This document shows positions 1 to 64,000 of a DNA stretch of 64,000 nucleotides, piece after piece (within the stretch, counting starts at the first letter, position 1; each line of letters starts with the position of its first letter). A program made the position numbers and the translations under genes. The notes beneath the pieces were generated by a model, which did no database searches, was not told the DNA's origin, and worked only from the letters and a program-made list of their open reading frames with translations. Source of the stretch: Solobacterium sp. (GTDB taxonomy: Bacteria; Bacillota_I; Bacilli_A; Erysipelotrichales; Erysipelotrichaceae); assembly GCA_024693325.1 (NCBI GenBank), contig JAILLA010000074.1:2480-66479 (forward strand). The letters run 5' to 3'.

Positions 1-129
1 CTGAGGAATGAGAACAGTACCGTCTGTTATGTGATCGGTGTTCTGAAGCTGATCCGCAAAGCGCTGAATATGACCGATGGTGACATGATCCGTGTCATCA
101 TACAGGCAAAAGAAGGAGGGAAGTCATGA
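1..129 (+). CDS. 3-prime end of an upstream gene (last 42 aa, ...GDMIRVIIQAKEGGKS; DUF1905-like tail, tentative)
   Basis: Frame 1 is open from the window edge to TGA at 127-129. That stop overlaps the next start codon (ATGA coupling). Confidence 0.35.
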   Translation: MRNENSTVCYVIGVLKLIRKALNMTDGDMIRVIIQAKEGGKS

Positions 130-512
130 GAGAACTGGATATGGATACACAGATGTTCTTTTGGGAACATCAGAATGCTGTTGAACTATACCGGTGTCTG
201 GAAGAACTGCTGTATGACATCTTTCCCGTTGTGAACAAACGGGTACAGAAGACACAGATCACGTTCCTCAACAAACATGTTTTTGCCTGTGTCTCTTTTG
301 CAAGGGTAAAGAGGAAGGCAGAACTTCCGGACGGATATCTGGTATTGACCCTGGGACTCCCATACCCGCTGGATTCAGAACGTCTGGCAGTCAAATCAGA
401 ACCGTATCCAGGCCGCTGGACACACCATTTCGTTATCAGCAGAAAAGAAGAACTGGATGATGAAATGATCACATGGATCAGGGAAGCATATGCATTTGCT
501 GAAATGAAATAA
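126..512 (+). CDS. small cytoplasmic protein, DUF5655-like (tentative)
   Basis: 128-aa ORF coupled to the upstream gene. The pattern ...KTQITFLNKHVFACVSF...WTHHFVI...ITWIREAYAFA resembles the DUF5655 family as I remember it. Confidence 0.5.
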   Translation: MRELDMDTQMFFWEHQNAVELYRCLEELLYDIFPVVNKRVQKTQITFLNKHVFACVSFARVKRKAELPDGYLVLTLGLPYPLDSERLAVKSEPYPGRWTHHFVISRKEELDDEMITWIREAYAFAEMK

Positions 513-595
513 CAGGAGGTTCTTGTGCTGCGGTTTCGCGTAGGACAGTATATAAACATGAGGTAATGACAGTGCATGGTCAGGAGGTTTATGAC

Positions 596-1234
596 ATGAG
601 CAGAGTATTACTTGTCAACGGCAGTCCGCATAAAGAGTGCTGTACCTATACAGCACTCAATGTGATCAGGGAAACATTGAAAGAAGAGGGCATTGAATCA
701 GAGATATTCTGGCTCGGTACAAAGCCTGTAAGCGGCTGTACTGCATGCCGCAGCTGTTCAAAGACAGGGGAATGTGTCATTGACGACATCGTCAATGAGT
801 TTACGAAGAAAGCCCCGGAGTTTGACGGCTTCATCTTCGGTTCACCGGTATACTACTCCGGAATGAACGGCACTCTGATGAGTTTTATGGACAGGGTATT
901 CTTCTCATCAGGAAGGAAAGATCCGCATCCGTTCCGCTATAAGCCTGCAGCAGCAGTCGTATCCGCAAGACGTGCAGGAACTACTTCCGCAATCGACCAG
1001 ATCAACAAGTATTTCCTGCATCAGCAGATGCCGATCATCTCTTCACGTTACTGGAACATGGTGCATGGAAATAATGCAGAAGAGGTGCTTCAAGATGAAG
1101 AAGGTCTGCAGATCATGAGAGTACTGGCAAGGAATATGGCATGGTTCCTGAAATTGAAGGAAGCAGGAGAGAAGGCAGGCGTTCCGTATCCGAAAGAGGA
1201 AGAAGTAAGGAAGTCTACAAACTTCATCAGGTAA
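596..1234 (+). CDS. iron-sulfur flavoprotein / NAD(P)H-dependent FMN reductase (flavodoxin-like fold)
   Basis: AGGAGG lies 8 nt before the ATG at 596. N-terminus is VLLVNGSPHKE, a Cys cluster is CTACRSCSKTGEC, and SPVYY is also present. Confidence 0.8.
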   Translation: MSRVLLVNGSPHKECCTYTALNVIRETLKEEGIESEIFWLGTKPVSGCTACRSCSKTGECVIDDIVNEFTKKAPEFDGFIFGSPVYYSGMNGTLMSFMDRVFFSSGRKDPHPFRYKPAAAVVSARRAGTTSAIDQINKYFLHQQMPIISSRYWNMVHGNNAEEVLQDEEGLQIMRVLARNMAWFLKLKEAGEKAGVPYPKEEEVRKSTNFIR

Positions 1235-1251
1235 TACACGATACTAAGATC

Positions 1252-1950
1252 ATGAAAAGTGTCAGAAGAGGATATCACGAAGAAGATTACAGACTGTTCG
1301 GCGAAGAGGCACGGGCAGTCCTTTCGGTATGCGCTGATGACATCACATATCTTCTGAACAGGGGTTATCCGTACAAGTCTGCAATTACCTTTGTAGGCAA
1401 CCATTATTTACTTGCTGAAAGACAGCGGAATGCACTGATGCGCATCTGCGTATCCGATGAGATGCTGAAGGTACGTAAACAGAAACAGCTGTCTGAACTT
1501 CAAAAGGACTGTACCGTACATATCGACGCATTCAACGCAGTTGTACTGATGGAAACAGCCCTTTCCGGGAGTATGCTGCTAGCGGGTAGGGATGGCTGTT
1601 ACCGGGACCTCAGCGGTCTGGCCGGTACGTACGCGATTATTGAGAATACGGATCCGGCAATCGAACATATCATCAGGAAACTGCAGGAACATGCTGTAAA
1701 GGAAGCTGTCTGGTGGATCGATGCACCGGTGTCCAACTCCGGAAGACTCAAGCAGCATATTGCTGATACAGCAGAGAGACTATGCTTTCCTATAGACATA
1801 CAGATGGTAAGAAACGCAGATACTGAACTGATGAACCATGAATATGTGATCTCCGGTGATTCGATCGTCATCAATGAATGCATCAGCTGGTATAATCTGT
1901 ATGCCCAGCTGATCGCCGATCTGCATGATCCATGGGTATTCAGTATTTAA
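1252..1950 (+). CDS. DUF434/DUF5616-like protein (function unknown)
   Basis: The ORF-track start at 1141 overlaps the previous gene, so the internal ATG at 1252 (MKSVRRGYHEEDY...) is more plausible. The family call is from memory only. Confidence 0.45.
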   Translation: MKSVRRGYHEEDYRLFGEEARAVLSVCADDITYLLNRGYPYKSAITFVGNHYLLAERQRNALMRICVSDEMLKVRKQKQLSELQKDCTVHIDAFNAVVLMETALSGSMLLAGRDGCYRDLSGLAGTYAIIENTDPAIEHIIRKLQEHAVKEAVWWIDAPVSNSGRLKQHIADTAERLCFPIDIQMVRNADTELMNHEYVISGDSIVINECISWYNLYAQLIADLHDPWVFSI

Positions 1951-1993
1951 ATGACAGCATAACCGGCTGAATATTTGTTCAATAAACAACATA

Positions 1994-2037
1994 AAGGGTA
2001 TGTACTTCTGAAAACAGGAATCATACCTTTTCTTTTG
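1994..2037 (+). terminator. putative intrinsic terminator
   Basis: GGTATG...CATACC stem with an inner imperfect stem, followed by TTTTCTTTTGTTT. Confidence 0.45.
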
Positions 2038-2279
2038 TTTCCGGGATAAGCCTGCTTCCGATCAATGCAGGAAAAGATACTGAAGCAGAACGATCTCAGT
2101 TCTGAAGTGATGGATCTGTGCGGATCATCGGCTGACTGAAACGATACATCTCAATCGGGTTTCTGCACTTGTTCTGGTGCAAAAAGAAGCCATAATTTAT
2201 ACCTTCCGTAACACCGTCTGCTGTTGTACTCTGAAATTGATAAAAATATACATGCCTGGCATGAGGAAGGAGTTCAGAA

Positions 2280-2780
2280 ATGATCATTCAGCTTCGTCTT
2301 GATGAAAGACTTATCCACGGACAAATCGTGACCGCATGGTCAAAAGCACTTCAGATCGGTACGATCCTTGTCGCAAATGACGCGGCAGCGGCAGACCCGA
2401 TGCGGACAAAACTGCTTCTTATGACAGCTCCTCCGGGGATGAAAGTATTTGTCAAACCGGTCAAAGAAGCGATCAAGCTCGTTTCTGATCCCAGAGCTGA
2501 CAAGATGCGTATCCTGATGATCGTCAATAATCCGAAAGATATGCTTGAGATCATCCGGAATGCCCCTAACATCGAGGCAGTCAATGTGGCCAACTACGTC
2601 CACAAGAAGTCTTCCGGCAAGGTCGTCATCAGCCAGTATACCCAGGCGGATCCGGAAGATCTGGAGATCTTCAAACAGATCGCAGAGGCACATAACAATG
2701 TCTTCACCCAATTGATTCCTTCATATGCACGAAGTGAATTCAAAACACTTTTAGCGAACGCAAAACCGTTAAGTGAATAA
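2280..2780 (+). CDS. PTS mannose/fructose/sorbose-family EIIB
   Basis: N-terminus is MIIQLRLDERLIHGQIVTAW, containing the phospho-His motif. The size (166 aa) is typical. Confidence 0.85.
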   Translation: MIIQLRLDERLIHGQIVTAWSKALQIGTILVANDAAAADPMRTKLLLMTAPPGMKVFVKPVKEAIKLVSDPRADKMRILMIVNNPKDMLEIIRNAPNIEAVNVANYVHKKSSGKVVISQYTQADPEDLEIFKQIAEAHNNVFTQLIPSYARSEFKTLLANAKPLSE

Positions 2781-2840
2781 TCAACTGTTCTGCAGAAGAG
2801 GCTGGCAAAAGCCTCTTTCAATTGGTTTTGAGGAAAGTAA

Positions 2841-4808
2841 ATGAAGGAAAAGAAACGACTGCTGCAGATGCTTTACTATCTGTCGGAGAGTGATCAGCCT
2901 CTTCGCTCAGCAGACCTGGCAAAGCTGTGCGGGATCAGTGTCCGTACGGTCAAGGGAGATGCGCGTGAACTTGCAGACCTGGCCGCAGCCAGCGGGGCGG
3001 AACTCCGCAGTAAAAAAGGAACAGGATTCTGGCTGGAGATGACGGACACGGAAACGTTCATGATCGTCAAGGAACAGCTCGGATATCAGTTTTCAAATTA
3101 TACCTATACTTCAGAATATGAAAATAAAGTCAATGTTTTTGCGCGGCGTCTCCTGGTAAGCGAGGAATACGTTACAGCCCAGACACTGGCGGATGAACTT
3201 TGGCTGGCCCGAAGCACGATCAAACCGTTCATTGCCGAAGTCAGGAAGCTTGCCGAGAAATTTAAGCTGAAACTGATCTCGAAGCCGTCACACGGTCTGA
3301 AACTGGAAGGGCTGGAGGTCAGCAAGCGCTTCTGCATGCTGGAACTTTACCTGAATCACGATACCCGCACCAGTTCAATGATCGGCAACCGTGAATTCAG
3401 GGATTTTCTGGATATGGATAATGAAACAGCGAAGACAGTCCGCAAGACGGTACTGGATGTGCTTCGTGGCTCCGGTTTCAGCATCCGTGACCAGATGACT
3501 CACAGGGTGATCCGTTACATGCCGCTGGCGTGTTTCCGGAGCCGGCACGGTTATCACGCCGTGATGCCCGGGAGTGTCCGGGAACTGCTGCGGCCGCTGC
3601 CTCTGTTTGCTGCTGCCAATAAACTCCTCACTGCAATGAGGAATGTTTTTCCTGACATGCCTCTGGATGAAGATGAAGTGCTGGCAGTGGAATATCTGCT
3701 GCTTGTTTTTCTGGATCCGATCGACTATGAAGGATTCAAGCAGGATTTTTCATTACTGCTGAAGCGGGTAAGCCCGGTGGTTCGGACAGGCGTAGGAGGA
3801 ATGATCAGTACATGGGATCTGCCTGAAGAATTCCGCCGGACCTACGAGCGGCTGCTTCCGAATACGTTCCTGCCCGTCTATGCCCAGCTGCTTTTTCCGG
3901 AGATCGGCTATTCGTTTGTCGGCAAAGAAGTCGAGAATAATGAAAACAGTGGATCACCTTTCTGCATAGCCCTTGCATATACATTTCTGAAAACGATCAG
4001 CGAAGCATACGGCTGCCGGATCTCAAGGTTTGCTGTTCTGTATCTCGGGGCCACAGTCTTCCTGCCGATCCAGAAAACTGAATATCCGGTACGTAAGATC
4101 AACCTGCTGATCGGGAACCGGATGGGAAGCGCAGGAGCACATGCACTCAAACATACACTGGTCTCTGCGTTTGGGAAAGGAATGTTCGGAAAGATCGATT
4201 TTATTGAACTGTATGAAGGCCGGGCAGTCGACCTGTCGCAGTATGACTGTATGATCGCCAATTATGACGAAATGTATTTTCATTATGACCTTCCGTACAT
4301 TAAAGTCAGTGCGCTGCCGAGTTCAAAGGAACTGTTCCGGATCCACGAAGAAATGATCATGCGGAAATACCTGATCCTCGATGCTCTGCGTGCGCTTGAC
4401 CTGCATATTATTACCCCGGAAGCGCCTCCGTTTAAGAGTCAGGACTCTTTTGCCCAGACGGCAGCCAGGATATTGGCGGCAGATCCGGGCAAGGTCAGCA
4501 GTCTGACAGAGAAGATCCGGCAGACAAGAAGTATCGCGATCTGGAATAAAACGCTGTTCCTGATCATCCAGGCAGAAGAAGGTGAAGACAATCGCATGGG
4601 CATGTGGGAGTATGACCGCGGCTATCTGTGGGAAAACCGTGTTTTCAGCCGGGTGATCTTCCTGCAGGTCTCTGCTAGAAGATCTGCAGTTGTCCTGAAA
4701 GTGATCGACGAGATCACAAGACTGGTCTATCTGGAAGAAAATATGCAGGAACTGAAAAACTCCGACGGGAATGAGGGTCTGCTGAAACTGATCAGAAGAG
4801 GATACTGA
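2841..4808 (+). CDS. PTS-controlled transcriptional regulator (N-terminal HTH, PRD/EIIB-like modules; BglG/ManR/LicR class)
   Basis: 655 aa with N-terminal winged-HTH-like LLQMLYYLSESDQPLRSADLAKLCGISVRTVKGD. It sits inside the PTS locus. Confidence 0.65.
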   Translation: MKEKKRLLQMLYYLSESDQPLRSADLAKLCGISVRTVKGDARELADLAAASGAELRSKKGTGFWLEMTDTETFMIVKEQLGYQFSNYTYTSEYENKVNVFARRLLVSEEYVTAQTLADELWLARSTIKPFIAEVRKLAEKFKLKLISKPSHGLKLEGLEVSKRFCMLELYLNHDTRTSSMIGNREFRDFLDMDNETAKTVRKTVLDVLRGSGFSIRDQMTHRVIRYMPLACFRSRHGYHAVMPGSVRELLRPLPLFAAANKLLTAMRNVFPDMPLDEDEVLAVEYLLLVFLDPIDYEGFKQDFSLLLKRVSPVVRTGVGGMISTWDLPEEFRRTYERLLPNTFLPVYAQLLFPEIGYSFVGKEVENNENSGSPFCIALAYTFLKTISEAYGCRISRFAVLYLGATVFLPIQKTEYPVRKINLLIGNRMGSAGAHALKHTLVSAFGKGMFGKIDFIELYEGRAVDLSQYDCMIANYDEMYFHYDLPYIKVSALPSSKELFRIHEEMIMRKYLILDALRALDLHIITPEAPPFKSQDSFAQTAARILAADPGKVSSLTEKIRQTRSIAIWNKTLFLIIQAEEGEDNRMGMWEYDRGYLWENRVFSRVIFLQVSARRSAVVLKVIDEITRLVYLEENMQELKNSDGNEGLLKLIRRGY

Positions 4809-4814
4809 GTACCT

Positions 4815-4844
4815 GAGACAGCCTGATTGATGGCTGTCTTTTTC
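4815..4844 (+). terminator. intrinsic terminator after the regulator gene
   Basis: AGACAGCC / GGCTGTCT stem followed by TTTTT. Confidence 0.7.
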
Positions 4845-4850
4845 AGCATC

Positions 4851-4875
4851 AGAAAAACACGGCACCAGCCGTGTG
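4851..4875 (-). terminator. intrinsic terminator after the EIIA gene
   Basis: The minus strand reads ACACGGCTGGTGCCGTGTTTTTCTG, a 7-bp stem plus a U-run. Confidence 0.7.
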
Positions 4876-4899
4876 TGATCAATGGTGTAATATCCGTCC

Positions 4900-5322
4900 T
4901 CAGAAGAAATCTTCTTCCTGGGAATCCTCTGTCTGACCTGCCAGGAGTTCTTTGAAATTTACGATCCCGTCTCTGCCTGTCCCGACAAGCGCAGCGATAT
5001 CCGGAGTTCCGTTTTCTCTTGAACCAAGCAGTTCCAGCAGGATGCCGAGGTTCATACCGGTGATCATTTCGACATTCCCGGAAAGCAGGTTCGCAGTACA
5101 GCTGCAGGGAGAACCATAAAGAAGGTCGCACAGCACCAGAACACCGTCGCCGGAATCGACTCTGCTAATAGCTTCTCCCAGACGTTCAGTAAACATCTCC
5201 GGTGATGTATCAGGTGTCAGACAAAGTGCCTCCAGCTGCTTCTGATCCTGAAAAAACCATTCTGATGTATGAAGAAGACCCTCTGCCATAGGTCCGTGGC
5301 TGGCAAGAATAATACCGATCAT
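4900..5322 (-). CDS. PTS mannose-family EIIA
   Basis: MIGIILASHGPMAEGLL N-terminus with the conserved His. Size is 140 aa. Confidence 0.85.
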   Translation of the reverse strand: MIGIILASHGPMAEGLLHTSEWFFQDQKQLEALCLTPDTSPEMFTERLGEAISRVDSGDGVLVLCDLLYGSPCSCTANLLSGNVEMITGMNLGILLELLGSRENGTPDIAALVGTGRDGIVNFKELLAGQTEDSQEEDFF

Positions 5323-5468
5323 AATGTGTTTCTCCTTTGCTTTTTTTAATCATAACAGCATGAAGAACTGTCCGGTTAGGATTGTTTTAGGACCGATATA
5401 TAGTGCAAAAAGAAGGCCGATTCAAACCGTTGTGAAAGCGCTGTCAGATACATAAACTGAAATTATCA

Positions 5469-5492
5469 CAGATCTGTTTTCGGGCAGATCTG
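5469..5492. promoter_or_regulatory. two copies of the 8-bp palindrome CAGATCTG separated by 8 nt (candidate operator or RNA hairpin)
   Basis: CAGATCTGttttcgggCAGATCTG lies 57 nt upstream of the EIIC start, in the divergent EIIA/EIIC intergenic region. Confidence 0.35.
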
Positions 5493-5548
5493 ACTACAGC
5501 TTTACTAAAGGGGAAATAAGCAATGACTGAAAGGAGGGTTTTTCATTT

Positions 5549-6340
5549 ATGGGACAGGCATTTCTTATTGCACTTTCTTATTATCTGATGCAGGTACTTG
5601 ATGGCTTCATCGGATTCCAGACCCTGACAAGACCGATCATTCTCGGTACTGTGACAGGCCTGCTGTGCGGCGATATCAAGACCGGCGTGATGATGGGAAC
5701 ATCACTCGAAGCGATCTACATGGGCGTTTCGGCAATCGGCGGAGCGATCGCAGCAGACTTCCGTACAAGTACTGTTATGGCTGTCGGTCTGACGATCCTG
5801 ACAGGTATCGGCATGGAAGAAGGCGTAGCACTGGCAGTTACTGTCGGCGCGCTGATGAATGCTGTTACACCGTTCGTCAATGCGATCCAGATGGCAACGC
5901 ATCCGGTCTACACAAGACTGGCTCACGAAGGCAACGTCAAGGCATTCCGTCGTTTCCAGTGGTTCACGCTGCTTGTCATCCGTCACACGGTCAACTCACT
6001 GATCATCTTCTTCTCCGTACTGCTTGGTGCTGATGCGGTAGCGAACCTGATCAATACTGTTCCGACGTTCATCACAAGAGGTCTCAGTGCTTCAAGTTCC
6101 ATGCTGGTCGTTGTAGGTCTCTGCCTTACGACTCAGGCGATCTACAATTCTTCCACAGTATTCTGGGTCCTGCTCGGCTTCGTCCTGTTCAAGTATCTGA
6201 GCCTTCCGGTCCTTCCGATCGCGATCATCGGTCTGATCATTTCTTATGTACTGTTCAACCGCAATAAGAAACTGAATGATATTGAACGCAAACTTGCTGA
6301 AGGCGTAGTCGCCTCAGGAGGAGATGATTTCTATGGCTAA
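5549..6340 (+). CDS. PTS mannose-family EIIC
   Basis: 263-aa polytopic membrane protein with an AGGAGGG RBS, positioned directly upstream of EIID. Confidence 0.85.
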   Translation: MGQAFLIALSYYLMQVLDGFIGFQTLTRPIILGTVTGLLCGDIKTGVMMGTSLEAIYMGVSAIGGAIAADFRTSTVMAVGLTILTGIGMEEGVALAVTVGALMNAVTPFVNAIQMATHPVYTRLAHEGNVKAFRRFQWFTLLVIRHTVNSLIIFFSVLLGADAVANLINTVPTFITRGLSASSSMLVVVGLCLTTQAIYNSSTVFWVLLGFVLFKYLSLPVLPIAIIGLIISYVLFNRNKKLNDIERKLAEGVVASGGDDFYG

Positions 6341-7157
6341 TATGTTTTCAACATTAACAGCTGACGAAAGGTCAATGCTGAAAAAGTGCTACTATTATTC
6401 ACTGAATACGTTCATGTGCTTCAACCATGTTGTCATGGAAGGTTATTCCTTCGGTATGTCAGTATGGCCTGCAATCGATAAATTCTATCAGACCGAAGAG
6501 GAAAAGAGAGAAGCATTCGAACGTGAATCCACAGAGTTCTTCAACACACATCAGGTCATGATGGGCCTGATCACAGGCATCGCGGCTGCGATGGAAAAAG
6601 AAAGAGCTGAAAAAGGAACGATCGACGGCGGCGCGATCTCCGGTATCAAGGCATCCCTGATGGGACCGACAGCCGGTATCGGTGACTCCTTCTTCTTCAA
6701 CTGCGTGCGTGTCATCGTTGCTGGTATCTGCATCGGTATCGGTGCAAACGGAAATATCCTCGCACCGCTGCTTTTCCTGCTCCTCTACGGCGGCTCCCTG
6801 CTGGTCACAAAGTACTATCTGGTTCTGTTCGGTTATGTGAAGGGTGTCGACTTTGTCAACGAAGCATTCGAAAACGGAATTATTCCGCTGATCATGGAAG
6901 CCTGCTCAACACTGGGTGCTATCATGATCGGTGCGCTGATCGCTTCAACCGTTAATGTCAAACTTGCGGCTGCTCCTGTGATCAATGGCGCAACTTTCGA
7001 ACTTCAGTCCATCTTTGACGGCATCATGCCGGGTATCCTGTCACTGGTCCTCTGGTGGGTCGTATTCAAACAGCTTCAGAAGGGAAGAACACCGACACAG
7101 CTTATTTTCGGCATCATGATCTGCTGCGTACTGCTTGCGCTGATCGGTATTTTCTAA
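6333..7157 (+). CDS. PTS mannose-family EIID
   Basis: Membrane protein overlapping the EIIC stop. The start could be 6324 or 6333. Confidence 0.85.
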   Translation: MANMFSTLTADERSMLKKCYYYSLNTFMCFNHVVMEGYSFGMSVWPAIDKFYQTEEEKREAFERESTEFFNTHQVMMGLITGIAAAMEKERAEKGTIDGGAISGIKASLMGPTAGIGDSFFFNCVRVIVAGICIGIGANGNILAPLLFLLLYGGSLLVTKYYLVLFGYVKGVDFVNEAFENGIIPLIMEACSTLGAIMIGALIASTVNVKLAAAPVINGATFELQSIFDGIMPGILSLVLWWVVFKQLQKGRTPTQLIFGIMICCVLLALIGIF

Positions 7158-7222
7158 TATTCAAAAAAAAAACAGAAGGGCATGCATGAAATGTATGCCT
7201 TTCTGATCTTCCGGGAGGGTTT

Positions 7223-7711
7223 ATGAGTGAACAGGGTGTCCGTGCAGTTGAAAGCATGGAAAAAAACGGAGAGTTCATCGGCCGCATCATGTACCGGCCG
7301 AAGCTGAATATCCTGGTCGTTGGAGCGGTCATTGCGCTTCTGTTCCTGACCGGGAACAGGTATGGGATCATCCTCGGCATCCTGCTGGCGGTGATCGTCC
7401 TGGGAGGTCTTCTGATCGCAAAGGATCATCCGGTGATGGATGTGTATACTGACCAGCTGATCTTCTATGCCCCCGACAACAGCGCGTACGGTGTTTCCGT
7501 ACCGGTCAGCGATGTCGTGGAATGGAATGTCAACAAAACAGTCATGTATACGATCTACATCAGACTGAAAGACGGCCGTCAGTATACCGAAGAATGCTAT
7601 TATTCACGGCAGGCATACAACTATCTGAGAAAAGTACTGCCTGCTAAAGATACAACAACGCTGCAGCGGCGCTTTTTTGCGTCTCTGCTCAGCCGTAGAA
7701 AAGGGAAATGA
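7223..7711 (+). CDS. hypothetical membrane protein
   Basis: 162-aa ORF with two hydrophobic helices (LNILVVGAVIALLFL, IILGILLAVIVLGGLLI). Its stop is immediately followed by the next start codon. Confidence 0.55.
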   Translation: MSEQGVRAVESMEKNGEFIGRIMYRPKLNILVVGAVIALLFLTGNRYGIILGILLAVIVLGGLLIAKDHPVMDVYTDQLIFYAPDNSAYGVSVPVSDVVEWNVNKTVMYTIYIRLKDGRQYTEECYYSRQAYNYLRKVLPAKDTTTLQRRFFASLLSRRKGK

Positions 7712-7712
7712 T

Positions 7713-8513
7713 ATGAAATTACTTGTACAGGGTGATGACTTCGGGTTCACGAAGGCAGTCACTTACGGCATCGTCGATGCCATTGATAACGGTATCCTGA
7801 GAAATACCGGACTTTTTGCGAACATGCCCTCTGCACTGCTTGCGGTATCTTTCATGAAAGACCGTCCCGAAGCATGCTTTGGGATCGATTTTAATCTTGT
7901 TTCCGGACCGAGCTGCTGTGATCCTTCCGATATTCCGAGCCTTGTAGATGAAAACGGAGAGTTTATCCGTTCCGGCGTCAGGATCCATGATCCGCGCTGG
8001 CAGACTGAAGCAGGCCGGCGCGAGATGTTCCCGTGGGAAGAAACTTACCGTGAGATCAGGGCACAGTACAACCGTTTCGTACAGCTGACCGGGAGGAAAC
8101 CCGGATATCTGCACGGTCACTCCATCTCCCATGAGCATTATCGCGAAGCGATCCGCCGGATCAGTGAAGCGGAGGGCATTCCTTATTCCGCTGACATCCA
8201 GGAGAAGTACGGGTTCTTCAATTTCCGGACTCTGAAGACAAGCGATAAAGCTTCGAAAAACAAAGTATTCGATGCGGCTGACCAGCTGAACAAGAATCCT
8301 CTGAAGCTTGTCCAGGATAATGCTGAATTACTGGCAAGCCAGGAATATGTCTGTATCGGCGGCCATCCCGGTTTCGTGGATGCTGAGCTTCTCAGTCTGA
8401 CGACACTGTCCCTGGAAAGGGTCAGGGACCATGAGATGGATACATCAGAATGGATCAAAAACTGGATCGAGGAGAAGAACATCGAACTGATCACTTACTA
8501 TGACCTGTATTGA
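7713..8513 (+). CDS. ChbG/YdjC-family carbohydrate deacetylase
   Basis: MKLLVQGDDFGFTKAVTYGIVDAIDNGILRNTG matches the YdjC-family N-terminal signature. Confidence 0.8.
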   Translation: MKLLVQGDDFGFTKAVTYGIVDAIDNGILRNTGLFANMPSALLAVSFMKDRPEACFGIDFNLVSGPSCCDPSDIPSLVDENGEFIRSGVRIHDPRWQTEAGRREMFPWEETYREIRAQYNRFVQLTGRKPGYLHGHSISHEHYREAIRRISEAEGIPYSADIQEKYGFFNFRTLKTSDKASKNKVFDAADQLNKNPLKLVQDNAELLASQEYVCIGGHPGFVDAELLSLTTLSLERVRDHEMDTSEWIKNWIEEKNIELITYYDLY

Positions 8514-8541
8514 TCAAAGCATCAAGGAGTATTGAAGAGAT

Positions 8542-9738
8542 ATGAAAATAAAAGCTGGCAGGATCGTTCTCCCGGAAAAAAGCATTACCGGAACTATCGA
8601 ATTCAATGAAGAGGGAAGGATCGTAAGGATCCTTGAAAACACAGCCCCGGCCGATATCGACTATGGGGAACTGACGATCATCCCGGGCATCATCGATACC
8701 CATAACCACGGAGCTGTCGGCTATCGTTTTGACACGGCTGACATTGATGGAATGCGTGAATGTCTGAAGGGTGAGGCTGCACTCGGTGTTACCGGCATCC
8801 TGCCGACTACAGCTAATTACAAAACTTATCCGAACCTGGTCAGCCTGATGAAAGAAAATAATGCCGGTGCCAGGGTTCTCGGCATCCATTCAGAAGGACC
8901 ATGGGGTTCCCGTGTTGGTGAAAAGGGCGTTAATCTCGGCTATCCTTCAGTGGACATGGAGCTGGCAAAGGTATATCTGGAACAAGGTGCCGGACATCTT
9001 GTCCTGTTTGACATCGCACCGGAAGTTCCGGGAGCACTGGAAGCGATCGACTTCTTTGTCAGCAACGGGGTAACAGTATCGAACTATCATACCAATGCGA
9101 CATATGCTGAAGCCAACCTTGCCATTGACCACGGCGTGACTGTCGCGACCCACCTGTTCAATGTCATGACCGGACTTCATCACCGTGATGTCGGGACAGC
9201 CGGCGCGTCACTGCTCAGGGATGAAGTATGGTGCGAACTGATCTGTGACGGACTGCACGTATGTCTGCCTATGGTAGAACTTGCCTTGCGTATGAAGGAT
9301 CACAGCAAGATCATGATGGTGTCAGACAACGTAGCCTATGCCGGAGCTCCGGTCGGTAAGTACGATGGTGTGAAGATGGGCAATTCCCCGGATTCCGACC
9401 GTGCTGTCATCGAAAAGACACCGGAAGGCTACTGCCTGAGCAAGACGGGACGTCTGTCCGGATCGAGCCTGCCGGTCATCTACGGTATCAGGAATCTTGT
9501 CAAGAAGCTCCATATGCCGCTGGAAGAAGTTGTCCTGATGAGCAGCTACAATCAGTCTGTGAAGTACGGGTTTGAAGGCCACGGTGAACTGGTCGTTGGG
9601 AATTACTTTGACGCTGTCGTCATCGATGATGACTTCAATGTCATCTCGACATGGGTCGAAGGACGGAACGTATTTGACTCGACAAAAGAAAAGATCCCGT
9701 TCAATCCCGAATTCATGGAAAAGTATTATCTGGGATAA
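8542..9738 (+). CDS. nagA: N-acetylglucosamine-6-phosphate deacetylase-like amidohydrolase
   Basis: PGIIDTHNHG metal-binding motif and THLFNVMTGLHHRDVG (the NagA THLFNAM...HHR signature). Confidence 0.8.
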   Translation: MKIKAGRIVLPEKSITGTIEFNEEGRIVRILENTAPADIDYGELTIIPGIIDTHNHGAVGYRFDTADIDGMRECLKGEAALGVTGILPTTANYKTYPNLVSLMKENNAGARVLGIHSEGPWGSRVGEKGVNLGYPSVDMELAKVYLEQGAGHLVLFDIAPEVPGALEAIDFFVSNGVTVSNYHTNATYAEANLAIDHGVTVATHLFNVMTGLHHRDVGTAGASLLRDEVWCELICDGLHVCLPMVELALRMKDHSKIMMVSDNVAYAGAPVGKYDGVKMGNSPDSDRAVIEKTPEGYCLSKTGRLSGSSLPVIYGIRNLVKKLHMPLEEVVLMSSYNQSVKYGFEGHGELVVGNYFDAVVIDDDFNVISTWVEGRNVFDSTKEKIPFNPEFMEKYYLG

Positions 9739-9782
9739 AAATAGCAATGTAAACTATAATGCTGTTCATATCAACAAAGATC

Positions 9783-9811
9783 AAAAGCGACTTCGAATGA
9801 GGTCGTTTTTA
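9783..9811 (+). terminator. putative terminator after nagA
   Basis: AAGCGAC...GTCGTTT stem with one G-U pair, followed by TTTTT. Confidence 0.45.
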
Positions 9812-10040
9812 TAGTGTACCGTACCTCAAAAGATCCTGCGGACGGTCAAGGCTGCAGCAGGTGTTAAGCATTAAAACTGCAGGACCTGTGTGCAGGATTC
9901 AGATTGGCATAAAAAACGTATCAATGATGGTTGATAATATCATTGATGGATCATCCGGCTGAATTCTGTATATGTCGCGCAGCAGGCGACCCATTGGTTT
10001 TCAGCATTAAATAAAATGGAGCCGTAAAGAGGATAGAAAC

Positions 10041-10994
10041 ATGCAGAAAAAACATAATGTGTTTCTGGACAACAATCTGCTGATCGAGCATGCGATCTCC
10101 AGGTTTTATACAAAGAGAAGCAGGGAGAACGTACTTGTGATCCTTGATGCGATCCGCCACAGGATCCATGAAGACGGGCACCTGATCTTTCCTGTCTGGA
10201 AAGATGAAGAACATGAGAACAGATTTGCTTTCCGCAGTATACAGACAAAAGACGGAAAGGCCTGGAATGCTGCATTTACATCGAAAGCAGAGTTCGAAAA
10301 AGGTGATCCAAGTGATAATGTGTCGTTTCCCATCGACAGGGCTTTGCGGTTATGTCTGGAAACCGATGCAGATGGATTCGTCATCAATCCATGGGGACAG
10401 TCGTTTATGCTGTCAAGAGAACTGATCGAAATGATCCTCAAGGAAGATGGAGAAGAATACCATATTCCGGATGACCCGATCACTCCGGAACTTCTGGAAG
10501 ACGGAAGTTTCCTGAAGCGTGCGATCAGTATCTGCAATAGAAACCGTACACAAATAAACCTGATCAAGCTCTCCGGAATACTCAGAGACAGCTGGGTCTG
10601 GATACCATGCAATGCTGTTATGAGTGATGCTGATCAAGAAATGTGGGATAAAGCGGTCAAGGCTGCACAGGATGGGGAAGGATTAGACTCACTGATCGGT
10701 CAGGAGTTTACAAACAAAGATATGATCCGAATGATACCGGACATTCTTCAGAACGGTGATCAGTTCTTTTTTCCGGTATTTACTTCAGCAGAAGAAATGG
10801 GTGAATATGGAGAACATTTTTCTAAAATTGAGAAACACTTTCTGGAGGCAGTTAATCTCGCGGTAAATAATGAAAAGAATGTATCAGGCATCGTGATCAA
10901 CGCGTTCACTGAACCGTTTGTAATACCAAGGGAAATATTTGACATCATTGCCGGAATGAAGTCAAGCATCGAAGGAGAATCGGAAAATGAGTAA
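10041..10994 (+). CDS. SseB-like protein with two SseB-type repeats (tentative)
   Basis: Two segments, ...DGKAWNAAFTSKAEF...GFVINPWGQSFML... and ...FFFPVFTSAEEM...GIVINAFTEPFVI..., fit the SseB pattern. Confidence 0.5.
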   Translation: MQKKHNVFLDNNLLIEHAISRFYTKRSRENVLVILDAIRHRIHEDGHLIFPVWKDEEHENRFAFRSIQTKDGKAWNAAFTSKAEFEKGDPSDNVSFPIDRALRLCLETDADGFVINPWGQSFMLSRELIEMILKEDGEEYHIPDDPITPELLEDGSFLKRAISICNRNRTQINLIKLSGILRDSWVWIPCNAVMSDADQEMWDKAVKAAQDGEGLDSLIGQEFTNKDMIRMIPDILQNGDQFFFPVFTSAEEMGEYGEHFSKIEKHFLEAVNLAVNNEKNVSGIVINAFTEPFVIPREIFDIIAGMKSSIEGESENE

Positions 10995-11883
10995 AAAATA
11001 TACTAAAGCGTATATCAGAAACATTGCGGAAGATCTGGTTGAAGAACTCCGTGAATGTGAAGACGGAACAGTCACGAATACATGGGAACTGGCAAAACAA
11101 TCTGTATATGATGATCTTGAGAATGCAGATTTCTTTGAACTTCATAATGCTCTGATGCGTACAGCAAAAGCAAATAAGATCAGACTTGATATGTCAGAAC
11201 ATGAAAACAAAGCAGAAGGATTGCCTTATCACCTGACATTCACAGTACACAATCAGAAAGCTCAGATCAAATGCCCTCGCTGCGGCAGTACGGATACTGC
11301 CAGATATATCTATGGTTATCCTCTGTTCAATGAGAACATGGAGAAGAAACTGGATGAAGGAAAATGGAAACTTGGAGGATGCTGCATCAATGCTGCGGAA
11401 GTAAACGGTCAGACAGTTGATATCATGCCTTCGCGGCACTGTAATGCGTGCAATAAAGACTTTGGAACTCCTCCGATTCTGTTGACACCAAAGAAAGACC
11501 TGGCGGAAGACTACAGGGATATCGTGGAATCTATCGGGTTTTCGATAGGCGGATATATATATGGACATACTGACATTACAATCAAGAAGAATACGAATGG
11601 TGCCATTGTCAGTGTTGATAAATTTCCTGGTCTTCTCGAAATAACGGATGATTTACAGATCACACCGGAAAAATGGGTAAAAATCGTAGATACTCTGTAT
11701 GGCAAGTTGTTACTTCATGAATGGAAAAAAGATTATATAGATTATTCGGTATTGGATGGAACACAGTGGGAACTGGTTATCAATCTTACAAACAAAAGAA
11801 TCCGCCATTACCATGGCAGCAATGCATATCCTCCATATTGGAATGAACTGAAAAAGGTATTCAGACAATTTGCAAAACTGTAA
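10987..11883 (+). CDS. hypothetical protein with a central zinc ribbon
   Basis: Overlaps the upstream stop by 8 nt. Contains CPRCG...(x60)...CNACN. Confidence 0.6.
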   Translation: MSKKYTKAYIRNIAEDLVEELRECEDGTVTNTWELAKQSVYDDLENADFFELHNALMRTAKANKIRLDMSEHENKAEGLPYHLTFTVHNQKAQIKCPRCGSTDTARYIYGYPLFNENMEKKLDEGKWKLGGCCINAAEVNGQTVDIMPSRHCNACNKDFGTPPILLTPKKDLAEDYRDIVESIGFSIGGYIYGHTDITIKKNTNGAIVSVDKFPGLLEITDDLQITPEKWVKIVDTLYGKLLLHEWKKDYIDYSVLDGTQWELVINLTNKRIRHYHGSNAYPPYWNELKKVFRQFAKL

Positions 11884-11963
11884 TACAGATACGATTCACA
11901 TCATGCTGTATGACGAAAAACTGATGGAAAGGAAAAGCATATTTACCGGATAAGGAGACAAAT

Positions 11964-12314
11964 ATGGGTAAGACATGGAAACAGTATTCTGAAGAGCAGG
12001 GAATAGAACTGAATGATCAGTACTTTTTGATCTACTGCGGCAATAACGAAAAAACAAGTGAATGCATGAAACAGCTTCATTCACAATATGGTTTTAAAGG
12101 GATACCTGTTAGTGCCGGCAGCCTGCCGAGAGGGCCATGGTTCTATGCAAATATTAACACCAGATTTATGTTTGTAGGAACGATCGGTGTTAATATACTG
12201 TCAGGTCCTGTAGTAGGAAATCACGCATTAACCATGGATGATTTCCTTGAAATCCTGGACATATTTGAGAAATATAAGGGTTATGGTTTGCTGAAGTTTC
12301 CTGACCAGTTGTAA
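11964..12314 (+). CDS. hypothetical protein
   Basis: 116-aa ORF preceded by AAGGAGA. I recognise no family. Confidence 0.5.
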   Translation: MGKTWKQYSEEQGIELNDQYFLIYCGNNEKTSECMKQLHSQYGFKGIPVSAGSLPRGPWFYANINTRFMFVGTIGVNILSGPVVGNHALTMDDFLEILDIFEKYKGYGLLKFPDQL

Positions 12315-12485
12315 TTGTGTTTATGATTTGAGGTGAAAATACAATCAGTTAAAGTGCTATATAGTTGCTTTGATCGTAGAAAACATAGCAATGAGAACTA
12401 TGGCTCAAAAGATTAAATGTAAAATATTGCGCTGTAGTTGATATTTGATGTTTCCAGAATGAAACAAATAACGGAGGTGACAATT

Positions 12486-14078
12486 ATGCAGGTAAAACTT
12501 AATAATTCGACAGTAATTCTCCTGCTGCCAAAAGGTTATGAAAGAGTCAATAACGGAGCAGCACTCTACGAAGAAATGTATCACAGGCATAAGGCTGCGG
12601 ATGTAGAAATGTTTCAGAATCTTGCCGGTGAGTCTTATGGAAATATAGTGATTTCTCATATTGATCAAATAGATGCCATGACATTTGATAAAAATGCACT
12701 TATCAGTGAAATCCATGGCGTTTTGGCAGATAACCAGGGTTTGATTGAAGTCGAGACCGGAACCAATCCACGTGGTTTTGAGTATGTTTATTCTATTGTG
12801 AAAACGTATCATCAGGAACAGCTGAATACAAATTACTGCATAAGAATGAATATCAGAAATAACGACGAACTTATAGAAGTGAATGCCAGCTTTTTTGAGA
12901 CCCGCATGACCGGAGTCAGATCTTCAGTTGGCCTAATGCTTGCGGTGAAAGCTGGTTTTGAAACCGAAGAAGGAAGTTCACTCCAAATCAAAGGATGGGC
13001 TGCAGATCCGTATGATCCGACGTATACAAAGGGATGTTTAATGTTGATGAGTGAAAGACCCGGACTTGATGGAATGTTTCCCGGAGATCCTCTTTCACAA
13101 GCCAGAGAACTGCTTCTGGCCCTTACAGCAGATTCATACTACAAAACAAAAGATGAAATTGATGCTGAGAATAAAGAAAGGGTACATGAGAGGAGGCTAA
13201 GAAGGCGAAATACACAGCACGAGAACGCCGTGGGTGAGAACAACAATGGACAGGAAATTGTACGGCAATTGTTTAGTGATGATGTGGTACGTAATGGAGC
13301 TTATAAGGTTGATGTTGTGGAGGAGACCCCGAGCGAAACAAAGCCTACGAGATTCCAATTAGATCCAGCATCACTTGTGAAAGCAACTGCAAGCGCAGTT
13401 GAAGGGGTTAAATCAACTGTAACCAACACAGCAGCAGAGTTTAATAAAGTCAAAACACCTTATGAGATTCCCGAGGATTTCCGCAACAGGCTTAATAAAC
13501 CCATCCCTAAAAAACTGCCGGGCTGGGGAAAACGCGATTATATTGGTTATGGAAAAGGTACCCCCTTAGCTAGCTGCATATGTTTGGGATTTCCTGTTAC
13601 AGATTCAGAATCTCTTCCATTAGGTAATACGAACCAGTTAATTGAAATGTGCCGGGGAATGGATGATCATCAGGGAATTATTTCAGTCAAAGGCGGCATA
13701 ACTCCCAAAGGGAGCAGATATGCGTATGTAATTAGAAAAATGCAGGCAGTTGATGATGAGGGTGAAGTGCAAACACCGATTCATTATGAACTGGGCTTTA
13801 ATATTCGAATCAACGGCAAAATTCACTTTATTGATGGCTCTTTCCGGGATAAAAATGGAATTCCCGGCAGCAGAGCTGACACACTGAATATTATGGCTCT
13901 TGGCAACAGCGAGTTGAAACTTATAACTGAACAATGGCAGAGAGATCCTTATTATCCTGATCGAAAGAGTGGTCTTCTGATGGATTGGTCAGAAGATGAA
14001 CGATTTGACAGTCTCTTCCCTTACAGTTCACTCAGTGAGATGCGTCGGTTTGTAAAATACATCATTGAGAACAACTGA
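12486..14078 (+). CDS. hypothetical protein built from two copies of an unrecognised ~220-aa domain joined by a charged linker
   Basis: GGAGGTG lies 6 nt before the ATG at 12486. Both halves end in a W..DPY.P...G.LM..SE...D..FP motif. Confidence 0.6.
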   Translation: MQVKLNNSTVILLLPKGYERVNNGAALYEEMYHRHKAADVEMFQNLAGESYGNIVISHIDQIDAMTFDKNALISEIHGVLADNQGLIEVETGTNPRGFEYVYSIVKTYHQEQLNTNYCIRMNIRNNDELIEVNASFFETRMTGVRSSVGLMLAVKAGFETEEGSSLQIKGWAADPYDPTYTKGCLMLMSERPGLDGMFPGDPLSQARELLLALTADSYYKTKDEIDAENKERVHERRLRRRNTQHENAVGENNNGQEIVRQLFSDDVVRNGAYKVDVVEETPSETKPTRFQLDPASLVKATASAVEGVKSTVTNTAAEFNKVKTPYEIPEDFRNRLNKPIPKKLPGWGKRDYIGYGKGTPLASCICLGFPVTDSESLPLGNTNQLIEMCRGMDDHQGIISVKGGITPKGSRYAYVIRKMQAVDDEGEVQTPIHYELGFNIRINGKIHFIDGSFRDKNGIPGSRADTLNIMALGNSELKLITEQWQRDPYYPDRKSGLLMDWSEDERFDSLFPYSSLSEMRRFVKYIIENN

Positions 14079-14126
14079 CTAACCACCGCTGAATTTTCAA
14101 AAAACCAACATTCTTGAACTGTGAAT

Positions 14127-14465
14127 CGAGTTATAGCGAGCTATAGGAGATTTCCTAACCTGTCTTGAACATAACGTGATTTATCATGTGTCATCTGATT
14201 ATTGTTGAACACTATTTGAAAAGAATGAATATCGAGCTATAGGAATTATTAATGGACAACACAGTATTCTGTTTTATAGTTGCTCGAACTAAAATGAGTA
14301 TAGGGAACGTGATCAGTTCATTTACAGTAATAAGTTGGCAATGGTGAGGTTCATATATAATGACTTGGATGTAACTGAAATTCTCGATCAGTTTCTTGCT
14401 ACTACAATTGCCAATATTGAAGATGATAAAGCCGAAAAAAAAATGAAATCTTCGATATAGGGATT
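14127..14465. repeat. five copies of a CGAG(C/T)TATAGG(G)A-type motif in a 446-bp intergenic region
   Basis: CGAGTTATAG at 14127. The exact 12-mer CGAGCTATAGGA occurs at 14137 and 14233. GAGTATAGGGA is at 14296 and CGATATAGGGA at 14453. Confidence 0.6.
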
Positions 14466-14524
14466 AATATGTGGATAAATGGTCAAAGTGATCACATACA
14501 AATGTTTAATGGGGGTGAAAGAAA

Positions 14525-15919
14525 ATGATTGGTGCTATAATTGGCGATATTGCTGGTTCACGTTTTGAGAGAGCCAACCACAAATCAAAGGAATTTGAAT
14601 TGTTTGACAAAAAGTGTCGTCTTACTGATGACAGTATAATGTCACTTGCTATAGCAAATGCCATTCTCGGATGCGAAGGAAATTTTGAAAACTTATCTTT
14701 GAAAGCTATAGAAAATATGCAGGCTCTCGGAAGAAAATATAAAAATGCAGGATTTGGAAGTAAATTTAACAAATGGATATTTGCGGATGATCCTCAGCCC
14801 TATAACAGTTTTGGAAACGGATCTGCAATGCGTGTTGGTCCCTGTGGGTATGCAGCAAGTTCTGTGGATGAAGTAAAAGAGCTTTCTGCAATGGTTACTC
14901 AGGTTAGTCATAATCACCCTGAGGGAATGAAGGGGGCAGAAGCGATTGCGGTTGCAGTATATCTTGCGAAGAACGGATTAAACAAAGAATTAATTAAGAC
15001 TTATATACGAATGAATTATTATGAAATCGACTTTACGCTTGATCAGATTCGCAAGAAGTATAAGTTTGATGCAACTTGTCAAGGTTCTGTACCAGTGGCT
15101 TTAGAAGCCTTTTATGAATCATCGGATTTTGAAGATGCCATCAGAGGGGCAATTTCTGTAGGGGGCGATAGTGATACTATAGCAGCAATGACCGGAGTTA
15201 TTGCTGAAGCCTACTACGGTATACCTGAAGGAATAATATCTTCAGCCATTGAATATTTGGATAGCGAGCAGATGGAGATCCTCTATTACTTTGAAAAAGA
15301 ATATCCTTCAAAAGCCTTGGATGAAAATGGTGAGGTGACAAGAACTGTATTTGAAGTTCTTGACGATGCAGTAGATAAGGTGATTCCTTTAGGGACAACT
15401 TTGGAAACAGATGGGAATACTTCAAGTTCTGTTATTATCGAATGGAATGACAAGGATAAATTGGTACCGGATTTCAGTTCATTTGATAAAGAGGAAAAAG
15501 GCGAAAATGCTCGTGGTTTATTATCGGTGGCTTCCATCGGAATTCAAAAAACCGCAAAAAAGGCTGGTAAAGGCATATTGTCAACGACAAAGTCTGTAAA
15601 AGTAACATTAGATCAAGTGAAAGATATGATTACTGCAAAGACGGAAAACTGCTACGCACTTACAATGGAAAACTCTGAAAACACAGAAATCCTTATGGTT
15701 GCTCTAAACACTCTAAAACAGGCTGGATATGATGCAAGATGTGAAGTGTTGAATGGCAACATGTGTGGTTATGTCTTCATGAAAGGGGAGAATTACGACA
15801 AGGCAGCAGAACTGATTGAATCATTAAGCGGTATTACCATTGCAATAAACCCAGTTGACAAGTTTGAGGCAGATAAAATCAAAAAACGTACTTCAGGAGG
15901 TGTCGCTGATGCCATATAA
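14525..15919 (+). CDS. ADP-ribosylglycohydrolase (ARH/DraG family) with a ~190-aa C-terminal extension of unknown type
   Basis: GAIIGDIAGSRFE, LTDDSIM, GNGSAMRVGP and GGDSDTIAAMTG are classic ARH metal-site motifs. The protein is 464 aa, longer than a typical ARH as I recall it. Confidence 0.85.
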   Translation: MIGAIIGDIAGSRFERANHKSKEFELFDKKCRLTDDSIMSLAIANAILGCEGNFENLSLKAIENMQALGRKYKNAGFGSKFNKWIFADDPQPYNSFGNGSAMRVGPCGYAASSVDEVKELSAMVTQVSHNHPEGMKGAEAIAVAVYLAKNGLNKELIKTYIRMNYYEIDFTLDQIRKKYKFDATCQGSVPVALEAFYESSDFEDAIRGAISVGGDSDTIAAMTGVIAEAYYGIPEGIISSAIEYLDSEQMEILYYFEKEYPSKALDENGEVTRTVFEVLDDAVDKVIPLGTTLETDGNTSSSVIIEWNDKDKLVPDFSSFDKEEKGENARGLLSVASIGIQKTAKKAGKGILSTTKSVKVTLDQVKDMITAKTENCYALTMENSENTEILMVALNTLKQAGYDARCEVLNGNMCGYVFMKGENYDKAAELIESLSGITIAINPVDKFEADKIKKRTSGGVADAI

Positions 15920-16916
15920 AATAGGTTCATTCAACGTTAGAAATTTATCCTTTGGAGCAGGTGCGAGCCGTGATTTGGATATGATTGCAGAAATCATAAA
16001 AGAGTTTGATATTATTGCTCTTCAAGAGGTGCTAAGCGAAGGGAAAATACTACAAGGGATTACAGTGAATGATGTTTCTGGCCAAGCTAAAGCGTATGAA
16101 TACTCATTGAAAAGCCGTCTAGGAAGTAATTGGGATATGTGCTGGCTTGATCCTAGTACAGACAGCAAGTGGTATCCGTACCTCGGTGAGGATTCCAGAG
16201 GTGAAGGGTATGCATTCTTATGGAGAACAGATAAATTTAAATGTCCCTTAAATGCTTCTGGTAAAGCAATAAGGCCAAGAATATATCGTCAGTATAGAAC
16301 TGATCCATCAAGGGGTGAAATGAAACTAAAAAGGGATCCGGGTTATGGGAGGTTTCAACTGATAGACATGCCAAATACTGAAATCCGGCTTATTACAACG
16401 CATATTGTATACAATAAGCCAAGCAAAGAAAATTTGACTAAGGAAATCGACTTTGGGGCTTATATGATGCGATTAAATGAGTTTTATGTCTTGGCACGGA
16501 ACATCTACACTTCGATTAGTGATGACCACAATGATTTTAATTGTGTTGTACCATATACGATCATACTTGGAGATTATAATCTCAATTTGCCGGAAAGTGG
16601 CGCAGGTTCACCTTATGTTCCTTCAGTTGTGGTAGTAGATTCTCAAAAAAGAATATTGGGAACGACAAGTGTGTATACAGACAATGGATTATATGTGATT
16701 CGTACAAAGCAGACAGATCTTTCAACAATTAACAAAGAAGCAAATGATTACTCAAGCAATTATGATCATTTCACATTTGATGATCGAACTGGTAGCTGTG
16801 TTGTACAGGGGTTACCTCACAGACTTAATGTTGTAGACAAGACTGGGAATCACAGAACTTATAAGGATAAAGTATCTGATCATCTACCGGTTATGTTAGA
16901 AATTGATCTTAAATAG
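15909..16916 (+). CDS. endonuclease/exonuclease/phosphatase (EEP, DNase-I-like) family protein with no signal peptide
   Basis: MPYKIGSFNVRNL...DIIALQEV...GDYNLN...SDHLPVMLEIDL. The start overlaps the ARH stop by 11 nt. Confidence 0.8.
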   Translation: MPYKIGSFNVRNLSFGAGASRDLDMIAEIIKEFDIIALQEVLSEGKILQGITVNDVSGQAKAYEYSLKSRLGSNWDMCWLDPSTDSKWYPYLGEDSRGEGYAFLWRTDKFKCPLNASGKAIRPRIYRQYRTDPSRGEMKLKRDPGYGRFQLIDMPNTEIRLITTHIVYNKPSKENLTKEIDFGAYMMRLNEFYVLARNIYTSISDDHNDFNCVVPYTIILGDYNLNLPESGAGSPYVPSVVVVDSQKRILGTTSVYTDNGLYVIRTKQTDLSTINKEANDYSSNYDHFTFDDRTGSCVVQGLPHRLNVVDKTGNHRTYKDKVSDHLPVMLEIDLK

Positions 16917-16927
16917 GGGGCAATACT

Positions 16928-19225
16928 ATGAACGATAATACGTATGAGATTAAGGATCAACTGAAAGCAGCATATGCTTTGAATATGTGTACTGTATCGG
17001 TTTCTCAGATTGTTGACTACAATGATGAGTATATTCTTGATCAAGAATATGATGCAATATTGAATAATCTTAACCTGGAACAGATTCCTAAAGACGAAGC
17101 ACTTCTAAATATTCTTGTTAAGCTGTTAAATGTAATAACGTTCTTTAGAATCGATAAAGCAAAACGAGAACAGATTGAAAAGAAATACCAACGTCGGGTT
17201 AAGAATGCTATTTGGTCAGCTGTTCCCAACATTGGAGTAATCGTAGCTGGAAATCCTGTTACTGTAGGGCTATCACTTGCTACACAGGTTGGGATTGGCT
17301 ACATGAACTATCGCAGAGAGAAAGCTGCGGCTATAGCGGATAAAGAAGATTCAGAAGTCGAGCTTCGAATAACTGCAAGAGAGCAGCTGAATGCATTGCG
17401 TCGAGAACTGTTTACAACTGCCTGGAGACTGGCGGATGAGTATAATTTTCCGGATAGATACAGACTGACTGAACGGCAGATAACTCAGTATAATGAAATA
17501 CTTATGGATGTCGATGAGATTCGTAAATATGAACGTTTAATGGCTGTAAAGGATAAGTTTGAGGCATACCTTCCGTTTTGGTATTTTGCCGGTCATTCAG
17601 CGAAATTCATTTCTGAAGACAGAAATAACGGGCTAGATCAAGACGACAGGGACTACTTCAGAAGGCAGGCACTGGAACACTTTGAAAAATATGAGAATCT
17701 GAACTCATTCAACATTCTCAGGGAGGATTCGCTGACAGCTTCATTTGCGCTTGAATATGTAGATCTGCTTCTGCTGGATCAGAAGCCTGACGTTGAGAAA
17801 ATCACAAAGTTGATCAGGACTGCTGTTGAGATGGCTGGGAATGCGAATGACATTCTTGAACTTTGCGCTATTTCTTATCTAAAGATGGGCAATAGTAATG
17901 AAGCTGCGAAACTGCTGAGAATATTGGTAAACGAAGATTATAATACTGCTACAAATGCAAAATTGTTAAGTCGGATTTATGTCAGCGAGTACTTAACTGG
18001 ATCCAGTTATAGCCCTCGTGCTCAATATAAATTACTAGCGTCAAGAGTCTCTCCGGCTTGGCTGTTTCCAATGCCGGAAAAGAAAGCTGATAATCTTATG
18101 CTTCAAGATGCTGAATTGCAGGAAAAGTATCTTTCTGATCAGCGACAGGATCTTCAAAAAGAATATAATGATGTAACCAAACAGTTTATAGAGAAAAATA
18201 TAATTCGTTTTAATCGGATTATCCCTGTTCCGGTTCGAGATGCAACGGATGATTACTTCTTGAATACAGACACTGCGGTAAAGCGCAGACGCCAGGATAT
18301 ATATAATGCACTGGAAAGCGACAAGGGGAATGAGTACCGGAAAACTATTCAAGAATCAGGGTTTCGTTTTAGATATGTTGAATTGATTAATGAAATGCTG
18401 ATTGCGCTTGATGGGTTACGATTGTTCCGTGATAATGCGGAGAAAGATGATATGGTTCAGAAGATCCGCAACAATCTTGCGGCGGCAAGTGGAGATTTAA
18501 AAGTGATTCAGGAAAAACTGAACCAAGATGACGCTTTTTCCATTATGGACTATGAAAAGATCCAAAAAAGTTTTTCGTTCCAGAAGTTAACTGCGGAGTT
18601 TTTTGAGAAACTCCGGGTGATCTTTGATGACGGAATTGAAGCGGCTGAATCATTAGATGCACTTGATGATTTGGAAATTGATATCGTTCAGTTCTGTAGA
18701 ACACAGGGTATTGTTGAGCAACCTCAAGGTACAAAAGGAAAGCTTGAACAGCCTGAAGAGGAAAATGATTATATTTCTTTGGACATTCTTGGCACCGATG
18801 AACATGATGAGAGCTTTAGCAAAGTCGTGTTCAATAAGATGTTGAGTGTAGTAAAAGAGGCCTCTAATAATATCGTTATTGATAAAACAAAAGTTGATTT
18901 TATTGTCCGTGGAGATCAGAAATTTGAGTTATACTTCAAAAATGTTAAACTCAAGGGCGAAGCGTTTAAAACAAAAACTCTGGCAGTGCTTGATGATCAT
19001 ACTTCGGCGGATTCTGATCTGTTTATTACATGTGACGGAGTTGTTCCAGTAAAGCACAGTAAAGTTGATAGTTTACGTGATTTTAGCAAAATTGAGTACC
19101 AGGGAAAGAGCATAAAATTCGGTTGGCCTCAAGAATATTCGAACCGTGCTGTTGATATAGGTCGCCTTTATGAATTGTTAGAAAAATTAAAATCTATTAA
19201 GGACGAGACTAAAAAGAAACAGTAG
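16928..19225 (+). CDS. large hypothetical protein (765 aa): Gly-rich hydrophobic segment, helical/TPR-like middle, beta-rich C-terminus
   Basis: Starts 11 nt after the EEP stop. Hydrophobic segment is AVPNIGVIVAGNPVTVGLSLATQVGIGY. I recognise no family. Confidence 0.65.
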   Translation: MNDNTYEIKDQLKAAYALNMCTVSVSQIVDYNDEYILDQEYDAILNNLNLEQIPKDEALLNILVKLLNVITFFRIDKAKREQIEKKYQRRVKNAIWSAVPNIGVIVAGNPVTVGLSLATQVGIGYMNYRREKAAAIADKEDSEVELRITAREQLNALRRELFTTAWRLADEYNFPDRYRLTERQITQYNEILMDVDEIRKYERLMAVKDKFEAYLPFWYFAGHSAKFISEDRNNGLDQDDRDYFRRQALEHFEKYENLNSFNILREDSLTASFALEYVDLLLLDQKPDVEKITKLIRTAVEMAGNANDILELCAISYLKMGNSNEAAKLLRILVNEDYNTATNAKLLSRIYVSEYLTGSSYSPRAQYKLLASRVSPAWLFPMPEKKADNLMLQDAELQEKYLSDQRQDLQKEYNDVTKQFIEKNIIRFNRIIPVPVRDATDDYFLNTDTAVKRRRQDIYNALESDKGNEYRKTIQESGFRFRYVELINEMLIALDGLRLFRDNAEKDDMVQKIRNNLAAASGDLKVIQEKLNQDDAFSIMDYEKIQKSFSFQKLTAEFFEKLRVIFDDGIEAAESLDALDDLEIDIVQFCRTQGIVEQPQGTKGKLEQPEEENDYISLDILGTDEHDESFSKVVFNKMLSVVKEASNNIVIDKTKVDFIVRGDQKFELYFKNVKLKGEAFKTKTLAVLDDHTSADSDLFITCDGVVPVKHSKVDSLRDFSKIEYQGKSIKFGWPQEYSNRAVDIGRLYELLEKLKSIKDETKKKQ

Positions 19226-19327
19226 GAGGCATTATTATTTTCAACTAAGTCTTTGAAAAGAGCGCTGCAGAAAAATCAACTGCTTTGATGATACAAAGTC
19301 ATAAAAATGCGAAAAGGCAGGTAAATT

Positions 19328-21271
19328 ATGAATTATGTTCAGGAATACTTCTGCCCACATTGTGGTGCAATACTAAACGACCAACCTGGATTTGATCCAG
19401 ATAATGGAACGTGGATATGTACCGAATGCGGTCAAATGCTAATGGATGATGATATATCCAATAGTGACACCTATGAAGGTATTGCATGGTTTTGCGATAA
19501 TTGTGGAGCTCTATTGAATCGGCAGGTTGGGTTTTCCGACAGCTATGGATCATGGACATGCACTGAATGTGGTCATGTAAACGGGACAACAGACCATGAT
19601 ATTATCAATGGATTTAAGTGTCCAAAATGCGGTGCAACGCTGGATGTTCAAAGTGGTTTCAACAAATACGATGATGACTGGGAGTGCACAGAGTGTGGTG
19701 CTCATCTGCATCATTCGTATAGTGATGATGAATATGAGGAGGTTGAGGAACCAAAGCACAGGTGCCCCAATTGTGATGCCCCACTGGATATTCAATGGGG
19801 GTATAACGAATATGACGACTATTGGAAATGTACGGAATGTGGAGCTAAGTTGCATCATAGTTACAGCGATGATGACTATACTGTCATAAAACATGTTTGC
19901 CCCAATTGTGATGCCCCACTGGATATTCAATGGGGGTATAACGAATATGACGACTATTGGGAATGCACGGAATGTGGAGCGCATCTGCATCATGATTATT
20001 CAGATGAAGAGTATTCAATTGTCGAAGATGAAGAAGAGAATTCTTATGAAGATAAAGAAAGCGATTCTGATGAGGAAGAGTCAGAAGATAATTCTGGATA
20101 TTCCGGATACAGTTATTCATTTGAGGACAGGAGAACTTCTGAAAGCAACAAAGCACACAGAACTTATCAATCCCCGACACGACCGGCAAGTTCTACTTAC
20201 TCGGAAGTAAAACTAAAAAAGAAGAAATCAGGCTGGTTTGGAATAATACTATTGTTATTGATGCTCTTAGGCGCAGCAGGCTATATGGGACGTGATTACT
20301 TCACTACTCTTGGAGATACAGAAAGTCATCTGGGAGAAGTGAAACTCACATACTCGGCCAGTGCTTATGAAGATGAGAATTACTATAATGCCATCATTAA
20401 AATTTTGAAACAAGGCTTATCTAACATTCGCTTAACACCTTTGAATGATCTCAAAAGTGGTATCTTCTCTGGCGATGGAAAGAAAGAAGGAATCATAGAG
20501 ACTATAGAGATTGCTGGTATATCAGATTTCCAATCGGGTACTTGGGTAGATGCGATGTCAGTGGTAAGCATCACATATCACTCTTTTGAGAAAACTGAAA
20601 AGAATGGATATGATCCCAGCAAAAACAACCACTCGATTATAAATGGCATAGATATTGCTTTGCCTATGTATTTGGTAAATGACACCCAAGGTGATGGAAA
20701 TGCAACGTACCACGATAAAGGAGACGAAGAGGCTCAGTTTTTAGTGTCATTTGACAGTCAAGAAGAATGGACTGATATAAAGCAGTATGATACATACTAT
20801 GTCCTGAAACAGGAGAATCGATGGTTCTCGGAGATGTCAGGTGAAGAAATGATTGCGCTTGGAAAAATGAACGACAAGGTTTATTTAATCCAGGCGGTCA
20901 CGGCAGACACAAAAACAGATTCAGAGTATCTTCATATTGTGATGAAAGTCCCGGACACAAGTAGGGCAGACTATTCATCAGATTTCAAGGCAATTCTTTC
21001 TGGTATTTACATTCCAAAGGAATCGGAAATACGAATAGATTTCACTATAAAAGACTATAAAGGGGATAATTATAATGATGTAGTTTCTGCTCTTGAGAGC
21101 AAGGGATTTAAGAATGTAAAGGTTGAAAACCTTCAAGACGTTGTGTTGGGTATCTTTGCTAAAGATGGCATTGTTGAAAGTGTCTTTATAGATGGTAAGG
21201 ATGACTATAAAGTGGGTGACTGGATTAGTAATCAATCAGAAGTCATAGTTACCTACCATGGAAAGAAATAA
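19328..21271 (+). CDS. membrane protein with five N-terminal double-zinc-ribbon repeats, an acidic linker, one TM helix and PASTA-like extracellular domains
   Basis: CP.CG...W.CTECG occurs five times. The TM helix is WFGIILLLLMLLGAAGYM, and the C-terminus has PASTA-like modules. Confidence 0.7.
   Translation: MNYVQEYFCPHCGAILNDQPGFDPDNGTWICTECGQMLMDDDISNSDTYEGIAWFCDNCGALLNRQVGFSDSYGSWTCTECGHVNGTTDHDIINGFKCPKCGATLDVQSGFNKYDDDWECTECGAHLHHSYSDDEYEEVEEPKHRCPNCDAPLDIQWGYNEYDDYWKCTECGAKLHHSYSDDDYTVIKHVCPNCDAPLDIQWGYNEYDDYWECTECGAHLHHDYSDEEYSIVEDEEENSYEDKESDSDEEESEDNSGYSGYSYSFEDRRTSESNKAHRTYQSPTRPASSTYSEVKLKKKKSGWFGIILLLLMLLGAAGYMGRDYFTTLGDTESHLGEVKLTYSASAYEDENYYNAIIKILKQGLSNIRLTPLNDLKSGIFSGDGKKEGIIETIEIAGISDFQSGTWVDAMSVVSITYHSFEKTEKNGYDPSKNNHSIINGIDIALPMYLVNDTQGDGNATYHDKGDEEAQFLVSFDSQEEWTDIKQYDTYYVLKQENRWFSEMSGEEMIALGKMNDKVYLIQAVTADTKTDSEYLHIVMKVPDTSRADYSSDFKAILSGIYIPKESEIRIDFTIKDYKGDNYNDVVSALESKGFKNVKVENLQDVVLGIFAKDGIVESVFIDGKDDYKVGDWISNQSEVIVTYHGKK
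19616..20032 (+). repeat. in-frame tandem coding repeats (45-48 codons); the last two units share a perfect 63-bp block
   Basis: TGCCCCAATTGTGATGCCCCACTGGATATTCAATGGGGGTATAACGAATATGACGACTATTGG occurs at 19763 and 19898, a period of 135 bp. Confidence 0.9.
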
Positions 21272-21321
21272 TATTACTGCTTATCTGTTTAAAAATACAT
21301 AGGTTCAGGGAAGAAAGTTAG

Positions 21322-21791
21322 ATGGCACGAGCATCAAAAAAGGAAAACAAAGCCATATATCAGGTGTGTCTGGAAGAACTTGGACTCAGCAAAGAGAAGG
21401 CTAGTGAACTTTTAGAATCGATACCGCCAGAAAGATTCGTGTGGATTGAAAGCGACAAATTTACAACGTATCTAAATGAGGTGATAGTGATTGCCGAAAA
21501 GTATCGGGTTCCACATCTCTGCAAGTTTTGACGACAATGGTCTGCAGTGTACACAAATGAATCTGGCTATAGTTGCTGACTATACTAGAAAATAAAATTT
21601 TTGAAAATTCATTTAAATCATTTTTGATTGACTTGAAAACCTCTTTTGCGGATACCAAAGAAATAAAAGAGCACGTGAAAACATCTCTAGAGCAATATAT
21701 GCTGAATGTTTATCATAACGTGAGAAATTCTCTCGATGATGTTTCAGACATAATTAAGTCAATTGATTTCGATGAGTTTTATCAAGACTAA
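21322..21791 (+). pseudogene. possible frameshifted XRE-type HTH regulator
   Basis: The 69-aa ORF matches the N-terminal pattern GLS.EKASELL...ERF..IES...T...EV...AEKY..P.LC, then stops. A TTG-started 72-aa ORF in another frame follows. Confidence 0.3.
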
Positions 21792-21891
21792 ATTAATGAA
21801 ATTATTCGAAATCTATAATAACATGATAAATGAGTGTTATTCTTTTCTGATAATACAGACTGTGAATAATTGATTTCATTATCAGGAGGTA

Positions 21892-23001
21892 ATGATGGAA
21901 ACTAGGTTTTTGACATACGAAACATGTTCTGAAGAAAAGACACGTAAAATACTGCTTTGTAAAGGAATACCGTTTTTTATCGCGGCAATTATTGTGTTTG
22001 TTATAGGAATAATCAGAATTCTATCAGGATTTGGCATTACTGTCCTTATCACTTTCGTTATCTCCGCTTTGTTTTGTGGACTTGGACTTCAACCTTTATT
22101 ATTGTGGCCAGAAGATAATAAAAGAGCATATGTAGATTCAATACTGTTCCGTAGATTTCTTGTTGAGAAGAAAAAAGAAGGATACACATACACAAAAAAT
22201 GACATCGAAAAACTGAGGTTCGCATATGATCCTCTGTTCAAAGAGAAGATAATCAAGTCAATTCATGAAACAGAGGATGCTGAGTATGAGAAAAACGTTG
22301 CGAAAGCAGAGAAAAAAGTGAATAGTCTAATTAATATGTACGATCAAACTCTTAAGGATTTATCTCAAGCGAGATGGGAGAATCTGGGCTCAGGTTTGGA
22401 GAGTAATCGAACGGAAGGTAAGTTTCGCTTGAATGGCCAGGAATATGTATATAGCAGTATTTATGGGGCGAGATTGAATCAGTTTATGGGATCCAGAACT
22501 GAGACTAAGACAAATGAAGTGACTGAGGTAGATAATACAACCAAAAAACATGTTTCGATTGGCGGAGCTGTTGTTGGTGGACTTGTTGCTGGACCTATTG
22601 GTGCGGTTGCAGGCGGTGTTGCTCTCGCTAAAATGAAAAATAAAGGAAATGTTAGAACAAATACATACGTTACATCTACGGAAGTACCTACATGTAATCA
22701 TTTAGGTGTTGAAGTAAATATAAATGGATTTATTTCAGAAATTGTTTTAATTGCTAAACCAATTGATCAATCTAATCCTAAGTATGCTAATGCGCTAAAC
22801 GAAGCACAGCATATTATCTCCAATCTTCAGTATCTGTCAACGTTGCCAGTACCGGAGAATTACATTGACGTTGAAGAAGAACCAGAACTGATATCATTAA
22901 GTGAAAGAATCGATCAGGCACAGATCGAGATGGCAATTATAAAAAAGAACGTGCCTACATATGAAATCCCAGAAAGATATATTCTTCGTGATGTAGATTG
23001 A
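21892..23001 (+). CDS. hypothetical membrane protein with a glycine-zipper segment
   Basis: N-terminal TM helices and GGAVVGGLVAGPIGAVAGGVALA. RBS is AGGAGG. Confidence 0.6.
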   Translation: MMETRFLTYETCSEEKTRKILLCKGIPFFIAAIIVFVIGIIRILSGFGITVLITFVISALFCGLGLQPLLLWPEDNKRAYVDSILFRRFLVEKKKEGYTYTKNDIEKLRFAYDPLFKEKIIKSIHETEDAEYEKNVAKAEKKVNSLINMYDQTLKDLSQARWENLGSGLESNRTEGKFRLNGQEYVYSSIYGARLNQFMGSRTETKTNEVTEVDNTTKKHVSIGGAVVGGLVAGPIGAVAGGVALAKMKNKGNVRTNTYVTSTEVPTCNHLGVEVNINGFISEIVLIAKPIDQSNPKYANALNEAQHIISNLQYLSTLPVPENYIDVEEEPELISLSERIDQAQIEMAIIKKNVPTYEIPERYILRDVD

Positions 23002-23166
23002 TTTCATGTTTAGTTTACATAAGAGAACTGAAAGAATGTTTTCTAAATGAAATCAAATACGAAAACATTATTTTTAAAGATAAAGGGTATTTGTATTTTT
23101 GATCATAATCAAAAATCAGTAACATACAAAAAAGCACACTATACTAATGAATAATGGGGGCCACAT

Positions 23167-25080
23167 ATGAAACGGATAATAACTATAATAATAGCTTCAT
23201 TTCTATTTTTGGTTGGATGCAGTGGAGGAGAAACAAGGAGTTCTTCTGATTCTTCGGTAAATGATACCGGCAAAATTGAAATGATAGATGTTTTGAACAT
23301 GGAACTTCCAAAAGCTAAATTGGCTTTGGATAAAGCAGGATTTACTAGTGTGAAATCTAATTATGATAATAACAACTCGTGGGATGAAACGAAGCTGATA
23401 GTAGTAGAACAAAATATACAATCTGGCAAAAAGGCTGATCCGAATGATGAGATAGTTCTTACATGTAGAAAACTATGTGAATTGTATTTTGATTTGGAGT
23501 CGGAATACAATTTACTATTTAATAAATATGACCTTGACTTATATATTGATAACCAGGAAATTGGTTCAATATCAAATGGACAAAAATTCACAAAACTAGT
23601 TGAGGTTTTAGAAGGAGAACACACGTTTACTGTATATAAAGCCGGTGGTAAGAGTACAAAAGCAACAAAAACCATAAATGTGTCTGATCATATGACTTTT
23701 AAAAGCAAGATTACACATGGTGGCAGTATTTCATTTGAAAATTCTGAGTTGAAATATGGTGTAGAAGGCTCAAGTTTGGAAGTGATTGATGTAACAAACA
23801 AAATTTTAGCAGATGCGAAAAATTCATTGAAATCACTCGGCTTTGTTAATGTGCGAGAGGAACCCTATGGTGATATTTGGGATGACAACAACTGGATCGT
23901 AACATCACAAAGCGTAAAAGCTGGAGAAAAGATAGACAAAAACAAAAACATTCAGCTTAATTGCATTAAACTGGATAATTATTATAACGACGCTTACTCT
24001 GGCAAAACACTTGATGTAGTACAAGATATGGCTGCTGAATTGGGTGTTTCTTTGAAATACAGAAATTCTCAGGACAATAAAGATCTGGATGAAACCATTG
24101 GGTCATTACCTGATGATTCGAAGGAGTACTGGATAGTTGAAAGTGCGGAAAACTGGGTGACAAAAACAGCTTTGTTATACTTAACATATCTCGGTACGCC
24201 TGAAGAAAAAGCTGCGGCAGAAGCAAAGGAACAGTTAATTAATGAGTTGGAATCCAATATTCCAAAAGAAAATGCAAAAAAGGCAATCGTTGTAGCCTTT
24301 ACAAACAATAGTTCTATTGATGTGTTTACAGACGATGGTAATTATTACGACCCAGCCAAACTGCACGGTTATGATTATAATGGTGAATTCAAACAAACAA
24401 TAACAAAGGAAGGTACATGGACTGCTTTGGATAATACTACATGGCATGTTGAAAATATGTATCTGCTGATGAAAGTATATGATCAGGCAACAAAATTATC
24501 GTGTAATGTCACTTTTGATGGGAATAATTACATTGTTTCTAATGTGAATTACAAGACAGCAACTCCGAAATATATTGATACAGATGATCCTCAAAAAACG
24601 TCTGGATGGATGAAAATGGAACCGGATGAGTATTATATCTTCCTAAAAGTTCCTGCTGAATTAGTAACTGGTAATGGTGGTCAAAATACTGTTACTGAAA
24701 CATATTATGATGCTGGTACAACAAAAGAGAATACCAGTACTTCAATGAATTCTGAATATGAAGACTGGGTATATAGTCAATTCAGCAGTTGGGACGGATC
24801 ACATAAACAACTTACTAAATTGATAAAAAAGAGTCTGAATGATGAGAAATCGTATAAGCATATTGATACAAAATTCTATACTGCAACTGATCAGGGAATG
24901 GTCGACGAATTTAATAAGATTTTATCTTCGTCAGGATACAGTGATCGAATGGAACTGAACGATATTCTGATTCTTACAGAATTCTCTGCGAAAAACAGTT
25001 TTAATGCAACAATTAAAGCAACTGCTATAGGAATATCCAGTTATAAAAACCAAACAATAAAACTTGTTGGAATTGAATGA
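23167..25080 (+). CDS. lipoprotein with PASTA-like domains
   Basis: Signal peptide plus lipobox FLFLVGC. Two PASTA-like modules are present (...LPKAKLALDKAGF..., ...LADAKNSLKSLGF...). Confidence 0.7.
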   Translation: MKRIITIIIASFLFLVGCSGGETRSSSDSSVNDTGKIEMIDVLNMELPKAKLALDKAGFTSVKSNYDNNNSWDETKLIVVEQNIQSGKKADPNDEIVLTCRKLCELYFDLESEYNLLFNKYDLDLYIDNQEIGSISNGQKFTKLVEVLEGEHTFTVYKAGGKSTKATKTINVSDHMTFKSKITHGGSISFENSELKYGVEGSSLEVIDVTNKILADAKNSLKSLGFVNVREEPYGDIWDDNNWIVTSQSVKAGEKIDKNKNIQLNCIKLDNYYNDAYSGKTLDVVQDMAAELGVSLKYRNSQDNKDLDETIGSLPDDSKEYWIVESAENWVTKTALLYLTYLGTPEEKAAAEAKEQLINELESNIPKENAKKAIVVAFTNNSSIDVFTDDGNYYDPAKLHGYDYNGEFKQTITKEGTWTALDNTTWHVENMYLLMKVYDQATKLSCNVTFDGNNYIVSNVNYKTATPKYIDTDDPQKTSGWMKMEPDEYYIFLKVPAELVTGNGGQNTVTETYYDAGTTKENTSTSMNSEYEDWVYSQFSSWDGSHKQLTKLIKKSLNDEKSYKHIDTKFYTATDQGMVDEFNKILSSSGYSDRMELNDILILTEFSAKNSFNATIKATAIGISSYKNQTIKLVGIE

Positions 25081-25198
25081 TTATATAGAAAAACCACAGT
25101 GTTCTATTGATACGACATGGAAAATTATACGAATGATGTGTATCTGTTTATATTCTTAACAACTTCTTCAATGAGAGATATGAAATTGAGGAGAAAAT

Positions 25199-25420
25199 AT
25201 GGCAAACACAGAAGAATGGAAAATAGAATCCGAGAGTACTGTTAGCGCAGAAGATGATTCAGCAAATCCCAACATGCCAAGATGGATACATGACAAAGTA
25301 GAGAATCCAGCTTATTTTGGAGGTATTAAACGTCTTCCTTCCTGTATCTGCAGCAATTGCGGTTTCCATGCTAATAGGGAAAGACCTGTCTGTCCAAGAT
25401 GCGGTGCGAAAATGAAATGA
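25199..25420 (+). CDS. small zinc-ribbon protein
   Basis: 73 aa with CSNCG...CPRCG at the C-terminus. RBS is GAGGAG. Confidence 0.5.
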   Translation: MANTEEWKIESESTVSAEDDSANPNMPRWIHDKVENPAYFGGIKRLPSCICSNCGFHANRERPVCPRCGAKMK

Positions 25421-25747
25421 TATGTCAGTATAACTGCTTTATTGTCATGTTGATATGTTCATTGGGAGAAGTGATGGGTGTTCAGCTGATAACGGAAACA
25501 CTGTATTACAGACTGCAGGAACTCGGATAGTTTGAAACGAGGACATCCATATAGAGCACTGCACCTGATAATTTCAGAGAACTGGAACGTGCACTGTTCT
25601 GTGAACGCAGAAACAGAACAGTATGTAATTTCCGTAACAGTGCGTGATCATATTACTTCGTACAGGAATGGAAAGGACATATCTGAATTTGATTCTATGA
25701 ATTAAAGATTTGTCTTTTCATTAAGCCCTAATATATGATGTTGAAAT

Positions 25748-25785
25748 AAGGCTTCTTGAGAACAAGCTAGTTCTCAGGAAGCCTT
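25748..25785. terminator. strong hairpin (16-bp stem, one G-U) lacking a clear U-tract
   Basis: AAGGCTTCTTGAGAAC-aagcta-GTTCTCAGGAAGCCTT. Confidence 0.4.
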
Positions 25786-25948
25786 TATACTGTACGAACG
25801 GTAACGATACGTGTAATCAAAACTGTAGCTTGGCAGTTTTTTTGCATAATAAGTGCTCTACGATGTCATTGTGAGAAGAATTACAGTCTCATATAATGCC
25901 AATCAATATTGGACTGATCAGTACAGGCATAAAGCCAGGGAGGAGAAC

Positions 25949-26620
25949 ATGAATAAAATAATCAAAACCATTTTTGCACTACTATTGACAATATCAGTTG
26001 TCGGATGCAGCAGTACCAATACTGATGAATCAGTACCTGAAAACAGTACATCAAGCCCGGCTGAATCAATAGGGACCGAGAGCACAGAACCACCTGTAAA
26101 CGAAGACGATGAAATTGAGGATGAAGGATGGGAAAAACTGGAAAGTCTTGGAAAGGTACAGACAGAAAATGGTATTTTCTTTGTTTATATTACTGTACCT
26201 GCAGATATTGTCGGAACTGATGTTACGCAGGAAAAAATAGATGCTAATGCTGGAGAAACATACACATCCGGAGTTTTGAATGAAGATGGATCTGTCACGT
26301 ATAAGATGACGAAAAAGCAGCATAAAGCAATGATGGATACCATTAAAGAAAGTCTGGATAATGCTCTTCAGGATATGGTAGATGATGAAAAGAATGCGAT
26401 TACTGAGATCAGACATAATAAAGATTTCACAGAGTTTGATGTTACTCTCAGTACAAATGAATTAGGGCTTACAGAAAGTTTCCTCGTACTTGGATTCTAT
26501 GTGTACGGGGGAATGTATGCCATTTTCTCCGGGGAAGAAGCAGCCAATATTTGTGTAAATTACTATGCACCAGATGGAACACTAATCGATACTGCTAATT
26601 CGGCTGATATGAATAATTGA
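25949..26620 (+). CDS. lipoprotein, function unknown
   Basis: Internal start MNKIIKTIFALLLTISVVGCSS (lipobox), preceded by GGGAGGAG. Confidence 0.65.
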   Translation: MNKIIKTIFALLLTISVVGCSSTNTDESVPENSTSSPAESIGTESTEPPVNEDDEIEDEGWEKLESLGKVQTENGIFFVYITVPADIVGTDVTQEKIDANAGETYTSGVLNEDGSVTYKMTKKQHKAMMDTIKESLDNALQDMVDDEKNAITEIRHNKDFTEFDVTLSTNELGLTESFLVLGFYVYGGMYAIFSGEEAANICVNYYAPDGTLIDTANSADMNN

Positions 26621-26641
26621 TGAAAGGACGGACAAGAAACT

Positions 26642-27958
26642 ATGATCTCGACAAAAAATGATCTTCGCATTGCCTTAACACCGTTACTTGCAATGTGCCT
26701 TATGACTGGTTGCAGTTCAAAAGAAGAAACCGTCATTACTCCTTCCGGACAGAATACTGAGAGTAAAAGCACTCCAGCAGCAACAAATAATGTTATAGAT
26801 AACAGAAAAGCATCAACAGCAGAAAGTTTCTCAGCTGATGATTTTGAAACAGAAGGTTATCTGTACGAGAATTCAATCGGTGATTCGCTTTACTTTGTGA
26901 TTGTAAAAAACAACTCAAAAGCAATTGTGTCTGTTGATGGAAATGCTGTTGCAAAAGACAGCAGCGGTAATTCTATTGGCGCCGGAAGTATGTCAATTAA
27001 TGTACTTGGTCCTGATGAGACCTCGATCGGTTATTTCTATTTTTCTGATGTATCAGGTATTGATTCTGTAGAATATCAGCTGAATTATTCCAAGGAAACA
27101 TTCTATAAACCGGTTATTCATAACTTGGATGTAAGTCAGGTACTCAATGAGAAAAACGTAACGGTGACTGTTACAAATGTCGGTGATATCAATGCGCAGT
27201 TTGTTGAGGCGTATGCATTATTCTTCAATTCGGATAATGAAGTGATTGCGTATGAAAGCCGCTATATTACTGACCATGACAGTGAAATTAAACCTGGCAG
27301 TACTTTATCAGGACAATTGAGTATTTACGGATCCGATTATGATCATGCGGCAGTGTACTTTACAGGACGTTCAGATGGAAGCAGTTCTAAGGCAGACTCC
27401 AGTGTCACTGATAAAGATTTCACTGTTTCTGAATACTCATATGAGAATTCAATTGGCAATACATTGTACTATCTGGTGGTCAAAAACAATTCAGAATATG
27501 ATGCTGCAATAAATGCAAATGGAACTGCATATGATGCGAATAATACAGTGATTGGAGCCGCTGACGCATCAATTAATGTAATTGGTCCTGGACAGACATC
27601 AATTTGTTACTTCTATTTTGACGGCTGCACCAATATTGATCATGTTGATTATCAAATGTTCTATGAAACAGATTTGTATTATGAGGACATACTTCATAAC
27701 CTAGCTGTCGAAAGTACCGTAAACTCAAATAACGTTATAGTTTCTGTAACTAATAATGGCAGTGTTCCTGCAGAATTTGTCGAAGCATATGCATTGTTCT
27801 TTGATGACAGTCATAACCTGGTTTATGTCGATTCAAATTATATTACGGATAATGATTCGGAAATCAAACCCGGAGCTACTCTGACAAAGCAATTTGATCC
27901 GTATCAAGCGTTTACCGATGCAGAGATTTATCTGACAGGCAGGCATTCAAAACACTGA
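26642..27958 (+). CDS. lipoprotein made of two ~180-aa internal repeats
   Basis: Lipobox is LMTGC. Repeat A is about 26837-27376 and repeat B about 27410-27955 (YENSIG..LY...VKNNS...FVEAYALFF...YITD.DSEIKPG). Confidence 0.7.
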   Translation: MISTKNDLRIALTPLLAMCLMTGCSSKEETVITPSGQNTESKSTPAATNNVIDNRKASTAESFSADDFETEGYLYENSIGDSLYFVIVKNNSKAIVSVDGNAVAKDSSGNSIGAGSMSINVLGPDETSIGYFYFSDVSGIDSVEYQLNYSKETFYKPVIHNLDVSQVLNEKNVTVTVTNVGDINAQFVEAYALFFNSDNEVIAYESRYITDHDSEIKPGSTLSGQLSIYGSDYDHAAVYFTGRSDGSSSKADSSVTDKDFTVSEYSYENSIGNTLYYLVVKNNSEYDAAINANGTAYDANNTVIGAADASINVIGPGQTSICYFYFDGCTNIDHVDYQMFYETDLYYEDILHNLAVESTVNSNNVIVSVTNNGSVPAEFVEAYALFFDDSHNLVYVDSNYITDNDSEIKPGATLTKQFDPYQAFTDAEIYLTGRHSKH

Positions 27959-28060
27959 TTCACAGAATTATGGATATACAGATATTGTGAGATCGAATGC
28001 TATGCAAACCAGTGGTAACAAATAATACTGCACAATAAAACAGAACAGATATTCTTCATC

Positions 28061-28088
28061 AACAGAAACGCCGGTCACGTGACCGGCG
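28061..28088 (-). terminator. intrinsic terminator after the M20 gene (palindromic, may act in both directions)
   Basis: CGCCGGTCAC/GTGACCGGCG stem, followed on the minus strand by TTTCTGTT. Confidence 0.6.
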
Positions 28089-28108
28089 CTTACTGTTGAT
28101 GTTGTGTC

Positions 28109-29461
28109 TTAATAGATCGGTACAGGCTTTCTGTCTTTGGCAATGAAGCATTCCTGTTCATATACTCTGCCATGCAGGTTTTTCTTCAGTTCTTCTTTAG
28201 CCTGCTCAATTAAAGCAGGATCTTCGACCATGTCCAGGGCAATGTTGGCCATGATCTGGGCAGCCAGGTTCATACCCTTATGAGCAGGAGAACTCTTACC
28301 CTGGGCAGTCGCAGACCAGGTGTGGGCAGAAGTTCCGATCGCCCATGTCGGTACATTGATCATGCAGGTCGGTACGATCCAGCTGACATCCGAGACATCA
28401 GAGCTTGTTTTATGGTCCTCATGGATCTCTTCATCGATCAGTTCGGTGCTTCCGGCTTTGGAGCCGCAGGCAATGAACTTCTCCAGATATGCTTTTTCCT
28501 CATCTGTGTACTGCATCGGCATGCATTCTTTGATGTGCTTTCTTGCGATATCTGCCAGTGTCGGATTGTCGATAAAGGAAGAGAATGCGGAAACGACCTC
28601 AGGCTCTTCTACTTCAGTCTCTGTCATCATGGCAGCGCCTTTGGCAATCTTATCCACTCTGGCCTGCATCTTCTTCAATTCTGTATTGTCCTTGGCTCGG
28701 ATGACATACTGTCCCTCCGCATATGCCTGGACGATGTTGGCGGCGTTGCCGCCGGCATTCGTAATAGCATACTGGATATACGTATCTTTGGTCATATGCT
28801 CACGGATAAACTGGATGCCGATGTTGAACAGCTCCAGCGCGTCCAGTGCGGATCTGCCCATTTCCGGAGCGCCTGCCGCATGGGAAGCGATACCGTGGAA
28901 ACGGTAGTTCTGCAGCAGGATGGATTTGCCGTCATGAACAATCCCGAAGCTTGTACTGGGATGCCAGTTGACGCAGAAGTCCACATCGTCAAACGCTCCT
29001 CTGTGGATCATGTATACTTTGCCGACACCGCCTTCTTCCGCAGGGCAGGAGAAGTATTTGATCGTGCCTTCAATGTTGTGCTCTTCAAAGTATTTCTTCA
29101 GGATATACGCGCATTCCATGCCGCCGCAGCCAAGCAGGTTATGACCGCAGCCATGTCCCGGTGCACCGTACATCAGCGGGTCCGGATGGTCAATATCTGC
29201 TTTCTGGCTCAGGTTGGGGAGGGCATCCAGTTCACCGAGGATGCCGATGACAGGAGAGCCATGTCCGGCTGATGCGATAAATGCCGTATCCATATCCGGC
29301 AGTGTGCTGATCTCAAAGCCCAGTTCCTTCATGCAGTTCATCGCTGTTTCGTGTGACCTGTATTCTGTGAAGTTGATCTCCGGTGTAGCCCAGATCTCGT
29401 CTGAACATTTCTCGAATATGTCCCTGTATTTCTCAGAGAGTTCCGCAATTTCTTTTCTCAT
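28109..29461 (-). CDS. M20-family amidohydrolase / peptidase (AbgB-like)
   Basis: 450 aa with GHGCGHNLLG and metal-ligand patterns typical of M20D amidohydrolases. Confidence 0.8.
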   Translation of the reverse strand: MRKEIAELSEKYRDIFEKCSDEIWATPEINFTEYRSHETAMNCMKELGFEISTLPDMDTAFIASAGHGSPVIGILGELDALPNLSQKADIDHPDPLMYGAPGHGCGHNLLGCGGMECAYILKKYFEEHNIEGTIKYFSCPAEEGGVGKVYMIHRGAFDDVDFCVNWHPSTSFGIVHDGKSILLQNYRFHGIASHAAGAPEMGRSALDALELFNIGIQFIREHMTKDTYIQYAITNAGGNAANIVQAYAEGQYVIRAKDNTELKKMQARVDKIAKGAAMMTETEVEEPEVVSAFSSFIDNPTLADIARKHIKECMPMQYTDEEKAYLEKFIACGSKAGSTELIDEEIHEDHKTSSDVSDVSWIVPTCMINVPTWAIGTSAHTWSATAQGKSSPAHKGMNLAAQIMANIALDMVEDPALIEQAKEELKKNLHGRVYEQECFIAKDRKPVPIY

Positions 29462-29701
29462 GGTATAAAGCCTCCGATATTACTGAAATTGTACCATAGG
29501 GGACTGATCAGATTCCTGCAGAACAGGACTAGGGAACGTTCTGACCGGATAAAAAAAGCAATGATTTGAAAAAAGATTCATGGAATGCACAGCAGATATC
29601 ATGAGTAATATCATGGTCTTCTTCCGGGCTTTATTGTCTGCGTGTACTGCCCTGTGATAAAATCGCAGAAGAAACGTTTTGCATGAAGTTAGTATAAAAG
29701 T

Positions 29702-31246
29702 ATGAGATCCATAGTTCGAAAATGCCTGATGATAACTGCAGTCCTGTTGGTTTTTCTGTGCGGCTGCAGTGCAAAGAAAGATGATGTACCTGCAGGATAC
29801 ACGGAACTATCGCAGCTGACAGAGAAACGGATCGGTGTAACGACCGGGAGTGTCCAGGCGATCCTTGTTGAACAGATGTTTCCTGATGCAGAGATCCTGC
29901 ATTATTCCACCACTGTTGACATGCTTGAGGCACTGAAAGCAGGCAAGGTCGACGCATTTGCCGAGGCTGAAGCACTGCTGAAGATCATGCTGGGTGAATA
30001 TCCGGAAGTCACATACCTGGATGAAAAGCTTGGCAGTCCCATGCAGGTGGGAGCGATCTTCCCGAAGAACGAAAAGGGCAGAAAGTACTGTGATGAGTAC
30101 AGTACATATCTCAGGGATATCAAGGAAAACGGTACGTATGACGAGATCCTGCAGATATGGTACGGGGATGACGAGGATCTCCGTGTTGTAGAAGATCCGG
30201 ACAGTCTTCCGGGACCCAACGGTACGCTGCACATGGCAGTATTCACTTCTGCAGTTCCTTTTTCTTATGTGAAAGACGGAAAAGTCGTAGGTGTCGATAT
30301 CGACCTCGCGACCCATTTCTGCAGGGAATACGGCTACAGGCTTGAGATCGTGCAGATGGATTTTCCGGCTATCCTGCCTGCTGTCCTGACCGGTAAATGT
30401 GAATTTGCCTGCGGCGGTATCGCATATACCGCAGAACGTGCAGAGACATTCTATTACTCGGAATTCACCATGGAAAGCTATTCTGTCATGGCTGTCCTGA
30501 AAGGTACAGGCATCTCCGGACAGAAAAGCATCGTTTCTTCGATCAGGGAAAGCTTTGAGAAAACTTTCATCAGGGAAAACAGATGGAAGCTGTTTGTCAG
30601 GGGCGCCTGGAATACCGTGCTGATCACGGCCTTATCTGTTATATTCGGCACACTGCTGGGATTCGGCGCATACCTGCTCGTACGCGGCGGAAACCGCATC
30701 GGCATATGGTTCGTACGTGCCCTGGCATGGCTGATCGCAGGCATGCCTGCGATCGTCCTGCTGATGATCCTGTATTACATCATTTTCTCAAGTTCCGGCA
30801 TCAGCGGACAGACCGTTGCCATCATCGCTTTCTCCATGATCTTCGGTACCTCAATGTACGGAATGATCTGTTCCGGTGTAGATGCGGTGGACAAGGGACA
30901 GACCGAAGCAGCCTATGCCCTTGGCTACAGGGACAGGGACGCATTCTTCAGGATCATCCTGCCCCAGGCAGCGATCCACTTCCTGCCTTCCTATAAGAGC
31001 CAGATCACAGCCCTGCTGAAGGCTACAGCAGTCGTCGGTTATGTAACGGTATTGGATCTCACCAAGATGGGAGATATCGTCAGAAGCCGTACCTATGAAC
31101 CGTTCTTCCCGCTGATCGCAGTCACGGTCATCTATTTCATCCTGTCAGGACTGCTGACAAAGATCACGGATATCCTGACACGAAAGATCGATCCGAAGCA
31201 GCGTACACAGGAAGAGATCCTGAAGGGGGTGAAGACCCATGATTGA
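29702..31246 (+). CDS. fused polar amino-acid ABC transporter: lipoprotein substrate-binding domain plus permease
   Basis: Lipobox is LCGC. The type 3 SBP-like N-terminal half is followed by a permease half (five hydrophobic helices by eye). Confidence 0.85.
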   Translation: MRSIVRKCLMITAVLLVFLCGCSAKKDDVPAGYTELSQLTEKRIGVTTGSVQAILVEQMFPDAEILHYSTTVDMLEALKAGKVDAFAEAEALLKIMLGEYPEVTYLDEKLGSPMQVGAIFPKNEKGRKYCDEYSTYLRDIKENGTYDEILQIWYGDDEDLRVVEDPDSLPGPNGTLHMAVFTSAVPFSYVKDGKVVGVDIDLATHFCREYGYRLEIVQMDFPAILPAVLTGKCEFACGGIAYTAERAETFYYSEFTMESYSVMAVLKGTGISGQKSIVSSIRESFEKTFIRENRWKLFVRGAWNTVLITALSVIFGTLLGFGAYLLVRGGNRIGIWFVRALAWLIAGMPAIVLLMILYYIIFSSSGISGQTVAIIAFSMIFGTSMYGMICSGVDAVDKGQTEAAYALGYRDRDAFFRIILPQAAIHFLPSYKSQITALLKATAVVGYVTVLDLTKMGDIVRSRTYEPFFPLIAVTVIYFILSGLLTKITDILTRKIDPKQRTQEEILKGVKTHD

Positions 31247-32333
31247 GATCCGTGACCTGGAGAAAAAATATGAAATGTCGACACCGCTCAGGGATGTGAA
31301 TGCGGACATCCATGACGGGGATGTGATCGCTGTGATCGGACCTTCAGGGACAGGCAAATCAACGCTTCTGCGCTGCATCAACCTGCTGGAACGGCCTACA
31401 TCAGGCAGTATCAGGATCGACGGTGAGGAGGTCCTTTCAGCCTCCTGTGACGTATCTGCGATACGACGCAAGGTCGGCATGATCTTCCAGTCCTTCTATC
31501 TGTTTGATCATCTCACAGCAGTTGAAAACATCATGAGACCTCAGACCGACCTGCTTGGAAGGTCCAGGCAGGAAGCCTATGAACGCAGTGTGGAACTGCT
31601 GGGAAAAGTAGGTCTTGCAGACAAGCTGCTCAAATATCCGGATGAGCTTTCCGGCGGACAGAAACAGCGTGTAGCCATTGCCAGGGCCTTGGCAATGGAT
31701 CCGGAATACATCCTGTTTGACGAACCTACCAGTGCGCTGGACCCGGCAATGAGGGGAGAGGTACAGGCAGTTATCAGGGATCTTGCCGATAATGGCCGGA
31801 CAATGATGATCGTCACACACGACATGCACTTTGCCAGAACGATCGCAAACCGTGTATTCTTTATGAATAACGGTGTTATATATGAAGAAGGTACCCCTGA
31901 AGAGATCTTTGACCATCCTCAGAAGGAACTGACCAGACAGTTTATCAGGGACCTGAGGGTACTGGAGATCGAGATCATGGACGGTCTGCTGGACTTCCCG
32001 GGTGCGATCAGCTCCATTACCGAATACTGCAGCAGGAACAGGATCCCGCCGAAAACAACACTGCGCATCCAGCAGGTATTTGAAGAACTGGTCCGGCAGA
32101 TCTTACTGCCGGAACCGGGCATCAGTCATATCAGGTTTATCGCGGAGTACTCCGAAACAGAGGAGAATACAGTCGTAACTGTTCTGCATGACGGAGAGAC
32201 TTTCAGCCTTGAGACAACAGAGAACAGACTCTCCGCAGCGATCATTCAGAACGCAGTCACCTCAGTCGGGTACAGTACTGAACCGGATGCCGTACCGGAG
32301 AGGCAGATCGTCCTGCAGCTGAAAAAAGAGTGA
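31239..32333 (+). CDS. amino-acid ABC transporter ATP-binding protein with a ~120-aa C-terminal extension
   Basis: Walker A GPSGTGKST, signature LSGGQKQR and Walker B ILFDEPTSALD. Overlaps the permease stop by 8 nt. Confidence 0.9.
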   Translation: MIEIRDLEKKYEMSTPLRDVNADIHDGDVIAVIGPSGTGKSTLLRCINLLERPTSGSIRIDGEEVLSASCDVSAIRRKVGMIFQSFYLFDHLTAVENIMRPQTDLLGRSRQEAYERSVELLGKVGLADKLLKYPDELSGGQKQRVAIARALAMDPEYILFDEPTSALDPAMRGEVQAVIRDLADNGRTMMIVTHDMHFARTIANRVFFMNNGVIYEEGTPEEIFDHPQKELTRQFIRDLRVLEIEIMDGLLDFPGAISSITEYCSRNRIPPKTTLRIQQVFEELVRQILLPEPGISHIRFIAEYSETEENTVVTVLHDGETFSLETTENRLSAAIIQNAVTSVGYSTEPDAVPERQIVLQLKKE

Positions 32334-32428
32334 CCTGCAACTGTCAGTTGACATACTTCAAACCCGGAATGGTGGCTTCGCAACCGGCTGAACAGCTATG
32401 CTGAAGTCACCTGAGGAGGAAAACAGAC

Positions 32429-33031
32429 ATGAAATTATCAGATCGTATTCTGGAATTGAGAAGACAGAAGGGAATATCGCAAGAAGAACTGGCAGACAAG
32501 CTCGGGGTAAGCAGACAGGCGGTATCCAAATGGGAGAGCGAACAGAGCACTCCTGATATTGACAAGATCATCCTGATGAGCGAATACTTCGGTACGACGA
32601 CAGACTACCTGCTGAAAGGGATCGAACCTGCAGCACGCAGCACTGAGAAAAAAGCAGGCAATGCATTATCCGTCATGGCGCCGTACATGGTATGGATCGG
32701 GCTGATCACGTCATGCGTACTATGGTATGAGAACCAGAACGGCTATGCCATCATGAACGGGTTTATCTGGATGATCGGCGGCTATGCCGTGATCAGGATC
32801 GCAGTACTCAACGGCCTGGCTGATGAAGGTGCCATGAACCGGTTCCTGCTAGTATCCTTTCCCGCGATCAGCTTCTTCATCGGATCCCTGATATACACGG
32901 TCACTGTCTACGGCATTCCGGCACCGTATCCGATGCCGGGCGCACCTGTATACAGACTGTTCATCTTTGCGGCACTCTGGATACTGGTCAATGCGGCTGC
33001 CGTCACATATCTGAAAAAAGACCGGAAATGA
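32429..33031 (+). CDS. XRE-family HTH regulator with a C-terminal membrane domain
   Basis: LRRQKGISQEELADKLGVSRQAVSKWESEQSTPDIDK, followed by four hydrophobic helices. Confidence 0.8.
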   Translation: MKLSDRILELRRQKGISQEELADKLGVSRQAVSKWESEQSTPDIDKIILMSEYFGTTTDYLLKGIEPAARSTEKKAGNALSVMAPYMVWIGLITSCVLWYENQNGYAIMNGFIWMIGGYAVIRIAVLNGLADEGAMNRFLLVSFPAISFFIGSLIYTVTVYGIPAPYPMPGAPVYRLFIFAALWILVNAAAVTYLKKDRK

Positions 33032-33094
33032 ATACTGAAAGGCTTCTTTCTGTATCATGGAAGATATAAACCTGACAGAAAGGATATATGAGAT

Positions 33095-34057
33095 ATGGAT
33101 ATCACCATTCTTTTATGGCTCCAGGCATTCAGGAACGGCATCGGTGCCTTCCTGGCGGAGTTCATGACCAAAATGACATTCTTCGGGGAGCTCAATACCG
33201 TACTAGTCATCATGGCACTCGTCTACTGGTGCCTCGATAAAAACATCGGTACCTACCTGCCGATGGGCTGGAGCGGCAACCGCATCGTCAACGGATTTCT
33301 GAAGGTCACAGCCTGTGCCTACCGTCCCTGGATCAGGGATGCCAGGATCATACCGTACGGCAATTCCATGACAACAGCCACAGGCTACTCATTCCCCAGC
33401 GGGCACAGTATGAATGCCTCATCTGTGTACGGCGGGGGATTGATACGGAAAGACTTCTCACCCGTACTGCGTATTACGATGGGACTCCTTGTATTCCTGA
33501 TCCCTTTCAGCCGGATCTATCTCGGTGTCCATACACCCCAGGATATCCTGGTCGGTGTCATTGCCGGCCTGACCGTCATGACATTGACGCTCTCATTGCT
33601 GAAATGGCTTAAGGAACATCCGGAAAAGGACATGATGGTCATGATCATAGGTATCGCGGTCGCTGCAGCAGTCGCGCTCTTTGCGGCATTCAAGTCATAT
33701 CCCATGGACTATGACACAGCCGGAAACCTGCTGGTAGACGGACATAAGATGGCCAATGATACATTCAAAGGCGTCGGCTGGTGCATCGGCTTCCTGACAG
33801 GCTGGGTACTGGAAAAACGGTATGTCGGGTTCTCAACTGAAGTACCCATAATGACAAGGGCAGCACGCGGTGCTGCCGGGCTGTTTGGATTCTATGTCAT
33901 CAGCCTCATCTGCATGCCACTGATCAAGAACCTGATCCCCGGTGCAGCAGGAACAGTCGTATCCTGCTTCCTGCAGATGTTCTATATCGCATTCCTGTTC
34001 CCGTGGTTCTTAACACGTCTGGAAGAACCGGAGCAGGGCGGTCAGCATCCTTTCTGA
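33095..34057 (+). CDS. PAP2-family phosphatase (membrane)
   Basis: PSGHS and SRIYLGVHTPQD motifs. Confidence 0.8.
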   Translation: MDITILLWLQAFRNGIGAFLAEFMTKMTFFGELNTVLVIMALVYWCLDKNIGTYLPMGWSGNRIVNGFLKVTACAYRPWIRDARIIPYGNSMTTATGYSFPSGHSMNASSVYGGGLIRKDFSPVLRITMGLLVFLIPFSRIYLGVHTPQDILVGVIAGLTVMTLTLSLLKWLKEHPEKDMMVMIIGIAVAAAVALFAAFKSYPMDYDTAGNLLVDGHKMANDTFKGVGWCIGFLTGWVLEKRYVGFSTEVPIMTRAARGAAGLFGFYVISLICMPLIKNLIPGAAGTVVSCFLQMFYIAFLFPWFLTRLEEPEQGGQHPF

Positions 34058-34167
34058 ACTGACGGGCAAACCATGAGGGTGAACTGTGATACACAGATCA
34101 CCCTCATTTCTTCTGACAGAAGGATACGTGGTATCATGTAACAGAAAAGAAGCTGCCGGAATGGAGA

Positions 34168-34920
34168 ATGAAGATGAAGCAGTTCAGCAGAATTGTCATG
34201 ATCATATTGCTGGGTACCTGTATCGCAGGATGTTCGCCGGGACAGGAAACAGCACCTGCACAAAACAGCAGTCTGCCGGAAACAATACCGGCAGAGACTG
34301 CGGAAGCGGTACAGGAACCAACAGAAGAAGAGATCATCGCATCGATCATTGACGCAGGGAAAGAACAGACCGTCTGTATCTTTACCGCTACGGGGAATAA
34401 CGGGACAGGGTTTATTTATAACGGACAGTATGTCGTTACCAATGAACATGTCCTGTATGACACAGACGACTTTACGATGCGGGATGTGAACGGAAAGGAA
34501 TACACGGGAACTGTGGTATTCGGGGATCCTGCAAATGACATCGCGGTGATCAGGACGGAAGATCTGACGGGCAGTTCCGTTACCTTCGGTGACTCAGATG
34601 CCCTGTCAGTGGGAGATACGCTGATCTGCATCGGCAATCCTGCGGAAGGGGAACCGTTCAGTTCCTGCACGGGAAAGTGCCTGGAACTGGATGAAGCACT
34701 GGAACAGAAGGTCGACCGGAACAACCGGTTTATCCATACGGACGCGGATCTTATTTCCGGATACTCCGGGGGACCTGTATTCAACATGAAGGGTGAAGTG
34801 ATCGGATTAGGCAACGCTGCTTATGTCGAAGATCTTTCCGCATATGAATTTGACCATCTGAGCCTGATCATTCCGATCAACCGGGTCAGGGAACAGATCG
34901 AAGCTGCCTGTAAGCAGTAA
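34168..34920 (+). CDS. trypsin-like (S1) serine protease lipoprotein
   Basis: Lipobox is IAGC. Catalytic context is TNEHV, NDIAVIR and GYSGGPVF. Confidence 0.8.
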   Translation: MKMKQFSRIVMIILLGTCIAGCSPGQETAPAQNSSLPETIPAETAEAVQEPTEEEIIASIIDAGKEQTVCIFTATGNNGTGFIYNGQYVVTNEHVLYDTDDFTMRDVNGKEYTGTVVFGDPANDIAVIRTEDLTGSSVTFGDSDALSVGDTLICIGNPAEGEPFSSCTGKCLELDEALEQKVDRNNRFIHTDADLISGYSGGPVFNMKGEVIGLGNAAYVEDLSAYEFDHLSLIIPINRVREQIEAACKQ

Positions 34921-34925
34921 CGGGG

Positions 34926-35465
34926 GTGAACACGATGGAAGGTACAAGAGAACTGAAAACGAAACGACTGATCCTGCGCAGATACCGGATGGAAGATGCG
35001 AAGGAACTGTATGAGAAATTCGGTAGCGATCCCGAGATGTACCGCTACTCCGGGTGGAACCCGTATGCCTCGGTACAGATGGCAGAAGAGACCGTACGTG
35101 AATTCATCGGGAACTATGAGCATACGTACTTCTACGGCTGGGCGGTCGAATATCAGGGAGAACTAATCGGCACGATCGGTGCTTATGACTACTATACTGA
35201 GAAGGATCAGATCGAGACCGGCTACAGCATTGCCCGCAATTTCTGGGGAAACGGCTTTGCGACAGAAGCACTGACATGTGTGCTCAGGTATCTGACGGAA
35301 CAGGAAGGCATCCATACCGTGACCGCATGGTGTGCTTCGGAGAATACCGGTTCCATGAAGGCAATGCTGAAGGCAGGCATGAAACTGGTAAAAGCCGAGA
35401 AGAACGGACTGGAAGCGGAAGGAAACACATACGACAAGCTGTATTTCGCTTATCACGCAGAATAG
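34926..35465 (+). CDS. GNAT-family N-acetyltransferase (RimJ/RimL-like)
   Basis: LKTKRLILRRYRMEDAKELYE...FWGNGFATEA. Confidence 0.85.
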   Translation: MNTMEGTRELKTKRLILRRYRMEDAKELYEKFGSDPEMYRYSGWNPYASVQMAEETVREFIGNYEHTYFYGWAVEYQGELIGTIGAYDYYTEKDQIETGYSIARNFWGNGFATEALTCVLRYLTEQEGIHTVTAWCASENTGSMKAMLKAGMKLVKAEKNGLEAEGNTYDKLYFAYHAE

Positions 35466-35474
35466 GAGGATCTT

Positions 35475-36146
35475 ATGGGATTGCTTGACATTCTGAAAAA
35501 GAAACCTGAGAAAGAAGAAAGACCCGTACGGGAACCGGACGTACGGCCGCTCGGCTGGGATGCCATCACTGCAGAGTTTGAACGAATCTATCCGGGCCAG
35601 ACAAAACCGAAACACTACGGTACGATCATCAAATGGATCCTTGGCGGAAATGATCCGCTGGACGGTGTTTCCATCTATGACGGGGGAGACTACTGGCATT
35701 TTGTTTCCTACGGTCTGACGGAACTGTACGACAAGGAATCCGATGACCCGGATGTCAGCGGATACGGATATGAACTGACACTGAAACTCAAAAAGTATCC
35801 GTTTGAGGATGAAGAAGGCGAACTGAAAAATATCATCGGGATCATGCAGATGATTGCAAGGCTCACATTCACAAAAGGAGAGATCTTCCTGCCGTATGAA
35901 TTTATCTACACCGGGCAGACACAGGGCATCGATGCACAACAGAAGTCAAACCTGACCGGATTCATTACGGTATCCGATCCCTCAGTTAACCCGATCGACA
36001 CACCGAACGGACACGTCGAATTCCTGGAACTGATCGGTATGACAGATGCCGAACTGAAAACACTGTCTACGGTCGGTACAGTCATGGACATCTATCAAAA
36101 GTTAGGCTCTGACCTGACGGACTACCACAGGGCATCCATTGTCTGA
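35475..36146 (+). CDS. suppressor-of-fused (SUFU) domain protein
   Basis: The core YWHFVSYGLTELY...GYGYELTLKL is typical of bacterial SUFU-like proteins. Confidence 0.65.
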   Translation: MGLLDILKKKPEKEERPVREPDVRPLGWDAITAEFERIYPGQTKPKHYGTIIKWILGGNDPLDGVSIYDGGDYWHFVSYGLTELYDKESDDPDVSGYGYELTLKLKKYPFEDEEGELKNIIGIMQMIARLTFTKGEIFLPYEFIYTGQTQGIDAQQKSNLTGFITVSDPSVNPIDTPNGHVEFLELIGMTDAELKTLSTVGTVMDIYQKLGSDLTDYHRASIV

Positions 36147-36218
36147 GTTCTGCATATCAGGAGCACAGACGAAGAAAGAAATGAAACAGCTGAATAAGCG
36201 TAAGGTAAAAAGGTATTT

Positions 36219-37370
36219 ATGAATCTGCTGATACATGATCTGAATGATGAACAATGGCACACAGTCAGCGATGCTTATGAAGGATGGTATATCGTTGCCG
36301 CAAGCGGCGTAAAACATCCGTGCATCGGCTGTTTTTCCTGCTGGAACCGGGATCCCGGTGTATGCGCGATCAAGGACGGCTACGAGAACATGGGATACCT
36401 GATCCACCATGCCGAAGAGGTTACGGTGCTCAGCAGGTATACCTATGGAGGATTTTCAGGCTCAGTCAAGAATATATTCGACAGATGCCTGGGATACGTT
36501 CTTCCCCAGTTTGAAGTGATCAACGGAGAGACACATCATATGAAGCGCTATGACGAAGACAAACCGTTTACGTTTATCTTCTATGGCAATGAACTTAACA
36601 ATGAACAGAAAGACGCTGCTAAACGATACGTTCAGGCGGTATGTACCAATATCAGGGGCTATGTCAAGGATGTGGAATTCCGGCAGATTGAGAACTCAGA
36701 GGATCATATAGTCAGAACGTTGTCTGAGACGGTGCGTACTGGCAGGACCGTCCTGCTGAACGGCAGTATGCGCAGTGTGAGCGGCAACTCCGCAAAGATC
36801 GCACGGCTGCTCAGAAAACTGATGACAAAAGAGTCAGAGATCATAGACCTGAAACCGTACCTGAATGATCTGCCTGCGCTGGTGCAGGAGCTGGAAACTG
36901 CGGAAACGATCATTCTCTGTCTGCCGCTGTATGTAGACGGGCTTCCCTCACAGGTCATCCGGCTCATGGAAACATTTGAAAAAGACTATACAGGCGGCTC
37001 AAAGAAGATCTATGTTTCAGCCAACATGGGACTGTATGAGAGCAGTCAGCTGGCGAATCTGTTCAGTGCCGTCAGGCAATGGTGCTCCGTCATGGGGTTT
37101 GCCTATTGCGGGGGACTCGGCGTCAGTGCAGGGGAACTGCTGGGTGTATTGATGGATATCCTGCCGGCATGGCTCGGTCCGTCCTCCAAAGCATATCAGG
37201 GTATGAAAAAGCTGGTCTCCGCCGTGGAACAGGGAGAGACAGTCACGGATATTTACGCAGAGCCGTTTATGTTCCCGCGCTCCCTGTATATCCGTATCGC
37301 CAACACGAACTGGAACAGGACAGCCAGGAAAAACGGCATCACACCGAAGGACCTTTACCGCCGGCTGTAA
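36219..37370 (+). CDS. two-domain flavodoxin-like / iron-sulfur flavoprotein-type protein
   Basis: Cys motif CIGCFSCWNRDPGVC resembles the ISF cluster. The second half resembles an NAD(P)H-dependent oxidoreductase (LCLPLYVDGLPS). Confidence 0.55.
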   Translation: MNLLIHDLNDEQWHTVSDAYEGWYIVAASGVKHPCIGCFSCWNRDPGVCAIKDGYENMGYLIHHAEEVTVLSRYTYGGFSGSVKNIFDRCLGYVLPQFEVINGETHHMKRYDEDKPFTFIFYGNELNNEQKDAAKRYVQAVCTNIRGYVKDVEFRQIENSEDHIVRTLSETVRTGRTVLLNGSMRSVSGNSAKIARLLRKLMTKESEIIDLKPYLNDLPALVQELETAETIILCLPLYVDGLPSQVIRLMETFEKDYTGGSKKIYVSANMGLYESSQLANLFSAVRQWCSVMGFAYCGGLGVSAGELLGVLMDILPAWLGPSSKAYQGMKKLVSAVEQGETVTDIYAEPFMFPRSLYIRIANTNWNRTARKNGITPKDLYRRL

Positions 37371-37400
37371 TACATCCGGTCTGAATACATGGGAGAAGTT

Positions 37401-38261
37401 ATGAAGTTTTATATCGTAGACTGCTTTGCAGAAGAAAAGTACCAGGGCAACCAGCTGCTGGTAATCCTTCAGGACAGAACACTGACTGATGAAGAACAGC
37501 AGAAGATCACAGATGAGATCAATTTCTCGGAAACAGCGTTTATCTGTTCCGGAAAACAGGAGAACGGGGGATATGATGTGACGATCCGTATGCCCGGTAT
37601 CGGTGAAGCACCGTTTGCCGGACATCCTACCCTCGGCACAGCCTATGTCATTCAGAAATACCTGGAAGACGGAACATCCGACCGGGTGATCCTGAACCTG
37701 AAGGTCGGACAGATCCCTGTTGTTTTCAATGAGGATATCCTGACCATGTCACAGAAAGCACCGGTATTCGGGGACTGTGTCACAAAGGAAGAGATCGCTC
37801 CTGTATTCCATCTGGAACCGGAAGACATCCGGGATGACTATCCGGTCCGGCATGTCAGCACAGGACTTCCTACCGTAGCCGTACCGCTGAAAAGCAGGGA
37901 AGCTTTAAAACGGGTCCATACCGATCCTGATCGGTTTCAGGCATACCTGAAACAGCACCCTAACCATTTCTGCACGCATTTCTTCTTCGTACAGACAGGT
38001 GACAGGCTTCTGGAAGCCAGATGCATGTCCGAGGATTACCGTGAAGATCCCGCTACAGGAAGCGCCAATGGGGATCTGGCAGGCTACCTGATCGAATACA
38101 GGTGGTTTGAAAGTGATGACGCGTCCTGGACAGTGATCCAGGGAGAAGACATGGGCAGGAAGTCCGTCCTGCAGGTCCATGCCTCACATATCCATGATGA
38201 ATGGACGATCGAAGTAGGCGGGAAATGCCACATGATCGCTTCAGGAGAATGGGAGATCTGA
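37401..38261 (+). CDS. PhzF-family isomerase
   Basis: MKFYIVDCFAEEKYQGNQLLV...SETAFI...GHPTLGTA...TGSANG. Confidence 0.85.
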   Translation: MKFYIVDCFAEEKYQGNQLLVILQDRTLTDEEQQKITDEINFSETAFICSGKQENGGYDVTIRMPGIGEAPFAGHPTLGTAYVIQKYLEDGTSDRVILNLKVGQIPVVFNEDILTMSQKAPVFGDCVTKEEIAPVFHLEPEDIRDDYPVRHVSTGLPTVAVPLKSREALKRVHTDPDRFQAYLKQHPNHFCTHFFFVQTGDRLLEARCMSEDYREDPATGSANGDLAGYLIEYRWFESDDASWTVIQGEDMGRKSVLQVHASHIHDEWTIEVGGKCHMIASGEWEI

Positions 38262-38315
38262 GTTATACTCAATATCAGGAAAGAACATCAACAGCCATTG
38301 AAGAGGTGAACGAAT

Positions 38316-39410
38316 ATGCTGATCAATCCCAACAGCATCACAGTGAATATACTGGTAACGATCATGGTGGTCATGATGATCTTTGTGCTGCCTGCCATAG
38401 ACAGACGGGTATGCAGAAAGCTGGGGATCGATCTCAGCGGCGGCGTCAGTGAGAACGCACAGGCAGACCGTCTGATGAAGCTGAGAAAGCTCGTGCTGTA
38501 CCTGATGTTCGCCATCTATATATTTGCGGTGCTTTACCTGACACTGCTTTCCCGGAGTGCCGGATCGAATTTCCAGGTCCATGTCGACCTGTTCCAGGAT
38601 GCAGCGAATTCAGTCAGATCGGATATCGGACTGATGGATATCCTGAAGATCATGTTTACCGAAGGGATCGGCTCAGCGCTGTCCCATATCCGGGTCGTCA
38701 GGATCTCCGGCCTGACCCAGGTATATATGAACATCGCGCTGCTCGTACCGATGGGATACCTTCTGCCGTATATGTTCAGCTGGTTCCGCAGACGCGTGAT
38801 GATCCGCCCGGTCATGGCAGCGTTCATCACATCATTCCTGATCGAAAATGTCCAGCTGATGACAAAGCGCGGTCTTTATGACGCAGATGATCTTGTAACG
38901 AATACATTCGGCGGATGGATCGGCCAGATGATGTACATTGCTGTGGCATATGTGCTGACGCATCCTGACTGGAAGAAAGACCTGAAGCAGTACAGAAGAT
39001 GGAAGCACAATGCCAGAAAGGCTGTGCTGTACCCGTTCATGCGGAAGATCAGTGTATCCCGCACAACACTGTACGCGGCAGATGAAACAGCGATCTGGGA
39101 CTTCTATGTCAAAACACTGGGATTCCGTGTACGCAAACAGCTGGTACCCGAGAATTCAAATGAAACAGCGTTCCTTCTGGAAGCTGCCCATACACAGATC
39201 GAGATCAGATGCCTCAACCGGAAGGAGGAATTCCCTCCGCAGTATCTGACATTCTCCTGCAGCGATCTCCCGGCGATCAGGAAGCGTCTCCTGGAGCACG
39301 GCCTGGATGACGGTGTCTACGAGACCGATGCATATACAGGAGGAAGGATGCTGAAATTCACAGGACCGGACAATGTCACATTCACGATCCTGTCGGAAGA
39401 TGATGCCTGA
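38316..39410 (+). CDS. VanZ-like membrane domain fused to a glyoxalase/VOC-like domain
   Basis: The VanZ motif region is ENVQL...DADDLVTNTFGGWIG. The C-terminal ~120 aa resembles a VOC fold (WDFYVKTLGFRV). Confidence 0.65.
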   Translation: MLINPNSITVNILVTIMVVMMIFVLPAIDRRVCRKLGIDLSGGVSENAQADRLMKLRKLVLYLMFAIYIFAVLYLTLLSRSAGSNFQVHVDLFQDAANSVRSDIGLMDILKIMFTEGIGSALSHIRVVRISGLTQVYMNIALLVPMGYLLPYMFSWFRRRVMIRPVMAAFITSFLIENVQLMTKRGLYDADDLVTNTFGGWIGQMMYIAVAYVLTHPDWKKDLKQYRRWKHNARKAVLYPFMRKISVSRTTLYAADETAIWDFYVKTLGFRVRKQLVPENSNETAFLLEAAHTQIEIRCLNRKEEFPPQYLTFSCSDLPAIRKRLLEHGLDDGVYETDAYTGGRMLKFTGPDNVTFTILSEDDA

Positions 39411-39417
39411 GCATTGG

Positions 39418-39446
39418 GCAGGAAGCACACCGTGCTTCCTGCTTTT
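39418..39446 (+). terminator. intrinsic terminator
   Basis: GCAGGAAGCAC / GTGCTTCCTGC stem followed by TTTT. Confidence 0.7.
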
Positions 39447-39679
39447 GTCACTGCAACACGCATTATGACAGTCATATATGCAGTGCTGTTACATATGATT
39501 CCGGATGTGTTCCGTATATCAGCAGTCAGGAAAAGATGTATATCTGTGGCACTTTGCCTTAAAGCAGATACAATGAAACTGAAAGAACACCTGCAGAACG
39601 GTTTTTCCAGTTCTGCTGCAGCAGAAAACGAACATCGTCCAATTGTTGATAACACTGTTTTTGATTTAAAAGGAGAATC

Positions 39680-40960
39680 ATGATGCTTGTTGAACTGCCG
39701 TATGGTGAGACACATCTCACCGCTGAACTTCCCGATGAGCAGGAGATCCATATCCTGGAAGGAAAACTGCAATCATACAGACCGGAGATGAGTGAAGCTG
39801 AACTGATACGCTATGCGATGGAACACCCCATCGGAAGTCCCCGGCTTTCCGAACTTGCGGAAGGAAAACAGAACGTCGTCCTGATCTGTTCCAACCATAC
39901 GCGCCCCGTACCGAGCAGACTGATCATTCCGGAAATGCTCAAAGAGATCCGCAAAGGCAGTCCGGAAGCACGGGTAACTTTGCTGATCGCGACCGGATGT
40001 CATCGTTCCATGCTGGATTCAGAACTGATCAGTATGTTCGGAGAAGAGATCGTCTCAAAGGAAACGATCACCATCCATGACTGTGAAGATGAAGCAAACC
40101 TGGTACGGATCGGTACGCTTCCTTCCGGAGGGGAACTTGTCATCAACAGACTGGCCGTCGAAGCTGATCTTGTCTGTGCCGAAGGATTCATAGAGCCTCA
40201 TTTCTTTGCCGGGTTCTCCGGCGGCAGAAAAAGCATCCTTCCCGGGATTGCTTCCCGCACCTGTGTGCATTACAATCACAATGCTGCTTTCATAGATGAC
40301 CCGCATTCCCGTATGGGCATCCTGGAAGACAATCCGATCCACAGGGATATGCTGTATGCCGCGAGGACCGCAAAGCTTGCATATATCGTCAATGTCGTGA
40401 TCGATGAAGAAAAGAAAGTCATCGGCGCGTTTGCCGGTGACAGCAATCAGGCACACCTGAAAGGCACAGAGTTTGTAAAGGAACTCATGGGTGCTGACGC
40501 TGTACCTTCAGACCTGGTGCTCACCACAAACAACGGGTATCCGCTTGACCAGAATGTCTATCAGATGGTAAAGGGGATCTGTACGGCAGAAGCCGCATGC
40601 CGAGACGGCGGCGTGATCATTGCGGCAGGCGAATGCCGGGACAGCATCGGCGGAGACAGTTTTTACCGGACATTCAGGGACTGCAGTGACGTAACAGCAC
40701 TGCTTGAGGAATTCCGGAATACACCGCCGGAAGAGACCATAACGGATCAGTGGCAGTCACAGATCTTTGCCTGTATCCTGGAGAAGCACAAGGTCATTTT
40801 TATCAGCGGGGTCGATGATTACATCATCAGGGACTTCCATATGATCCCTGCCCATACGATGGCAGAAGCACTTGCCATTGCCGGGGATCTGCTGAAGAAA
40901 GAAAAGTATACGATCACCGTGATCCCGCAGGGCATCTCGGTCATACCGTATGTTCAATAG
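39680..40960 (+). CDS. larA: nickel-pincer-dependent lactate racemase family protein (LarA)
   Basis: ATGCHRS, IEPHFFAGFSGGRKSILPG (the LarA His/Lys signature) and an N-terminal LPYGE... pattern. Confidence 0.8.
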   Translation: MMLVELPYGETHLTAELPDEQEIHILEGKLQSYRPEMSEAELIRYAMEHPIGSPRLSELAEGKQNVVLICSNHTRPVPSRLIIPEMLKEIRKGSPEARVTLLIATGCHRSMLDSELISMFGEEIVSKETITIHDCEDEANLVRIGTLPSGGELVINRLAVEADLVCAEGFIEPHFFAGFSGGRKSILPGIASRTCVHYNHNAAFIDDPHSRMGILEDNPIHRDMLYAARTAKLAYIVNVVIDEEKKVIGAFAGDSNQAHLKGTEFVKELMGADAVPSDLVLTTNNGYPLDQNVYQMVKGICTAEAACRDGGVIIAAGECRDSIGGDSFYRTFRDCSDVTALLEEFRNTPPEETITDQWQSQIFACILEKHKVIFISGVDDYIIRDFHMIPAHTMAEALAIAGDLLKKEKYTITVIPQGISVIPYVQ

Positions 40961-40983
40961 AAAAAACAGAAGAAACAGCATAC

Positions 40984-41009
40984 AAAAAGGGACGGAACTC
41001 CGTCCTTTT
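40984..41009. terminator. bidirectional terminator between larA and the convergent transporter gene
   Basis: AAAAAGGGACGGAACTCCGTCCTTTTG. Confidence 0.6.
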
Positions 41010-41021
41010 GCATTCGGTTCT

Positions 41022-41885
41022 TCAGATATTCAGCAGTACCAGTGAGACCAGTATCATCAGCAGTCCCAGTGACTGGTTCCTGCTGAGACGCTCATGGAAC
41101 AGCAGGATGCCTGCAGCAGTCACCAGCAGGATCCCTCCGGCAGAGAATACCGGATAGGTGATGAATGAGGGGATCGTACGCAGTGCTCCCAACAGGAACA
41201 GGGATGAGAAGTAATTCGGAATACCGATCGCGATCCCCGAGGCAAGATCCCTGAGGGATGCTGTCTTTCCTGTTCTCCGGGTCTCCCATAACAGCAGGAA
41301 CGTCGTCAGCACAGAAGCACAGACAAACAGTATAAACATATAGACCGGTTCTTCCTCCGGAAACTGATAAGTGCTGTAGACCTTTGCCATGGCATCCGCC
41401 ATACCGCCGGTCAGCAGGACGATCAGCAGACTCAGCAGATGAAACTCCTGCGGTCTGTCCTGACCGGAGGAACGGTTCATGACAAGGAATGCGCACAGCA
41501 CGATCAGCAGTCCCGCTCCCTGCAGCAGTGTCGGCATTTCATGAAACAGGAAGATGCTGAGGGCGATGGGAACGATCAGACCGAGCTTGGAGAAGGCTGA
41601 GGTCAGGATCGCGCCGCTGACACCGATCGATGTCTGCATGCAAACAAGTGAAAGCACGAACAGAACGCCGCCGGCGATCCCGCAGCCAACGGTGGCAGGA
41701 TGCGCAGCAAACAGCATTGCCTTCTGAGGGATCAGCAGGAACCCGATCAGAGAACATGTCAGATAGTTTCCCAGGATCATGCCGTACCGGTTCGACTGGT
41801 TTGCACTGAACAGGCGCATCAGCAATGTCAGTGACGCTGTGCATAAGACAGCCATTGCGAGGGCTGCCGGTGAGGGAATATTCAT
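41022..41885 (-). CDS. DMT/EamA-like 10-TM transporter
   Basis: 287-aa polytopic protein whose two halves look similar. The family call is tentative. Confidence 0.6.
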   Translation of the reverse strand: MNIPSPAALAMAVLCTASLTLLMRLFSANQSNRYGMILGNYLTCSLIGFLLIPQKAMLFAAHPATVGCGIAGGVLFVLSLVCMQTSIGVSGAILTSAFSKLGLIVPIALSIFLFHEMPTLLQGAGLLIVLCAFLVMNRSSGQDRPQEFHLLSLLIVLLTGGMADAMAKVYSTYQFPEEEPVYMFILFVCASVLTTFLLLWETRRTGKTASLRDLASGIAIGIPNYFSSLFLLGALRTIPSFITYPVFSAGGILLVTAAGILLFHERLSRNQSLGLLMILVSLVLLNI

Positions 41886-42011
41886 CCTGTGCTCCTTTCA
41901 GGAATTGTATCCAATGCATGTATTATTGCACAAAGAGAGTACAGACGGACAGAAAAAGAAGCCTCATTTCAATTATTAAGATTGTCTCCATCCGGTCCAT
42001 TCATTCCTTTG

Positions 42012-42779
42012 ATGTGGGATAATGCAGATATGCTGAGAACCGCAGGAATGATCGCCGGGGCTGCCGGCATCCTGATATTCTTCTTCCCGGTATTTGCCGG
42101 GATCTTCAACTTCGGTGTACTTGCCGGTACACTGCTTTCCGCGTGTCTGTTTATTGGCTGCCGGATGCAGCCGCGACTGCAGGCATTGGCAGCAGGGAAT
42201 CCTGCATTCCGTATCCTTTTGTATATCATTCAGGCAGGGTATATATTGTTTCTTGCCATCGCGGCATTTGCCTGCCTGCAGATGTATCGTGAAACACGGA
42301 ATCTTCCCACGGAAGAAACAGATCAGACTATGATCGTGCTTGGCTGCGGACTGGAAGGGGAACGGCCGAGCCAGATGCTGTGGCGCAGACTTACTGCCGC
42401 ACAAAGTTATCTTGAACAGCATCCCGATATTCCGGTCATCGTTTCCGGAGGACAGGGGAGCGATGAGATCATGTCAGAAGCACAATGCATGAAGAACTGG
42501 CTCACGGACCACGGTATTTCCGGGGAACGGATCTTCATGGAAGACCGGTCAGCGTCAACCTTTGAAAACCTCAGCTTCTCCAAAGCAGTTATTGCGGAAA
42601 ATGACCTGCCGGAAAAGATCATCATCGTAACTAATAATTTCCATTCCTGCCGGGCTGCCATGATCGCCCGCAAACAGGGGTACTCCTGCACGTCTGTACC
42701 GGCAAAGACCACCTGGTGGCTGTTTCCGGTATCCGTATTAAGAGAAGTGTTCGGTATTGCAAAAGAATGGGTGTTCTGA
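42012..42779 (+). CDS. YdcF/DUF218 (SanA/ElyC-like) protein with N-terminal TM helices
   Basis: IVLGCGLEGERPS...VIVSGGQG...E...M...L...G...I..E..S.ST.EN. The ORF-track start at 41889 overlaps the divergent gene, so an internal ATG at 42012 (or 42030) is preferred. Confidence 0.75.
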   Translation: MWDNADMLRTAGMIAGAAGILIFFFPVFAGIFNFGVLAGTLLSACLFIGCRMQPRLQALAAGNPAFRILLYIIQAGYILFLAIAAFACLQMYRETRNLPTEETDQTMIVLGCGLEGERPSQMLWRRLTAAQSYLEQHPDIPVIVSGGQGSDEIMSEAQCMKNWLTDHGISGERIFMEDRSASTFENLSFSKAVIAENDLPEKIIIVTNNFHSCRAAMIARKQGYSCTSVPAKTTWWLFPVSVLREVFGIAKEWVF

Positions 42780-42832
42780 AATAACGCCAGCAGGTGCTGC
42801 CAGCATTATGCCGGTGATATGAAGATAAGAAA

Positions 42833-42861
42833 GGGAACTGCTTTTCAACAGTTCCCGTTTT
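42833..42861. terminator. bidirectional terminator
   Basis: GGGAACTG / CAGTTCCC stem flanked by an A-rich and a T-rich run. Confidence 0.7.
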
Positions 42862-42872
42862 AGCATATCACG

Positions 42873-45065
42873 CTATTTTCTGATCTTCTGAAGCTGTTCG
42901 TTCAGCTGTTTTGATAATTCCTGCGGAACAGCATCACCTGCTTTTTTCAGGAGGGATTCAAAGCTCATGCCGGCCATCATCCTCTGAAGGTTAGCGTTGC
43001 TGTTGGCTGATTTTGCAACATCACCGCGGCTTTCGATCATTTTCTGCATCACTGCACCGACCAGTTTTCCTGCTTCAGGATGCGCCATCAATGCACCGAA
43101 TGAATCGCGGATGGAGAAACAGCTGGAATCAAAACCTGACTCGTCAAACCAGTTGGCGACAGCGCCTGCTGAGCCGAAGCGGTAGCTTTCATCAGGCTTG
43201 TCAGTATGGCGGATCACGATCGTATCCGTGCATGCACCTGCCTGCGCAGTTACGGTATGTTCACTGCTGATCGGCAGGCGGAAGACAAATACAGTTTTTC
43301 CTGTCTGTGAACCGATCATTTTTCCATCGGCATACAATGTCACTTCCGGCTGGTTTGAATAGACCTTGATCTCCGTTTCATCTTCTGCACGGTTGATATA
43401 ACGTCTGCCGCACAGATGAACGAACGGCTCATTCTGATTCCAGGCTGCTTTATAGAGATAGAAGGCATCCTTTTTTGTCTTTCTGTCGAAGGTTACAAGG
43501 CCTTTCTGGTTCTGACCTTTTTTGCCGCCTTCGTCTCTTCCATCAGCTGCGAAGTCAAACATGTTCCACACATGAGTCGCCCAGAGCCAGGGATGCCGTT
43601 CGATACAGCCTAGTATATATTCATGGTACAAGGCCTGGTACTGTTCAGAATAGTCACCCTGTTCCGGTCTGGAAGACTGGAATGCAGGATTGGCGTCCGC
43701 ACCGTATTCGGAAAAGCCCATCACACGGTCCGGATATTTCTCATGGTACTCATCAAAGAATGAATCATTCTGCTTCAGATCACCGAGATACCATCCGAAA
43801 TACAGGTTGTAGCTTGCGATGTCGGGCAGGTTGACGAGCGGGCTGTCAAACTCCAGCATAAATGCATGGGCCATTGATGTGGGTCTTGTCGGGTCCATGC
43901 GGTGGCACAGATCATTGAGGATCTGATGGTTCTCCAGCAGATCATCGGTAACACCGTGGACTGCTACCTCATTGGACAGACCCCAGCAGGCAATGCAGGG
44001 ATGGTTATAGCACTGCGTGATCAGCTCCCGCATCTGGTCGACAGTGTTCTGTCTGCCGGCAGGCATGTGTTCTGTGATATACGGGATCTCCGCCCAGGCA
44101 ACCATGCCGTATTTATCGCATAAGTCCAGGAAATACTGGCTGTGCTGGTAATGCGCGAGCCTGATCGTATTGGCGCCGATCTCCCTGATCAGTTCCATAT
44201 CCTCCAGGTGCTCTGCCCGGCTGAGGGCATTGCCGATCCCGATACGGTCCTGATGGCGTGATACGCCGCGAAGGGGATATGTCTTACCGTTCAGGAGGAA
44301 GCCTTTGTCTGCATTGAATTCCATAGTCCTGCAGCCATACCGTGCGGATACAGCGTCACCGCTGTCCAGTGCGGCATGCATTTCATACAGATACGGATCG
44401 TTGAGACCATCCCATAACCGGACATTTTCGATCGTGAAGACGGCTGCTGCTGTTCCGTTATGACTGACGGCTGTTTTTGTCTGACCGGCGGTCGTAAAGG
44501 TCACGGTACCGCCGTTCTGCCAGGTCTCAACTGTTACTTCTGCAGTATTTGTCACAAGATCAACGACCGGTGTTACTTTGATGCCCGGCGTTCCGTCCTT
44601 CTCGAGTTCGAAGTGTGTTTCCGGAACGATGATCAGGCTGACATCCCGGTAAAGACCGCCGTAGAATGTGAAATCTGCTTTCTGGGGATAGATACGGTCA
44701 TTTTCACTGTTGTCCACTTTGATCCACAAAGTATTCTCTTCTTCCAGATGATCTGTCAGGTCTGTCCGGAAGGCAGAGTAACCGCCGTCATGGACAGTAA
44801 GCTCTGAGCCGTTGAGCAATACTTCTGCATGCATTGCGGCACCGTTGATCTCAAGGAAGACACGGCTTCCCTCGGGATATGAAGGGCGGCAGAAAGTTTT
44901 GATATAGCTTGCAGTTCCCCGCCAGTAATCATTGCCTCCATCCTGGCCGTCTTCCGCGTTCCAGGTATGCGGTAGGGTCACATCTTCCCAGATGATGTTT
45001 GAGCTGGTGAGGGAGGCTGTTTTGGCAAAGCGCCATCCTTCATTAAAACCTGTGATCGTTCTCAT
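42873..45065 (-). CDS. glycoside hydrolase family 2 (beta-galactosidase/beta-glucuronidase-like)
   Basis: 730 aa with N-terminal LPHTWN...DYWRGTASY and WGLSNE (acid/base Glu context). Confidence 0.85.
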   Translation of the reverse strand: MRTITGFNEGWRFAKTASLTSSNIIWEDVTLPHTWNAEDGQDGGNDYWRGTASYIKTFCRPSYPEGSRVFLEINGAAMHAEVLLNGSELTVHDGGYSAFRTDLTDHLEEENTLWIKVDNSENDRIYPQKADFTFYGGLYRDVSLIIVPETHFELEKDGTPGIKVTPVVDLVTNTAEVTVETWQNGGTVTFTTAGQTKTAVSHNGTAAAVFTIENVRLWDGLNDPYLYEMHAALDSGDAVSARYGCRTMEFNADKGFLLNGKTYPLRGVSRHQDRIGIGNALSRAEHLEDMELIREIGANTIRLAHYQHSQYFLDLCDKYGMVAWAEIPYITEHMPAGRQNTVDQMRELITQCYNHPCIACWGLSNEVAVHGVTDDLLENHQILNDLCHRMDPTRPTSMAHAFMLEFDSPLVNLPDIASYNLYFGWYLGDLKQNDSFFDEYHEKYPDRVMGFSEYGADANPAFQSSRPEQGDYSEQYQALYHEYILGCIERHPWLWATHVWNMFDFAADGRDEGGKKGQNQKGLVTFDRKTKKDAFYLYKAAWNQNEPFVHLCGRRYINRAEDETEIKVYSNQPEVTLYADGKMIGSQTGKTVFVFRLPISSEHTVTAQAGACTDTIVIRHTDKPDESYRFGSAGAVANWFDESGFDSSCFSIRDSFGALMAHPEAGKLVGAVMQKMIESRGDVAKSANSNANLQRMMAGMSFESLLKKAGDAVPQELSKQLNEQLQKIRK

Positions 45066-45085
45066 TGTCAGAGCCCTCCGTTTTT

Positions 45086-46519
45086 TCAGTCATTTTTGTT
45101 TTTCAATTCTGCGTTCTTGATCTGGATCCTTTCCATTTCTTCTCTGTCAAGTTTATAGAACTTCATGGCAGCCAGTGTGCAGAGATATCCGAGTATCGGC
45201 ATGCCGAGCCAGAGGAACAGCGCGATGTTGAGGATCGGACGGGAGAATGCATCAGTTGCCTGCGGCATTGCCTCGACGTAACCGATCGATGCGACAGCCA
45301 GACCGACGATCGTAGCACCGAGTGAAGAGATCAGCTTCTGGACGAAGGAATATGTCATCGCTACGACAGACGGAGAGAAGTGTCCGCTGTTGGAAAGTTC
45401 ATAGTCTGTGATATCAGCGATCATCGGGAATGTGCAGGATGAAACGATCATCTGGGTCGCATTCATCAGGCAGCGAAGAACGATGAATCCGATCATCAGG
45501 CCTGTGACTTTTGTGATCTGCAGTGTGTCAACAGTCATCATGAAGATGTACATTGCAGCATAAGCAGCCAGGGAAAGGATCGTCCACTGAACAAGTGTTT
45601 TCTTTGTGCCGTTGCGCTTTGCCAGTCCGGCTGTCAGGAACAGCATGGCGACTGTCAGCGCTGTCATATACAGGGAGATCTGACCGGAGAAACGATAGTT
45701 GCCGATACAGATACCGAAGATCATGACGTTGATCGCACTCTGTGACGCTGTCTGCATTGCCAGAGCATCGGAAGCTGCGGCGATCGTGAACATCTGGAGA
45801 GGACGGCTGGAAGCGATCATCCTGAACATTTCAGAGACCTTGATCGATTCCTTGGCAGAGCCTTTGTATGTTTCCGGGACATCGTTTCCGGAAGCAGAGA
45901 TCGCAAAGATTGCGAGGAATGTCAGAATGCCGGTGATTCCAATGATCAGGAGCGCAAGATCTTTGAACAGCGGCAGGCCGTACTGGAAATTGTGTTTCGG
46001 CATTAATGTAGCCGCAAGGATCATTGAGAAAGTTCCGCTGAAGATGGACTTGAATACTGCTGCCCAGCGGCCGACCATCGGACGCTGTTTCGGATCATTT
46101 GTGATGACTGCCGCAACCATGCCGTCACCGGTGTTGAATACCGTGTAGCCGATGATATAGAGAATATAGATACCGATGAACACACCGATCTGGCCCTTGC
46201 CCGGGCAGGTGATGAACATCAGTGTGATTGCAAGAGCAACGATGAACCAGCCAAGCAGAAGCAGCGGGCGGACACGGCCGAATTTCGTGTTCAGCCGGTC
46301 TGTCAGGAATCCGCAGACAGGGTCGGTAATGGCATCGAAGACACGTGTGCCGGTGATGATCGTTCCGGCAAGGATGCTGGTAGCGCCGTACACACCGACG
46401 GCGACGTAGGATGCGAATGTCATCAGAATGACAAGAGCTGTCGGTACTACCTGGGACATGACAGCGAGTGCGAGCTGCCACCCCTTGGCACTGCGGTAAG
46501 TAACGTTGTTTGTACTCAT
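45086..46519 (-). CDS. glycoside-pentoside-hexuronide (GPH)/MFS sugar:cation symporter
   Basis: 12-TM protein with the D..CG.L.DR...K.GR.RP motif. AGGAGG lies before the ATG at 46519. It is in an operon with the GH2 gene. Confidence 0.8.
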   Translation of the reverse strand: MSTNNVTYRSAKGWQLALAVMSQVVPTALVILMTFASYVAVGVYGATSILAGTIITGTRVFDAITDPVCGFLTDRLNTKFGRVRPLLLLGWFIVALAITLMFITCPGKGQIGVFIGIYILYIIGYTVFNTGDGMVAAVITNDPKQRPMVGRWAAVFKSIFSGTFSMILAATLMPKHNFQYGLPLFKDLALLIIGITGILTFLAIFAISASGNDVPETYKGSAKESIKVSEMFRMIASSRPLQMFTIAAASDALAMQTASQSAINVMIFGICIGNYRFSGQISLYMTALTVAMLFLTAGLAKRNGTKKTLVQWTILSLAAYAAMYIFMMTVDTLQITKVTGLMIGFIVLRCLMNATQMIVSSCTFPMIADITDYELSNSGHFSPSVVAMTYSFVQKLISSLGATIVGLAVASIGYVEAMPQATDAFSRPILNIALFLWLGMPILGYLCTLAAMKFYKLDREEMERIQIKNAELKNKND

Positions 46520-46678
46520 GTTTTCCTCCTGTTCGGTTCTTATATAACCGCTTACTGAGGTCATTGTAGGAAATAAACATCATAAGAAATAGCACAAACA
46601 GCATATGATATAGCATAAACAACATTAATATTATTCCAAATATTAAATGTATGCTATTTTTATTATATAAATCCAATA

Positions 46679-47899
46679 TTGGAGAAGCGTATGGAAAAGA
46701 AGGAATCGTTATTCAATAAGATCATCTCTGACCTTAATATCGCAACTTCCAGGATCAGCCTGCCCATAACAGTCAATCGGATGTTTCCTGATCTGGGTCT
46801 TAGAAGCACATTGTTCGGACCTGACGCACCGTTTACAGACAGACTTCCGGACATGGAACTGACAGTGAAAAAACAGCCCATCATTCTGCTGCGTGATCAG
46901 TTCCGCTGTCATTATTTCTTCGGATCGGATCCGGAACGGGCCCATATCTACCTGGTCGGTCCTTATGTGCATAAAACACTTACGATCGCCGAGATCAACC
47001 ATATTCTTGTGAAAAACGGCATCAGCTATCCGGATATGAACTATCTGAGACTGTATTATCATTCGCTTCCGGTGATCCGTGATGAGAACCTGATGTATAC
47101 GATACTGCATGCGCACTGTGTTGATGTTTATGGCCCGGATGGTTTTGAAATATTCTATGAGGAGATCATTCCCGGGAAGCATCATGTCTGTTCTGTTTCT
47201 GATAAGCCTGCCGGCAATAGATTTCAGCGTGACTTCAGTGAACGTACATATGCAATCGAAAAGCAGATGCTTGCCTGTATCAGGGAAGGGAATTATAAGG
47301 GAGCTGAAGCAGCAATCAAAAAACTGGAACGGCAAGGAACTGAATCCAGGGCTGCCAGTACACTGCGGAATGACAAGAACTACGGGATCGTATTCAATAC
47401 GCTTTGCCGTCTTGCGGTCAGTGAGAGCGGTGCTCCCGCCTGGAAAGTCGACGAATTATCCCGCTTTTATTCAGTCCAGATCGAAAATGTCAGTTCCATG
47501 CCGGAACTGATCTCTCTGCGGGAAGAAAGCCTCAGGGAATACTGCCGTCTCGCACGTGAAGCCTCGGAAAAACCATATTCTTCGATCGTGCAGAGTGCTG
47601 TCGATCATATACATTCCGACTTCGGACAGAATATCACCCTGGAGGAAACAGCCCATGACCTGAACATCAGCGCAGGGTACCTTTCCGGTCTGTTCCGGAA
47701 GGAGACCGGCCGGACCTTTTCCGGATATCTGAGCGATATCCGGATCGACCATGCCAGGTACCTGCTGGAAAACAGCAGTCTGCCGGTCCTGGAGATCGCT
47801 ATGGAATGCGGTATTCCCGATCCCAATTACTTTTCACGGCTGTTCAAGCAGAAAGAAAACATGACTCCGCTTCAGTACCGTAAAATGAAATGGAAATAG
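46679..47899 (+). CDS. AraC-family transcriptional regulator
   Basis: The C-terminal double HTH is ISAGYLSGLFRKETG...IAMECGIPDPNYFSRLFK. The gene is divergent from the sugar operon. Confidence 0.85.
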   Translation: MEKRMEKKESLFNKIISDLNIATSRISLPITVNRMFPDLGLRSTLFGPDAPFTDRLPDMELTVKKQPIILLRDQFRCHYFFGSDPERAHIYLVGPYVHKTLTIAEINHILVKNGISYPDMNYLRLYYHSLPVIRDENLMYTILHAHCVDVYGPDGFEIFYEEIIPGKHHVCSVSDKPAGNRFQRDFSERTYAIEKQMLACIREGNYKGAEAAIKKLERQGTESRAASTLRNDKNYGIVFNTLCRLAVSESGAPAWKVDELSRFYSVQIENVSSMPELISLREESLREYCRLAREASEKPYSSIVQSAVDHIHSDFGQNITLEETAHDLNISAGYLSGLFRKETGRTFSGYLSDIRIDHARYLLENSSLPVLEIAMECGIPDPNYFSRLFKQKENMTPLQYRKMKWK

Positions 47900-47934
47900 G
47901 TTTGCGGAATATCACGAACTGCAGGTAAAGAAGA

Positions 47935-48492
47935 TCAGAATACGCCGCTGATGCCGTAAGCATCCTTCAGCTGCTGCGGCATAAAACGGTACTGCAGACG
48001 GGCAAACTGTTCAGGCGTATAGTTCAGTTCACCGCGCAGCCATTCAAATGTGAGGCCGATGCAGGCATACGCGTGAGAACGTACAGCATAATCCAGATCA
48101 GCCGGAAGCACTTCGATGTGAAAGTGCTTTTTCATTGCGTCTGTTCCCAGATCACAGAAATACCGGTAGATATAAGAACGTACAGCATTCTGCGAGTTGT
48201 CTGAGAAAACTGCTTTGTAAAAGCTCCGGTTATTGTACATCCGTTCCAGGGTGTTGATATTGTGCTGAAGGGTATAGAATCCCTGTTCCGATTCAAGTGA
48301 AGCGATATAGTCCTGCAGGAAGATCCAGGCAGCCAGATCATATTTGTCTATGAAATGATAATAGAACGTACGCCGGTCAGCCCCGCAGCGCCTGCAAAGT
48401 TCACCGACCCTGATCTTATCAAACGGGAGGGCTGAAACCATTCTGATCAGTTCATCCGCAAACAGCTGTTTTGTCATATTTCCCAATGCCAT
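47935..48492 (-). CDS. TetR-family regulator (DhaS-like subgroup)
   Basis: FDKIRVGELCRRCGADRRTFYYHFIDKYDL. Confidence 0.75.
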   Translation of the reverse strand: MALGNMTKQLFADELIRMVSALPFDKIRVGELCRRCGADRRTFYYHFIDKYDLAAWIFLQDYIASLESEQGFYTLQHNINTLERMYNNRSFYKAVFSDNSQNAVRSYIYRYFCDLGTDAMKKHFHIEVLPADLDYAVRSHAYACIGLTFEWLRGELNYTPEQFARLQYRFMPQQLKDAYGISGVF

Positions 48493-48644
48493 ATTTCACC
48501 TCCGCCGCACTATATTTTCTTTATTTCATCATAAATGAAAAATGTGCAGAAATTACACAAAAATTAAATTTGTGCATATTATTTTGGCTGCCCGTAAATT
48601 ATTCTGAAAGTGTAAAAAATACGTACAGAAACAGGAGGAAGCGT

Positions 48645-49772
48645 ATGTGGTACATGAATGAAGAACGTGAACTTCTTCGAAAATCATTCAGGGAATACAC
48701 GGAAAAACGGATCCGTCCGCTTGCAAGGAAACTCGAAGCGGAAGAAGAAAATTCCAGGGAAGCATTGCTGGAAATGGGAAAGCTCGGCATGTTCACCATG
48801 CCCGTACCGGAAGCGGCCGGCGGAACAGGTCCGGACTATATCAGCTGGGGACTTCTGCTGGAAGAGCTCGGCAAAGAAGGCGCGACCTTCGCGTTTCTGG
48901 CACTGCTCAGACAGGTCTTCAACGGACCTATGCAGGCAGCCTGCTCAAAGGAACAGATCGAAAAATATGTCAAGCCGGCAGTCAACGGTGAGTTCCTGAT
49001 CGGTCTTGCCGCAAATGAACCGGCAGGCGGAAACAACATGTTTGAATACCAGACAAAGGCTGTCAGGGACGGCGATGACTGGATCATCAACGGAAGTAAA
49101 GTTCTGGTCACCCAGGCAAGTGAAGTGGATGTGTTCCTGGTCCTTGCACTGACAAGGGATCAGATAGATTTCCGGACGATGGAAGGGATCGATATCTTCT
49201 TTGTACCGACCAGCGACCCCGGTTTCAGAGCCGGTCATATCGAACACAAAGTCGGTCTCAACGGTTCCAATACCGGCAGCGTCTACTTTGACAACATCCG
49301 TGTTCCGGAATCTGACAGACTGCCGTTCCCGATGGCACTGCTCATGGGCTTCGGACCGGAGCTCAGCGGTTATGCCGCGATCGCGCTCGGCGGAGCGGAA
49401 GCGATGATCGCAAAGACAGCAGACTATCTGAAGAACAGAATCCAGATGGGCGTATCCCTGTGGGACGCACATGAATCCGCAAGACATGATCTGGCAAAAC
49501 TTCAGATGGAAGTATACAACTACCGCAATTCCTTATACGGACATCTGGCAAACCGGAACTGCGGTATCCATGACATGCTTGAAGCCGGTGCTCTGAAAGC
49601 AAGTGCAGGACCGCTGTTGGAAAAAGTTGCGGGAGAATGCATGATGCTGATGGGAGGAACAGGTGTCATCCGTGAGACCGGCATCGAACAGTACTGGCGT
49701 GACGCAAAGGCACTGGAGATCGCGTGCTTCAGTGACAAGACATTTACCGGCAATGTTGCCGCATCACTGTAA
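48645..49772 (+). CDS. acyl-CoA dehydrogenase-family flavoprotein (divergent C-terminus)
   Basis: AGGAGGAAG lies before the ATG at 48645. The ACAD layout is present (...LAANEPAGGNNM..., WIINGSK, ...YWRDAK). Confidence 0.75.
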   Translation: MWYMNEERELLRKSFREYTEKRIRPLARKLEAEEENSREALLEMGKLGMFTMPVPEAAGGTGPDYISWGLLLEELGKEGATFAFLALLRQVFNGPMQAACSKEQIEKYVKPAVNGEFLIGLAANEPAGGNNMFEYQTKAVRDGDDWIINGSKVLVTQASEVDVFLVLALTRDQIDFRTMEGIDIFFVPTSDPGFRAGHIEHKVGLNGSNTGSVYFDNIRVPESDRLPFPMALLMGFGPELSGYAAIALGGAEAMIAKTADYLKNRIQMGVSLWDAHESARHDLAKLQMEVYNYRNSLYGHLANRNCGIHDMLEAGALKASAGPLLEKVAGECMMLMGGTGVIRETGIEQYWRDAKALEIACFSDKTFTGNVAASL

Positions 49773-49786
49773 GGAAGGAGCCTGAC

Positions 49787-50587
49787 ATGAAGATTGCAGT
49801 AAGTATCAAGTCCGTACCGGATCCTGAATATTATGAAAAGATCACCATTGACCCTGTTTCCAAGAGACTCGTCAGAGACGGCATTCCGGCAGTGATCAAT
49901 GAAGCTGATCTCCATGCAATAGAAGAAGCCCTCAGGCTGAAGGAAGCCTGCGGAGGGACCATCACGATCGTGTCCATGGGTCCTCCGGCTGCCATCAAGC
50001 AGCTGAAGGAAGCACTTGCGATGGGTTGCGATGAAGCGTATCTGATCTCTGACCGCAAGGTCGGCGGTGCTGATACCCTGGCAACATCCTACACCCTGGC
50101 AAAGACTCTGGAAACGATCGGAAACTTCGATGTCGTGTTCACCGGCAGTGAAAGCGCGGACGGCGCAACAGCCCACGTTCCTTCCCAACTCGGTGTATGG
50201 CTGAAAGCAGCCCATGCGACCAATGTAGTCCATGTATCCGCAGAGGACGGGATCGTTGTTACAAAGCAGTTTGAAAACGGCAGAGGCAGATACAGACTCA
50301 GCACGCCGTGTGTCATCGGTGTGACAGCGAAGGCGAATGAAGTCCGCTTCACAAATGTCCGTGACATCATGGAAGTCAAAAACAAGAAGTGCGTCGTTCT
50401 TTCGGCAGCTGACCTGAAAGATCTCGATGAAAGCCGTCTCGGTCTTCCCGGATCACCTTCCCAGAACGGAGAAGTTGAAGCGATTGAGGCAAACAAGGAA
50501 TGCATCATGCTTGAAGGAAGCGAGAATGAGATCGCTGAAAAGATCGCAGAAATTCTCAAACAGACTGCAGGAAAGGAGACACTCTGA
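49787..50587 (+). CDS. etfB: electron transfer flavoprotein beta subunit
   Basis: MKIAVSIKSVPDPE...NE.DLHAIEEALRLKE...SMGP. Confidence 0.9.
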   Translation: MKIAVSIKSVPDPEYYEKITIDPVSKRLVRDGIPAVINEADLHAIEEALRLKEACGGTITIVSMGPPAAIKQLKEALAMGCDEAYLISDRKVGGADTLATSYTLAKTLETIGNFDVVFTGSESADGATAHVPSQLGVWLKAAHATNVVHVSAEDGIVVTKQFENGRGRYRLSTPCVIGVTAKANEVRFTNVRDIMEVKNKKCVVLSAADLKDLDESRLGLPGSPSQNGEVEAIEANKECIMLEGSENEIAEKIAEILKQTAGKETL

Positions 50588-51567
50588 TGGCAAAGGAAAT
50601 CTGGGTATACGCTGAAATAAACAACGGAACGATCGCACCCGTCACAAAAGAACTGCTTGCCAAGTCCCAGAAACTGGCTGCTGAGATGGGCGGCTATACT
50701 GTTGCGGCAGTCCTGGCCGGCAAAGACAACAAAGCTGCGGAAACACAGCTTGGCAGACTCGGTGCCGAAAAGGTCTACAGTCTGGAACATGAAGGCCTGG
50801 AACACTACAGAGCTGATTTCTATGGCAGCGCACTGGCACAGCTGGTAAAAACATATGAGCCTGAGTACTTCCTGCTCGGTGCCACAGCGATCGGATCAGA
50901 ACTGGCTCCTACAACAGCAGGTCTTCTGGAAACAGGTCTTGCGGCACACTGCATCGACCTGAGATGGAGCGGGGAACGCCTGAACTGCATGGTTCCCGCA
51001 TTCGGCGGAAAGGTCGTCAGTGAGATCTACATTCCCAATGCAAGACCGGTCATGGCAAGCGTCAGACCCGGTATCCTGAATGTTGAGGAAGCACAGGAAA
51101 AAACACCGGAGATCATCCGTGCAGATGCTTCTTTCCTGAATGACGTGACATCCAGCGAAGAATTCCTTGGATTCGAAGAAAACGAATCGAATGGTGCTGA
51201 TATCGAAACTGCAGAGATCGTATTCTCCGCAGGAAGAGGCGCCGCATCCGACGCTTCATGGAATGCCATTCAGAAACTGGCGGAAAAAACAGGCGGAGCC
51301 ATTGCCTGGTCCAGAAGCTTCATCGATACCGGCAGAGTTGAAGACGAATCCTGCATGATCGGAACAAGCGGAAAATCCGTAAAGGCAAAGGTACTGGTCA
51401 ATGCCGGGATCTCCGGAGCTGCCCAGTATGTCTGCGGTATCAATAAGTGCCGTACGATCATCTCCATCAACAAGACTCCGAACGCGGCGATCTTCGCGCA
51501 TTCCGATTACGGTGTTGTAGGTGATGCGGACAGGATCCTGCCGGCTGTTCTTGCAAAGCTGCAGTGA
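50587..51567 (+). CDS. etfA: electron transfer flavoprotein alpha subunit
   Basis: The start overlaps the etfB stop. The C-terminal FAD-binding motif is GISGAAQYVCGI. Confidence 0.9.
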   Translation: MAKEIWVYAEINNGTIAPVTKELLAKSQKLAAEMGGYTVAAVLAGKDNKAAETQLGRLGAEKVYSLEHEGLEHYRADFYGSALAQLVKTYEPEYFLLGATAIGSELAPTTAGLLETGLAAHCIDLRWSGERLNCMVPAFGGKVVSEIYIPNARPVMASVRPGILNVEEAQEKTPEIIRADASFLNDVTSSEEFLGFEENESNGADIETAEIVFSAGRGAASDASWNAIQKLAEKTGGAIAWSRSFIDTGRVEDESCMIGTSGKSVKAKVLVNAGISGAAQYVCGINKCRTIISINKTPNAAIFAHSDYGVVGDADRILPAVLAKLQ

Positions 51568-51589
51568 TCCAAAGAATAAAACATCATAG

Positions 51590-51613
51590 CTCCCGGCAGG
51601 CTGCCGGGAGTTT
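51590..51613 (+). terminator. putative terminator after etfA
   Basis: CTCCCGGCAG/CTGCCGGGAG stem, followed only by TTT. Confidence 0.5.
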
Positions 51614-51633
51614 GACCATCAGGAGGTAAAGAA

Positions 51634-52515
51634 ATGCATTTTACGGAACCTGTATACAGAAACCCTTACTGGCCGACCTGGCCGCTGCTGGAGATCACCA
51701 GAGGTTGTACGCATAACAAATGCAAATTCTGCACGATGTACAAAGGCGTACCGTTCGGCATGACACCGATGGAGATCATTGAAGAGGACCTGAAGGAACT
51801 TGCACAGGACATGCCGCATGCCCGTACCATACAGCTGCTCAGTGCAAATCCGATCGCATTGAGCTATGACCGGCTCGCTCCGGTACTGGAAAAGATCAAT
51901 GAATACCTTCCGGAGATCCGGTATATCTACGCTGCCACAAGAGTTACCGATATCTCAAACAAAAGCGTGGAACAGCTGAAGAAGCTGAAAGATCTCGGTA
52001 TGAGGGAGATCTCCCTCGGCGTGGAAAGCGGGGATGACCGTGTACTGGACAGGATCAGGAAAGGATATCATTCAGCGGATATCATCGAGCAGTGCGCAAA
52101 GCTGGATGAAGCAGGCATTGCCTACTGGATGACATTCCTCAACGGAACAGGCGGAAGAGAACTGAGCCATGATCATGCCGTACACTCGGCAGAGATCTTC
52201 TCACAGTGTCATCCGATGACCATCGGGACTGGCGGACTGGTACTGTTCCCCGGAACGGAACTGCTTGCAGAAGCAGAACGCGGGGAATTCGACCCGCTGA
52301 GCGAAAAAGAAATGCTGGAAGAACTCCGCAAATTTGCAGAACAACTGACATGTGACTGCCGGTTCATCACGCATCATACGATCTCCGGCAGAAACCTCAG
52401 CACATCTGATTTCCTGAAGGATAAAGCTCTGATCCTTTCCGAACTGGACAGACAGATCCAAAAAGGGGATACAGACCTGATGGCCCGGATCCGTCACAGC
52501 AAGCGCACATTGTAA
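51634..52515 (+). CDS. radical SAM protein
   Basis: The cluster motif reads RGCTHNKCKFC. The later pattern is TIM-barrel-like (ISLGVESGDDRVL). Confidence 0.75.
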   Translation: MHFTEPVYRNPYWPTWPLLEITRGCTHNKCKFCTMYKGVPFGMTPMEIIEEDLKELAQDMPHARTIQLLSANPIALSYDRLAPVLEKINEYLPEIRYIYAATRVTDISNKSVEQLKKLKDLGMREISLGVESGDDRVLDRIRKGYHSADIIEQCAKLDEAGIAYWMTFLNGTGGRELSHDHAVHSAEIFSQCHPMTIGTGGLVLFPGTELLAEAERGEFDPLSEKEMLEELRKFAEQLTCDCRFITHHTISGRNLSTSDFLKDKALILSELDRQIQKGDTDLMARIRHSKRTL

Positions 52516-52572
52516 TGAGCACATTTTTCCGGAATCGATCAGAAAACAAAAAGAATACGCGTAAGGAAAACA

Positions 52573-52638
52573 GGAGGCTTCAGCCAACAGGATACTGATG
52601 ATCATTCATCAGATATCAGAAGGCTGAGCCTCCTTTTA
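52573..52638 (+). terminator. long compound hairpin followed by TTTT
   Basis: GGAGGCTTCAGCC...GGCTGAGCCTCC encloses an inner CTGATGA/TCATCAG stem. Confidence 0.55.
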
Positions 52639-52716
52639 TGTCTTACGGTCATGGATACCCGTCTATGACTGTCCATATGGTATATTGGAAGCAGAGATAC
52701 ACGGAGGCATCAGATC

Positions 52717-55233
52717 ATGCAGTATATAGAATTTCCGAGCGTCACGATCCCGATCCAGGGACTTGATGACGTTGTTTTGCCGGATATGGTAAGGATCCGG
52801 CAGAAGTTCAGTTCTGACAGGATCACGGATATTCCCGATCACCTGAAAAAAGAACTGGGAAAACATGATTACGCTTCACTTGTCAGAGGAAAACGGATCG
52901 CCGTTACCGTCGGAAGCAGGGGGATCCCCGATAATGCCCTGATCGTCAGAACGATCTGTGAACAGCTGAAGGAATGGGGAGCCTGTCCTTTCATCGTGCC
53001 TGCCATGGGCAGCCATGGCGGAGGTACGGCAGAAGGCAACCTGGAGATCCTGGAAGGCTACGGCATCACAGAAGAAAACATCGGCGTGCCTGTCTGTGCA
53101 TCCATGGATGTCGTACAGATCGGGACACTGGATGATGAAGCACAGACACCGGTCTACTGCGACCGTCTGGCATATGAAGCAGACGGGATCGTCGTATACA
53201 ACAAGGTCAAGCCGCATACGGACTTCAAAGGAGAACATGAGAGCGGTCTTCTGAAAATGATGGCGATCGGACTGGCAAAGCATAAAGGATGCTCGGAACT
53301 GCATAAACGCGGATTCGATACATTTGCAGAGAACATTCCCAGATCTGCGGGAGTATTCCTGGAAAAGATGAATGTTGTATTTGCGGTAGGCGTCGTACAG
53401 AACGCGTATGATCAGATCTCCGATTTGAAGGTATACCCGCATGATGAGATCATTGACGGGGACGCGGAACTGCTTAAGATCGCAAAGGAACGGTTCCCGC
53501 GTTTCCGCTTTGACAATATCGATGTGCTGGTCATTGACCGGATCGGCAAGGATATTTCCGGAGAAGGGGCAGACCCGAATGTGACAGGCAGGGGATTCAT
53601 GCCGTACTTCAAGGATGACTTCCATACAAAGAGACTGTTCATCCGGGGTCTGAGTGAAGGGAGCCACCATAATGCGTGCGGTCTGGGACTGGCGGATATC
53701 ACTACCCGCAGATGCCTGAATTCCGTAGACTGGGAAAGCACATGGATCAACGTCACGACAAACCTGATGATCGACGGGGGAAAGATCCCGTTCTATATGA
53801 ACAATGACTATGACGCCTTGCGTACAGCATTGCGGACATGCCCGCGTATCGACTATGCAAAAGCACGGATCGCCAGGATCCGCGATACCCTGTCCCTGAA
53901 TGAGTTCGAAGTGTCAAAGGCACTGGCTGAATCATTGAAGGATGTTCCTGATATTGAATTCCTGAGTGAGCCTTATCCTCTGCAGTTTGATGAAGAAGGC
54001 TTCCTGGAAGATCTTAAACAATGTATAAAGATGAAAACAAAGCTGATGATCATCGCAGACGACATGACCGGTACACTGGATACAGGCATACAGTTTACCA
54101 AACAGGGGATCACGGTATCTGTCATCATAGATCCGGAGTTTCTGTCCGGAACCGTCATGACAGACTGTGAAGTACTGGCTGTCAACAGCAGTTCCCGTCA
54201 TCTGCCGCCTAAGCAGGCATTTGATGCCGTATACCGGATCGCTGCCCTGGGCAGACAGGCAGGGATCCCATACATATATAAAAAGACGGATTCCGTATTG
54301 AGAGGAAATATCGGTGCGGAACTCAGCGCGGTGCTGCTGGCATCAGGAGAACAGAGTCTTGCCTTTGTCCCTTCCTACCCGGCAATGAAGCGCGTCACAA
54401 AAAACGGCATTCATTATGTAGACGGCGTTCCGCTGTCGGACAGTATCTTCGGCCGGGATCCGTTTAATCCGGTCACGGAATCGGATGTCGCAGAACTGAT
54501 CCGTAAACAGACCGAAGTGCCTGCCGGCAGGCTGGATGAGACGAACGGAGAAGGCATCATCATTGTAGATGGCAGCAGTGATGAGGAACTGCATGAGGCG
54601 GGTGTACAGCTCAAGCAGGCAGGACTGCTGAAGGTCAGCGCAGGCTGTGCCGGATTCGCGAAATTCCTGCCGGAACTGCTGGAACTGAAAACAGAGGATG
54701 TCCCGGAGATACCCGATCCGGGAGATCGCCTGCTCGTGATATCGGGAAGCCTGAATCCCGTCACACTGCTTCAGCTGGATGAAGCGGAAGCCTGCGGCTT
54801 CCGGAGGATCCGCCTGAGTGCTGAGCAGAAGTATGATGCTATGCATGCAGAACTTCCACAGATCAGTGAACCATGGATGATCCTGGACTCATCGGACTGT
54901 GAAGAAAACAGGTTCAGCAGATCTGAAGGAAACAGGGAAATGCTCCGCAGTACGATTTCAGACAATATCGGCATCCTGGTCTCCGGTATGCTTGAAAAAT
55001 ACGATGGTACGTTCATGATCATCGGCGGCGACACGCTGCAGGCATGCCTGAAACAGCTGGGATGCACATCAATGAAAATGATCACGGAAGTCTTCCCCGG
55101 TGTCGTATTATCTGAGATCACGATCAACGGAACAGAACGTCTTCTCTTCAGCAAGTCCGGCGGATTCGGACAGGAAACACTGCTGAAAGACCTGAAACAA
55201 TGGATGGAGGAAAAACATCATGAGAGAAACTGA
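52717..55233 (+). CDS. fusion protein: N-terminal LarA-like (Lar_N/DUF2088-type, tentative) domain plus C-terminal four-carbon acid-sugar kinase (DUF1537)
   Basis: AMGSHGG and KVKPH align with ATGCHR and IEPH of the larA paralog in this window. The C-terminal half begins LMIIADDMTGTLDTGIQF, the DUF1537 signature. Confidence 0.7.
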   Translation: MQYIEFPSVTIPIQGLDDVVLPDMVRIRQKFSSDRITDIPDHLKKELGKHDYASLVRGKRIAVTVGSRGIPDNALIVRTICEQLKEWGACPFIVPAMGSHGGGTAEGNLEILEGYGITEENIGVPVCASMDVVQIGTLDDEAQTPVYCDRLAYEADGIVVYNKVKPHTDFKGEHESGLLKMMAIGLAKHKGCSELHKRGFDTFAENIPRSAGVFLEKMNVVFAVGVVQNAYDQISDLKVYPHDEIIDGDAELLKIAKERFPRFRFDNIDVLVIDRIGKDISGEGADPNVTGRGFMPYFKDDFHTKRLFIRGLSEGSHHNACGLGLADITTRRCLNSVDWESTWINVTTNLMIDGGKIPFYMNNDYDALRTALRTCPRIDYAKARIARIRDTLSLNEFEVSKALAESLKDVPDIEFLSEPYPLQFDEEGFLEDLKQCIKMKTKLMIIADDMTGTLDTGIQFTKQGITVSVIIDPEFLSGTVMTDCEVLAVNSSSRHLPPKQAFDAVYRIAALGRQAGIPYIYKKTDSVLRGNIGAELSAVLLASGEQSLAFVPSYPAMKRVTKNGIHYVDGVPLSDSIFGRDPFNPVTESDVAELIRKQTEVPAGRLDETNGEGIIIVDGSSDEELHEAGVQLKQAGLLKVSAGCAGFAKFLPELLELKTEDVPEIPDPGDRLLVISGSLNPVTLLQLDEAEACGFRRIRLSAEQKYDAMHAELPQISEPWMILDSSDCEENRFSRSEGNREMLRSTISDNIGILVSGMLEKYDGTFMIIGGDTLQACLKQLGCTSMKMITEVFPGVVLSEITINGTERLLFSKSGGFGQETLLKDLKQWMEEKHHERN

Positions 55234-56263
55234 AAGACCGCTGCTGGCAATTACAATGGGAGATCCCGCTTCGATCGGACCGGAGATCACCGTAAAGGCA
55301 CTGACAGACCCGGAAGTCCTGGAAAAATGCAGGCCTCTGATCGTCGGCGATGCCTGCATGATGGAACAGGCACTGGATATTACCGGTCACAAAGAGATGA
55401 AGATCCATGCTGTATCCTCACCTGCAGAAGCATTGTTTGAAAACGGGACCATCGATGTACTGGATATGAAACTGGTCAATGCGGAAACACTGCCTTTAGG
55501 CAAAGTGTCCGCGGAAGCAGGGGAAGCAGCTTTCCGGTATGTGGAAAAAGCAATTGAACTAGCCATGAACAATGAAGCCGATGGTACGGTCACCAATGCC
55601 CTGAACAAGGAAGCGATGAACATTGCCGGACATCATTTTGCCGGTCATACCGAGATCTATGCCCACTATACGCATACGGACAAATACACGATGATGCTGG
55701 CACTGGGCAATATGCGGGTCGTCCATGTGTCCACCCATGTTTCACTGCGTGAGGCATGCGACAGGGTCAAAAAGGCACGTGTCCTGGAAGTGATCAGGAT
55801 CGCGCATCAGGCTTGCCTGGACCTGGGAATCGGACATCCGAAAATAGGTGTTGCCGGCCTGAACCCCCACAGCGGGGAGAATGGACTGTTTGGGACGGAA
55901 GAGATCGAAGAGATTATTCCGGCGATCAAAGCAGCCCGTGCGGAAGGCATGGATGTGGAAGGACCGGTACCGCCGGATACGATCTTCTCAAAGGCAAGAG
56001 GCGGATGGTACGACATCGTCGTAGCCATGTACCATGACCAGGGACATATCCCCATGAAACTGGTCGGATTTGTATATGACCAGGACAGCGGAAAATGGCA
56101 GTCGGTGGAGGGCGTAAACATTACATTGGGTCTTCCGATCGTCCGTGTATCCGTGGACCACGGGACTGCATTCGATCAGGCAGGAAAGGGGACAGCTGAT
56201 GCCTCAAGCCTGAAGAACGCGATCGACTACGCGGCAAGATTTGCCTGCCAGCGCAGAAAATAA
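55220..56263 (+). CDS. PdxA-family NAD-dependent 4-phospho-hydroxyacid dehydrogenase (PdxA2-like)
   Basis: ITMGDPASIGPEI, GHTE, NPHSGENG and the HDQG motif region. Overlaps the kinase stop by 14 nt. Confidence 0.85.
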   Translation: MRETERPLLAITMGDPASIGPEITVKALTDPEVLEKCRPLIVGDACMMEQALDITGHKEMKIHAVSSPAEALFENGTIDVLDMKLVNAETLPLGKVSAEAGEAAFRYVEKAIELAMNNEADGTVTNALNKEAMNIAGHHFAGHTEIYAHYTHTDKYTMMLALGNMRVVHVSTHVSLREACDRVKKARVLEVIRIAHQACLDLGIGHPKIGVAGLNPHSGENGLFGTEEIEEIIPAIKAARAEGMDVEGPVPPDTIFSKARGGWYDIVVAMYHDQGHIPMKLVGFVYDQDSGKWQSVEGVNITLGLPIVRVSVDHGTAFDQAGKGTADASSLKNAIDYAARFACQRRK

Positions 56264-56270
56264 ACTCTGT

Positions 56271-56297
56271 ACAGCATGCCGGGGGCATGCTGTTTTC
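56271..56297 (+). terminator. intrinsic terminator
   Basis: ACAGCATGC / GCATGCTGT stem followed by TTTT. Confidence 0.75.
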
Positions 56298-56302
56298 AGG
56301 AA

Positions 56303-56325
56303 GAAAAAGATCCCAAACGGGATCC
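56303..56325 (-). terminator. intrinsic terminator after the flavin reductase gene
   Basis: The minus strand reads GGATCCCGTTTGGGATCTTTTTC. Confidence 0.7.
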
Positions 56326-56358
56326 TATTCGTAAACAGCACGCTTAATGATGATCTTC

Positions 56359-56949
56359 TTATTTCTTCAGCATCAGATCTTTGCCGGCATTCCAGGCCTG
56401 TCCGGCTTTTTCTCCGGTCAGGTAATATCCGTTGCGGAACTGGTCGAACATTAAGGCATGGAGCTTTGTGACATCGACCTTGCCTTTTTCATCCAGGACT
56501 TCTTCGTTGGCTTTCACATTGACAATTCTTCCGACGATCGCAGAAACATACTCGTCCTTAAGGTGTTCCAGCAGTTCGCATTCCATGACAACAGGGAACT
56601 CTTCAATGATCGGCGCGTTGACTTTGTCGCTCTTTACGGCATGATATCCGGTCCGCTCAAACTTATCATCGATCTTGTTTCCGGAGGCGATCCCGAAGAA
56701 GTCCGCTGCGTCCATATGTGCTTCATCAGCTAGCGCAACAGTGAAAGCTTTGCTGTGCATGATATTCAGCCATGTCTTTTTTCCTTCTCCGATAAAGAGG
56801 ATGATCTTATCTTCATCAGCGATCTGTCCCCATGCGACGTTCATCACATTGACCTTATTGTTTTCATCGTATGCCGCGACCATCAGTACAGGCATCGGAT
56901 ATACTGCTTCAATGACTCCTAAATCTTTTTTCATTTTCATCTTTTCCAA
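56359..56949 (-). CDS. flavin reductase-like (FMN-binding split barrel) protein
   Basis: PMPVLMVAAYDENNKVNVMNVAWG pattern. Confidence 0.8.
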   Translation of the reverse strand: MEKMKMKKDLGVIEAVYPMPVLMVAAYDENNKVNVMNVAWGQIADEDKIILFIGEGKKTWLNIMHSKAFTVALADEAHMDAADFFGIASGNKIDDKFERTGYHAVKSDKVNAPIIEEFPVVMECELLEHLKDEYVSAIVGRIVNVKANEEVLDEKGKVDVTKLHALMFDQFRNGYYLTGEKAGQAWNAGKDLMLKK

Positions 56950-57054
56950 GAGACTGCCGGTCTCTTGTTTCCTTTCTGTCTGGATGGTATCATTTCACTT
57001 GTGAAATGAATAGTACCAACAATATTGTTAGGTACTTACCAAAAGGTAAGCAAT

Positions 57055-57396
57055 ATGACAAAAGATATCAGAAAAGCGGATTTTTATGAGACAGGATACA
57101 GCTATACACTTTCATTGATCTCAGGCAAATACAAACCCATTATTCTCTACTGTTTAATGGAATATGAACCGGTGCGGTTCAATGAAATGCAGCGTTATTT
57201 AAAGAATGTCGCAGATAAAACACTGAGCCAGAATCTGAAAGAGCTGGAAACAGACGGACTGATCATCCGTACAGTCTATCCGCAGATACCGCCGAAAGTG
57301 GAGTATACGCTCACGGAAAAAGGGCACTCACTGGTAAATGTACTGGATAAACTATGTGACTGGGGAAATGAGAACAGGCCTGCCGGACACGATTGA
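57055..57396 (+). CDS. HxlR-family transcriptional regulator
   Basis: GKYKPIILYCL...RFNEMQR......LSQNLKELE.DGLI.R..YPQIPPKVEYTLTEKG. Confidence 0.85.
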   Translation: MTKDIRKADFYETGYSYTLSLISGKYKPIILYCLMEYEPVRFNEMQRYLKNVADKTLSQNLKELETDGLIIRTVYPQIPPKVEYTLTEKGHSLVNVLDKLCDWGNENRPAGHD

Positions 57397-57441
57397 GCAT
57401 GACATATCGGTATGATCATGAATTCTCAGACAGAACAAACA

Positions 57442-57505
57442 GAAAAGAGGATGTCATCAGACTGAACAGTATTTGAAACTGTTCGCTGATGAGTCCTCTT
57501 TTTTG
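57442..57505. terminator. bidirectional compound terminator
   Basis: AAAAGAGGATGTCATCAG...CTGATGAGTCCTCTTTTTT with an inner GAACAGT/ACTGTTC stem. Confidence 0.65.
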
Positions 57506-57506
57506 A

Positions 57507-58586
57507 TCACTTTGCTTTGGTCTGGATGAGGTCCCTGAACGGTTCATTCAGCGGATGTCTGTCGGTATGCTTTGTTTCCTGCACATACTCAGCTAAAAGA
57601 GGTGCTGCTGCAAGATAGGCAAGGGGATTGACAAGCTGATGGACATGTACATTTGTACGGATCGCATCGGGATCATCTGTTTCCCGGTCTGTAATGATAT
57701 AAGCTCTGTCGGTAACGGTCTTGACGGCATGATATACCTGATGGATGCGGTCTGAACTCCTGTCATCGTTGGAATCATAGAAGATCACGGTATAGTCCGG
57801 GTTCAGCGGATATTCCGGTCCATGCAGGAACTCTTCAACTTCATAGGCACTGGCATGTACCTTGACGGATTCATCGATCTTCAGTGCTGCTTCGACAGCT
57901 GTGGACAGATTGGTACCGGCAGAAACGACCCAGACATTATGCATGGACAGGAGGTCTTTCTGATGTGTCTGTATGAATGCGAACGAAGATGCCTGCAGCT
58001 CTCTGTGCGCATCAACTGTTTTGCGCATTTCTTCTTTCCAGCATTCTTTTTCCTGTTCCGTGATCTTTCCTGACGCACAGGCTGCTTCCAGCCCAAACAG
58101 CATCAGATACAGTGCCAGCGTAACGACACCTTTTGTGACCATGCCGACCTTCTCAATACCGACACCCCAGTCAACAGTCAGATCACAGATGTCTTTGAAA
58201 GGTGATTCCGTATTTCCGGTAATTCCGATGGCACGGCAGCCGCGCTGCCTGATCAGCTGAAGCGCTTCGATGGAATTGGTGCTTCTGCCTGATTGGGAAA
58301 CGACCAGGATCAGGTCATGTTCATCAAACTCATCTTCGTAGTGTACAAAGGTGAAAGGGGAAAGCAGATCGACACGGATGCCGAGGATATGATGCAGGTA
58401 TGATCTCGCGCACAGGCATCCGTTATAGGACGATCCGCATGCGACCAGAAGAATGCGCTGATAATTTCCGGCCAGAAATTCCTGTACCAGTGATGCGGTC
58501 AGCTCACTGCTGTGAGCGATGTTGTTCAGGACATATTCCGGTGTTTCCAGAACATAGTCCTTCATTGTCAGTTTCTTTTCTTCCAT
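57507..58586 (-). CDS. double-SIS-domain sugar-phosphate isomerase/deaminase (AgaS/FrlB/GlmS-C-like)
   Basis: LVACGSSYN and VVSQSGRSTNSIEAL motifs. Confidence 0.8.
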   Translation of the reverse strand: MEEKKLTMKDYVLETPEYVLNNIAHSSELTASLVQEFLAGNYQRILLVACGSSYNGCLCARSYLHHILGIRVDLLSPFTFVHYEDEFDEHDLILVVSQSGRSTNSIEALQLIRQRGCRAIGITGNTESPFKDICDLTVDWGVGIEKVGMVTKGVVTLALYLMLFGLEAACASGKITEQEKECWKEEMRKTVDAHRELQASSFAFIQTHQKDLLSMHNVWVVSAGTNLSTAVEAALKIDESVKVHASAYEVEEFLHGPEYPLNPDYTVIFYDSNDDRSSDRIHQVYHAVKTVTDRAYIITDRETDDPDAIRTNVHVHQLVNPLAYLAAAPLLAEYVQETKHTDRHPLNEPFRDLIQTKAK

Positions 58587-58710
58587 GATGATTTATACTC
58601 CGGTTCTGCTGCTTTTATCATAGCAGGCATAGCCGGATCTTCCTTTCAGAATTCAGTTCAATCCTGAAGGGTTTTGAAACATCATTAAATTTTGTGATCT
58701 GCACTAAACC

Positions 58711-58738
58711 TTGAAAAGGTGATCTGCTGTGCTATGAT
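58711..58738 (+). promoter_or_regulatory. sigma-A-like promoter facing the toxin 3-prime end (copy 1)
   Basis: TTGAAA, 16 nt, then TGcTATGAT (extended -10). Confidence 0.5.
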
Positions 58739-58744
58739 AAATCT

Positions 58745-58832
58745 ATAAAAGGGTCACCGAATGACGGTTGTCCTCGAAAATTAACGAAGTCGATCGCTAA
58801 CGTTTGTCAGACACTGAGCGGTCGACTTTCGC
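58745..58832 (+). ncRNA. predicted cis-antisense RNA (candidate antitoxin), copy 1; ends are approximate
   Basis: Lies downstream of the promoter. An 11-bp hairpin (58787-58797 / 58818-58828) pairs fully only in the plus-strand transcript. It overlaps the toxin stop codon and C-terminal codons. Confidence 0.35.
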
Positions 58833-58919
58833 ATTAATATAAGATGCGATCTGCAGGCCAAGGGCTATGGACGCAATGGTAATTCCGATGATCGAAAGTA
58901 CCGTATTAATATCGAACAT
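58797..58919 (-). CDS. 40-aa hydrophobic peptide, candidate type I toxin (MFDINTVLSIIGITIASIALGLQIASYINAKVDRSVSDKR)
   Basis: ATG (58919) to TAG (58797), translated by hand. GAGGAGGTG lies 9 nt upstream. The peptide has a single TM-like helix and a charged tail. It is below the ORF-track length cutoff. Confidence 0.6.
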   Translation of the reverse strand: MFDINTVLSIIGITIASIALGLQIASYINAKVDRSVSDKR

Positions 58920-59049
58920 AGAGACACACCTCCTCAGCGTTGTTTATCGTTTTGGAGGGGAGTCGCTTCCTCCCCTTGGATGCAGGAGGACAACCGCCAC
59001 CGTTATGATGACCCAATCATATATACGTAATTTTATTTCATTTTCCGTA

Positions 59050-59077
59050 TTGAAAAGATGATCCGCAATGCTATATT
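59050..59077 (+). promoter_or_regulatory. sigma-A-like promoter facing the toxin 3-prime end (copy 2)
   Basis: TTGAAA, 16 nt, then TGcTATATT. It sits at the equivalent position in the second cassette. Confidence 0.5.
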
Positions 59078-59083
59078 GAACTT

Positions 59084-59172
59084 GTATTCAAGGTCACTGT
59101 ATGACGGTTGTCCTCGAAAATTAACGAAGTCGATCGCTAACGTTTGTTGGACAGAGAGCGGTCGGCTTTCGT
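59084..59172 (+). ncRNA. predicted cis-antisense RNA (candidate antitoxin), copy 2; ends are approximate
   Basis: The equivalent hairpin is 59127-59137 / 59158-59168, with two G-U pairs. Confidence 0.35.
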
Positions 59173-59259
59173 ATTGATATAAGATGCGATCTGCAGGCCT
59201 GAGCCTATTGATGCAATGGTAATTCCGATGATCGAAAGTACCGTATCAATATCAAACAT
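59137..59259 (-). CDS. 40-aa hydrophobic peptide, second copy (MFDIDTVLSIIGITIASIGSGLQIASYINTKADRSLSNKR)
   Basis: Same length and frame as copy 1. There are 15 nt differences (5 silent codon changes, 7 aa changes) with no stop or frameshift. SD is GGGGAGGTG. Confidence 0.6.
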   Translation of the reverse strand: MFDIDTVLSIIGITIASIGSGLQIASYINTKADRSLSNKR

Positions 59260-59384
59260 AGAGACACACCTCCCCAGCGTTGTTTAGCGTTTTGAAGGGA
59301 GCCGCTTCCTCCCCTTGGATGCAGAAGGACGACTGCTACCGTTATAGTGACCTGATGATACATATCTTTTGTTGGAACGCCGGA

Positions 59385-59417
59385 TGAAAAATTCCCGGAA
59401 ACTGTGATTTCCGGGAA
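59385..59417 (-). terminator. intrinsic terminator after the methyltransferase gene
   Basis: The minus strand reads TTCCCGGAAATCACAGTTTCCGGGAATTTTTC, a 10-bp stem. Confidence 0.75.
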
Positions 59418-59427
59418 CATTCGGGGT

Positions 59428-60300
59428 TCATTTTACTTCAACGACCAGGGAACATGTATTTCTCCAGTTGTCTTTGATCTGTTCTGCGCATTCTGTACTC
59501 AGCCGTTCAAGTGATCTGAGCTGAAGGGAATCAGTGTACAGAGGTACTTTTGTGACGGTAAACCCGTTTGATTCAAGCGCTTCGGTTATTTCATCCAGGG
59601 ACTGCCAGCCGTTTGCTGTGCGGTCTCTTTTGACGATGCGGTCAAGTATGGAGATCACCTGCTCGTAAATACTCAGGGCACCGCTGCCGAGGACTGCCTC
59701 AAATACTTCCGGCAGCATCCTGTCCGGTTCTGCGTCGGGAATGATCCAGCATCCTCCGCTCCTCTTCAGCAATGCTTTCAGCTGGTCCATCAGCATCTGC
59801 TTCTGGTCAAGTGTCAGATAGGTAAGAAGTGCCTGGGTGATGATGGTCTCCGATGAATTCATGGAAGAGATCAGTTCATCCAGTTCCTCGTATTTTGTCA
59901 GGTCTGCGCTGAAATAGTGATTATGGGCAAAGGCTTTCGCGCCGACAAGATGATGGATGTGATGTCTCAGATGTTCCGCAACATCCGGCAGATCGACACC
60001 GATATAGATATGGTCCGGATCACAGAATCTCAGAACACGGGGGGAATACCCGCAGGCAAGATCAAGGATCAGCGGATTGTCATGTTCCTGTATCAGCTGG
60101 TTGGTACGCTCATACAGGACTTCCGAGATCAGGGCAATGCACTGGGGCAGGAGATCTGCCATCGGTATATGTGAAAAGACGCCGAGTATTCCCGTTGAAA
60201 ACCCCAGTACGCTCTGGAATGTGACGGCTTCTTCAATGCCGAGGTCCGCCAGCATCAACAGGTTGGCCTGGGCGGTGTTGCTGACTCTGGATTTTTTCAT
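59428..60300 (-). CDS. class I SAM-dependent methyltransferase
   Basis: ILDLACGYSPR (motif I) and IYIGVDLP (motif II). Confidence 0.7.
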   Translation of the reverse strand: MKKSRVSNTAQANLLMLADLGIEEAVTFQSVLGFSTGILGVFSHIPMADLLPQCIALISEVLYERTNQLIQEHDNPLILDLACGYSPRVLRFCDPDHIYIGVDLPDVAEHLRHHIHHLVGAKAFAHNHYFSADLTKYEELDELISSMNSSETIITQALLTYLTLDQKQMLMDQLKALLKRSGGCWIIPDAEPDRMLPEVFEAVLGSGALSIYEQVISILDRIVKRDRTANGWQSLDEITEALESNGFTVTKVPLYTDSLQLRSLERLSTECAEQIKDNWRNTCSLVVEVK

Positions 60301-60323
60301 GATCGTTCCTCCTCGTGTATGTA

Positions 60324-61082
60324 TTATTCACTCATGACAAGTGTGAACATTGTTTCCATTCCGTTCATGGAAAGCCTGTATTCACCGGTCTCAAGCGGTT
60401 CAAGATCACTGATATCCCTGTGCAGTACGATCTTGGCTCCGTCTGCCAGTTCGTGGGAAACATCGTCCTTGTCTTTGGGTTCAGGCAATGGAAGTGTATG
60501 CCATTCATTTCCCTGTTTCCTGCTCAGTTCAAACGCTTCACCATACTGCCATATACTGCCGCTCTGATTCTGCAGTGTCACTTCCAGCATCCCTTTGGAA
60601 TAACCTGTTACTTCTAAGGAAATACCGTCTGTTTCGGAAGACTTATGTGCATCCAGCATCATGATGGGCCGGATGAGGTCAGAATATGATTCCTTAGGAC
60701 CGGTCCAGGTATTGATGCCTCCGAACTCTTTGATACTGGTATATCCGAGATCTGCAAGCTTTTGTGCTGCCTGCTTTGAACGGTTGCCGGACCTGCAGTA
60801 TACAAGGATCACCTGATCCTTGTCCGGAAGCAGGGCAGGGGGTTCAGTTCCGATGGACTCGTTGGGCAGGTTCACAGCACCGGAAATATGCTCGTCCGCA
60901 TATTCCTGTTCCGTACGGACATCAAGGATCATGATGTTCTGTTCCTTCTGCATGATCTCCAGAGCTTCTGCCTGGGAAATGCTCTGCCATGTGTTCTGCG
61001 CAGCTGAAGAACAGCCTGTAAATAACAGACTGAAAATGACTGCTGAGATGCCCTGAACGAAATGTATTCCATACCGTTTCAT
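60324..61082 (-). CDS. rhodanese-domain lipoprotein with a C-terminal beta-rich (Ig-like) domain
   Basis: Internal start MKRYG... with lipobox LFTGC. The rhodanese active-site loop is YCRSGNRS. Confidence 0.8.
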   Translation of the reverse strand: MKRYGIHFVQGISAVIFSLLFTGCSSAAQNTWQSISQAEALEIMQKEQNIMILDVRTEQEYADEHISGAVNLPNESIGTEPPALLPDKDQVILVYCRSGNRSKQAAQKLADLGYTSIKEFGGINTWTGPKESYSDLIRPIMMLDAHKSSETDGISLEVTGYSKGMLEVTLQNQSGSIWQYGEAFELSRKQGNEWHTLPLPEPKDKDDVSHELADGAKIVLHRDISDLEPLETGEYRLSMNGMETMFTLVMSE

Positions 61083-61252
61083 ATGATCCTGATACTCCGC
61101 TATGCTTAAACATATAGTATCAGATTCTGCGGGTAATTTGACATGTATGGGAACACTTCCTGCAGTCTGCCTGGGCATCAGAAGAATGAACAGTTTTCAT
61201 TTCCTGTATAATGTGGGCGTCGTTTTTTCAGACGCAATGGAGGATAAGTATC

Positions 61253-62104
61253 ATGAAAAAACCCTCAGACTGCTATATACTCTCAAACAATGTACAGATC
61301 CCATGCATCGGATTCGGTACCTGGCAGACACCGGACGGTGAGGTCGCTGCGAATTCAGTCAGATGCGCGATCGAATCCGGCTACCGTCATATCGATACAG
61401 CCCAGGCATACCATAATGAAGGAAGCGTAGGACTCGGTATCCGCCAGAGCGGTATTGCCAGAGAAGACCTCTTCATTACAACAAAACTGCATAACAACAA
61501 TCATACCTATGACCTGACCATGTCTTCCTTTGAGGAAAGCATCCGTCAGCTTGGTGTAGACTATCTGGACCTGTTCCTGATCCACTGGCCTAACCCGATC
61601 AAATACAGAGACTGCTGGCAGCAGGCAAATGCCGAAAGCTGGAGGGCAATGGAAGAACTGTATAAAGCAGGAAAGATCCGTTCGATCGGTGTTTCCAACT
61701 TCCGTCCTCACCACATTGAAGAACTGATGAAAACAGCAGAGATCATGCCGATGGTCAACCAGATCCGTCTGTGTCCCGGAGACACACAGGATGCTGTCGT
61801 TGACTACTGCAGGGAAAAAGGCATCCTGCTGGAAGCCTACAGTCCCCTTGGCGTAGGCGCAGTCTTCCAGGTGCCCGAAATGCAGGAACTTGCGAAAAAG
61901 TATGACCGCACGATTGCACAGGTCTGCATCAGATGGAGCCTGCAGAGAGGTTATCTGCCGCTGCCGAAGTCTGTTACGCCGTCCAGGATCGCTGAGAACC
62001 TCGGTGTGTTTGACTTTGAACTTGATGAAGCGGATGTACAGTTCATGGCAGGACTGACAGGCTGTGCAGGAACAGAACGTGATCCGGATACGATCACATT
62101 CTGA
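61253..62104 (+). CDS. aldo/keto reductase (2,5-diketo-D-gluconate reductase-like)
   Basis: GFGTWQ, IDTAQAYHNE, LFITTKL, and IHWP. Confidence 0.9.
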   Translation: MKKPSDCYILSNNVQIPCIGFGTWQTPDGEVAANSVRCAIESGYRHIDTAQAYHNEGSVGLGIRQSGIAREDLFITTKLHNNNHTYDLTMSSFEESIRQLGVDYLDLFLIHWPNPIKYRDCWQQANAESWRAMEELYKAGKIRSIGVSNFRPHHIEELMKTAEIMPMVNQIRLCPGDTQDAVVDYCREKGILLEAYSPLGVGAVFQVPEMQELAKKYDRTIAQVCIRWSLQRGYLPLPKSVTPSRIAENLGVFDFELDEADVQFMAGLTGCAGTERDPDTITF

Positions 62105-62140
62105 TCAGATTATCAAATACCTCTGAATGGATGAATTAAG

Positions 62141-62185
62141 ACTTTCACATTACATGTGCTGCAGCAGGGTGTGAAAGTTTTTTTC
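62141..62185 (+). terminator. intrinsic terminator
   Basis: ACTTTCACA...TGTGAAAGT stem followed by TTTTTTT. Confidence 0.7.
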
Positions 62186-62344
62186 TGTGTTCAAAGGTGA
62201 AAGAACCGGACATTGTTCATACAGTATTCCTGAATATGAGACGAACTGTATGCGGTTGACAAAAATAGACCGCTGTTCTTTTTGATATACTTTCGGTTAT
62301 AAGAAACAGGACTGCGTATATCCGGTATACGCAGGGAGGTGTTT

Positions 62345-64000
62345 ATGGACAGGAAATGGAAGAAGATCGTTTCATCGATGATGAGCATCCTGATGGTGGT
62401 AGGTATGCTGCAGATTCCGGCATATGCCGAAGAAGAAACGGTTTTTGAGGAAGAGACAGCTGCAGAAGAAGCAGTGATCATGGAAGAAACAGAAGAAACT
62501 GCTCTTCCGGATGAAACGGAACTTACTGAAGAAACAGTTATTTCTGAAACCGAGGAAGCGATTCCGGACGAAGAGGAACCTGAGGCAGAAGAACCTGAGG
62601 CAGAAGAGCCTGAAGCTGTACAGGAAGAAGAACCTGAAACAGAAGTGATCCCGGCTGAGACTGCAGAAGAAGCGGAAGTCTACAGTATTCCCGATCTTAC
62701 GGAAAAACTCCGGCTGACGGTAACTCCTGACAAACAGTACGTTTCGATGCGTCTGTATGCATCGGAAGATGTTTATGAACAGATCAAGAATGAAACACTA
62801 TACATACTGTATACCGAGAATATCGGATTCGGAGATCTGAAGGATCTTGACGCATACACCAGCGTCGATATGAAAAATGCCGGTGTCCAGATGGAGTGGC
62901 GTGAACCCGGTGATAATAACTGGGGCAATTACTATGACAGCAGGACACAATCCTACGTTTACAATCTCGGCATTACATTCACGACAAGGATGTCCACAGA
63001 CTATGAGATCGCGATCGCGTTGAGGACCGGAGATCTTCCTGAGCAGGGTGAAGAGAATTCATCTGCGATGTGCTGCCTTTACGATATCATCGTCGACGGA
63101 CGTTATAAGCTGATCACGGACTACTATACATTCCGTACGGAAGATCCGCTGGAAGAAACACAGGTCAAAATTACAGATATAAAGGTGTCGAACGGCTATG
63201 CATATTCCGGTGTCAGTATCCTTTACGATAACCCTCTGACAGAACAGATCCAGAGAACCGGATACCTGGACGGGGAAGGGGAAGTCCACTGGTTTGCCGG
63301 ATCATCCGCTTCTGAAAAGATTGACGGAAGATACCGTTCATACAGTGTGCTCCTGAATAACGGAAAGACCTTTAAGATCAGACCGTTTGTCCGTGTGCAG
63401 ATGTCGGATGATTATGATGATTACCAGGATGTGATCGGAGAAGAAGTCGAGATCACGTTTGTGCCGTTTACAAAAGACCTGATCGTCCGTCAGGAAGGAT
63501 CAGGCACAGGCATGTTCTGGGCGGATCTCACCATGACAGAGTACAGCATGGCTGATACGGCAATGCAGCCAAAACTGTATTACCGCAAAAAAGGTGAGAC
63601 ACAATTTAAAGGACCCAATAGCGCGAGCTTCAGCGGTGATACAGGCAAAGCGCATATTATCGTCAGCGGCCTGGAAAGCGGCGCTGAATATGAGTACTAC
63701 GTAAAGGTCGACGCACGTGAATCCTTTGAGACTTCATATGTACAGACGCTCTGGTCAGACGGTACCCCGGAAGCACCTTTGAGCATCACTGTCGGCGAAA
63801 CAAGAACGCTTGCGGAAGCTGATTTTACAGATCCGCTGCTTTACCAATACCTGGTAAAGAAATACGGTAAAAATAATACCCTGACAACAGGAGACCTTGC
63901 CGGAGTGACAGGCCTTTCCATGATGTGGAGTGAAGGTCAGTTTGAAAGACCGCTGTATTCCCTGGGAGGGATCGAGTACTTCAGCAGCTTAACATTCATC
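62345..64000 (+). CDS. secreted cell-surface protein, 5-prime partial (runs off the window): signal peptide, acidic E/P-rich repeats, beta-rich domains, start of LRR-like repeats
   Basis: GGGAGG lies 5 nt before the ATG at 62345. The frame is open for 552 codons to the window edge. The signal peptide is MDRKWKKIVSSMMSILMVVGMLQIPAYA. This ORF is not in the ORF track. Confidence 0.75.
   Translation, partial: MDRKWKKIVSSMMSILMVVGMLQIPAYAEEETVFEEETAAEEAVIMEETEETALPDETELTEETVISETEEAIPDEEEPEAEEPEAEEPEAVQEEEPETEVIPAETAEEAEVYSIPDLTEKLRLTVTPDKQYVSMRLYASEDVYEQIKNETLYILYTENIGFGDLKDLDAYTSVDMKNAGVQMEWREPGDNNWGNYYDSRTQSYVYNLGITFTTRMSTDYEIAIALRTGDLPEQGEENSSAMCCLYDIIVDGRYKLITDYYTFRTEDPLEETQVKITDIKVSNGYAYSGVSILYDNPLTEQIQRTGYLDGEGEVHWFAGSSASEKIDGRYRSYSVLLNNGKTFKIRPFVRVQMSDDYDDYQDVIGEEVEITFVPFTKDLIVRQEGSGTGMFWADLTMTEYSMADTAMQPKLYYRKKGETQFKGPNSASFSGDTGKAHIIVSGLESGAEYEYYVKVDARESFETSYVQTLWSDGTPEAPLSITVGETRTLAEADFTDPLLYQYLVKKYGKNNTLTTGDLAGVTGLSMMWSEGQFERPLYSLGGIEYFSSLTFI

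Follow-up and report, generated by a model that had tools for sequence, protein, structure and literature searches.

A DNase I-like nuclease paired with a large TPR-like protein as a candidate defence module of gut and rumen anaerobes

Introduction

The 'ARG-centric' systems (Iyer, Burroughs, Anantharaman, Aravind 2022) are predicted to reverse phage-imposed ADP-ribosylation, and in them an ADP-ribosylglycohydrolase (ARH) is accompanied by a regulator of the WYL or Nudix type as well as by phosphoesterases and chaperones (PMC9503650). Section 3.8 of that paper (Iyer et al. 2022, Viruses 14:1977; PMC9503650) describes an ARH together with a WYL transcription factor, a phosphatase, SseB/TY-chaperones and nuclease effectors, without a coupled ADP-ribosyltransferase. 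Such systems have been reported in Actinobacteria, Planctomycetes and Proteobacteria (PMC9503650). They share with the locus analyzed here an ARH that has no coupled ADP-ribosyltransferase (ART), a WYL factor, an SseB-domain protein nearby and nuclease effector genes, which they carry as variable add-ons.

Other described systems resemble different parts of the locus. WYL-regulated (BrxR/CapW-type) defence operons that combine a nuclease effector with a repeat-domain sensor, among them abortive-infection sensor-effector pairs and operons with Avs-like TPR sensors, have in common with it a WYL repressor encoded immediately upstream, an effector that is a nuclease, a large TPR-like protein with a fast-evolving half, and a location in defence islands and on mobile elements. 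The nucleases DNase I, DNase1L3 and those of the MnuA type belong to the same fold family as its EEP protein, and Tri1/Tre1 and DraG/DraT share the ARH fold and metal-binding motifs with its ARH protein. The window considered below is a 64,000-nt stretch of a Solobacterium sp. contig, in which a preliminary description had grouped an ARH fusion, an EEP nuclease and a large protein (p765) as a candidate conflict system.

Results and Discussion

Organization of the locus

The three ORFs (Table 1) are packed as had been described, with an 11-nt overlap followed by an 11-nt gap. ATG 15909 is the true start of the EEP gene: the N-terminal sequence M-S/P-Y-K-I-G-S-F-N is common to all homologues, and the ATG is preceded at 5 nt by an AGGAGG. 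The overlap with the ARH stop codon (15917-15919) follows from this start. The EEP stop codon (16914-16916) is succeeded by a GGGGG Shine-Dalgarno-like run and then by the p765 ATG at 16928. The AT-rich island noted earlier is also evident, with a G+C of 0.32-0.43 over approximately 10000-28000 compared to about 0.47-0.53 in the flanks, and the view is supported that the genes, absent from family libraries, are transcribed together as a tightly coupled module and belong to an island gained by horizontal transfer. No tRNA, Rfam RNA, integrase or flanking direct repeats mark the island edges, and a scan for promoters and terminators gave no signal above chance.

Table 1. Features of the locus, in window coordinates.
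Feature	Coordinates	Strand	Length	Basis or remarks
SseB-domain protein	10041-10994			Found in the window island
p546, two-repeat protein	12438-14078	+		Possible clade-specific accessory gene, module membership uncertain
WYL-domain regulator remnant, C-terminal third	14182-14516	+		In-frame stops and one frameshift
ARH fusion ORF	14525-15919	+	464 aa
ARH domain of the fusion	14525-15304	+		Pfam PF03747, phrog_6572, motifs intact
Linker of the fusion	15305-15553	+		Conserved PSKALDE...VDKVIP segment, then Lys-rich low-confidence stretch
C-terminal ferredoxin-like (beta-alpha-beta-beta-alpha-beta) domain	15554-15919	+		Putative module-specific adaptor; stand-alone 130-aa gene in L039/L040
DNase I-like EEP nuclease, cytoplasmic, predicted effector	15909-16916	+	335 aa, counted from ATG	Pfam, NCBIfam and PDB profile matches
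p765, large helical/TPR-like, predicted sensor/regulator of the nuclease	16928-19225	+	765 aa	AF2 model, regional conservation

The three-gene reading overlooked a further component that is usual in related loci, a WYL regulator. Of 40 related loci from genomes or assemblies, 22 carry an intact WYL gene at the matching upstream position, as do 28 of 60 from metagenomes. In the window, an intact HTH-WYL regulator is absent from this position, and only a frameshifted, stop-containing remnant is found: tblastn with the WYL proteins of four related loci (L001, L034, L035 and L005) matched residues ~209-320 in two frames, and the similarity ends 9 nt before the ARH ATG. Since the WYL gene has decayed, the window operon is probably no longer under WYL control. 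Purifying selection nevertheless still acts on all three ORFs, with dN/dS values of 0.21 (ARH), 0.14 (EEP) and 0.09 (p765) relative to the nearest relative, which likewise lacks WYL.

Pairing and distribution

EEP lies directly upstream of p765 in every p765-seeded locus that includes upstream DNA (45/45), and p765 lies directly downstream of EEP in all 74 testable EEP-seeded metagenome loci (74/74), the spacing between them usually being 5-30 nt. The preliminary description had grouped the three genes as one module, but the trio is not borne out as the evolutionary unit: the pair co-occurs throughout, while ARH is found in about 17-30% of EEP-p765 loci and is absent from 70-80%. Judged by gene order, EEP-p765 is an obligately paired two-gene cassette and the conserved unit is the pair, not the trio; annotation should treat the pair (plus WYL) in this way.

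The pair occurs in Clostridia (Lachnospiraceae, Oscillospiraceae), Spirochaetes (Treponema), Lentisphaerae and Bacteroidota (a Bacteroidaceae bin), and the p765 family comprises 1129 clusters at 50% identity. One spirochaete locus (L017) carries tandem duplicated EEP-p765 cassettes. Carriage by phages is nearly nil, with one partial p765 match in 2.9 M viral contigs, and p765 has no match among PLSDB plasmids or INPHARED phages, so that inference about its carriers is restricted to uncultured anaerobes. A full-text literature search found no description of the pair.

Genomic neighborhood

At least six loci have known defence genes within 10 kb of the pair, and at least six have genes of ICEs or plasmids near it. 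Gabija, a NERD-UvrD helicase and an Eco57I-type giant protein are neighbors in L034, GmrSD is nearby in L042 and L025, McrBC is directly upstream in L009, a type I R-M system is near the pair in L012 and a GajB-like helicase in L018. ICE T4SS genes are present near the pair in L001 and L004, and ParA/ParB/RepA_N or relaxase genes adjoin it in L037, L041 and L043. The 123 neighbor proteins were scanned against PADLOC and Pfam, and the aggregate tables are dominated by redundant models. In these loci, relatives of the genes are found both on mobile elements and beside known defence genes, which supports the preliminary reading in part, and the pair is carried by ICEs and plasmid-like elements and in the defence islands of gut/rumen anaerobes. 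Taken with the gene architecture, this suggests that EEP-p765 is an uncharacterized anti-phage or anti-mobile-DNA module, a WYL-controlled nuclease plus sensor, a reading to which we assign a probability of roughly 0.6.

Many neighbors of the pair are ordinary housekeeping genes, and the EEP superfamily includes repair nucleases, as would be expected if the two proteins served ordinary housekeeping in DNA repair or metabolism, for instance as an AP-endonuclease-like enzyme and a scaffold protein. This is very improbable, however, given the patchy cross-phylum distribution of the pair, its AT-rich island, its mobile-element and defence neighbors, the tandem cassettes of L017 and the rapid divergence of half of p765.

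A role for the mobile element other than host defence, such as anti-defence, entry exclusion or, during conjugation, competition with other plasmids or ICEs, would agree with loci in which the cassette is placed between coupling-protein and VirB4 genes (L004), beside DUF5688, T4SS and an LXG-type nuclease toxin (L001 and L044), or after a relaxase (L043). Location within an ICE is equally compatible with addiction, anti-defence and exclusion. WYL control of operons, and proximity to McrBC, GmrSD, Gabija and R-M genes in non-conjugative settings, are, however, the signature of defence cargo, and neither EEP nor p765 could be linked to anti-defence in four protein-family libraries or in the literature found. 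We regard such a role as rather improbable.

The EEP nuclease

The EEP protein matches Pfam Exo_endo_phos (PF03372) with an E value of 1e-7, and NCBIfam MnuA, although the latter at 33.9 bits against a cut-off of 185 for the whole protein. When a profile of 28 homologues was compared with PDB sequences, DNase I and DNase1L3 were the best matches (E 1e-12), and residues N9, E40, H165, D222, N224, D286, H287, D324 and H325 are invariant among the 28. The catalytic and metal-binding residues that define the DNase I-like branch (N, E, H, D-x-N, D and D-H on an EEP fold) are all present, making up the full catalytic set of DNase I, DNase1L3 and MnuA-type enzymes. The EEP superfamily also includes phosphatases and lipid phosphodiesterases; the window protein is predicted to be an active nuclease, with DNA as the predicted substrate from its closest solved relatives.

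DNase I, DNase1L3 and MnuA-type enzymes are secreted or membrane-anchored, whereas the window EEP, the obligate partner of p765, has neither signal peptide nor anchor. A signal peptide is lacking because the alignment with DNase I begins at the mature N-terminus of the latter, and a hydrophobicity scan found no stretch at transmembrane level; both results support the intracellular location claimed in the preliminary description. PADLOC-DB v2 gave no match to EEP at E <= 0.01.

The large partner protein p765

The AF2 model of p765 (pLDDT 81) is all-helical to about residue 650, with TPR-like repeats, followed by a small beta domain (residues 656-737) and a terminal helix. The Gly-rich hydrophobic segment, TPR-like helices and C-terminal beta domain described earlier can therefore be recognized, but the segment (~95-125), with a KD19 maximum of 1.51, falls short of the score of a transmembrane helix and the beta part is small. 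An integral membrane protein was considered and rejected, as no stretch reaches transmembrane hydrophobicity. Conservation falls from 76% at the N-terminus to 35-45% over the C-terminal half; the conserved N-terminal part covers ~230-380 aa and the C-terminal half diverges quickly, a pattern that is predicted to be sensor-like.

No match to p765 was found in Pfam, NCBIfam, PADLOC v2 (E <= 0.01) or PHROGs, and weak TPR_19 and Erf4 matches were confined to some of its homologues. Its profile gave only a chance match to ArdA (E 0.73) among PDB sequences, and an exact look-up of the window sequence returned no record. The structural comparison suggested earlier was run with Foldseek on AF2 models of both p765 and the ARH extension, and yielded generic TPR and ferredoxin-like matches only; for p765 (PDB, BFVD) these were generic TPR, IFIT or SNAP-like at TM < 0.2, with no specific fold relative.

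Compared with the WYL-regulated and Avs-like systems, EEP-p765 is without an NTPase/STAND module and without homology to any PADLOC v2 model, and its effector is a DNase I-like EEP encoded by a separate gene ahead of the sensor. No DNase I-type effector was found in PADLOC v2 or in the literature found.

A cytoplasmic DNase-like enzyme should be toxic if unrestrained, the pair is tight and translationally coupled, and the cassette is often beside ParA/ParB/RepA_N partition or replication genes and within ICEs. Together these raise the alternative of a toxin-antitoxin (addiction) module that stabilizes a carrier ICE or plasmid without sensing invaders, in which EEP would be a DNase toxin, p765 a large protein antitoxin and WYL an autoregulator. 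We consider this unlikely, since the toxin gene precedes a 770-aa partner with a fast-evolving C-terminal half, a feature that is usual for sensors but not for antitoxins, and many loci are chromosomal islands that adjoin restriction or Gabija genes and have no maintenance genes in their vicinity. For EEP-p765, addiction and defence roles are not mutually exclusive.

The ARH fusion protein

Pfam ADP_ribosyl_GH (PF03747) spans residues 1-233 of the fusion (E 4e-30), and phrog_6572 matches the same domain (E 2e-52). The catalytic motifs had been reported as intact, and GDIAGS, TDDS, GNGSAMR, HNHPEG and GGDSDT are all found; the ARH fold and its two Asp-rich metal-binding motifs, TDD[ST] and GGD[ST]DT, place the window protein in the ARH family. 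It belongs to neither the DraG nor the Tri1 equivalogs, scoring far under their NCBIfam cut-offs (Tri1, 34 bits vs 490; DraG, 55 vs 337), and PADLOC-DB v2 gave a single spurious match (E 0.0035).

The extension that the preliminary description could not place contains a ferredoxin-like domain of ~90 aa, although the fold is generic and indicates no specific function. It follows a linker whose Lys-rich part has pLDDT <50, and is itself modeled with modest quality (pLDDT 66 overall, 70-84 in the core); the Foldseek matches were of generic PII/PstA/ACT/NikR-C type, at E >= 2.8e-3. Just nine homologues, fragmentary or short, were found among 5.8 G proteins. In L039, a free-standing gene directly upstream of EEP shares 42% identity with it.

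ARH adjoins the EEP-p765 pair in this clade only, and a related short ARH lies within ~6 kb of the pair in three spirochaete loci (L017, L018 and L020). The catalytic motifs have degenerated in two sister lineages, and in a third the ARH domain is gone and the C-terminal domain alone is kept, as the 130-aa gene. ARH is thus an optional, clade-specific accessory, with a catalytic activity that seems dispensable for the core. Because it is accessory, degenerate in two lineages and lost in a third, the proposal that ARH serves EEP as an antitoxin or immunity protein is unlikely to hold for the core. Nor does a Tre1/Tri1-type toxin-immunity pair describe the locus: no ART domain was detected in any island ORF or in related loci, and unlike Tri1/Tre1 and DraG/DraT, the island has no ART partner and ARH activity appears not to be conserved in the module.

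The same ARH evidence bears on whether the locus is a Firmicute/spirochaete version of the ARG-centric systems, with EEP processing products derived from ADP-ribose and with chaperone roles for p765, p546 and the SseB protein. In the window, the ARH is intact and is accompanied by a WYL remnant, an SseB-domain protein and the two-repeat p546, with no ART gene, and the short ARH subfamily recurs with WYL in the three spirochaete loci. The WYL association is shared with the published systems, but here ARH is the variable add-on, rather than the conserved centre, and EEP-p765 the invariant core. Most EEP-p765 loci are without ARH, which sister lineages have either inactivated or lost, and the module has none of the ARG-centric phosphatase types (rhodanese-phosphatase, calcineurin-like, HD, HAD). 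The EEP profile is nearest to DNases, not phosphatases, SseB is not conserved across related loci, and PMC9503650 names neither EEP (0 occurrences) nor a p765-like protein. An ARG-centric version therefore seems a poor candidate.

Proposed function

If EEP-p765 is a defence module with a nuclease and a sensor, the WYL factor would hold down expression of the operon until stress or infection is signalled. The conserved N-terminal region of p765 might bind EEP and keep the nuclease off, and the variable C-terminal part might recognize an invader-derived cue, upon which the nuclease would be released or activated; both steps are conjectural. The freed nuclease could then degrade DNA, either that of the invader or the cell's own (abortive infection). 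The ARH-ferredoxin-like fusion may be a clade-specific input or adaptor inserted between the WYL gene and the nuclease, the ferredoxin-like domain being the part kept where ARH is lost, and ARH may link the module to ADP-ribosylation events such as those of phage ADP-ribosyltransferases. As a more tentative proposal, which we hold to be possible but doubtful, EEP-p765 would represent a new immune family in which an intracellular DNase I-type effector is gated by a dedicated TPR-like sensor, with lineage-swappable inputs (WYL repressor, ARH enzyme/pseudoenzyme-ferredoxin-like fusion, DUF697-like membrane protein) and with ARH detecting invader-driven ADP-ribosylation instead of serving as an antitoxin.

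Confirmation would establish a moderately abundant defence system (~1,100 protein clusters at 50% identity) specific to gut/rumen anaerobes, lineages that screens centred on E. coli and Bacillus cover poorly. It would also introduce a DNase I-type enzyme as an intracellular immune effector, and provide the first functional handle on the large p765 family, which is unnamed in the libraries searched. The active, inactive and deleted forms of ARH across lineages offer a natural series for testing ADP-ribosyl recognition as an input to bacterial immunity.

Other genes at the locus

The SseB-domain protein, a Zn-ribbon protein and p116 were considered as module members and rejected, having no homologues in related loci. 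Homologues of p546 are missing from L003, L035 and L044, and adjoin the WYL-ARH-EEP-p765 array in L001, L002 and L031, while in L004 a single-repeat version is located 3' of p765. A small DUF697-like gene is found downstream of the pair in about a third of loci.

Gene layout and the surrounding island

The three ORFs of the preliminary description, encoding an ADP-ribosylglycohydrolase fusion (ARH), a DNase I-like endonuclease/exonuclease/phosphatase-type protein (EEP) and a 765-aa protein (p765), were reproduced exactly; all three are on the forward strand. A longer EEP ORF starting at TTG 15855 was rejected, since 27/27 aligned homologues begin at the position of ATG 15909, with the N-terminus M-S/P-Y-K-I-G-S-F-N. 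An AGGAGG motif lies 5 nt upstream of this ATG, and with the start so placed the reported 11-nt overlap with the ARH stop is confirmed, as is the 11-nt gap before p765, the ATG of which is preceded by a GGGGG Shine-Dalgarno-like run. The AT-rich island noted earlier spans ~18 kb (G+C 0.32-0.43 vs ~0.5), and is flanked by a mannose-type PTS/YdjC/amidohydrolase operon on one side and an M20 peptidase gene on the other; a search for tRNAs, Rfam RNAs and flanking repeats found none marking its edges.

Coordinates of features in the window and in related loci (L numbers) of other genomes, assemblies or metagenomes
Feature	Sequence	Coordinates	Strand	Size
SseB-domain and Zn-ribbon genes	window	10041-11883		
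p546 (two-repeat protein)	window	12438-14078		546 aa
WYL regulator remnant	window	14182-14516		
ARH	window	14525-15919	+	464 aa
EEP	window	15909-16916	+	335 aa, counted from ATG
p765	window	16928-19225	+	765 aa
Gene downstream of p765	window	19328-21271		647 aa
Tandem repeats within this gene	window	19619-20014		three of 117 nt
Remaining island genes	window	21892-27958		
LXG-type toxin cluster	L001	641-4780		
LXG-type toxin cluster	L044	3338-7432		
Small genes between EEP and p765	L015	9095-9903		
Small genes between EEP and p765	L019	8501-9937		
Tandem EEP-p765 cassettes	L017	7763-19374		
WYL-ARH(dead)-EEP-p765-HNH_4 array	L035	4438-9924		

EEP and p765 as a conserved pair

The three genes had been proposed to act as a unit, and a survey of their co-occurrence indicates instead that EEP-p765 is obligate and ARH facultative. 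A scan with a p765 profile, using one genome per species, gave 33 loci in Lachnospiraceae, Oscillospiraceae/Ruminococcaceae, Treponema and other spirochaetes, Lentisphaerae and a Bacteroidaceae bin, and 12 more were added from assemblies. An EEP gene is found in front of p765 in every locus that includes upstream DNA, usually at a spacing of 5-30 nt, with one or two small genes occasionally inserted. When metagenome contigs were searched in reverse, with an EEP profile as seed, p765 directly followed EEP in all loci with enough downstream DNA (74/74). As the two surveys agree, the pair is, by comparison, an obligate unit in both directions.

The inserted genes, one or two per locus, are conserved in some spirochaete loci (L015, L019), where they encode proteins of ~100-160 aa without a Pfam match that could form an extra subunit within this subclade. 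Two EEP-p765 cassettes lie in tandem in a spirochaete MAG (L017); the first of them is accompanied by WYL, and 4 kb upstream there is a short ARH. Duplicated and diverged cassettes are typical of conflict systems.

EEP matches Pfam Exo_endo_phos and NCBIfam MnuA weakly. Among solved structures, the best matches to a profile built from 28 homologues are DNase I and DNase1L3 (E ~1e-12). The alignment begins where mature DNase I does, so that EEP lacks a signal peptide, as first described; a search for a hydrophobic segment in EEP found none. The full set of catalytic residues is invariant among homologues, and by this comparison the nuclease active site is intact and conserved.

No match to p765 was found in Pfam, NCBIfam, PADLOC or PHROGs, and neither Pfam (2025) nor NCBIfam (2026) has a model for it. 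The family is sizeable and unnamed, with more than 1,800 matches in a 90%-identity database and 1,129 representatives at 50% identity. In the AF2 model (pLDDT 81) the protein is helical up to about residue 650, with TPR-like repeats and a long helical hairpin tipped by a Gly-rich hydrophobic stretch, followed by a small beta domain and a terminal helix; the hydrophobic segment, repeats and C-terminal beta part listed in the preliminary description are thus all present. Foldseek returned generic TPR proteins only, and the sequence does not lead one to predict that p765 is integral to the membrane.

Facultative partners: ARH and a WYL regulator

Partners were counted in 40 clustered genome/assembly loci and, separately, in metagenome loci. 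By this comparison a ~320-aa WYL-domain regulator is frequently upstream (22/40 and 28/60, respectively), a ~210-aa DUF697-like protein is found downstream in 12/40 and 17/52, and ARH or its C-terminal domain occurs in 10/40 and 10/60. An intact WYL-EEP-p765 locus is carried, for example, by Butyrivibrio sp. JL13D10 (NZ_CP172573, region 2072480-2094771).

Pfam PF03747 covers ARH residues 1-233 (E 4e-30), and the protein falls far short of the score cut-offs set for the DraG and Tri1 equivalogs. The adjacent fusion is confined to the closest clade of the window (L001-L004, L031, L035, L044 and metagenome relatives). A free-standing 130-aa gene directly upstream of EEP in L039/L040, loci with no ARH domain and a p765 80% identical to that of the window, shares 42% identity with the C-terminal ~110 residues of the fusion. 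This C-terminal domain is modeled by AF2 as a beta-alpha-beta-beta-alpha-beta ferredoxin-like fold (core pLDDT 70-84), and structure matches were of the generic PII/ACT type only. Three spirochaete loci have a short ARH of the same subfamily (37-43% identity), together with WYL, at most a few kb from EEP-p765, and so the association is recurrent but optional.

The window has all five characteristic ARH motifs, TDDS and GGDSDT among them, in intact form, as first reported, and several relatives also have intact active-site motifs. Degenerate versions are seen in two separate lineages, L044/L046 (GN.., TMDS, ENGSVIC, HNDVEG) and L035/L062-65/L102 (TNAS, GYGVITA, GGESNE), and no ADP-ribosyltransferase gene occurs in any of these ARH neighbourhoods. 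Together with the optional presence of ARH, this argues against it being the antitoxin of EEP, and the analogy once drawn to immunity proteins was not borne out; the pattern fits an accessory input or adaptor for which catalysis would be dispensable. A purely addictive, toxin-antitoxin role for the module is unlikely.

In the 447-nt 'intergenic' region before ARH, the final third of the WYL regulator survives in decayed form, with in-frame stops and a frameshift, ending 9 nt before the ARH start. The region passes for an ordinary spacer unless compared with relatives. In L044, the closest relative, whose p765 is 91% identical, nothing of WYL is left. Between these two lineages, neither with an intact WYL, dN/dS is 0.21 for ARH, 0.14 for EEP and 0.09 for p765, and these low values indicate that all three genes are still maintained.

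The WYL remnant, ARH and SseB-domain protein of the window resemble the ARG-centric anti-ADP-ribosylation system of Iyer et al. 2022 (PMC9503650, section 3.8), but an equivalent role here is contradicted by an ARH that is optional and often dead, and is considered improbable.

Mobile elements and defense genes

In L001 (Butyrivibrio) and L004 (a rumen MAG) the module lies inside an ICE with genes for a VirD4-type coupling protein, TrbL/VirB6, a VirB4-like ATPase and DUF5688, and other loci are beside ParA/ParB/RepA_N or a relaxase. A role in conjugation or anti-defense, which such settings might suggest, is given a low probability. The L035 array is located ~1.8 kb downstream of smpB, a gene that adjoins the tmRNA gene and is a classic site for the integration of islands. 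Phage collections and PLSDB plasmids are essentially devoid of the pair.

By raw count, known defense genes lie within 10 kb of EEP-p765 in at least six loci. They include Gabija with NERD-UvrD and an Eco57I-type helicase (one locus), GmrSD, McrBC (directly upstream), type I R-M and a GajB-like helicase. Housekeeping genes make up many of the other neighbours. A housekeeping role for the module is very improbable. By comparison, the neighbourhoods appear to be mobile elements or defense islands.

In L001 and L044, the closest relatives of the module, the DNA immediately upstream of it carries a polymorphic-toxin cluster, which encodes an LXG-type toxin whose nuclease domain is of the Colicin-DNase/WHH kind, a small immunity-like product and a PASTA-containing protein of ~780 aa. 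Cluster and module belong to one ICE cargo region.

Proposed function

In a family sample, conservation of p765 is 76% over the N-terminal ~230 residues and 35-45% in the C-terminal half. In the favored model, with a probability of about 0.6, the conserved N-terminus would bind and restrain the nuclease EEP, the variable half would sense an invader cue, and release of the nuclease would lead to DNA destruction, with WYL gating transcription. The core of the original suggestion, a candidate uncharacterised conflict module, is supported. No component pair like EEP-p765 is present in PADLOC v2, and full-text literature searches found no description of one. The kind of system is familiar (nuclease effector, repeat-protein sensor and WYL on mobile DNA); the families are not.

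Other genes of the island

The protein p546 has two homologous halves (residues ~65-226 and ~351-546) and no family match. Its homologues adjoin the module in L001, L002 and L031, with a single-repeat version in L004, and it might be a counterpart of the two-domain 'TY-Chap2' chaperones of ARG-centric systems. The SseB-domain gene (PF07179, E 7e-25) overlaps that of a 298-aa Zn-ribbon protein by 8 nt; SseB domains have been reported from ARH-centred conflict neighbourhoods (PMC9503650), but the two genes are not conserved beside the module elsewhere. The 647-aa protein directly downstream of p765, also not conserved with it, has repeated double zinc ribbons encoded by the tandem repeats, an acidic stretch of low complexity, a single TM segment around residue 300 and a repeated C-terminal domain (phrog_29396). 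The remaining island encodes membrane or lipoprotein-like products, namely a 369-aa TM protein, a 637-aa PASTA-domain lipoprotein, and lipoproteins of 255 and 438 aa, the longer of which is encoded by a gene with a 576-nt internal duplication. In L001 and L044, too, PASTA-domain proteins are found beside the module.

Follow-up and report, generated by a model that had tools for sequence, protein, structure and literature searches.

Tandem cassettes in a Solobacterium genome suggest a lineage-restricted family of type I toxin-antitoxin-like modules

Introduction

The layout of the Gram-positive type I toxin-antitoxin (TA) families has been summarised (PMC8594479), and the cassettes described here agree with it. 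Their resemblance to bsrG/SR4 and txpA/RatA of Bacillus subtilis extends to a small single-helix putative toxin, a Shine-Dalgarno (SD) sequence within a double-stranded region and a convergent antisense RNA, ~100 nt in those systems, that covers the 3' UTR along with the 3'-terminal part of the ORF (PMC8594479); as in these systems, the antitoxin would be expected to act by forming a 3' duplex that RNase III cleaves (PMC6563280). In the case of bsrG/SR4, the SD region is additionally remodelled when the antitoxin binds at the 3' end (PMC3834814). However, neither the peptide nor the RNA has sequence similarity to the BsrE-G-H and TxpA/RatA families (Pfam, NCBIfam, Rfam), and, unlike bsrG/SR4 and txpA/RatA, the cassette family was not encountered on prophage-like elements in the data covered here. 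In the cassettes, the predicted antisense RNA covers exactly the 3' segment to which the 5' end of the mRNA is paired. To our knowledge, no such pairing has been reported for BsrG/SR4 or TxpA/RatA.

The par system of the Enterococcus faecalis plasmid pAD1 (Fst/RNA II; Fst/Ldr superfamily) shares with the cassettes convergent promoters, a terminator hairpin used in both directions, an intramolecular helix that sequesters the toxin mRNA at its extreme 5' end (5'-UH) and is stabilising in par, an SD-sequestering stem-loop, and a peptide that joins a charged tail to a hydrophobic helix (PMC7472228). However, the features that define Fst/par are absent from the cassettes. The PXXXG motif, which is essential for Fst toxicity (PMC7472228), is missing, with no proline in the hydrophobic segment in 28 of 28 aligned members. 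In par, the complementarity of RNA II to the translation initiation region stems from the direct repeats DRa and DRb, whereas the flanking elements of the cassettes are inverted repeats; we rejected a par-like mechanism, in which the antisense RNA would pair with the 5' region of the mRNA, since the energy of this pairing (-39.6 kcal/mol) is no better than that of shuffles (mean -40.7 +/- 5.3) and thus not above chance. Furthermore, the predicted antisense RNA overlaps the ORF in the cassettes, which is not the case in Fst/RNA II (PMC8594479), and no Fst/RNA II model was retrieved at E<=1 in Pfam and NCBIfam or at E<=10 in Rfam.

A long-distance 5'-3' interaction that locks the full-length mRNA and successive alternative hairpins that involve SD and anti-SD elements, both of which recur in the cassettes, are known from hok/Sok (plasmid R1) and aapA1/IsoA1 (Helicobacter pylori) (PMC8594479, PMC6733600, PMC9841398). 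The shared 5'-3' interaction is a functional analogy only, without sequence homology to hok/Sok or AapA/IsoA. These Gram-negative antitoxins act over the 5' or translation-initiation region, on 3'-processed mRNA, and hok contains a leader ORF, whereas the cassette antisense RNA would target the 3' clamp arm from a promoter located 3' of the ORF.

The CD2517.1/RCd8-type modules of Clostridioides difficile resemble the cassettes in their previously unannotated toxin genes, hydrophobic N-terminus, basic C-terminus and convergent, overlapping antitoxin genes (PMC6563280); they lack homology to families known earlier and were discovered only by combining antisense RNAs with small ORFs (PMC6563280). 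Their peptides comprise 50-53 aa with a lysine-rich tail, as opposed to 36-46 aa and a KNDRxSxK tail in the cassettes. Moreover, these modules are tied to prophages and CRISPR arrays, and the review PMC6563280 describes no 5'-3' clamp in them. A full-text literature search found no type I system reported for the Erysipelotrichaceae/Solobacterium clade, to which the cassettes belong.

Tandem cassettes in the window

The window, i.e., the whole 64-kb stretch of Solobacterium DNA that was analysed, contains a head-to-tail 340-bp repeat at positions 58690-59376, the copies of which are 90% identical and each unannotated. Two blocks of direct repeats, 58752-58959 / 59092-59299 (90% identity) and 58951-59025 / 59290-59364 (83% identity), both keep a spacing of 339-340 nt, and alignment of the two 346-nt units likewise gives an identity of 90%. 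An nhmmer cassette profile, for which the training set consisted of cassettes including both window copies, matches the window in exactly two places (E=2e-77 and 2e-73). The same architecture is repeated in ~30 independent cassettes elsewhere, which indicates that the window pair is more than chance; these related cassettes, from rumen and gut assemblies of Erysipelotrichaceae/Solobacterium, formed the comparison set.

One flank of the repeat is occupied by the gene for a SIS-domain protein (PF01380, E=1.6e-22), which is encoded on the same strand as the cassette peptide ORFs and possesses an extended -10 promoter of its own (58625-58614), and the other by the gene for a 290-aa protein that barely exceeds the cut-off for LCM methyltransferases (22.5 versus 22.3 bits). 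The first-pass annotation had placed a duplicated unit of ~340 bp between SIS-isomerase and methyltransferase genes and had regarded the listed ORFs at 58867-59061 (+) and 59205-59420 (-) as artefacts; the repeats, their identity and the flanking domains agree with the former claim, and both listed frames are present, their overlap with the cassettes being either antisense or in another reading frame. The upstream, methyltransferase-like gene ends in an intrinsic terminator (59391..59418, minus strand), detected by terminator scan as a 12-bp stem followed by TTTTT, which lies outside the cassette and shields cassette 2 from read-through.

The peptide ORF

The minus strand of each unit contains a 40-aa peptide ORF, present in the ORF list, namely MFDINTVLSIIGITIASIALGLQIASYINAKVDRSVSDKR in cassette 1 (58797..58919) and MFDIDTVLSIIGITIASIGSGLQIASYINTKADRSLSNKR in cassette 2 (59137..59259). 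As read at first pass, both ORFs are intact, differ at 15 of 123 nt and are identical in residues 6-18; the differences amount to 7 aa, with a dN/dS of 0.34 between the copies. The cassette 1 peptide consists of a transmembrane (TM) helix at residues 7-25, where the Kyte-Doolittle 19-residue maximum (2.18) is located, and a basic tail with a net charge of +2, and AlphaFold2 models it as a single helix over residues 4-39 (pLDDT 87), in line with the hydrophobic helix and charged tail proposed earlier.

Across the family, the length of the ORF ranges from 36 to 46 codons, and the SD-ATG arrangement is kept down to ~40% peptide identity, the level to which identity to the window peptide drops, with weaker relatives in an exhaustive profile search. 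Routine disruption of the frame in homologues, the outcome named beforehand as speaking against a toxin gene, was not found: 27 of 29 cassettes retain an intact ORF, the other 2 being broken, and the median dN/dS of 0.27 indicates purifying selection. The motif GLGLQIASYIN..KNDR is strongly conserved, and in one decaying copy, both GLGLQ and the antisense -10 box are gone. The ORF is thus a real, selected coding sequence for a hydrophobic TM peptide below the 60-aa size limit of small type I toxins.

The predicted toxin mRNA and its 5'-3' clamp

The toxin mRNA is predicted to span 58747..59014 of the minus strand in cassette 1 (~268 nt, from GGGUCAUC to GGUGACCCUUUU) and 59088..59353 of the same strand in cassette 2 (~266 nt), with putative ends that coincide with those of the nhmmer matches (59014-58747 and 59353-59088). 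Its minimum free energy is -104.2 kcal/mol in cassette 1, with the 5' end paired to the 3' end, and a 267-nt version of this mRNA folds with z=-5.2 relative to shuffles; the cassette 2 mRNA also folds with its ends paired, at -84.2 kcal/mol. A candidate sense -10 element lies just upstream of the cassette 1 mRNA, either TATATA (59025-59020) or TATGAT (59021-59016), and the sense promoters of the window copies are weak and ambiguous and fail the promoter scan. Beyond the 3' clamp arm, the predicted mRNA lacks a canonical terminator.

Two helices, which are supported by covariation, connect the 5' and 3' ends of the mRNA. In cassette 1, the 5' arm of helix 1 (GGGUCAUC, 59007..59014, minus strand) pairs with 58751-58758, according to RNAalifold and pair counts; five of its eight pairs are changed on both sides among family members, and 98.9% of the alignment cells are paired. 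Helix 2 joins the 5' arm GGCGGUUGUCCUC (58986..58998, minus strand) to 58763-58775 as inverted repeat I2, with 94.9% of cells paired, a duplex energy of -40.6 kcal/mol and one G.U pair that is invariant in 23 of 23 sequences. The corresponding 3' arms (GAGGACAACCGUC ... GGUGACCC, 58751..58775, minus strand) also lie within the predicted target of the antisense RNA. The minus-strand arms of cassette 2 are located at 59325..59353 (AGGUCACU ... AGCAGUCGUCCUU; 5') and 59091..59115 (3'). Relative to copy 1, helix 1 of copy 2 (AGGUCACU / AGUGACCU) contains two compensatory pairs, and three mismatches weaken helix 2 to -23.0 kcal/mol.

RNAalifold predicts the clamp independently. Of the clamp cells, 94.8% are paired, as compared to 26-61% with slid partners, and ten pairs are changed on both sides, values that 0 of 500 shuffles reach. 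The wobbles are asymmetric, with G.U in 45 cells versus A.C in 9, from which it follows that the helices fold on the mRNA strand. Compensation in the clamp extends to distant members, as exemplified by GUUCUC/GAGAAU in L174 and GGUGGUUCCUC/GAGGAACUACC in L159.

The antisense RNA gene

On the plus strand, both copies contain a promoter that scores 10/12 plus TG in the promoter scan, TTGAAA-16-TGcTATGAT in cassette 1 (58711..58738) and TTGAAA-16-TGcTATATT in cassette 2 (59050..59077); these are the top two of five matches in 1 kb, where 1.9 +/- 1.6 are expected. The extended -10 box TGnTAnnAT is near-fixed in position in 31 of 32 cassettes, the end of the hexamer lying mostly 10-11 nt (6 nt in one cassette) upstream of GGGTCACC. 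A scan antisense to the 5' UTR found no promoter-like site.

The stop codon lies within the loop of a hairpin (GUCGACCGC ... GCGAUCGAC) at 58789..58826 in cassette 1, with an equivalent at 59129..59166 in cassette 2 (-8.4 kcal/mol as sense, -18.9 as antisense), no strand being assigned to either. Pair changes, wobble bias and stability identify it: three of its eight pairs are changed on both sides, its cells include 17 A.C versus 1 G.U, and the hairpin is more stable as antisense in 22 of 23 cassettes (mean -16.8 versus -11.4 kcal/mol), where the tail that follows is also richer in U (5.2 versus 3.6 of 9). The hairpin is therefore predicted to be the terminator of the antisense RNA, and a leaky one for the mRNA.

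Since the hairpin is the better terminator on the antisense strand, an antisense RNA of ~90 nt is predicted, which, from the promoter position and the hairpin, would span 58745..58836 (+) in cassette 1 and, by homology (77 of 91 nt identical), 59085..59176 (+) in cassette 2. As predicted, antisense RNA 1 would base-pair with the final 13 codons and the stop codon, with the 3' UTR and with the two 3' arms of the clamp, and it folds at -28.7 kcal/mol with the terminator hairpin at its 3' end. The energy of the cognate duplex is -177.5 kcal/mol, as compared to -132 to -149 kcal/mol for cross pairs. These conserved promoter and terminator signals point to a cis-encoded antisense RNA gene that overlaps the toxin mRNA. 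The near-consensus promoters directed into the 3' end of the peptide gene and the convergent layout, both claimed in the first-pass annotation, are thereby reinforced by the fixed -10 box and the antisense-biased hairpin across the family.

Family range and database searches

The family, previously undescribed, is found in Erysipelotrichaceae/Solobacterium and appears to be restricted to this lineage. It is multicopy and independent of context: cassettes form tandem arrays of 2-4 copies, several loci can occur in one assembly, with copies that are diverged and not near-identical, and their neighbourhoods are unrelated. Some adjoin a recombinase or IS605, and others lie directly 3' of unrelated genes, e.g., an ABC-transporter pair.

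No meaningful match was obtained in Pfam, NCBIfam, PHROG, Rfam (gathering and permissive thresholds) or a PDB sequence search, which agrees with the initial failure to place the peptide in a named family; no validated toxin shows homology to it, and the peptides have neither an accession number in any source nor a functional name. A Pfam scan of 28 members gave weak, sub-threshold matches to DUF3956, MWFE and others; DUF3956 (PF13104) reaches 16.4 bits with copy 1, as compared to a cut-off of 22.3, and matches 4 of 28 members (best E=0.0029), in the hydrophobic stretch only. Likewise, an Rfam search by E-value gave weak, sub-threshold matches and no known antitoxin RNA, the nearest by name being 'antisense_SR1' at 15.1 bits versus a threshold of 45. 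Searches of plasmid and phage collections (blastn, tblastn) and IMG/VR returned zero relatives. A metagenome scan with the 17-nt 5'-arm pattern CGGYGGCGGTTGTCCTC yielded at least 120 stretches, none of the matches listed having the 3' arm, and the same is true of 10 viral matches to this pattern; the missing 3' arm marks them as chance matches. Many type I systems reside on plasmids and phages, and this family was not found in the collections of these that were searched.

Proposed module and competing explanations

We propose, with a probability of roughly two in three, that the 340-bp units are self-contained type I TA-like modules of a new, lineage-restricted family. The type I label is drawn from the architecture, from which we also infer transcription of both RNAs, toxicity of the peptide, its neutralisation and the nuclease steps. 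The minus strand would give rise to an mRNA of ~268 nt that encodes a single-helix membrane peptide of 40 residues. This mRNA would be stable and poorly translatable, its extreme 5' end being paired to the 3' end through helices of 8 and 13 bp; burial of the SD by an upstream CCUCC element would contribute to the same effect. From the strong extended -10 promoter on the plus strand, an antisense RNA of ~90 nt would enter the ORF from its 3' end and stop at the stop-codon hairpin. Perfect complementarity to the 3' end of the mRNA, including the 3' clamp arms, would generate a long duplex for RNase III, and the pairing would open the clamp, expose both mRNA ends and perhaps also tighten SD sequestration.

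The main competitor, which we regard as rather unlikely, is that the peptide is a genuine non-toxic small membrane protein, e.g., a stress or transport micropeptide, the expression of which is tuned by the cis-antisense RNA. Selection on the ORF, the antisense promoter and the structured mRNA are equally compatible with it, GLGLQIASYIN..KNDR is unusually conserved for a membrane-perturbing toxin, and the plasmid and phage collections searched do not contain the family. However, 2-4 diverged tandem copies and several loci per assembly speak against a housekeeping role, as do insertions into unrelated intergenic gaps, some beside a recombinase or IS605, and the heavy silencing suggested by the predicted SD pairing, the clamp and a near-consensus antisense promoter facing sense promoters that do not pass the scan. 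The copy that has lost the peptide motif has also lost its antisense promoter; such features are hallmarks of type I TA modules and not of a housekeeping micropeptide.

Two further readings dispense with the peptide as the functional product or subordinate it to a neighbour. The arms are inverted repeats that end a unit of ~270 bp, and units occur at different loci, at times beside transposases, as would be expected of a non-coding repeat, i.e., a mobile miniature element with terminal inverted repeats or a structured sRNA pair, in which the ORF is incidental. Nevertheless, a dN/dS of 0.27, a frame kept open at 36-46 codons and a fixed SD-ATG arrangement to ~40% identity speak against an incidental ORF; arm mismatches that are predominantly G.U on one strand (45 versus 9), one of them invariant, would be pointless for transposase-bound DNA, and copies within one assembly are diverged instead of near-identical. 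The MITE or terminal-repeat reading was rejected on the grounds of ORF selection and one-strand wobbles, and a non-coding repeat in general is very improbable. The orientation shared with the downstream SIS-domain gene and a 5' UTR with four mutually complementary, attenuator-like segments would suit a cis-regulatory leader of that gene (a riboswitch, or an attenuator with a leader peptide), yet in other assemblies the genes that follow the cassette are unrelated or in the opposite orientation (a TetR-family regulator, an esterase, ETF subunits), and Rfam offers no match. These varied contexts, together with the SIS gene's own promoter, led to the rejection of this reading, which is hardly credible.

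A well-supported candidate type I TA family in an under-studied rumen and gut clade of the Firmicutes illustrates that RNA covariation and wobble-strand asymmetry can expose both transcripts of a module from sequence alone. The predicted architecture unites the Gram-positive 3'-overlap layout with a hok/AapA-style clamp, the 3' arm of which is the antitoxin target, and offers a clean test system for the effects of 3'-end antisense RNAs on mRNA stability and distant ribosome-binding sites. Standard annotation misses these 40-codon genes, for which masking or annotation in Erysipelotrichaceae assemblies is advisable. The clamp, the stop-codon hairpin as antisense terminator and the taxonomic restriction were all absent from the first-pass annotation.

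SD sequestration and the 5'-UTR segments

Both peptide ORFs are preceded by an SD of the sequence GGAGGTG. In cassette 1, it lies at 58933-58927, with its GGAGG core 9 nt from the ATG, at the downstream edge of a putative 5'-UTR switch region (58927..58989, minus strand) defined by folds and by segments that co-vary in distant members: a, CCUCCU (58989-58984); b, GGGGAGG (58975-58969); c, CUCCCCUCC (58962-58954); and d, the SD itself, GGAGGUG (58933-58927). The folds contain an a:b hairpin and a c:d pairing, the latter sequestering the SD, and the GGAGG core of cassette 1 is essentially fully paired in the model (P unpaired 0.00). Thus, the strong SD and its sequestration by CCUCC hairpins, as first proposed, extend to the family, where the SD is predicted to be paired in every modelled state (median P unpaired of the core 0.02-0.08).

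The mRNA 5' arm and the 5' end of the antisense RNA are near-copies that compete for one 3' segment, and the 5' arm overlaps segment a, the first of the four, which in short form read CCUCC (a), GGGAGG (b), CUCCC (c) and the SD (d). The antisense RNA might therefore act as a remote switch, a 3'-end antitoxin that allosterically controls translation via the 5'-3' clamp, besides promoting decay: the clamp would withdraw a, so that b pairs with c and the SD is free, and antisense binding at the 3' end would release a, allowing a:b and c:d to form and closing the SD ~200 nt away. We consider this possible but doubtful. Constrained partition-function folding of 26 family mRNAs gave a median P unpaired for the SD of 0.06 in the free, 0.08 in the clamp-enforced and 0.02 in the 3'-blocked state, the shift upon blocking the 3' region (0.06 to 0.02) being marginal. 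With the SD paired in all states and single sequences going either way, the thermodynamics do not support the clamp-coupled four-segment switch, which was rejected in this form; the idea survives because the four segments co-vary in distant members. A further candidate helix, 'P3', which reads AGCG/CGCU in the window group and GGCG/CGCC in a second group, was seen by eye and in SD-less folds; the difference between its cognate (-3.5 kcal/mol) and non-cognate (-2.2 kcal/mol) linker/spacer pairings is modest, and it competes with the SD-sequestering helix.

Organization of the tandem cassettes

The 340-bp unit described in the first-pass annotation as a head-to-tail duplication was recovered from the Solobacterium sp. 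metagenome-assembled genome as two copies at 58690-59376, which align at 90% identity, with direct repeats of 208 nt (90%) and 75 nt (83%) spaced 339-340 nt apart. Each copy carries an intact 40-codon peptide ORF on the minus strand (58797-58919 in copy 1 and 59137-59259 in copy 2). As had been claimed, the ORFs differ at 15 of 123 nt (and in 7 residues), residues 6-18 are identical, and the strong Shine-Dalgarno (SD) sequence GGAGGTG lies 5' of the ATG in both copies. The near-consensus plus-strand promoters, TTGAAA-16-TATGAT at 58711-58738 in copy 1 and TTGAAA-16-TATATT at 59050-59077 in copy 2, each score 10/12, are preceded by TG, and are the top promoter-like sites within the surrounding kilobase in a promoter scan.

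On one side the cassettes adjoin a gene for a SIS-domain protein, on the other a gene whose product matches LCM-type methyltransferases weakly. An extended -10 box, TGCTATGATAAA (58614-58625, minus strand), belongs to the SIS gene immediately downstream and repeats the antisense promoter box of 58730-58741 in inverted orientation. This suggests that TGnTATGAT is the consensus for promoters in this region and that the SIS gene needs no read-through from the cassette.

The peptide family and its distribution

Protein searches with the cassette peptide returned about 40 clusters at 90% identity, and 39 representatives came out of an exhaustive profile search of 1.84 billion proteins. Species-level genome matches were rumen and gut assemblies of Erysipelotrichaceae or Solobacterium in 10 of 10 cases; nothing similar to the cassette was present in plasmid, phage and IMG/VR collections. 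Neither window peptide has an accession number in any source, no family protein found carries a name or a Pfam domain, and the sole family name in any source is 'hypothetical protein'. The co-clustering of the 39-aa family member P0010 with a 634-aa Vibrio cholerae 5'-nucleotidase at 90% is almost certainly an artefact of the protein collection.

Given the family alignment, AlphaFold2 predicts one helix (residues 4-39, pLDDT 87); the family peptides are 36-46 aa long, and the hydrophobic helix is followed by GLGLQIASYIN..KNDRxSxK. The ORF was intact in 27 of the 29 cassettes examined, in contrast to the routinely broken frame named earlier as counter-evidence. Pairwise dN/dS has a median of 0.27, with dS often >1.

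Antisense promoter and terminator signals

In 31 of 32 cassettes, the element GGGTCACC is preceded at a nearly constant distance by the extended -10 box TGnTAnnAT, the hexamer ending mostly 10-11 nt away and 6 nt away in one cassette; the sole cassette without the box is also missing the GLGLQ motif and some of the tail. The stop codon sits in a hairpin loop (58789-58826 in copy 1 and 59129-59166 in copy 2), with compensatory changes in 3 of 8 pairs. Its non-Watson-Crick cells are A.C in 17 cases and G.U in 1 on the mRNA strand, becoming wobbles on the antisense strand, where the hairpin is stabler in 22 of 23 cassettes (mean -16.8 vs -11.4 kcal/mol) and is followed by more U (5.2 vs 3.6 of 9). 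On these features, the hairpin is predicted to end a plus-strand transcript of about 90 nt (58745-58836 in copy 1 and 59085-59176 in copy 2) and to be leaky as a terminator for the mRNA. The conserved promoter and antisense-biased terminator, as sequence signals, uphold the convergent layout likened earlier to TxpA/RatA and BsrG/SR4.

The conserved K-N/V-D-R codons overlie the 5' arm and A-run of this hairpin. In the tail motif K-(N/V/A)-D-R, changes at the variable residue accompany changes in the 3' arm, which is non-coding (family alignment A5, columns 217-255); RNA structure thus appears to dictate part of the peptide sequence.

The 5'-3' clamp and the Shine-Dalgarno region

The mRNA 5' element GGGUCAYC...GGCGGUUGUCCUC has its complement, GAGGACARCCGUC...GGUGACCC, directly 3' of the stop-codon hairpin, and both helices of this clamp are called unguided by RNAalifold. 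Across 23 sequences, 94.8% of clamp cells are paired, vs 26-61% once the partners are shifted by 1-3 columns; changes on both sides occur in ten pairs, and none of 500 shuffles matches the observed values. Helix 1 differs between copy 1 (GGGUCAUC/GGUGACCC) and copy 2 (AGGUCACU/AGUGACCU) by two compensatory pairs, and compensation recurs in distant members (GGAUCACC/GGUGAUCC, GGACUGUCA/UGAUGGUCC, GUUCUC/GAGAAU and GGUGGUUCCUC/GAGGAACUACC). Since G.U cells outnumber A.C cells (45 vs 9) and one G.U is invariant in 23 of 23 sequences, the arms pair as RNA helices on the mRNA strand rather than being terminal repeats at the DNA level. The predicted clamp energy is -40.6 kcal/mol for copy 1 and -23.0 for copy 2, where helix 2 contains three mismatches. 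End-to-end pairing is also seen in the fold of the predicted full-length copy 1 mRNA (-104.2 kcal/mol), and a 267-nt version has z=-5.2 vs shuffles. Such a clamp implies that some of the mRNA would extend past the stop-codon hairpin, in agreement with the weakness of that hairpin on the sense strand.

The stretch from the clamp to the ATG contains four segments, a (CCUCC), b (GGGAGG), c (CUCCC) and d (the SD). In the folds, a consistently forms a hairpin with b and, 3' of it, c pairs with d, which occludes the SD, in line with the sequestration by upstream CCUCC hairpins proposed earlier. Distant members form the a:b hairpin from sequence of a different kind (CUCACUU/AAGUGAG and CCUCUCUA/UAGAGAGG), unrelated to that of the window, and in one member all four segments are lengthened to 12 nt. 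SD accessibility is predicted to be low in all modelled states. Folding lends marginal support to a speculative switch in which clamp formation would open the SD and antisense binding would close it, the median probability of an unpaired SD being 0.08 with the clamp enforced vs 0.02 with the 3' side blocked, with exceptions both ways. In more distant groups the mRNA starts with a 5' hairpin, GCAGGG..CCCUGC, which co-varies (GACGUC..GACGUC in one lineage) and is absent from both window copies.

Genomic settings and copy number

Close relatives keep the order methyltransferase, 2-3 cassettes, SIS. Distant members occupy unrelated intergenic gaps: between TetR-family genes, after a glycoside hydrolase or ABC-transporter genes, adjoining ETF genes, and beside serine recombinase or IS605 genes. 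Tandem arrays of 2-4 copies are common, and single assemblies hold multiple cassette loci. At the window-type locus, there are two copies in the window, up to three elsewhere and four in one related locus (L013). In three close relatives (L001 at 3678-3887, L006 and L008), the first full copy is preceded by a third cassette that is truncated at its 5' end and joined to the terminator region of the methyltransferase; strains therefore differ in the number of copies at this locus. The divergent member P0034, on two contigs (L159 171-2058 and L160 42-1889), immediately follows a serine recombinase on one and immediately precedes the IS605 TnpA/TnpB genes on the other, which hints that it may be carried on, or inserted beside, mobile DNA.

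Proposed mechanism and relation to known systems

As far as sequence can establish, the cassette combines a peptide gene under selection with convergent promoter and terminator signals that are conserved and with an mRNA-strand clamp, and it occurs in multiple copies independently of context. We put the probability that it is a bona fide type I toxin-antitoxin module at about 0.68; that it encodes a non-toxic micropeptide under antisense regulation is less likely, and other explanations carry little weight. The toxin-antitoxin interpretation of the first-pass annotation is supported to the limit of sequence analysis.

In such a module, the 90-nt antisense RNA would pair with the last 13 codons, the 3' UTR and both 3' clamp arms (about -177 kcal/mol for the cognate duplex; -132 to -149 for cross pairs between the window copies). 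The duplex would serve as an RNase III substrate, as in txpA/RatA and bsrG/SR4 (PMC6563280, PMC3834814), and pairing would open the clamp guarding the ends of the mRNA, a protective role likened to that of the 5' upstream helix that stabilises par RNA I (PMC7472228). Complementarity of the antisense RNA to the translation initiation region is no higher than chance, which makes direct action there impossible.

The layout is that of Gram-positive families with a 3'-side antisense RNA overlapping the ORF (PMC8594479); membership in these fails on sequence, and Fst/par membership fails on two defining features, the PXXXG motif and DRa/DRb-type complementarity, both absent. As anticipated, no named toxin family fits the peptide (none in Pfam, NCBIfam or PHROGs); Rfam yielded no antitoxin RNA, and a full-text search no paper linking type I systems with Erysipelotrichaceae. 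The clamp functionally resembles hok and aapA1, in which, however, the antitoxin targets the 5' region (PMC8594479, PMC6733600), whereas the predicted cassette RNA would act on the 3' side. By sequence comparison, the cassettes are a new family within a known kind of system, with an interesting mix of regulatory features.

Variant and degenerate copies

In one related contig (L154, 3001-3604), the 5' arm of clamp helix 2 is split midway in both tandem copies by about 23 extra nucleotides, CACTCTGTGTGCCCTACGGGTAT, which contain a CCC/GGG hairpin of their own; the sister contig L150 is free of this insertion. In the family member P0038 (L155, 2784-3270), the ORF, stop-codon hairpin and antisense -10 box are retained together with a 3' arm that has diverged. 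No canonical 5' clamp arm is present, and its 5' UTR is unrelated and follows a terminator-like hairpin. The second copy in L019 (locus position ~5257) is degenerate, with GLGLQ changed to GLDLH, a shortened tail, the antisense extended -10 box lost and the clamp arms intact; it looks like a module whose toxin and antitoxin promoter are decaying jointly. In the orthologue of window copy 2 from another sample (L009, 307-444), loss of 1 nt shifts the reading frame of the tail (..INRKPAALCLTNVSDRLR), reflecting either misassembly or natural inactivation of the toxin.
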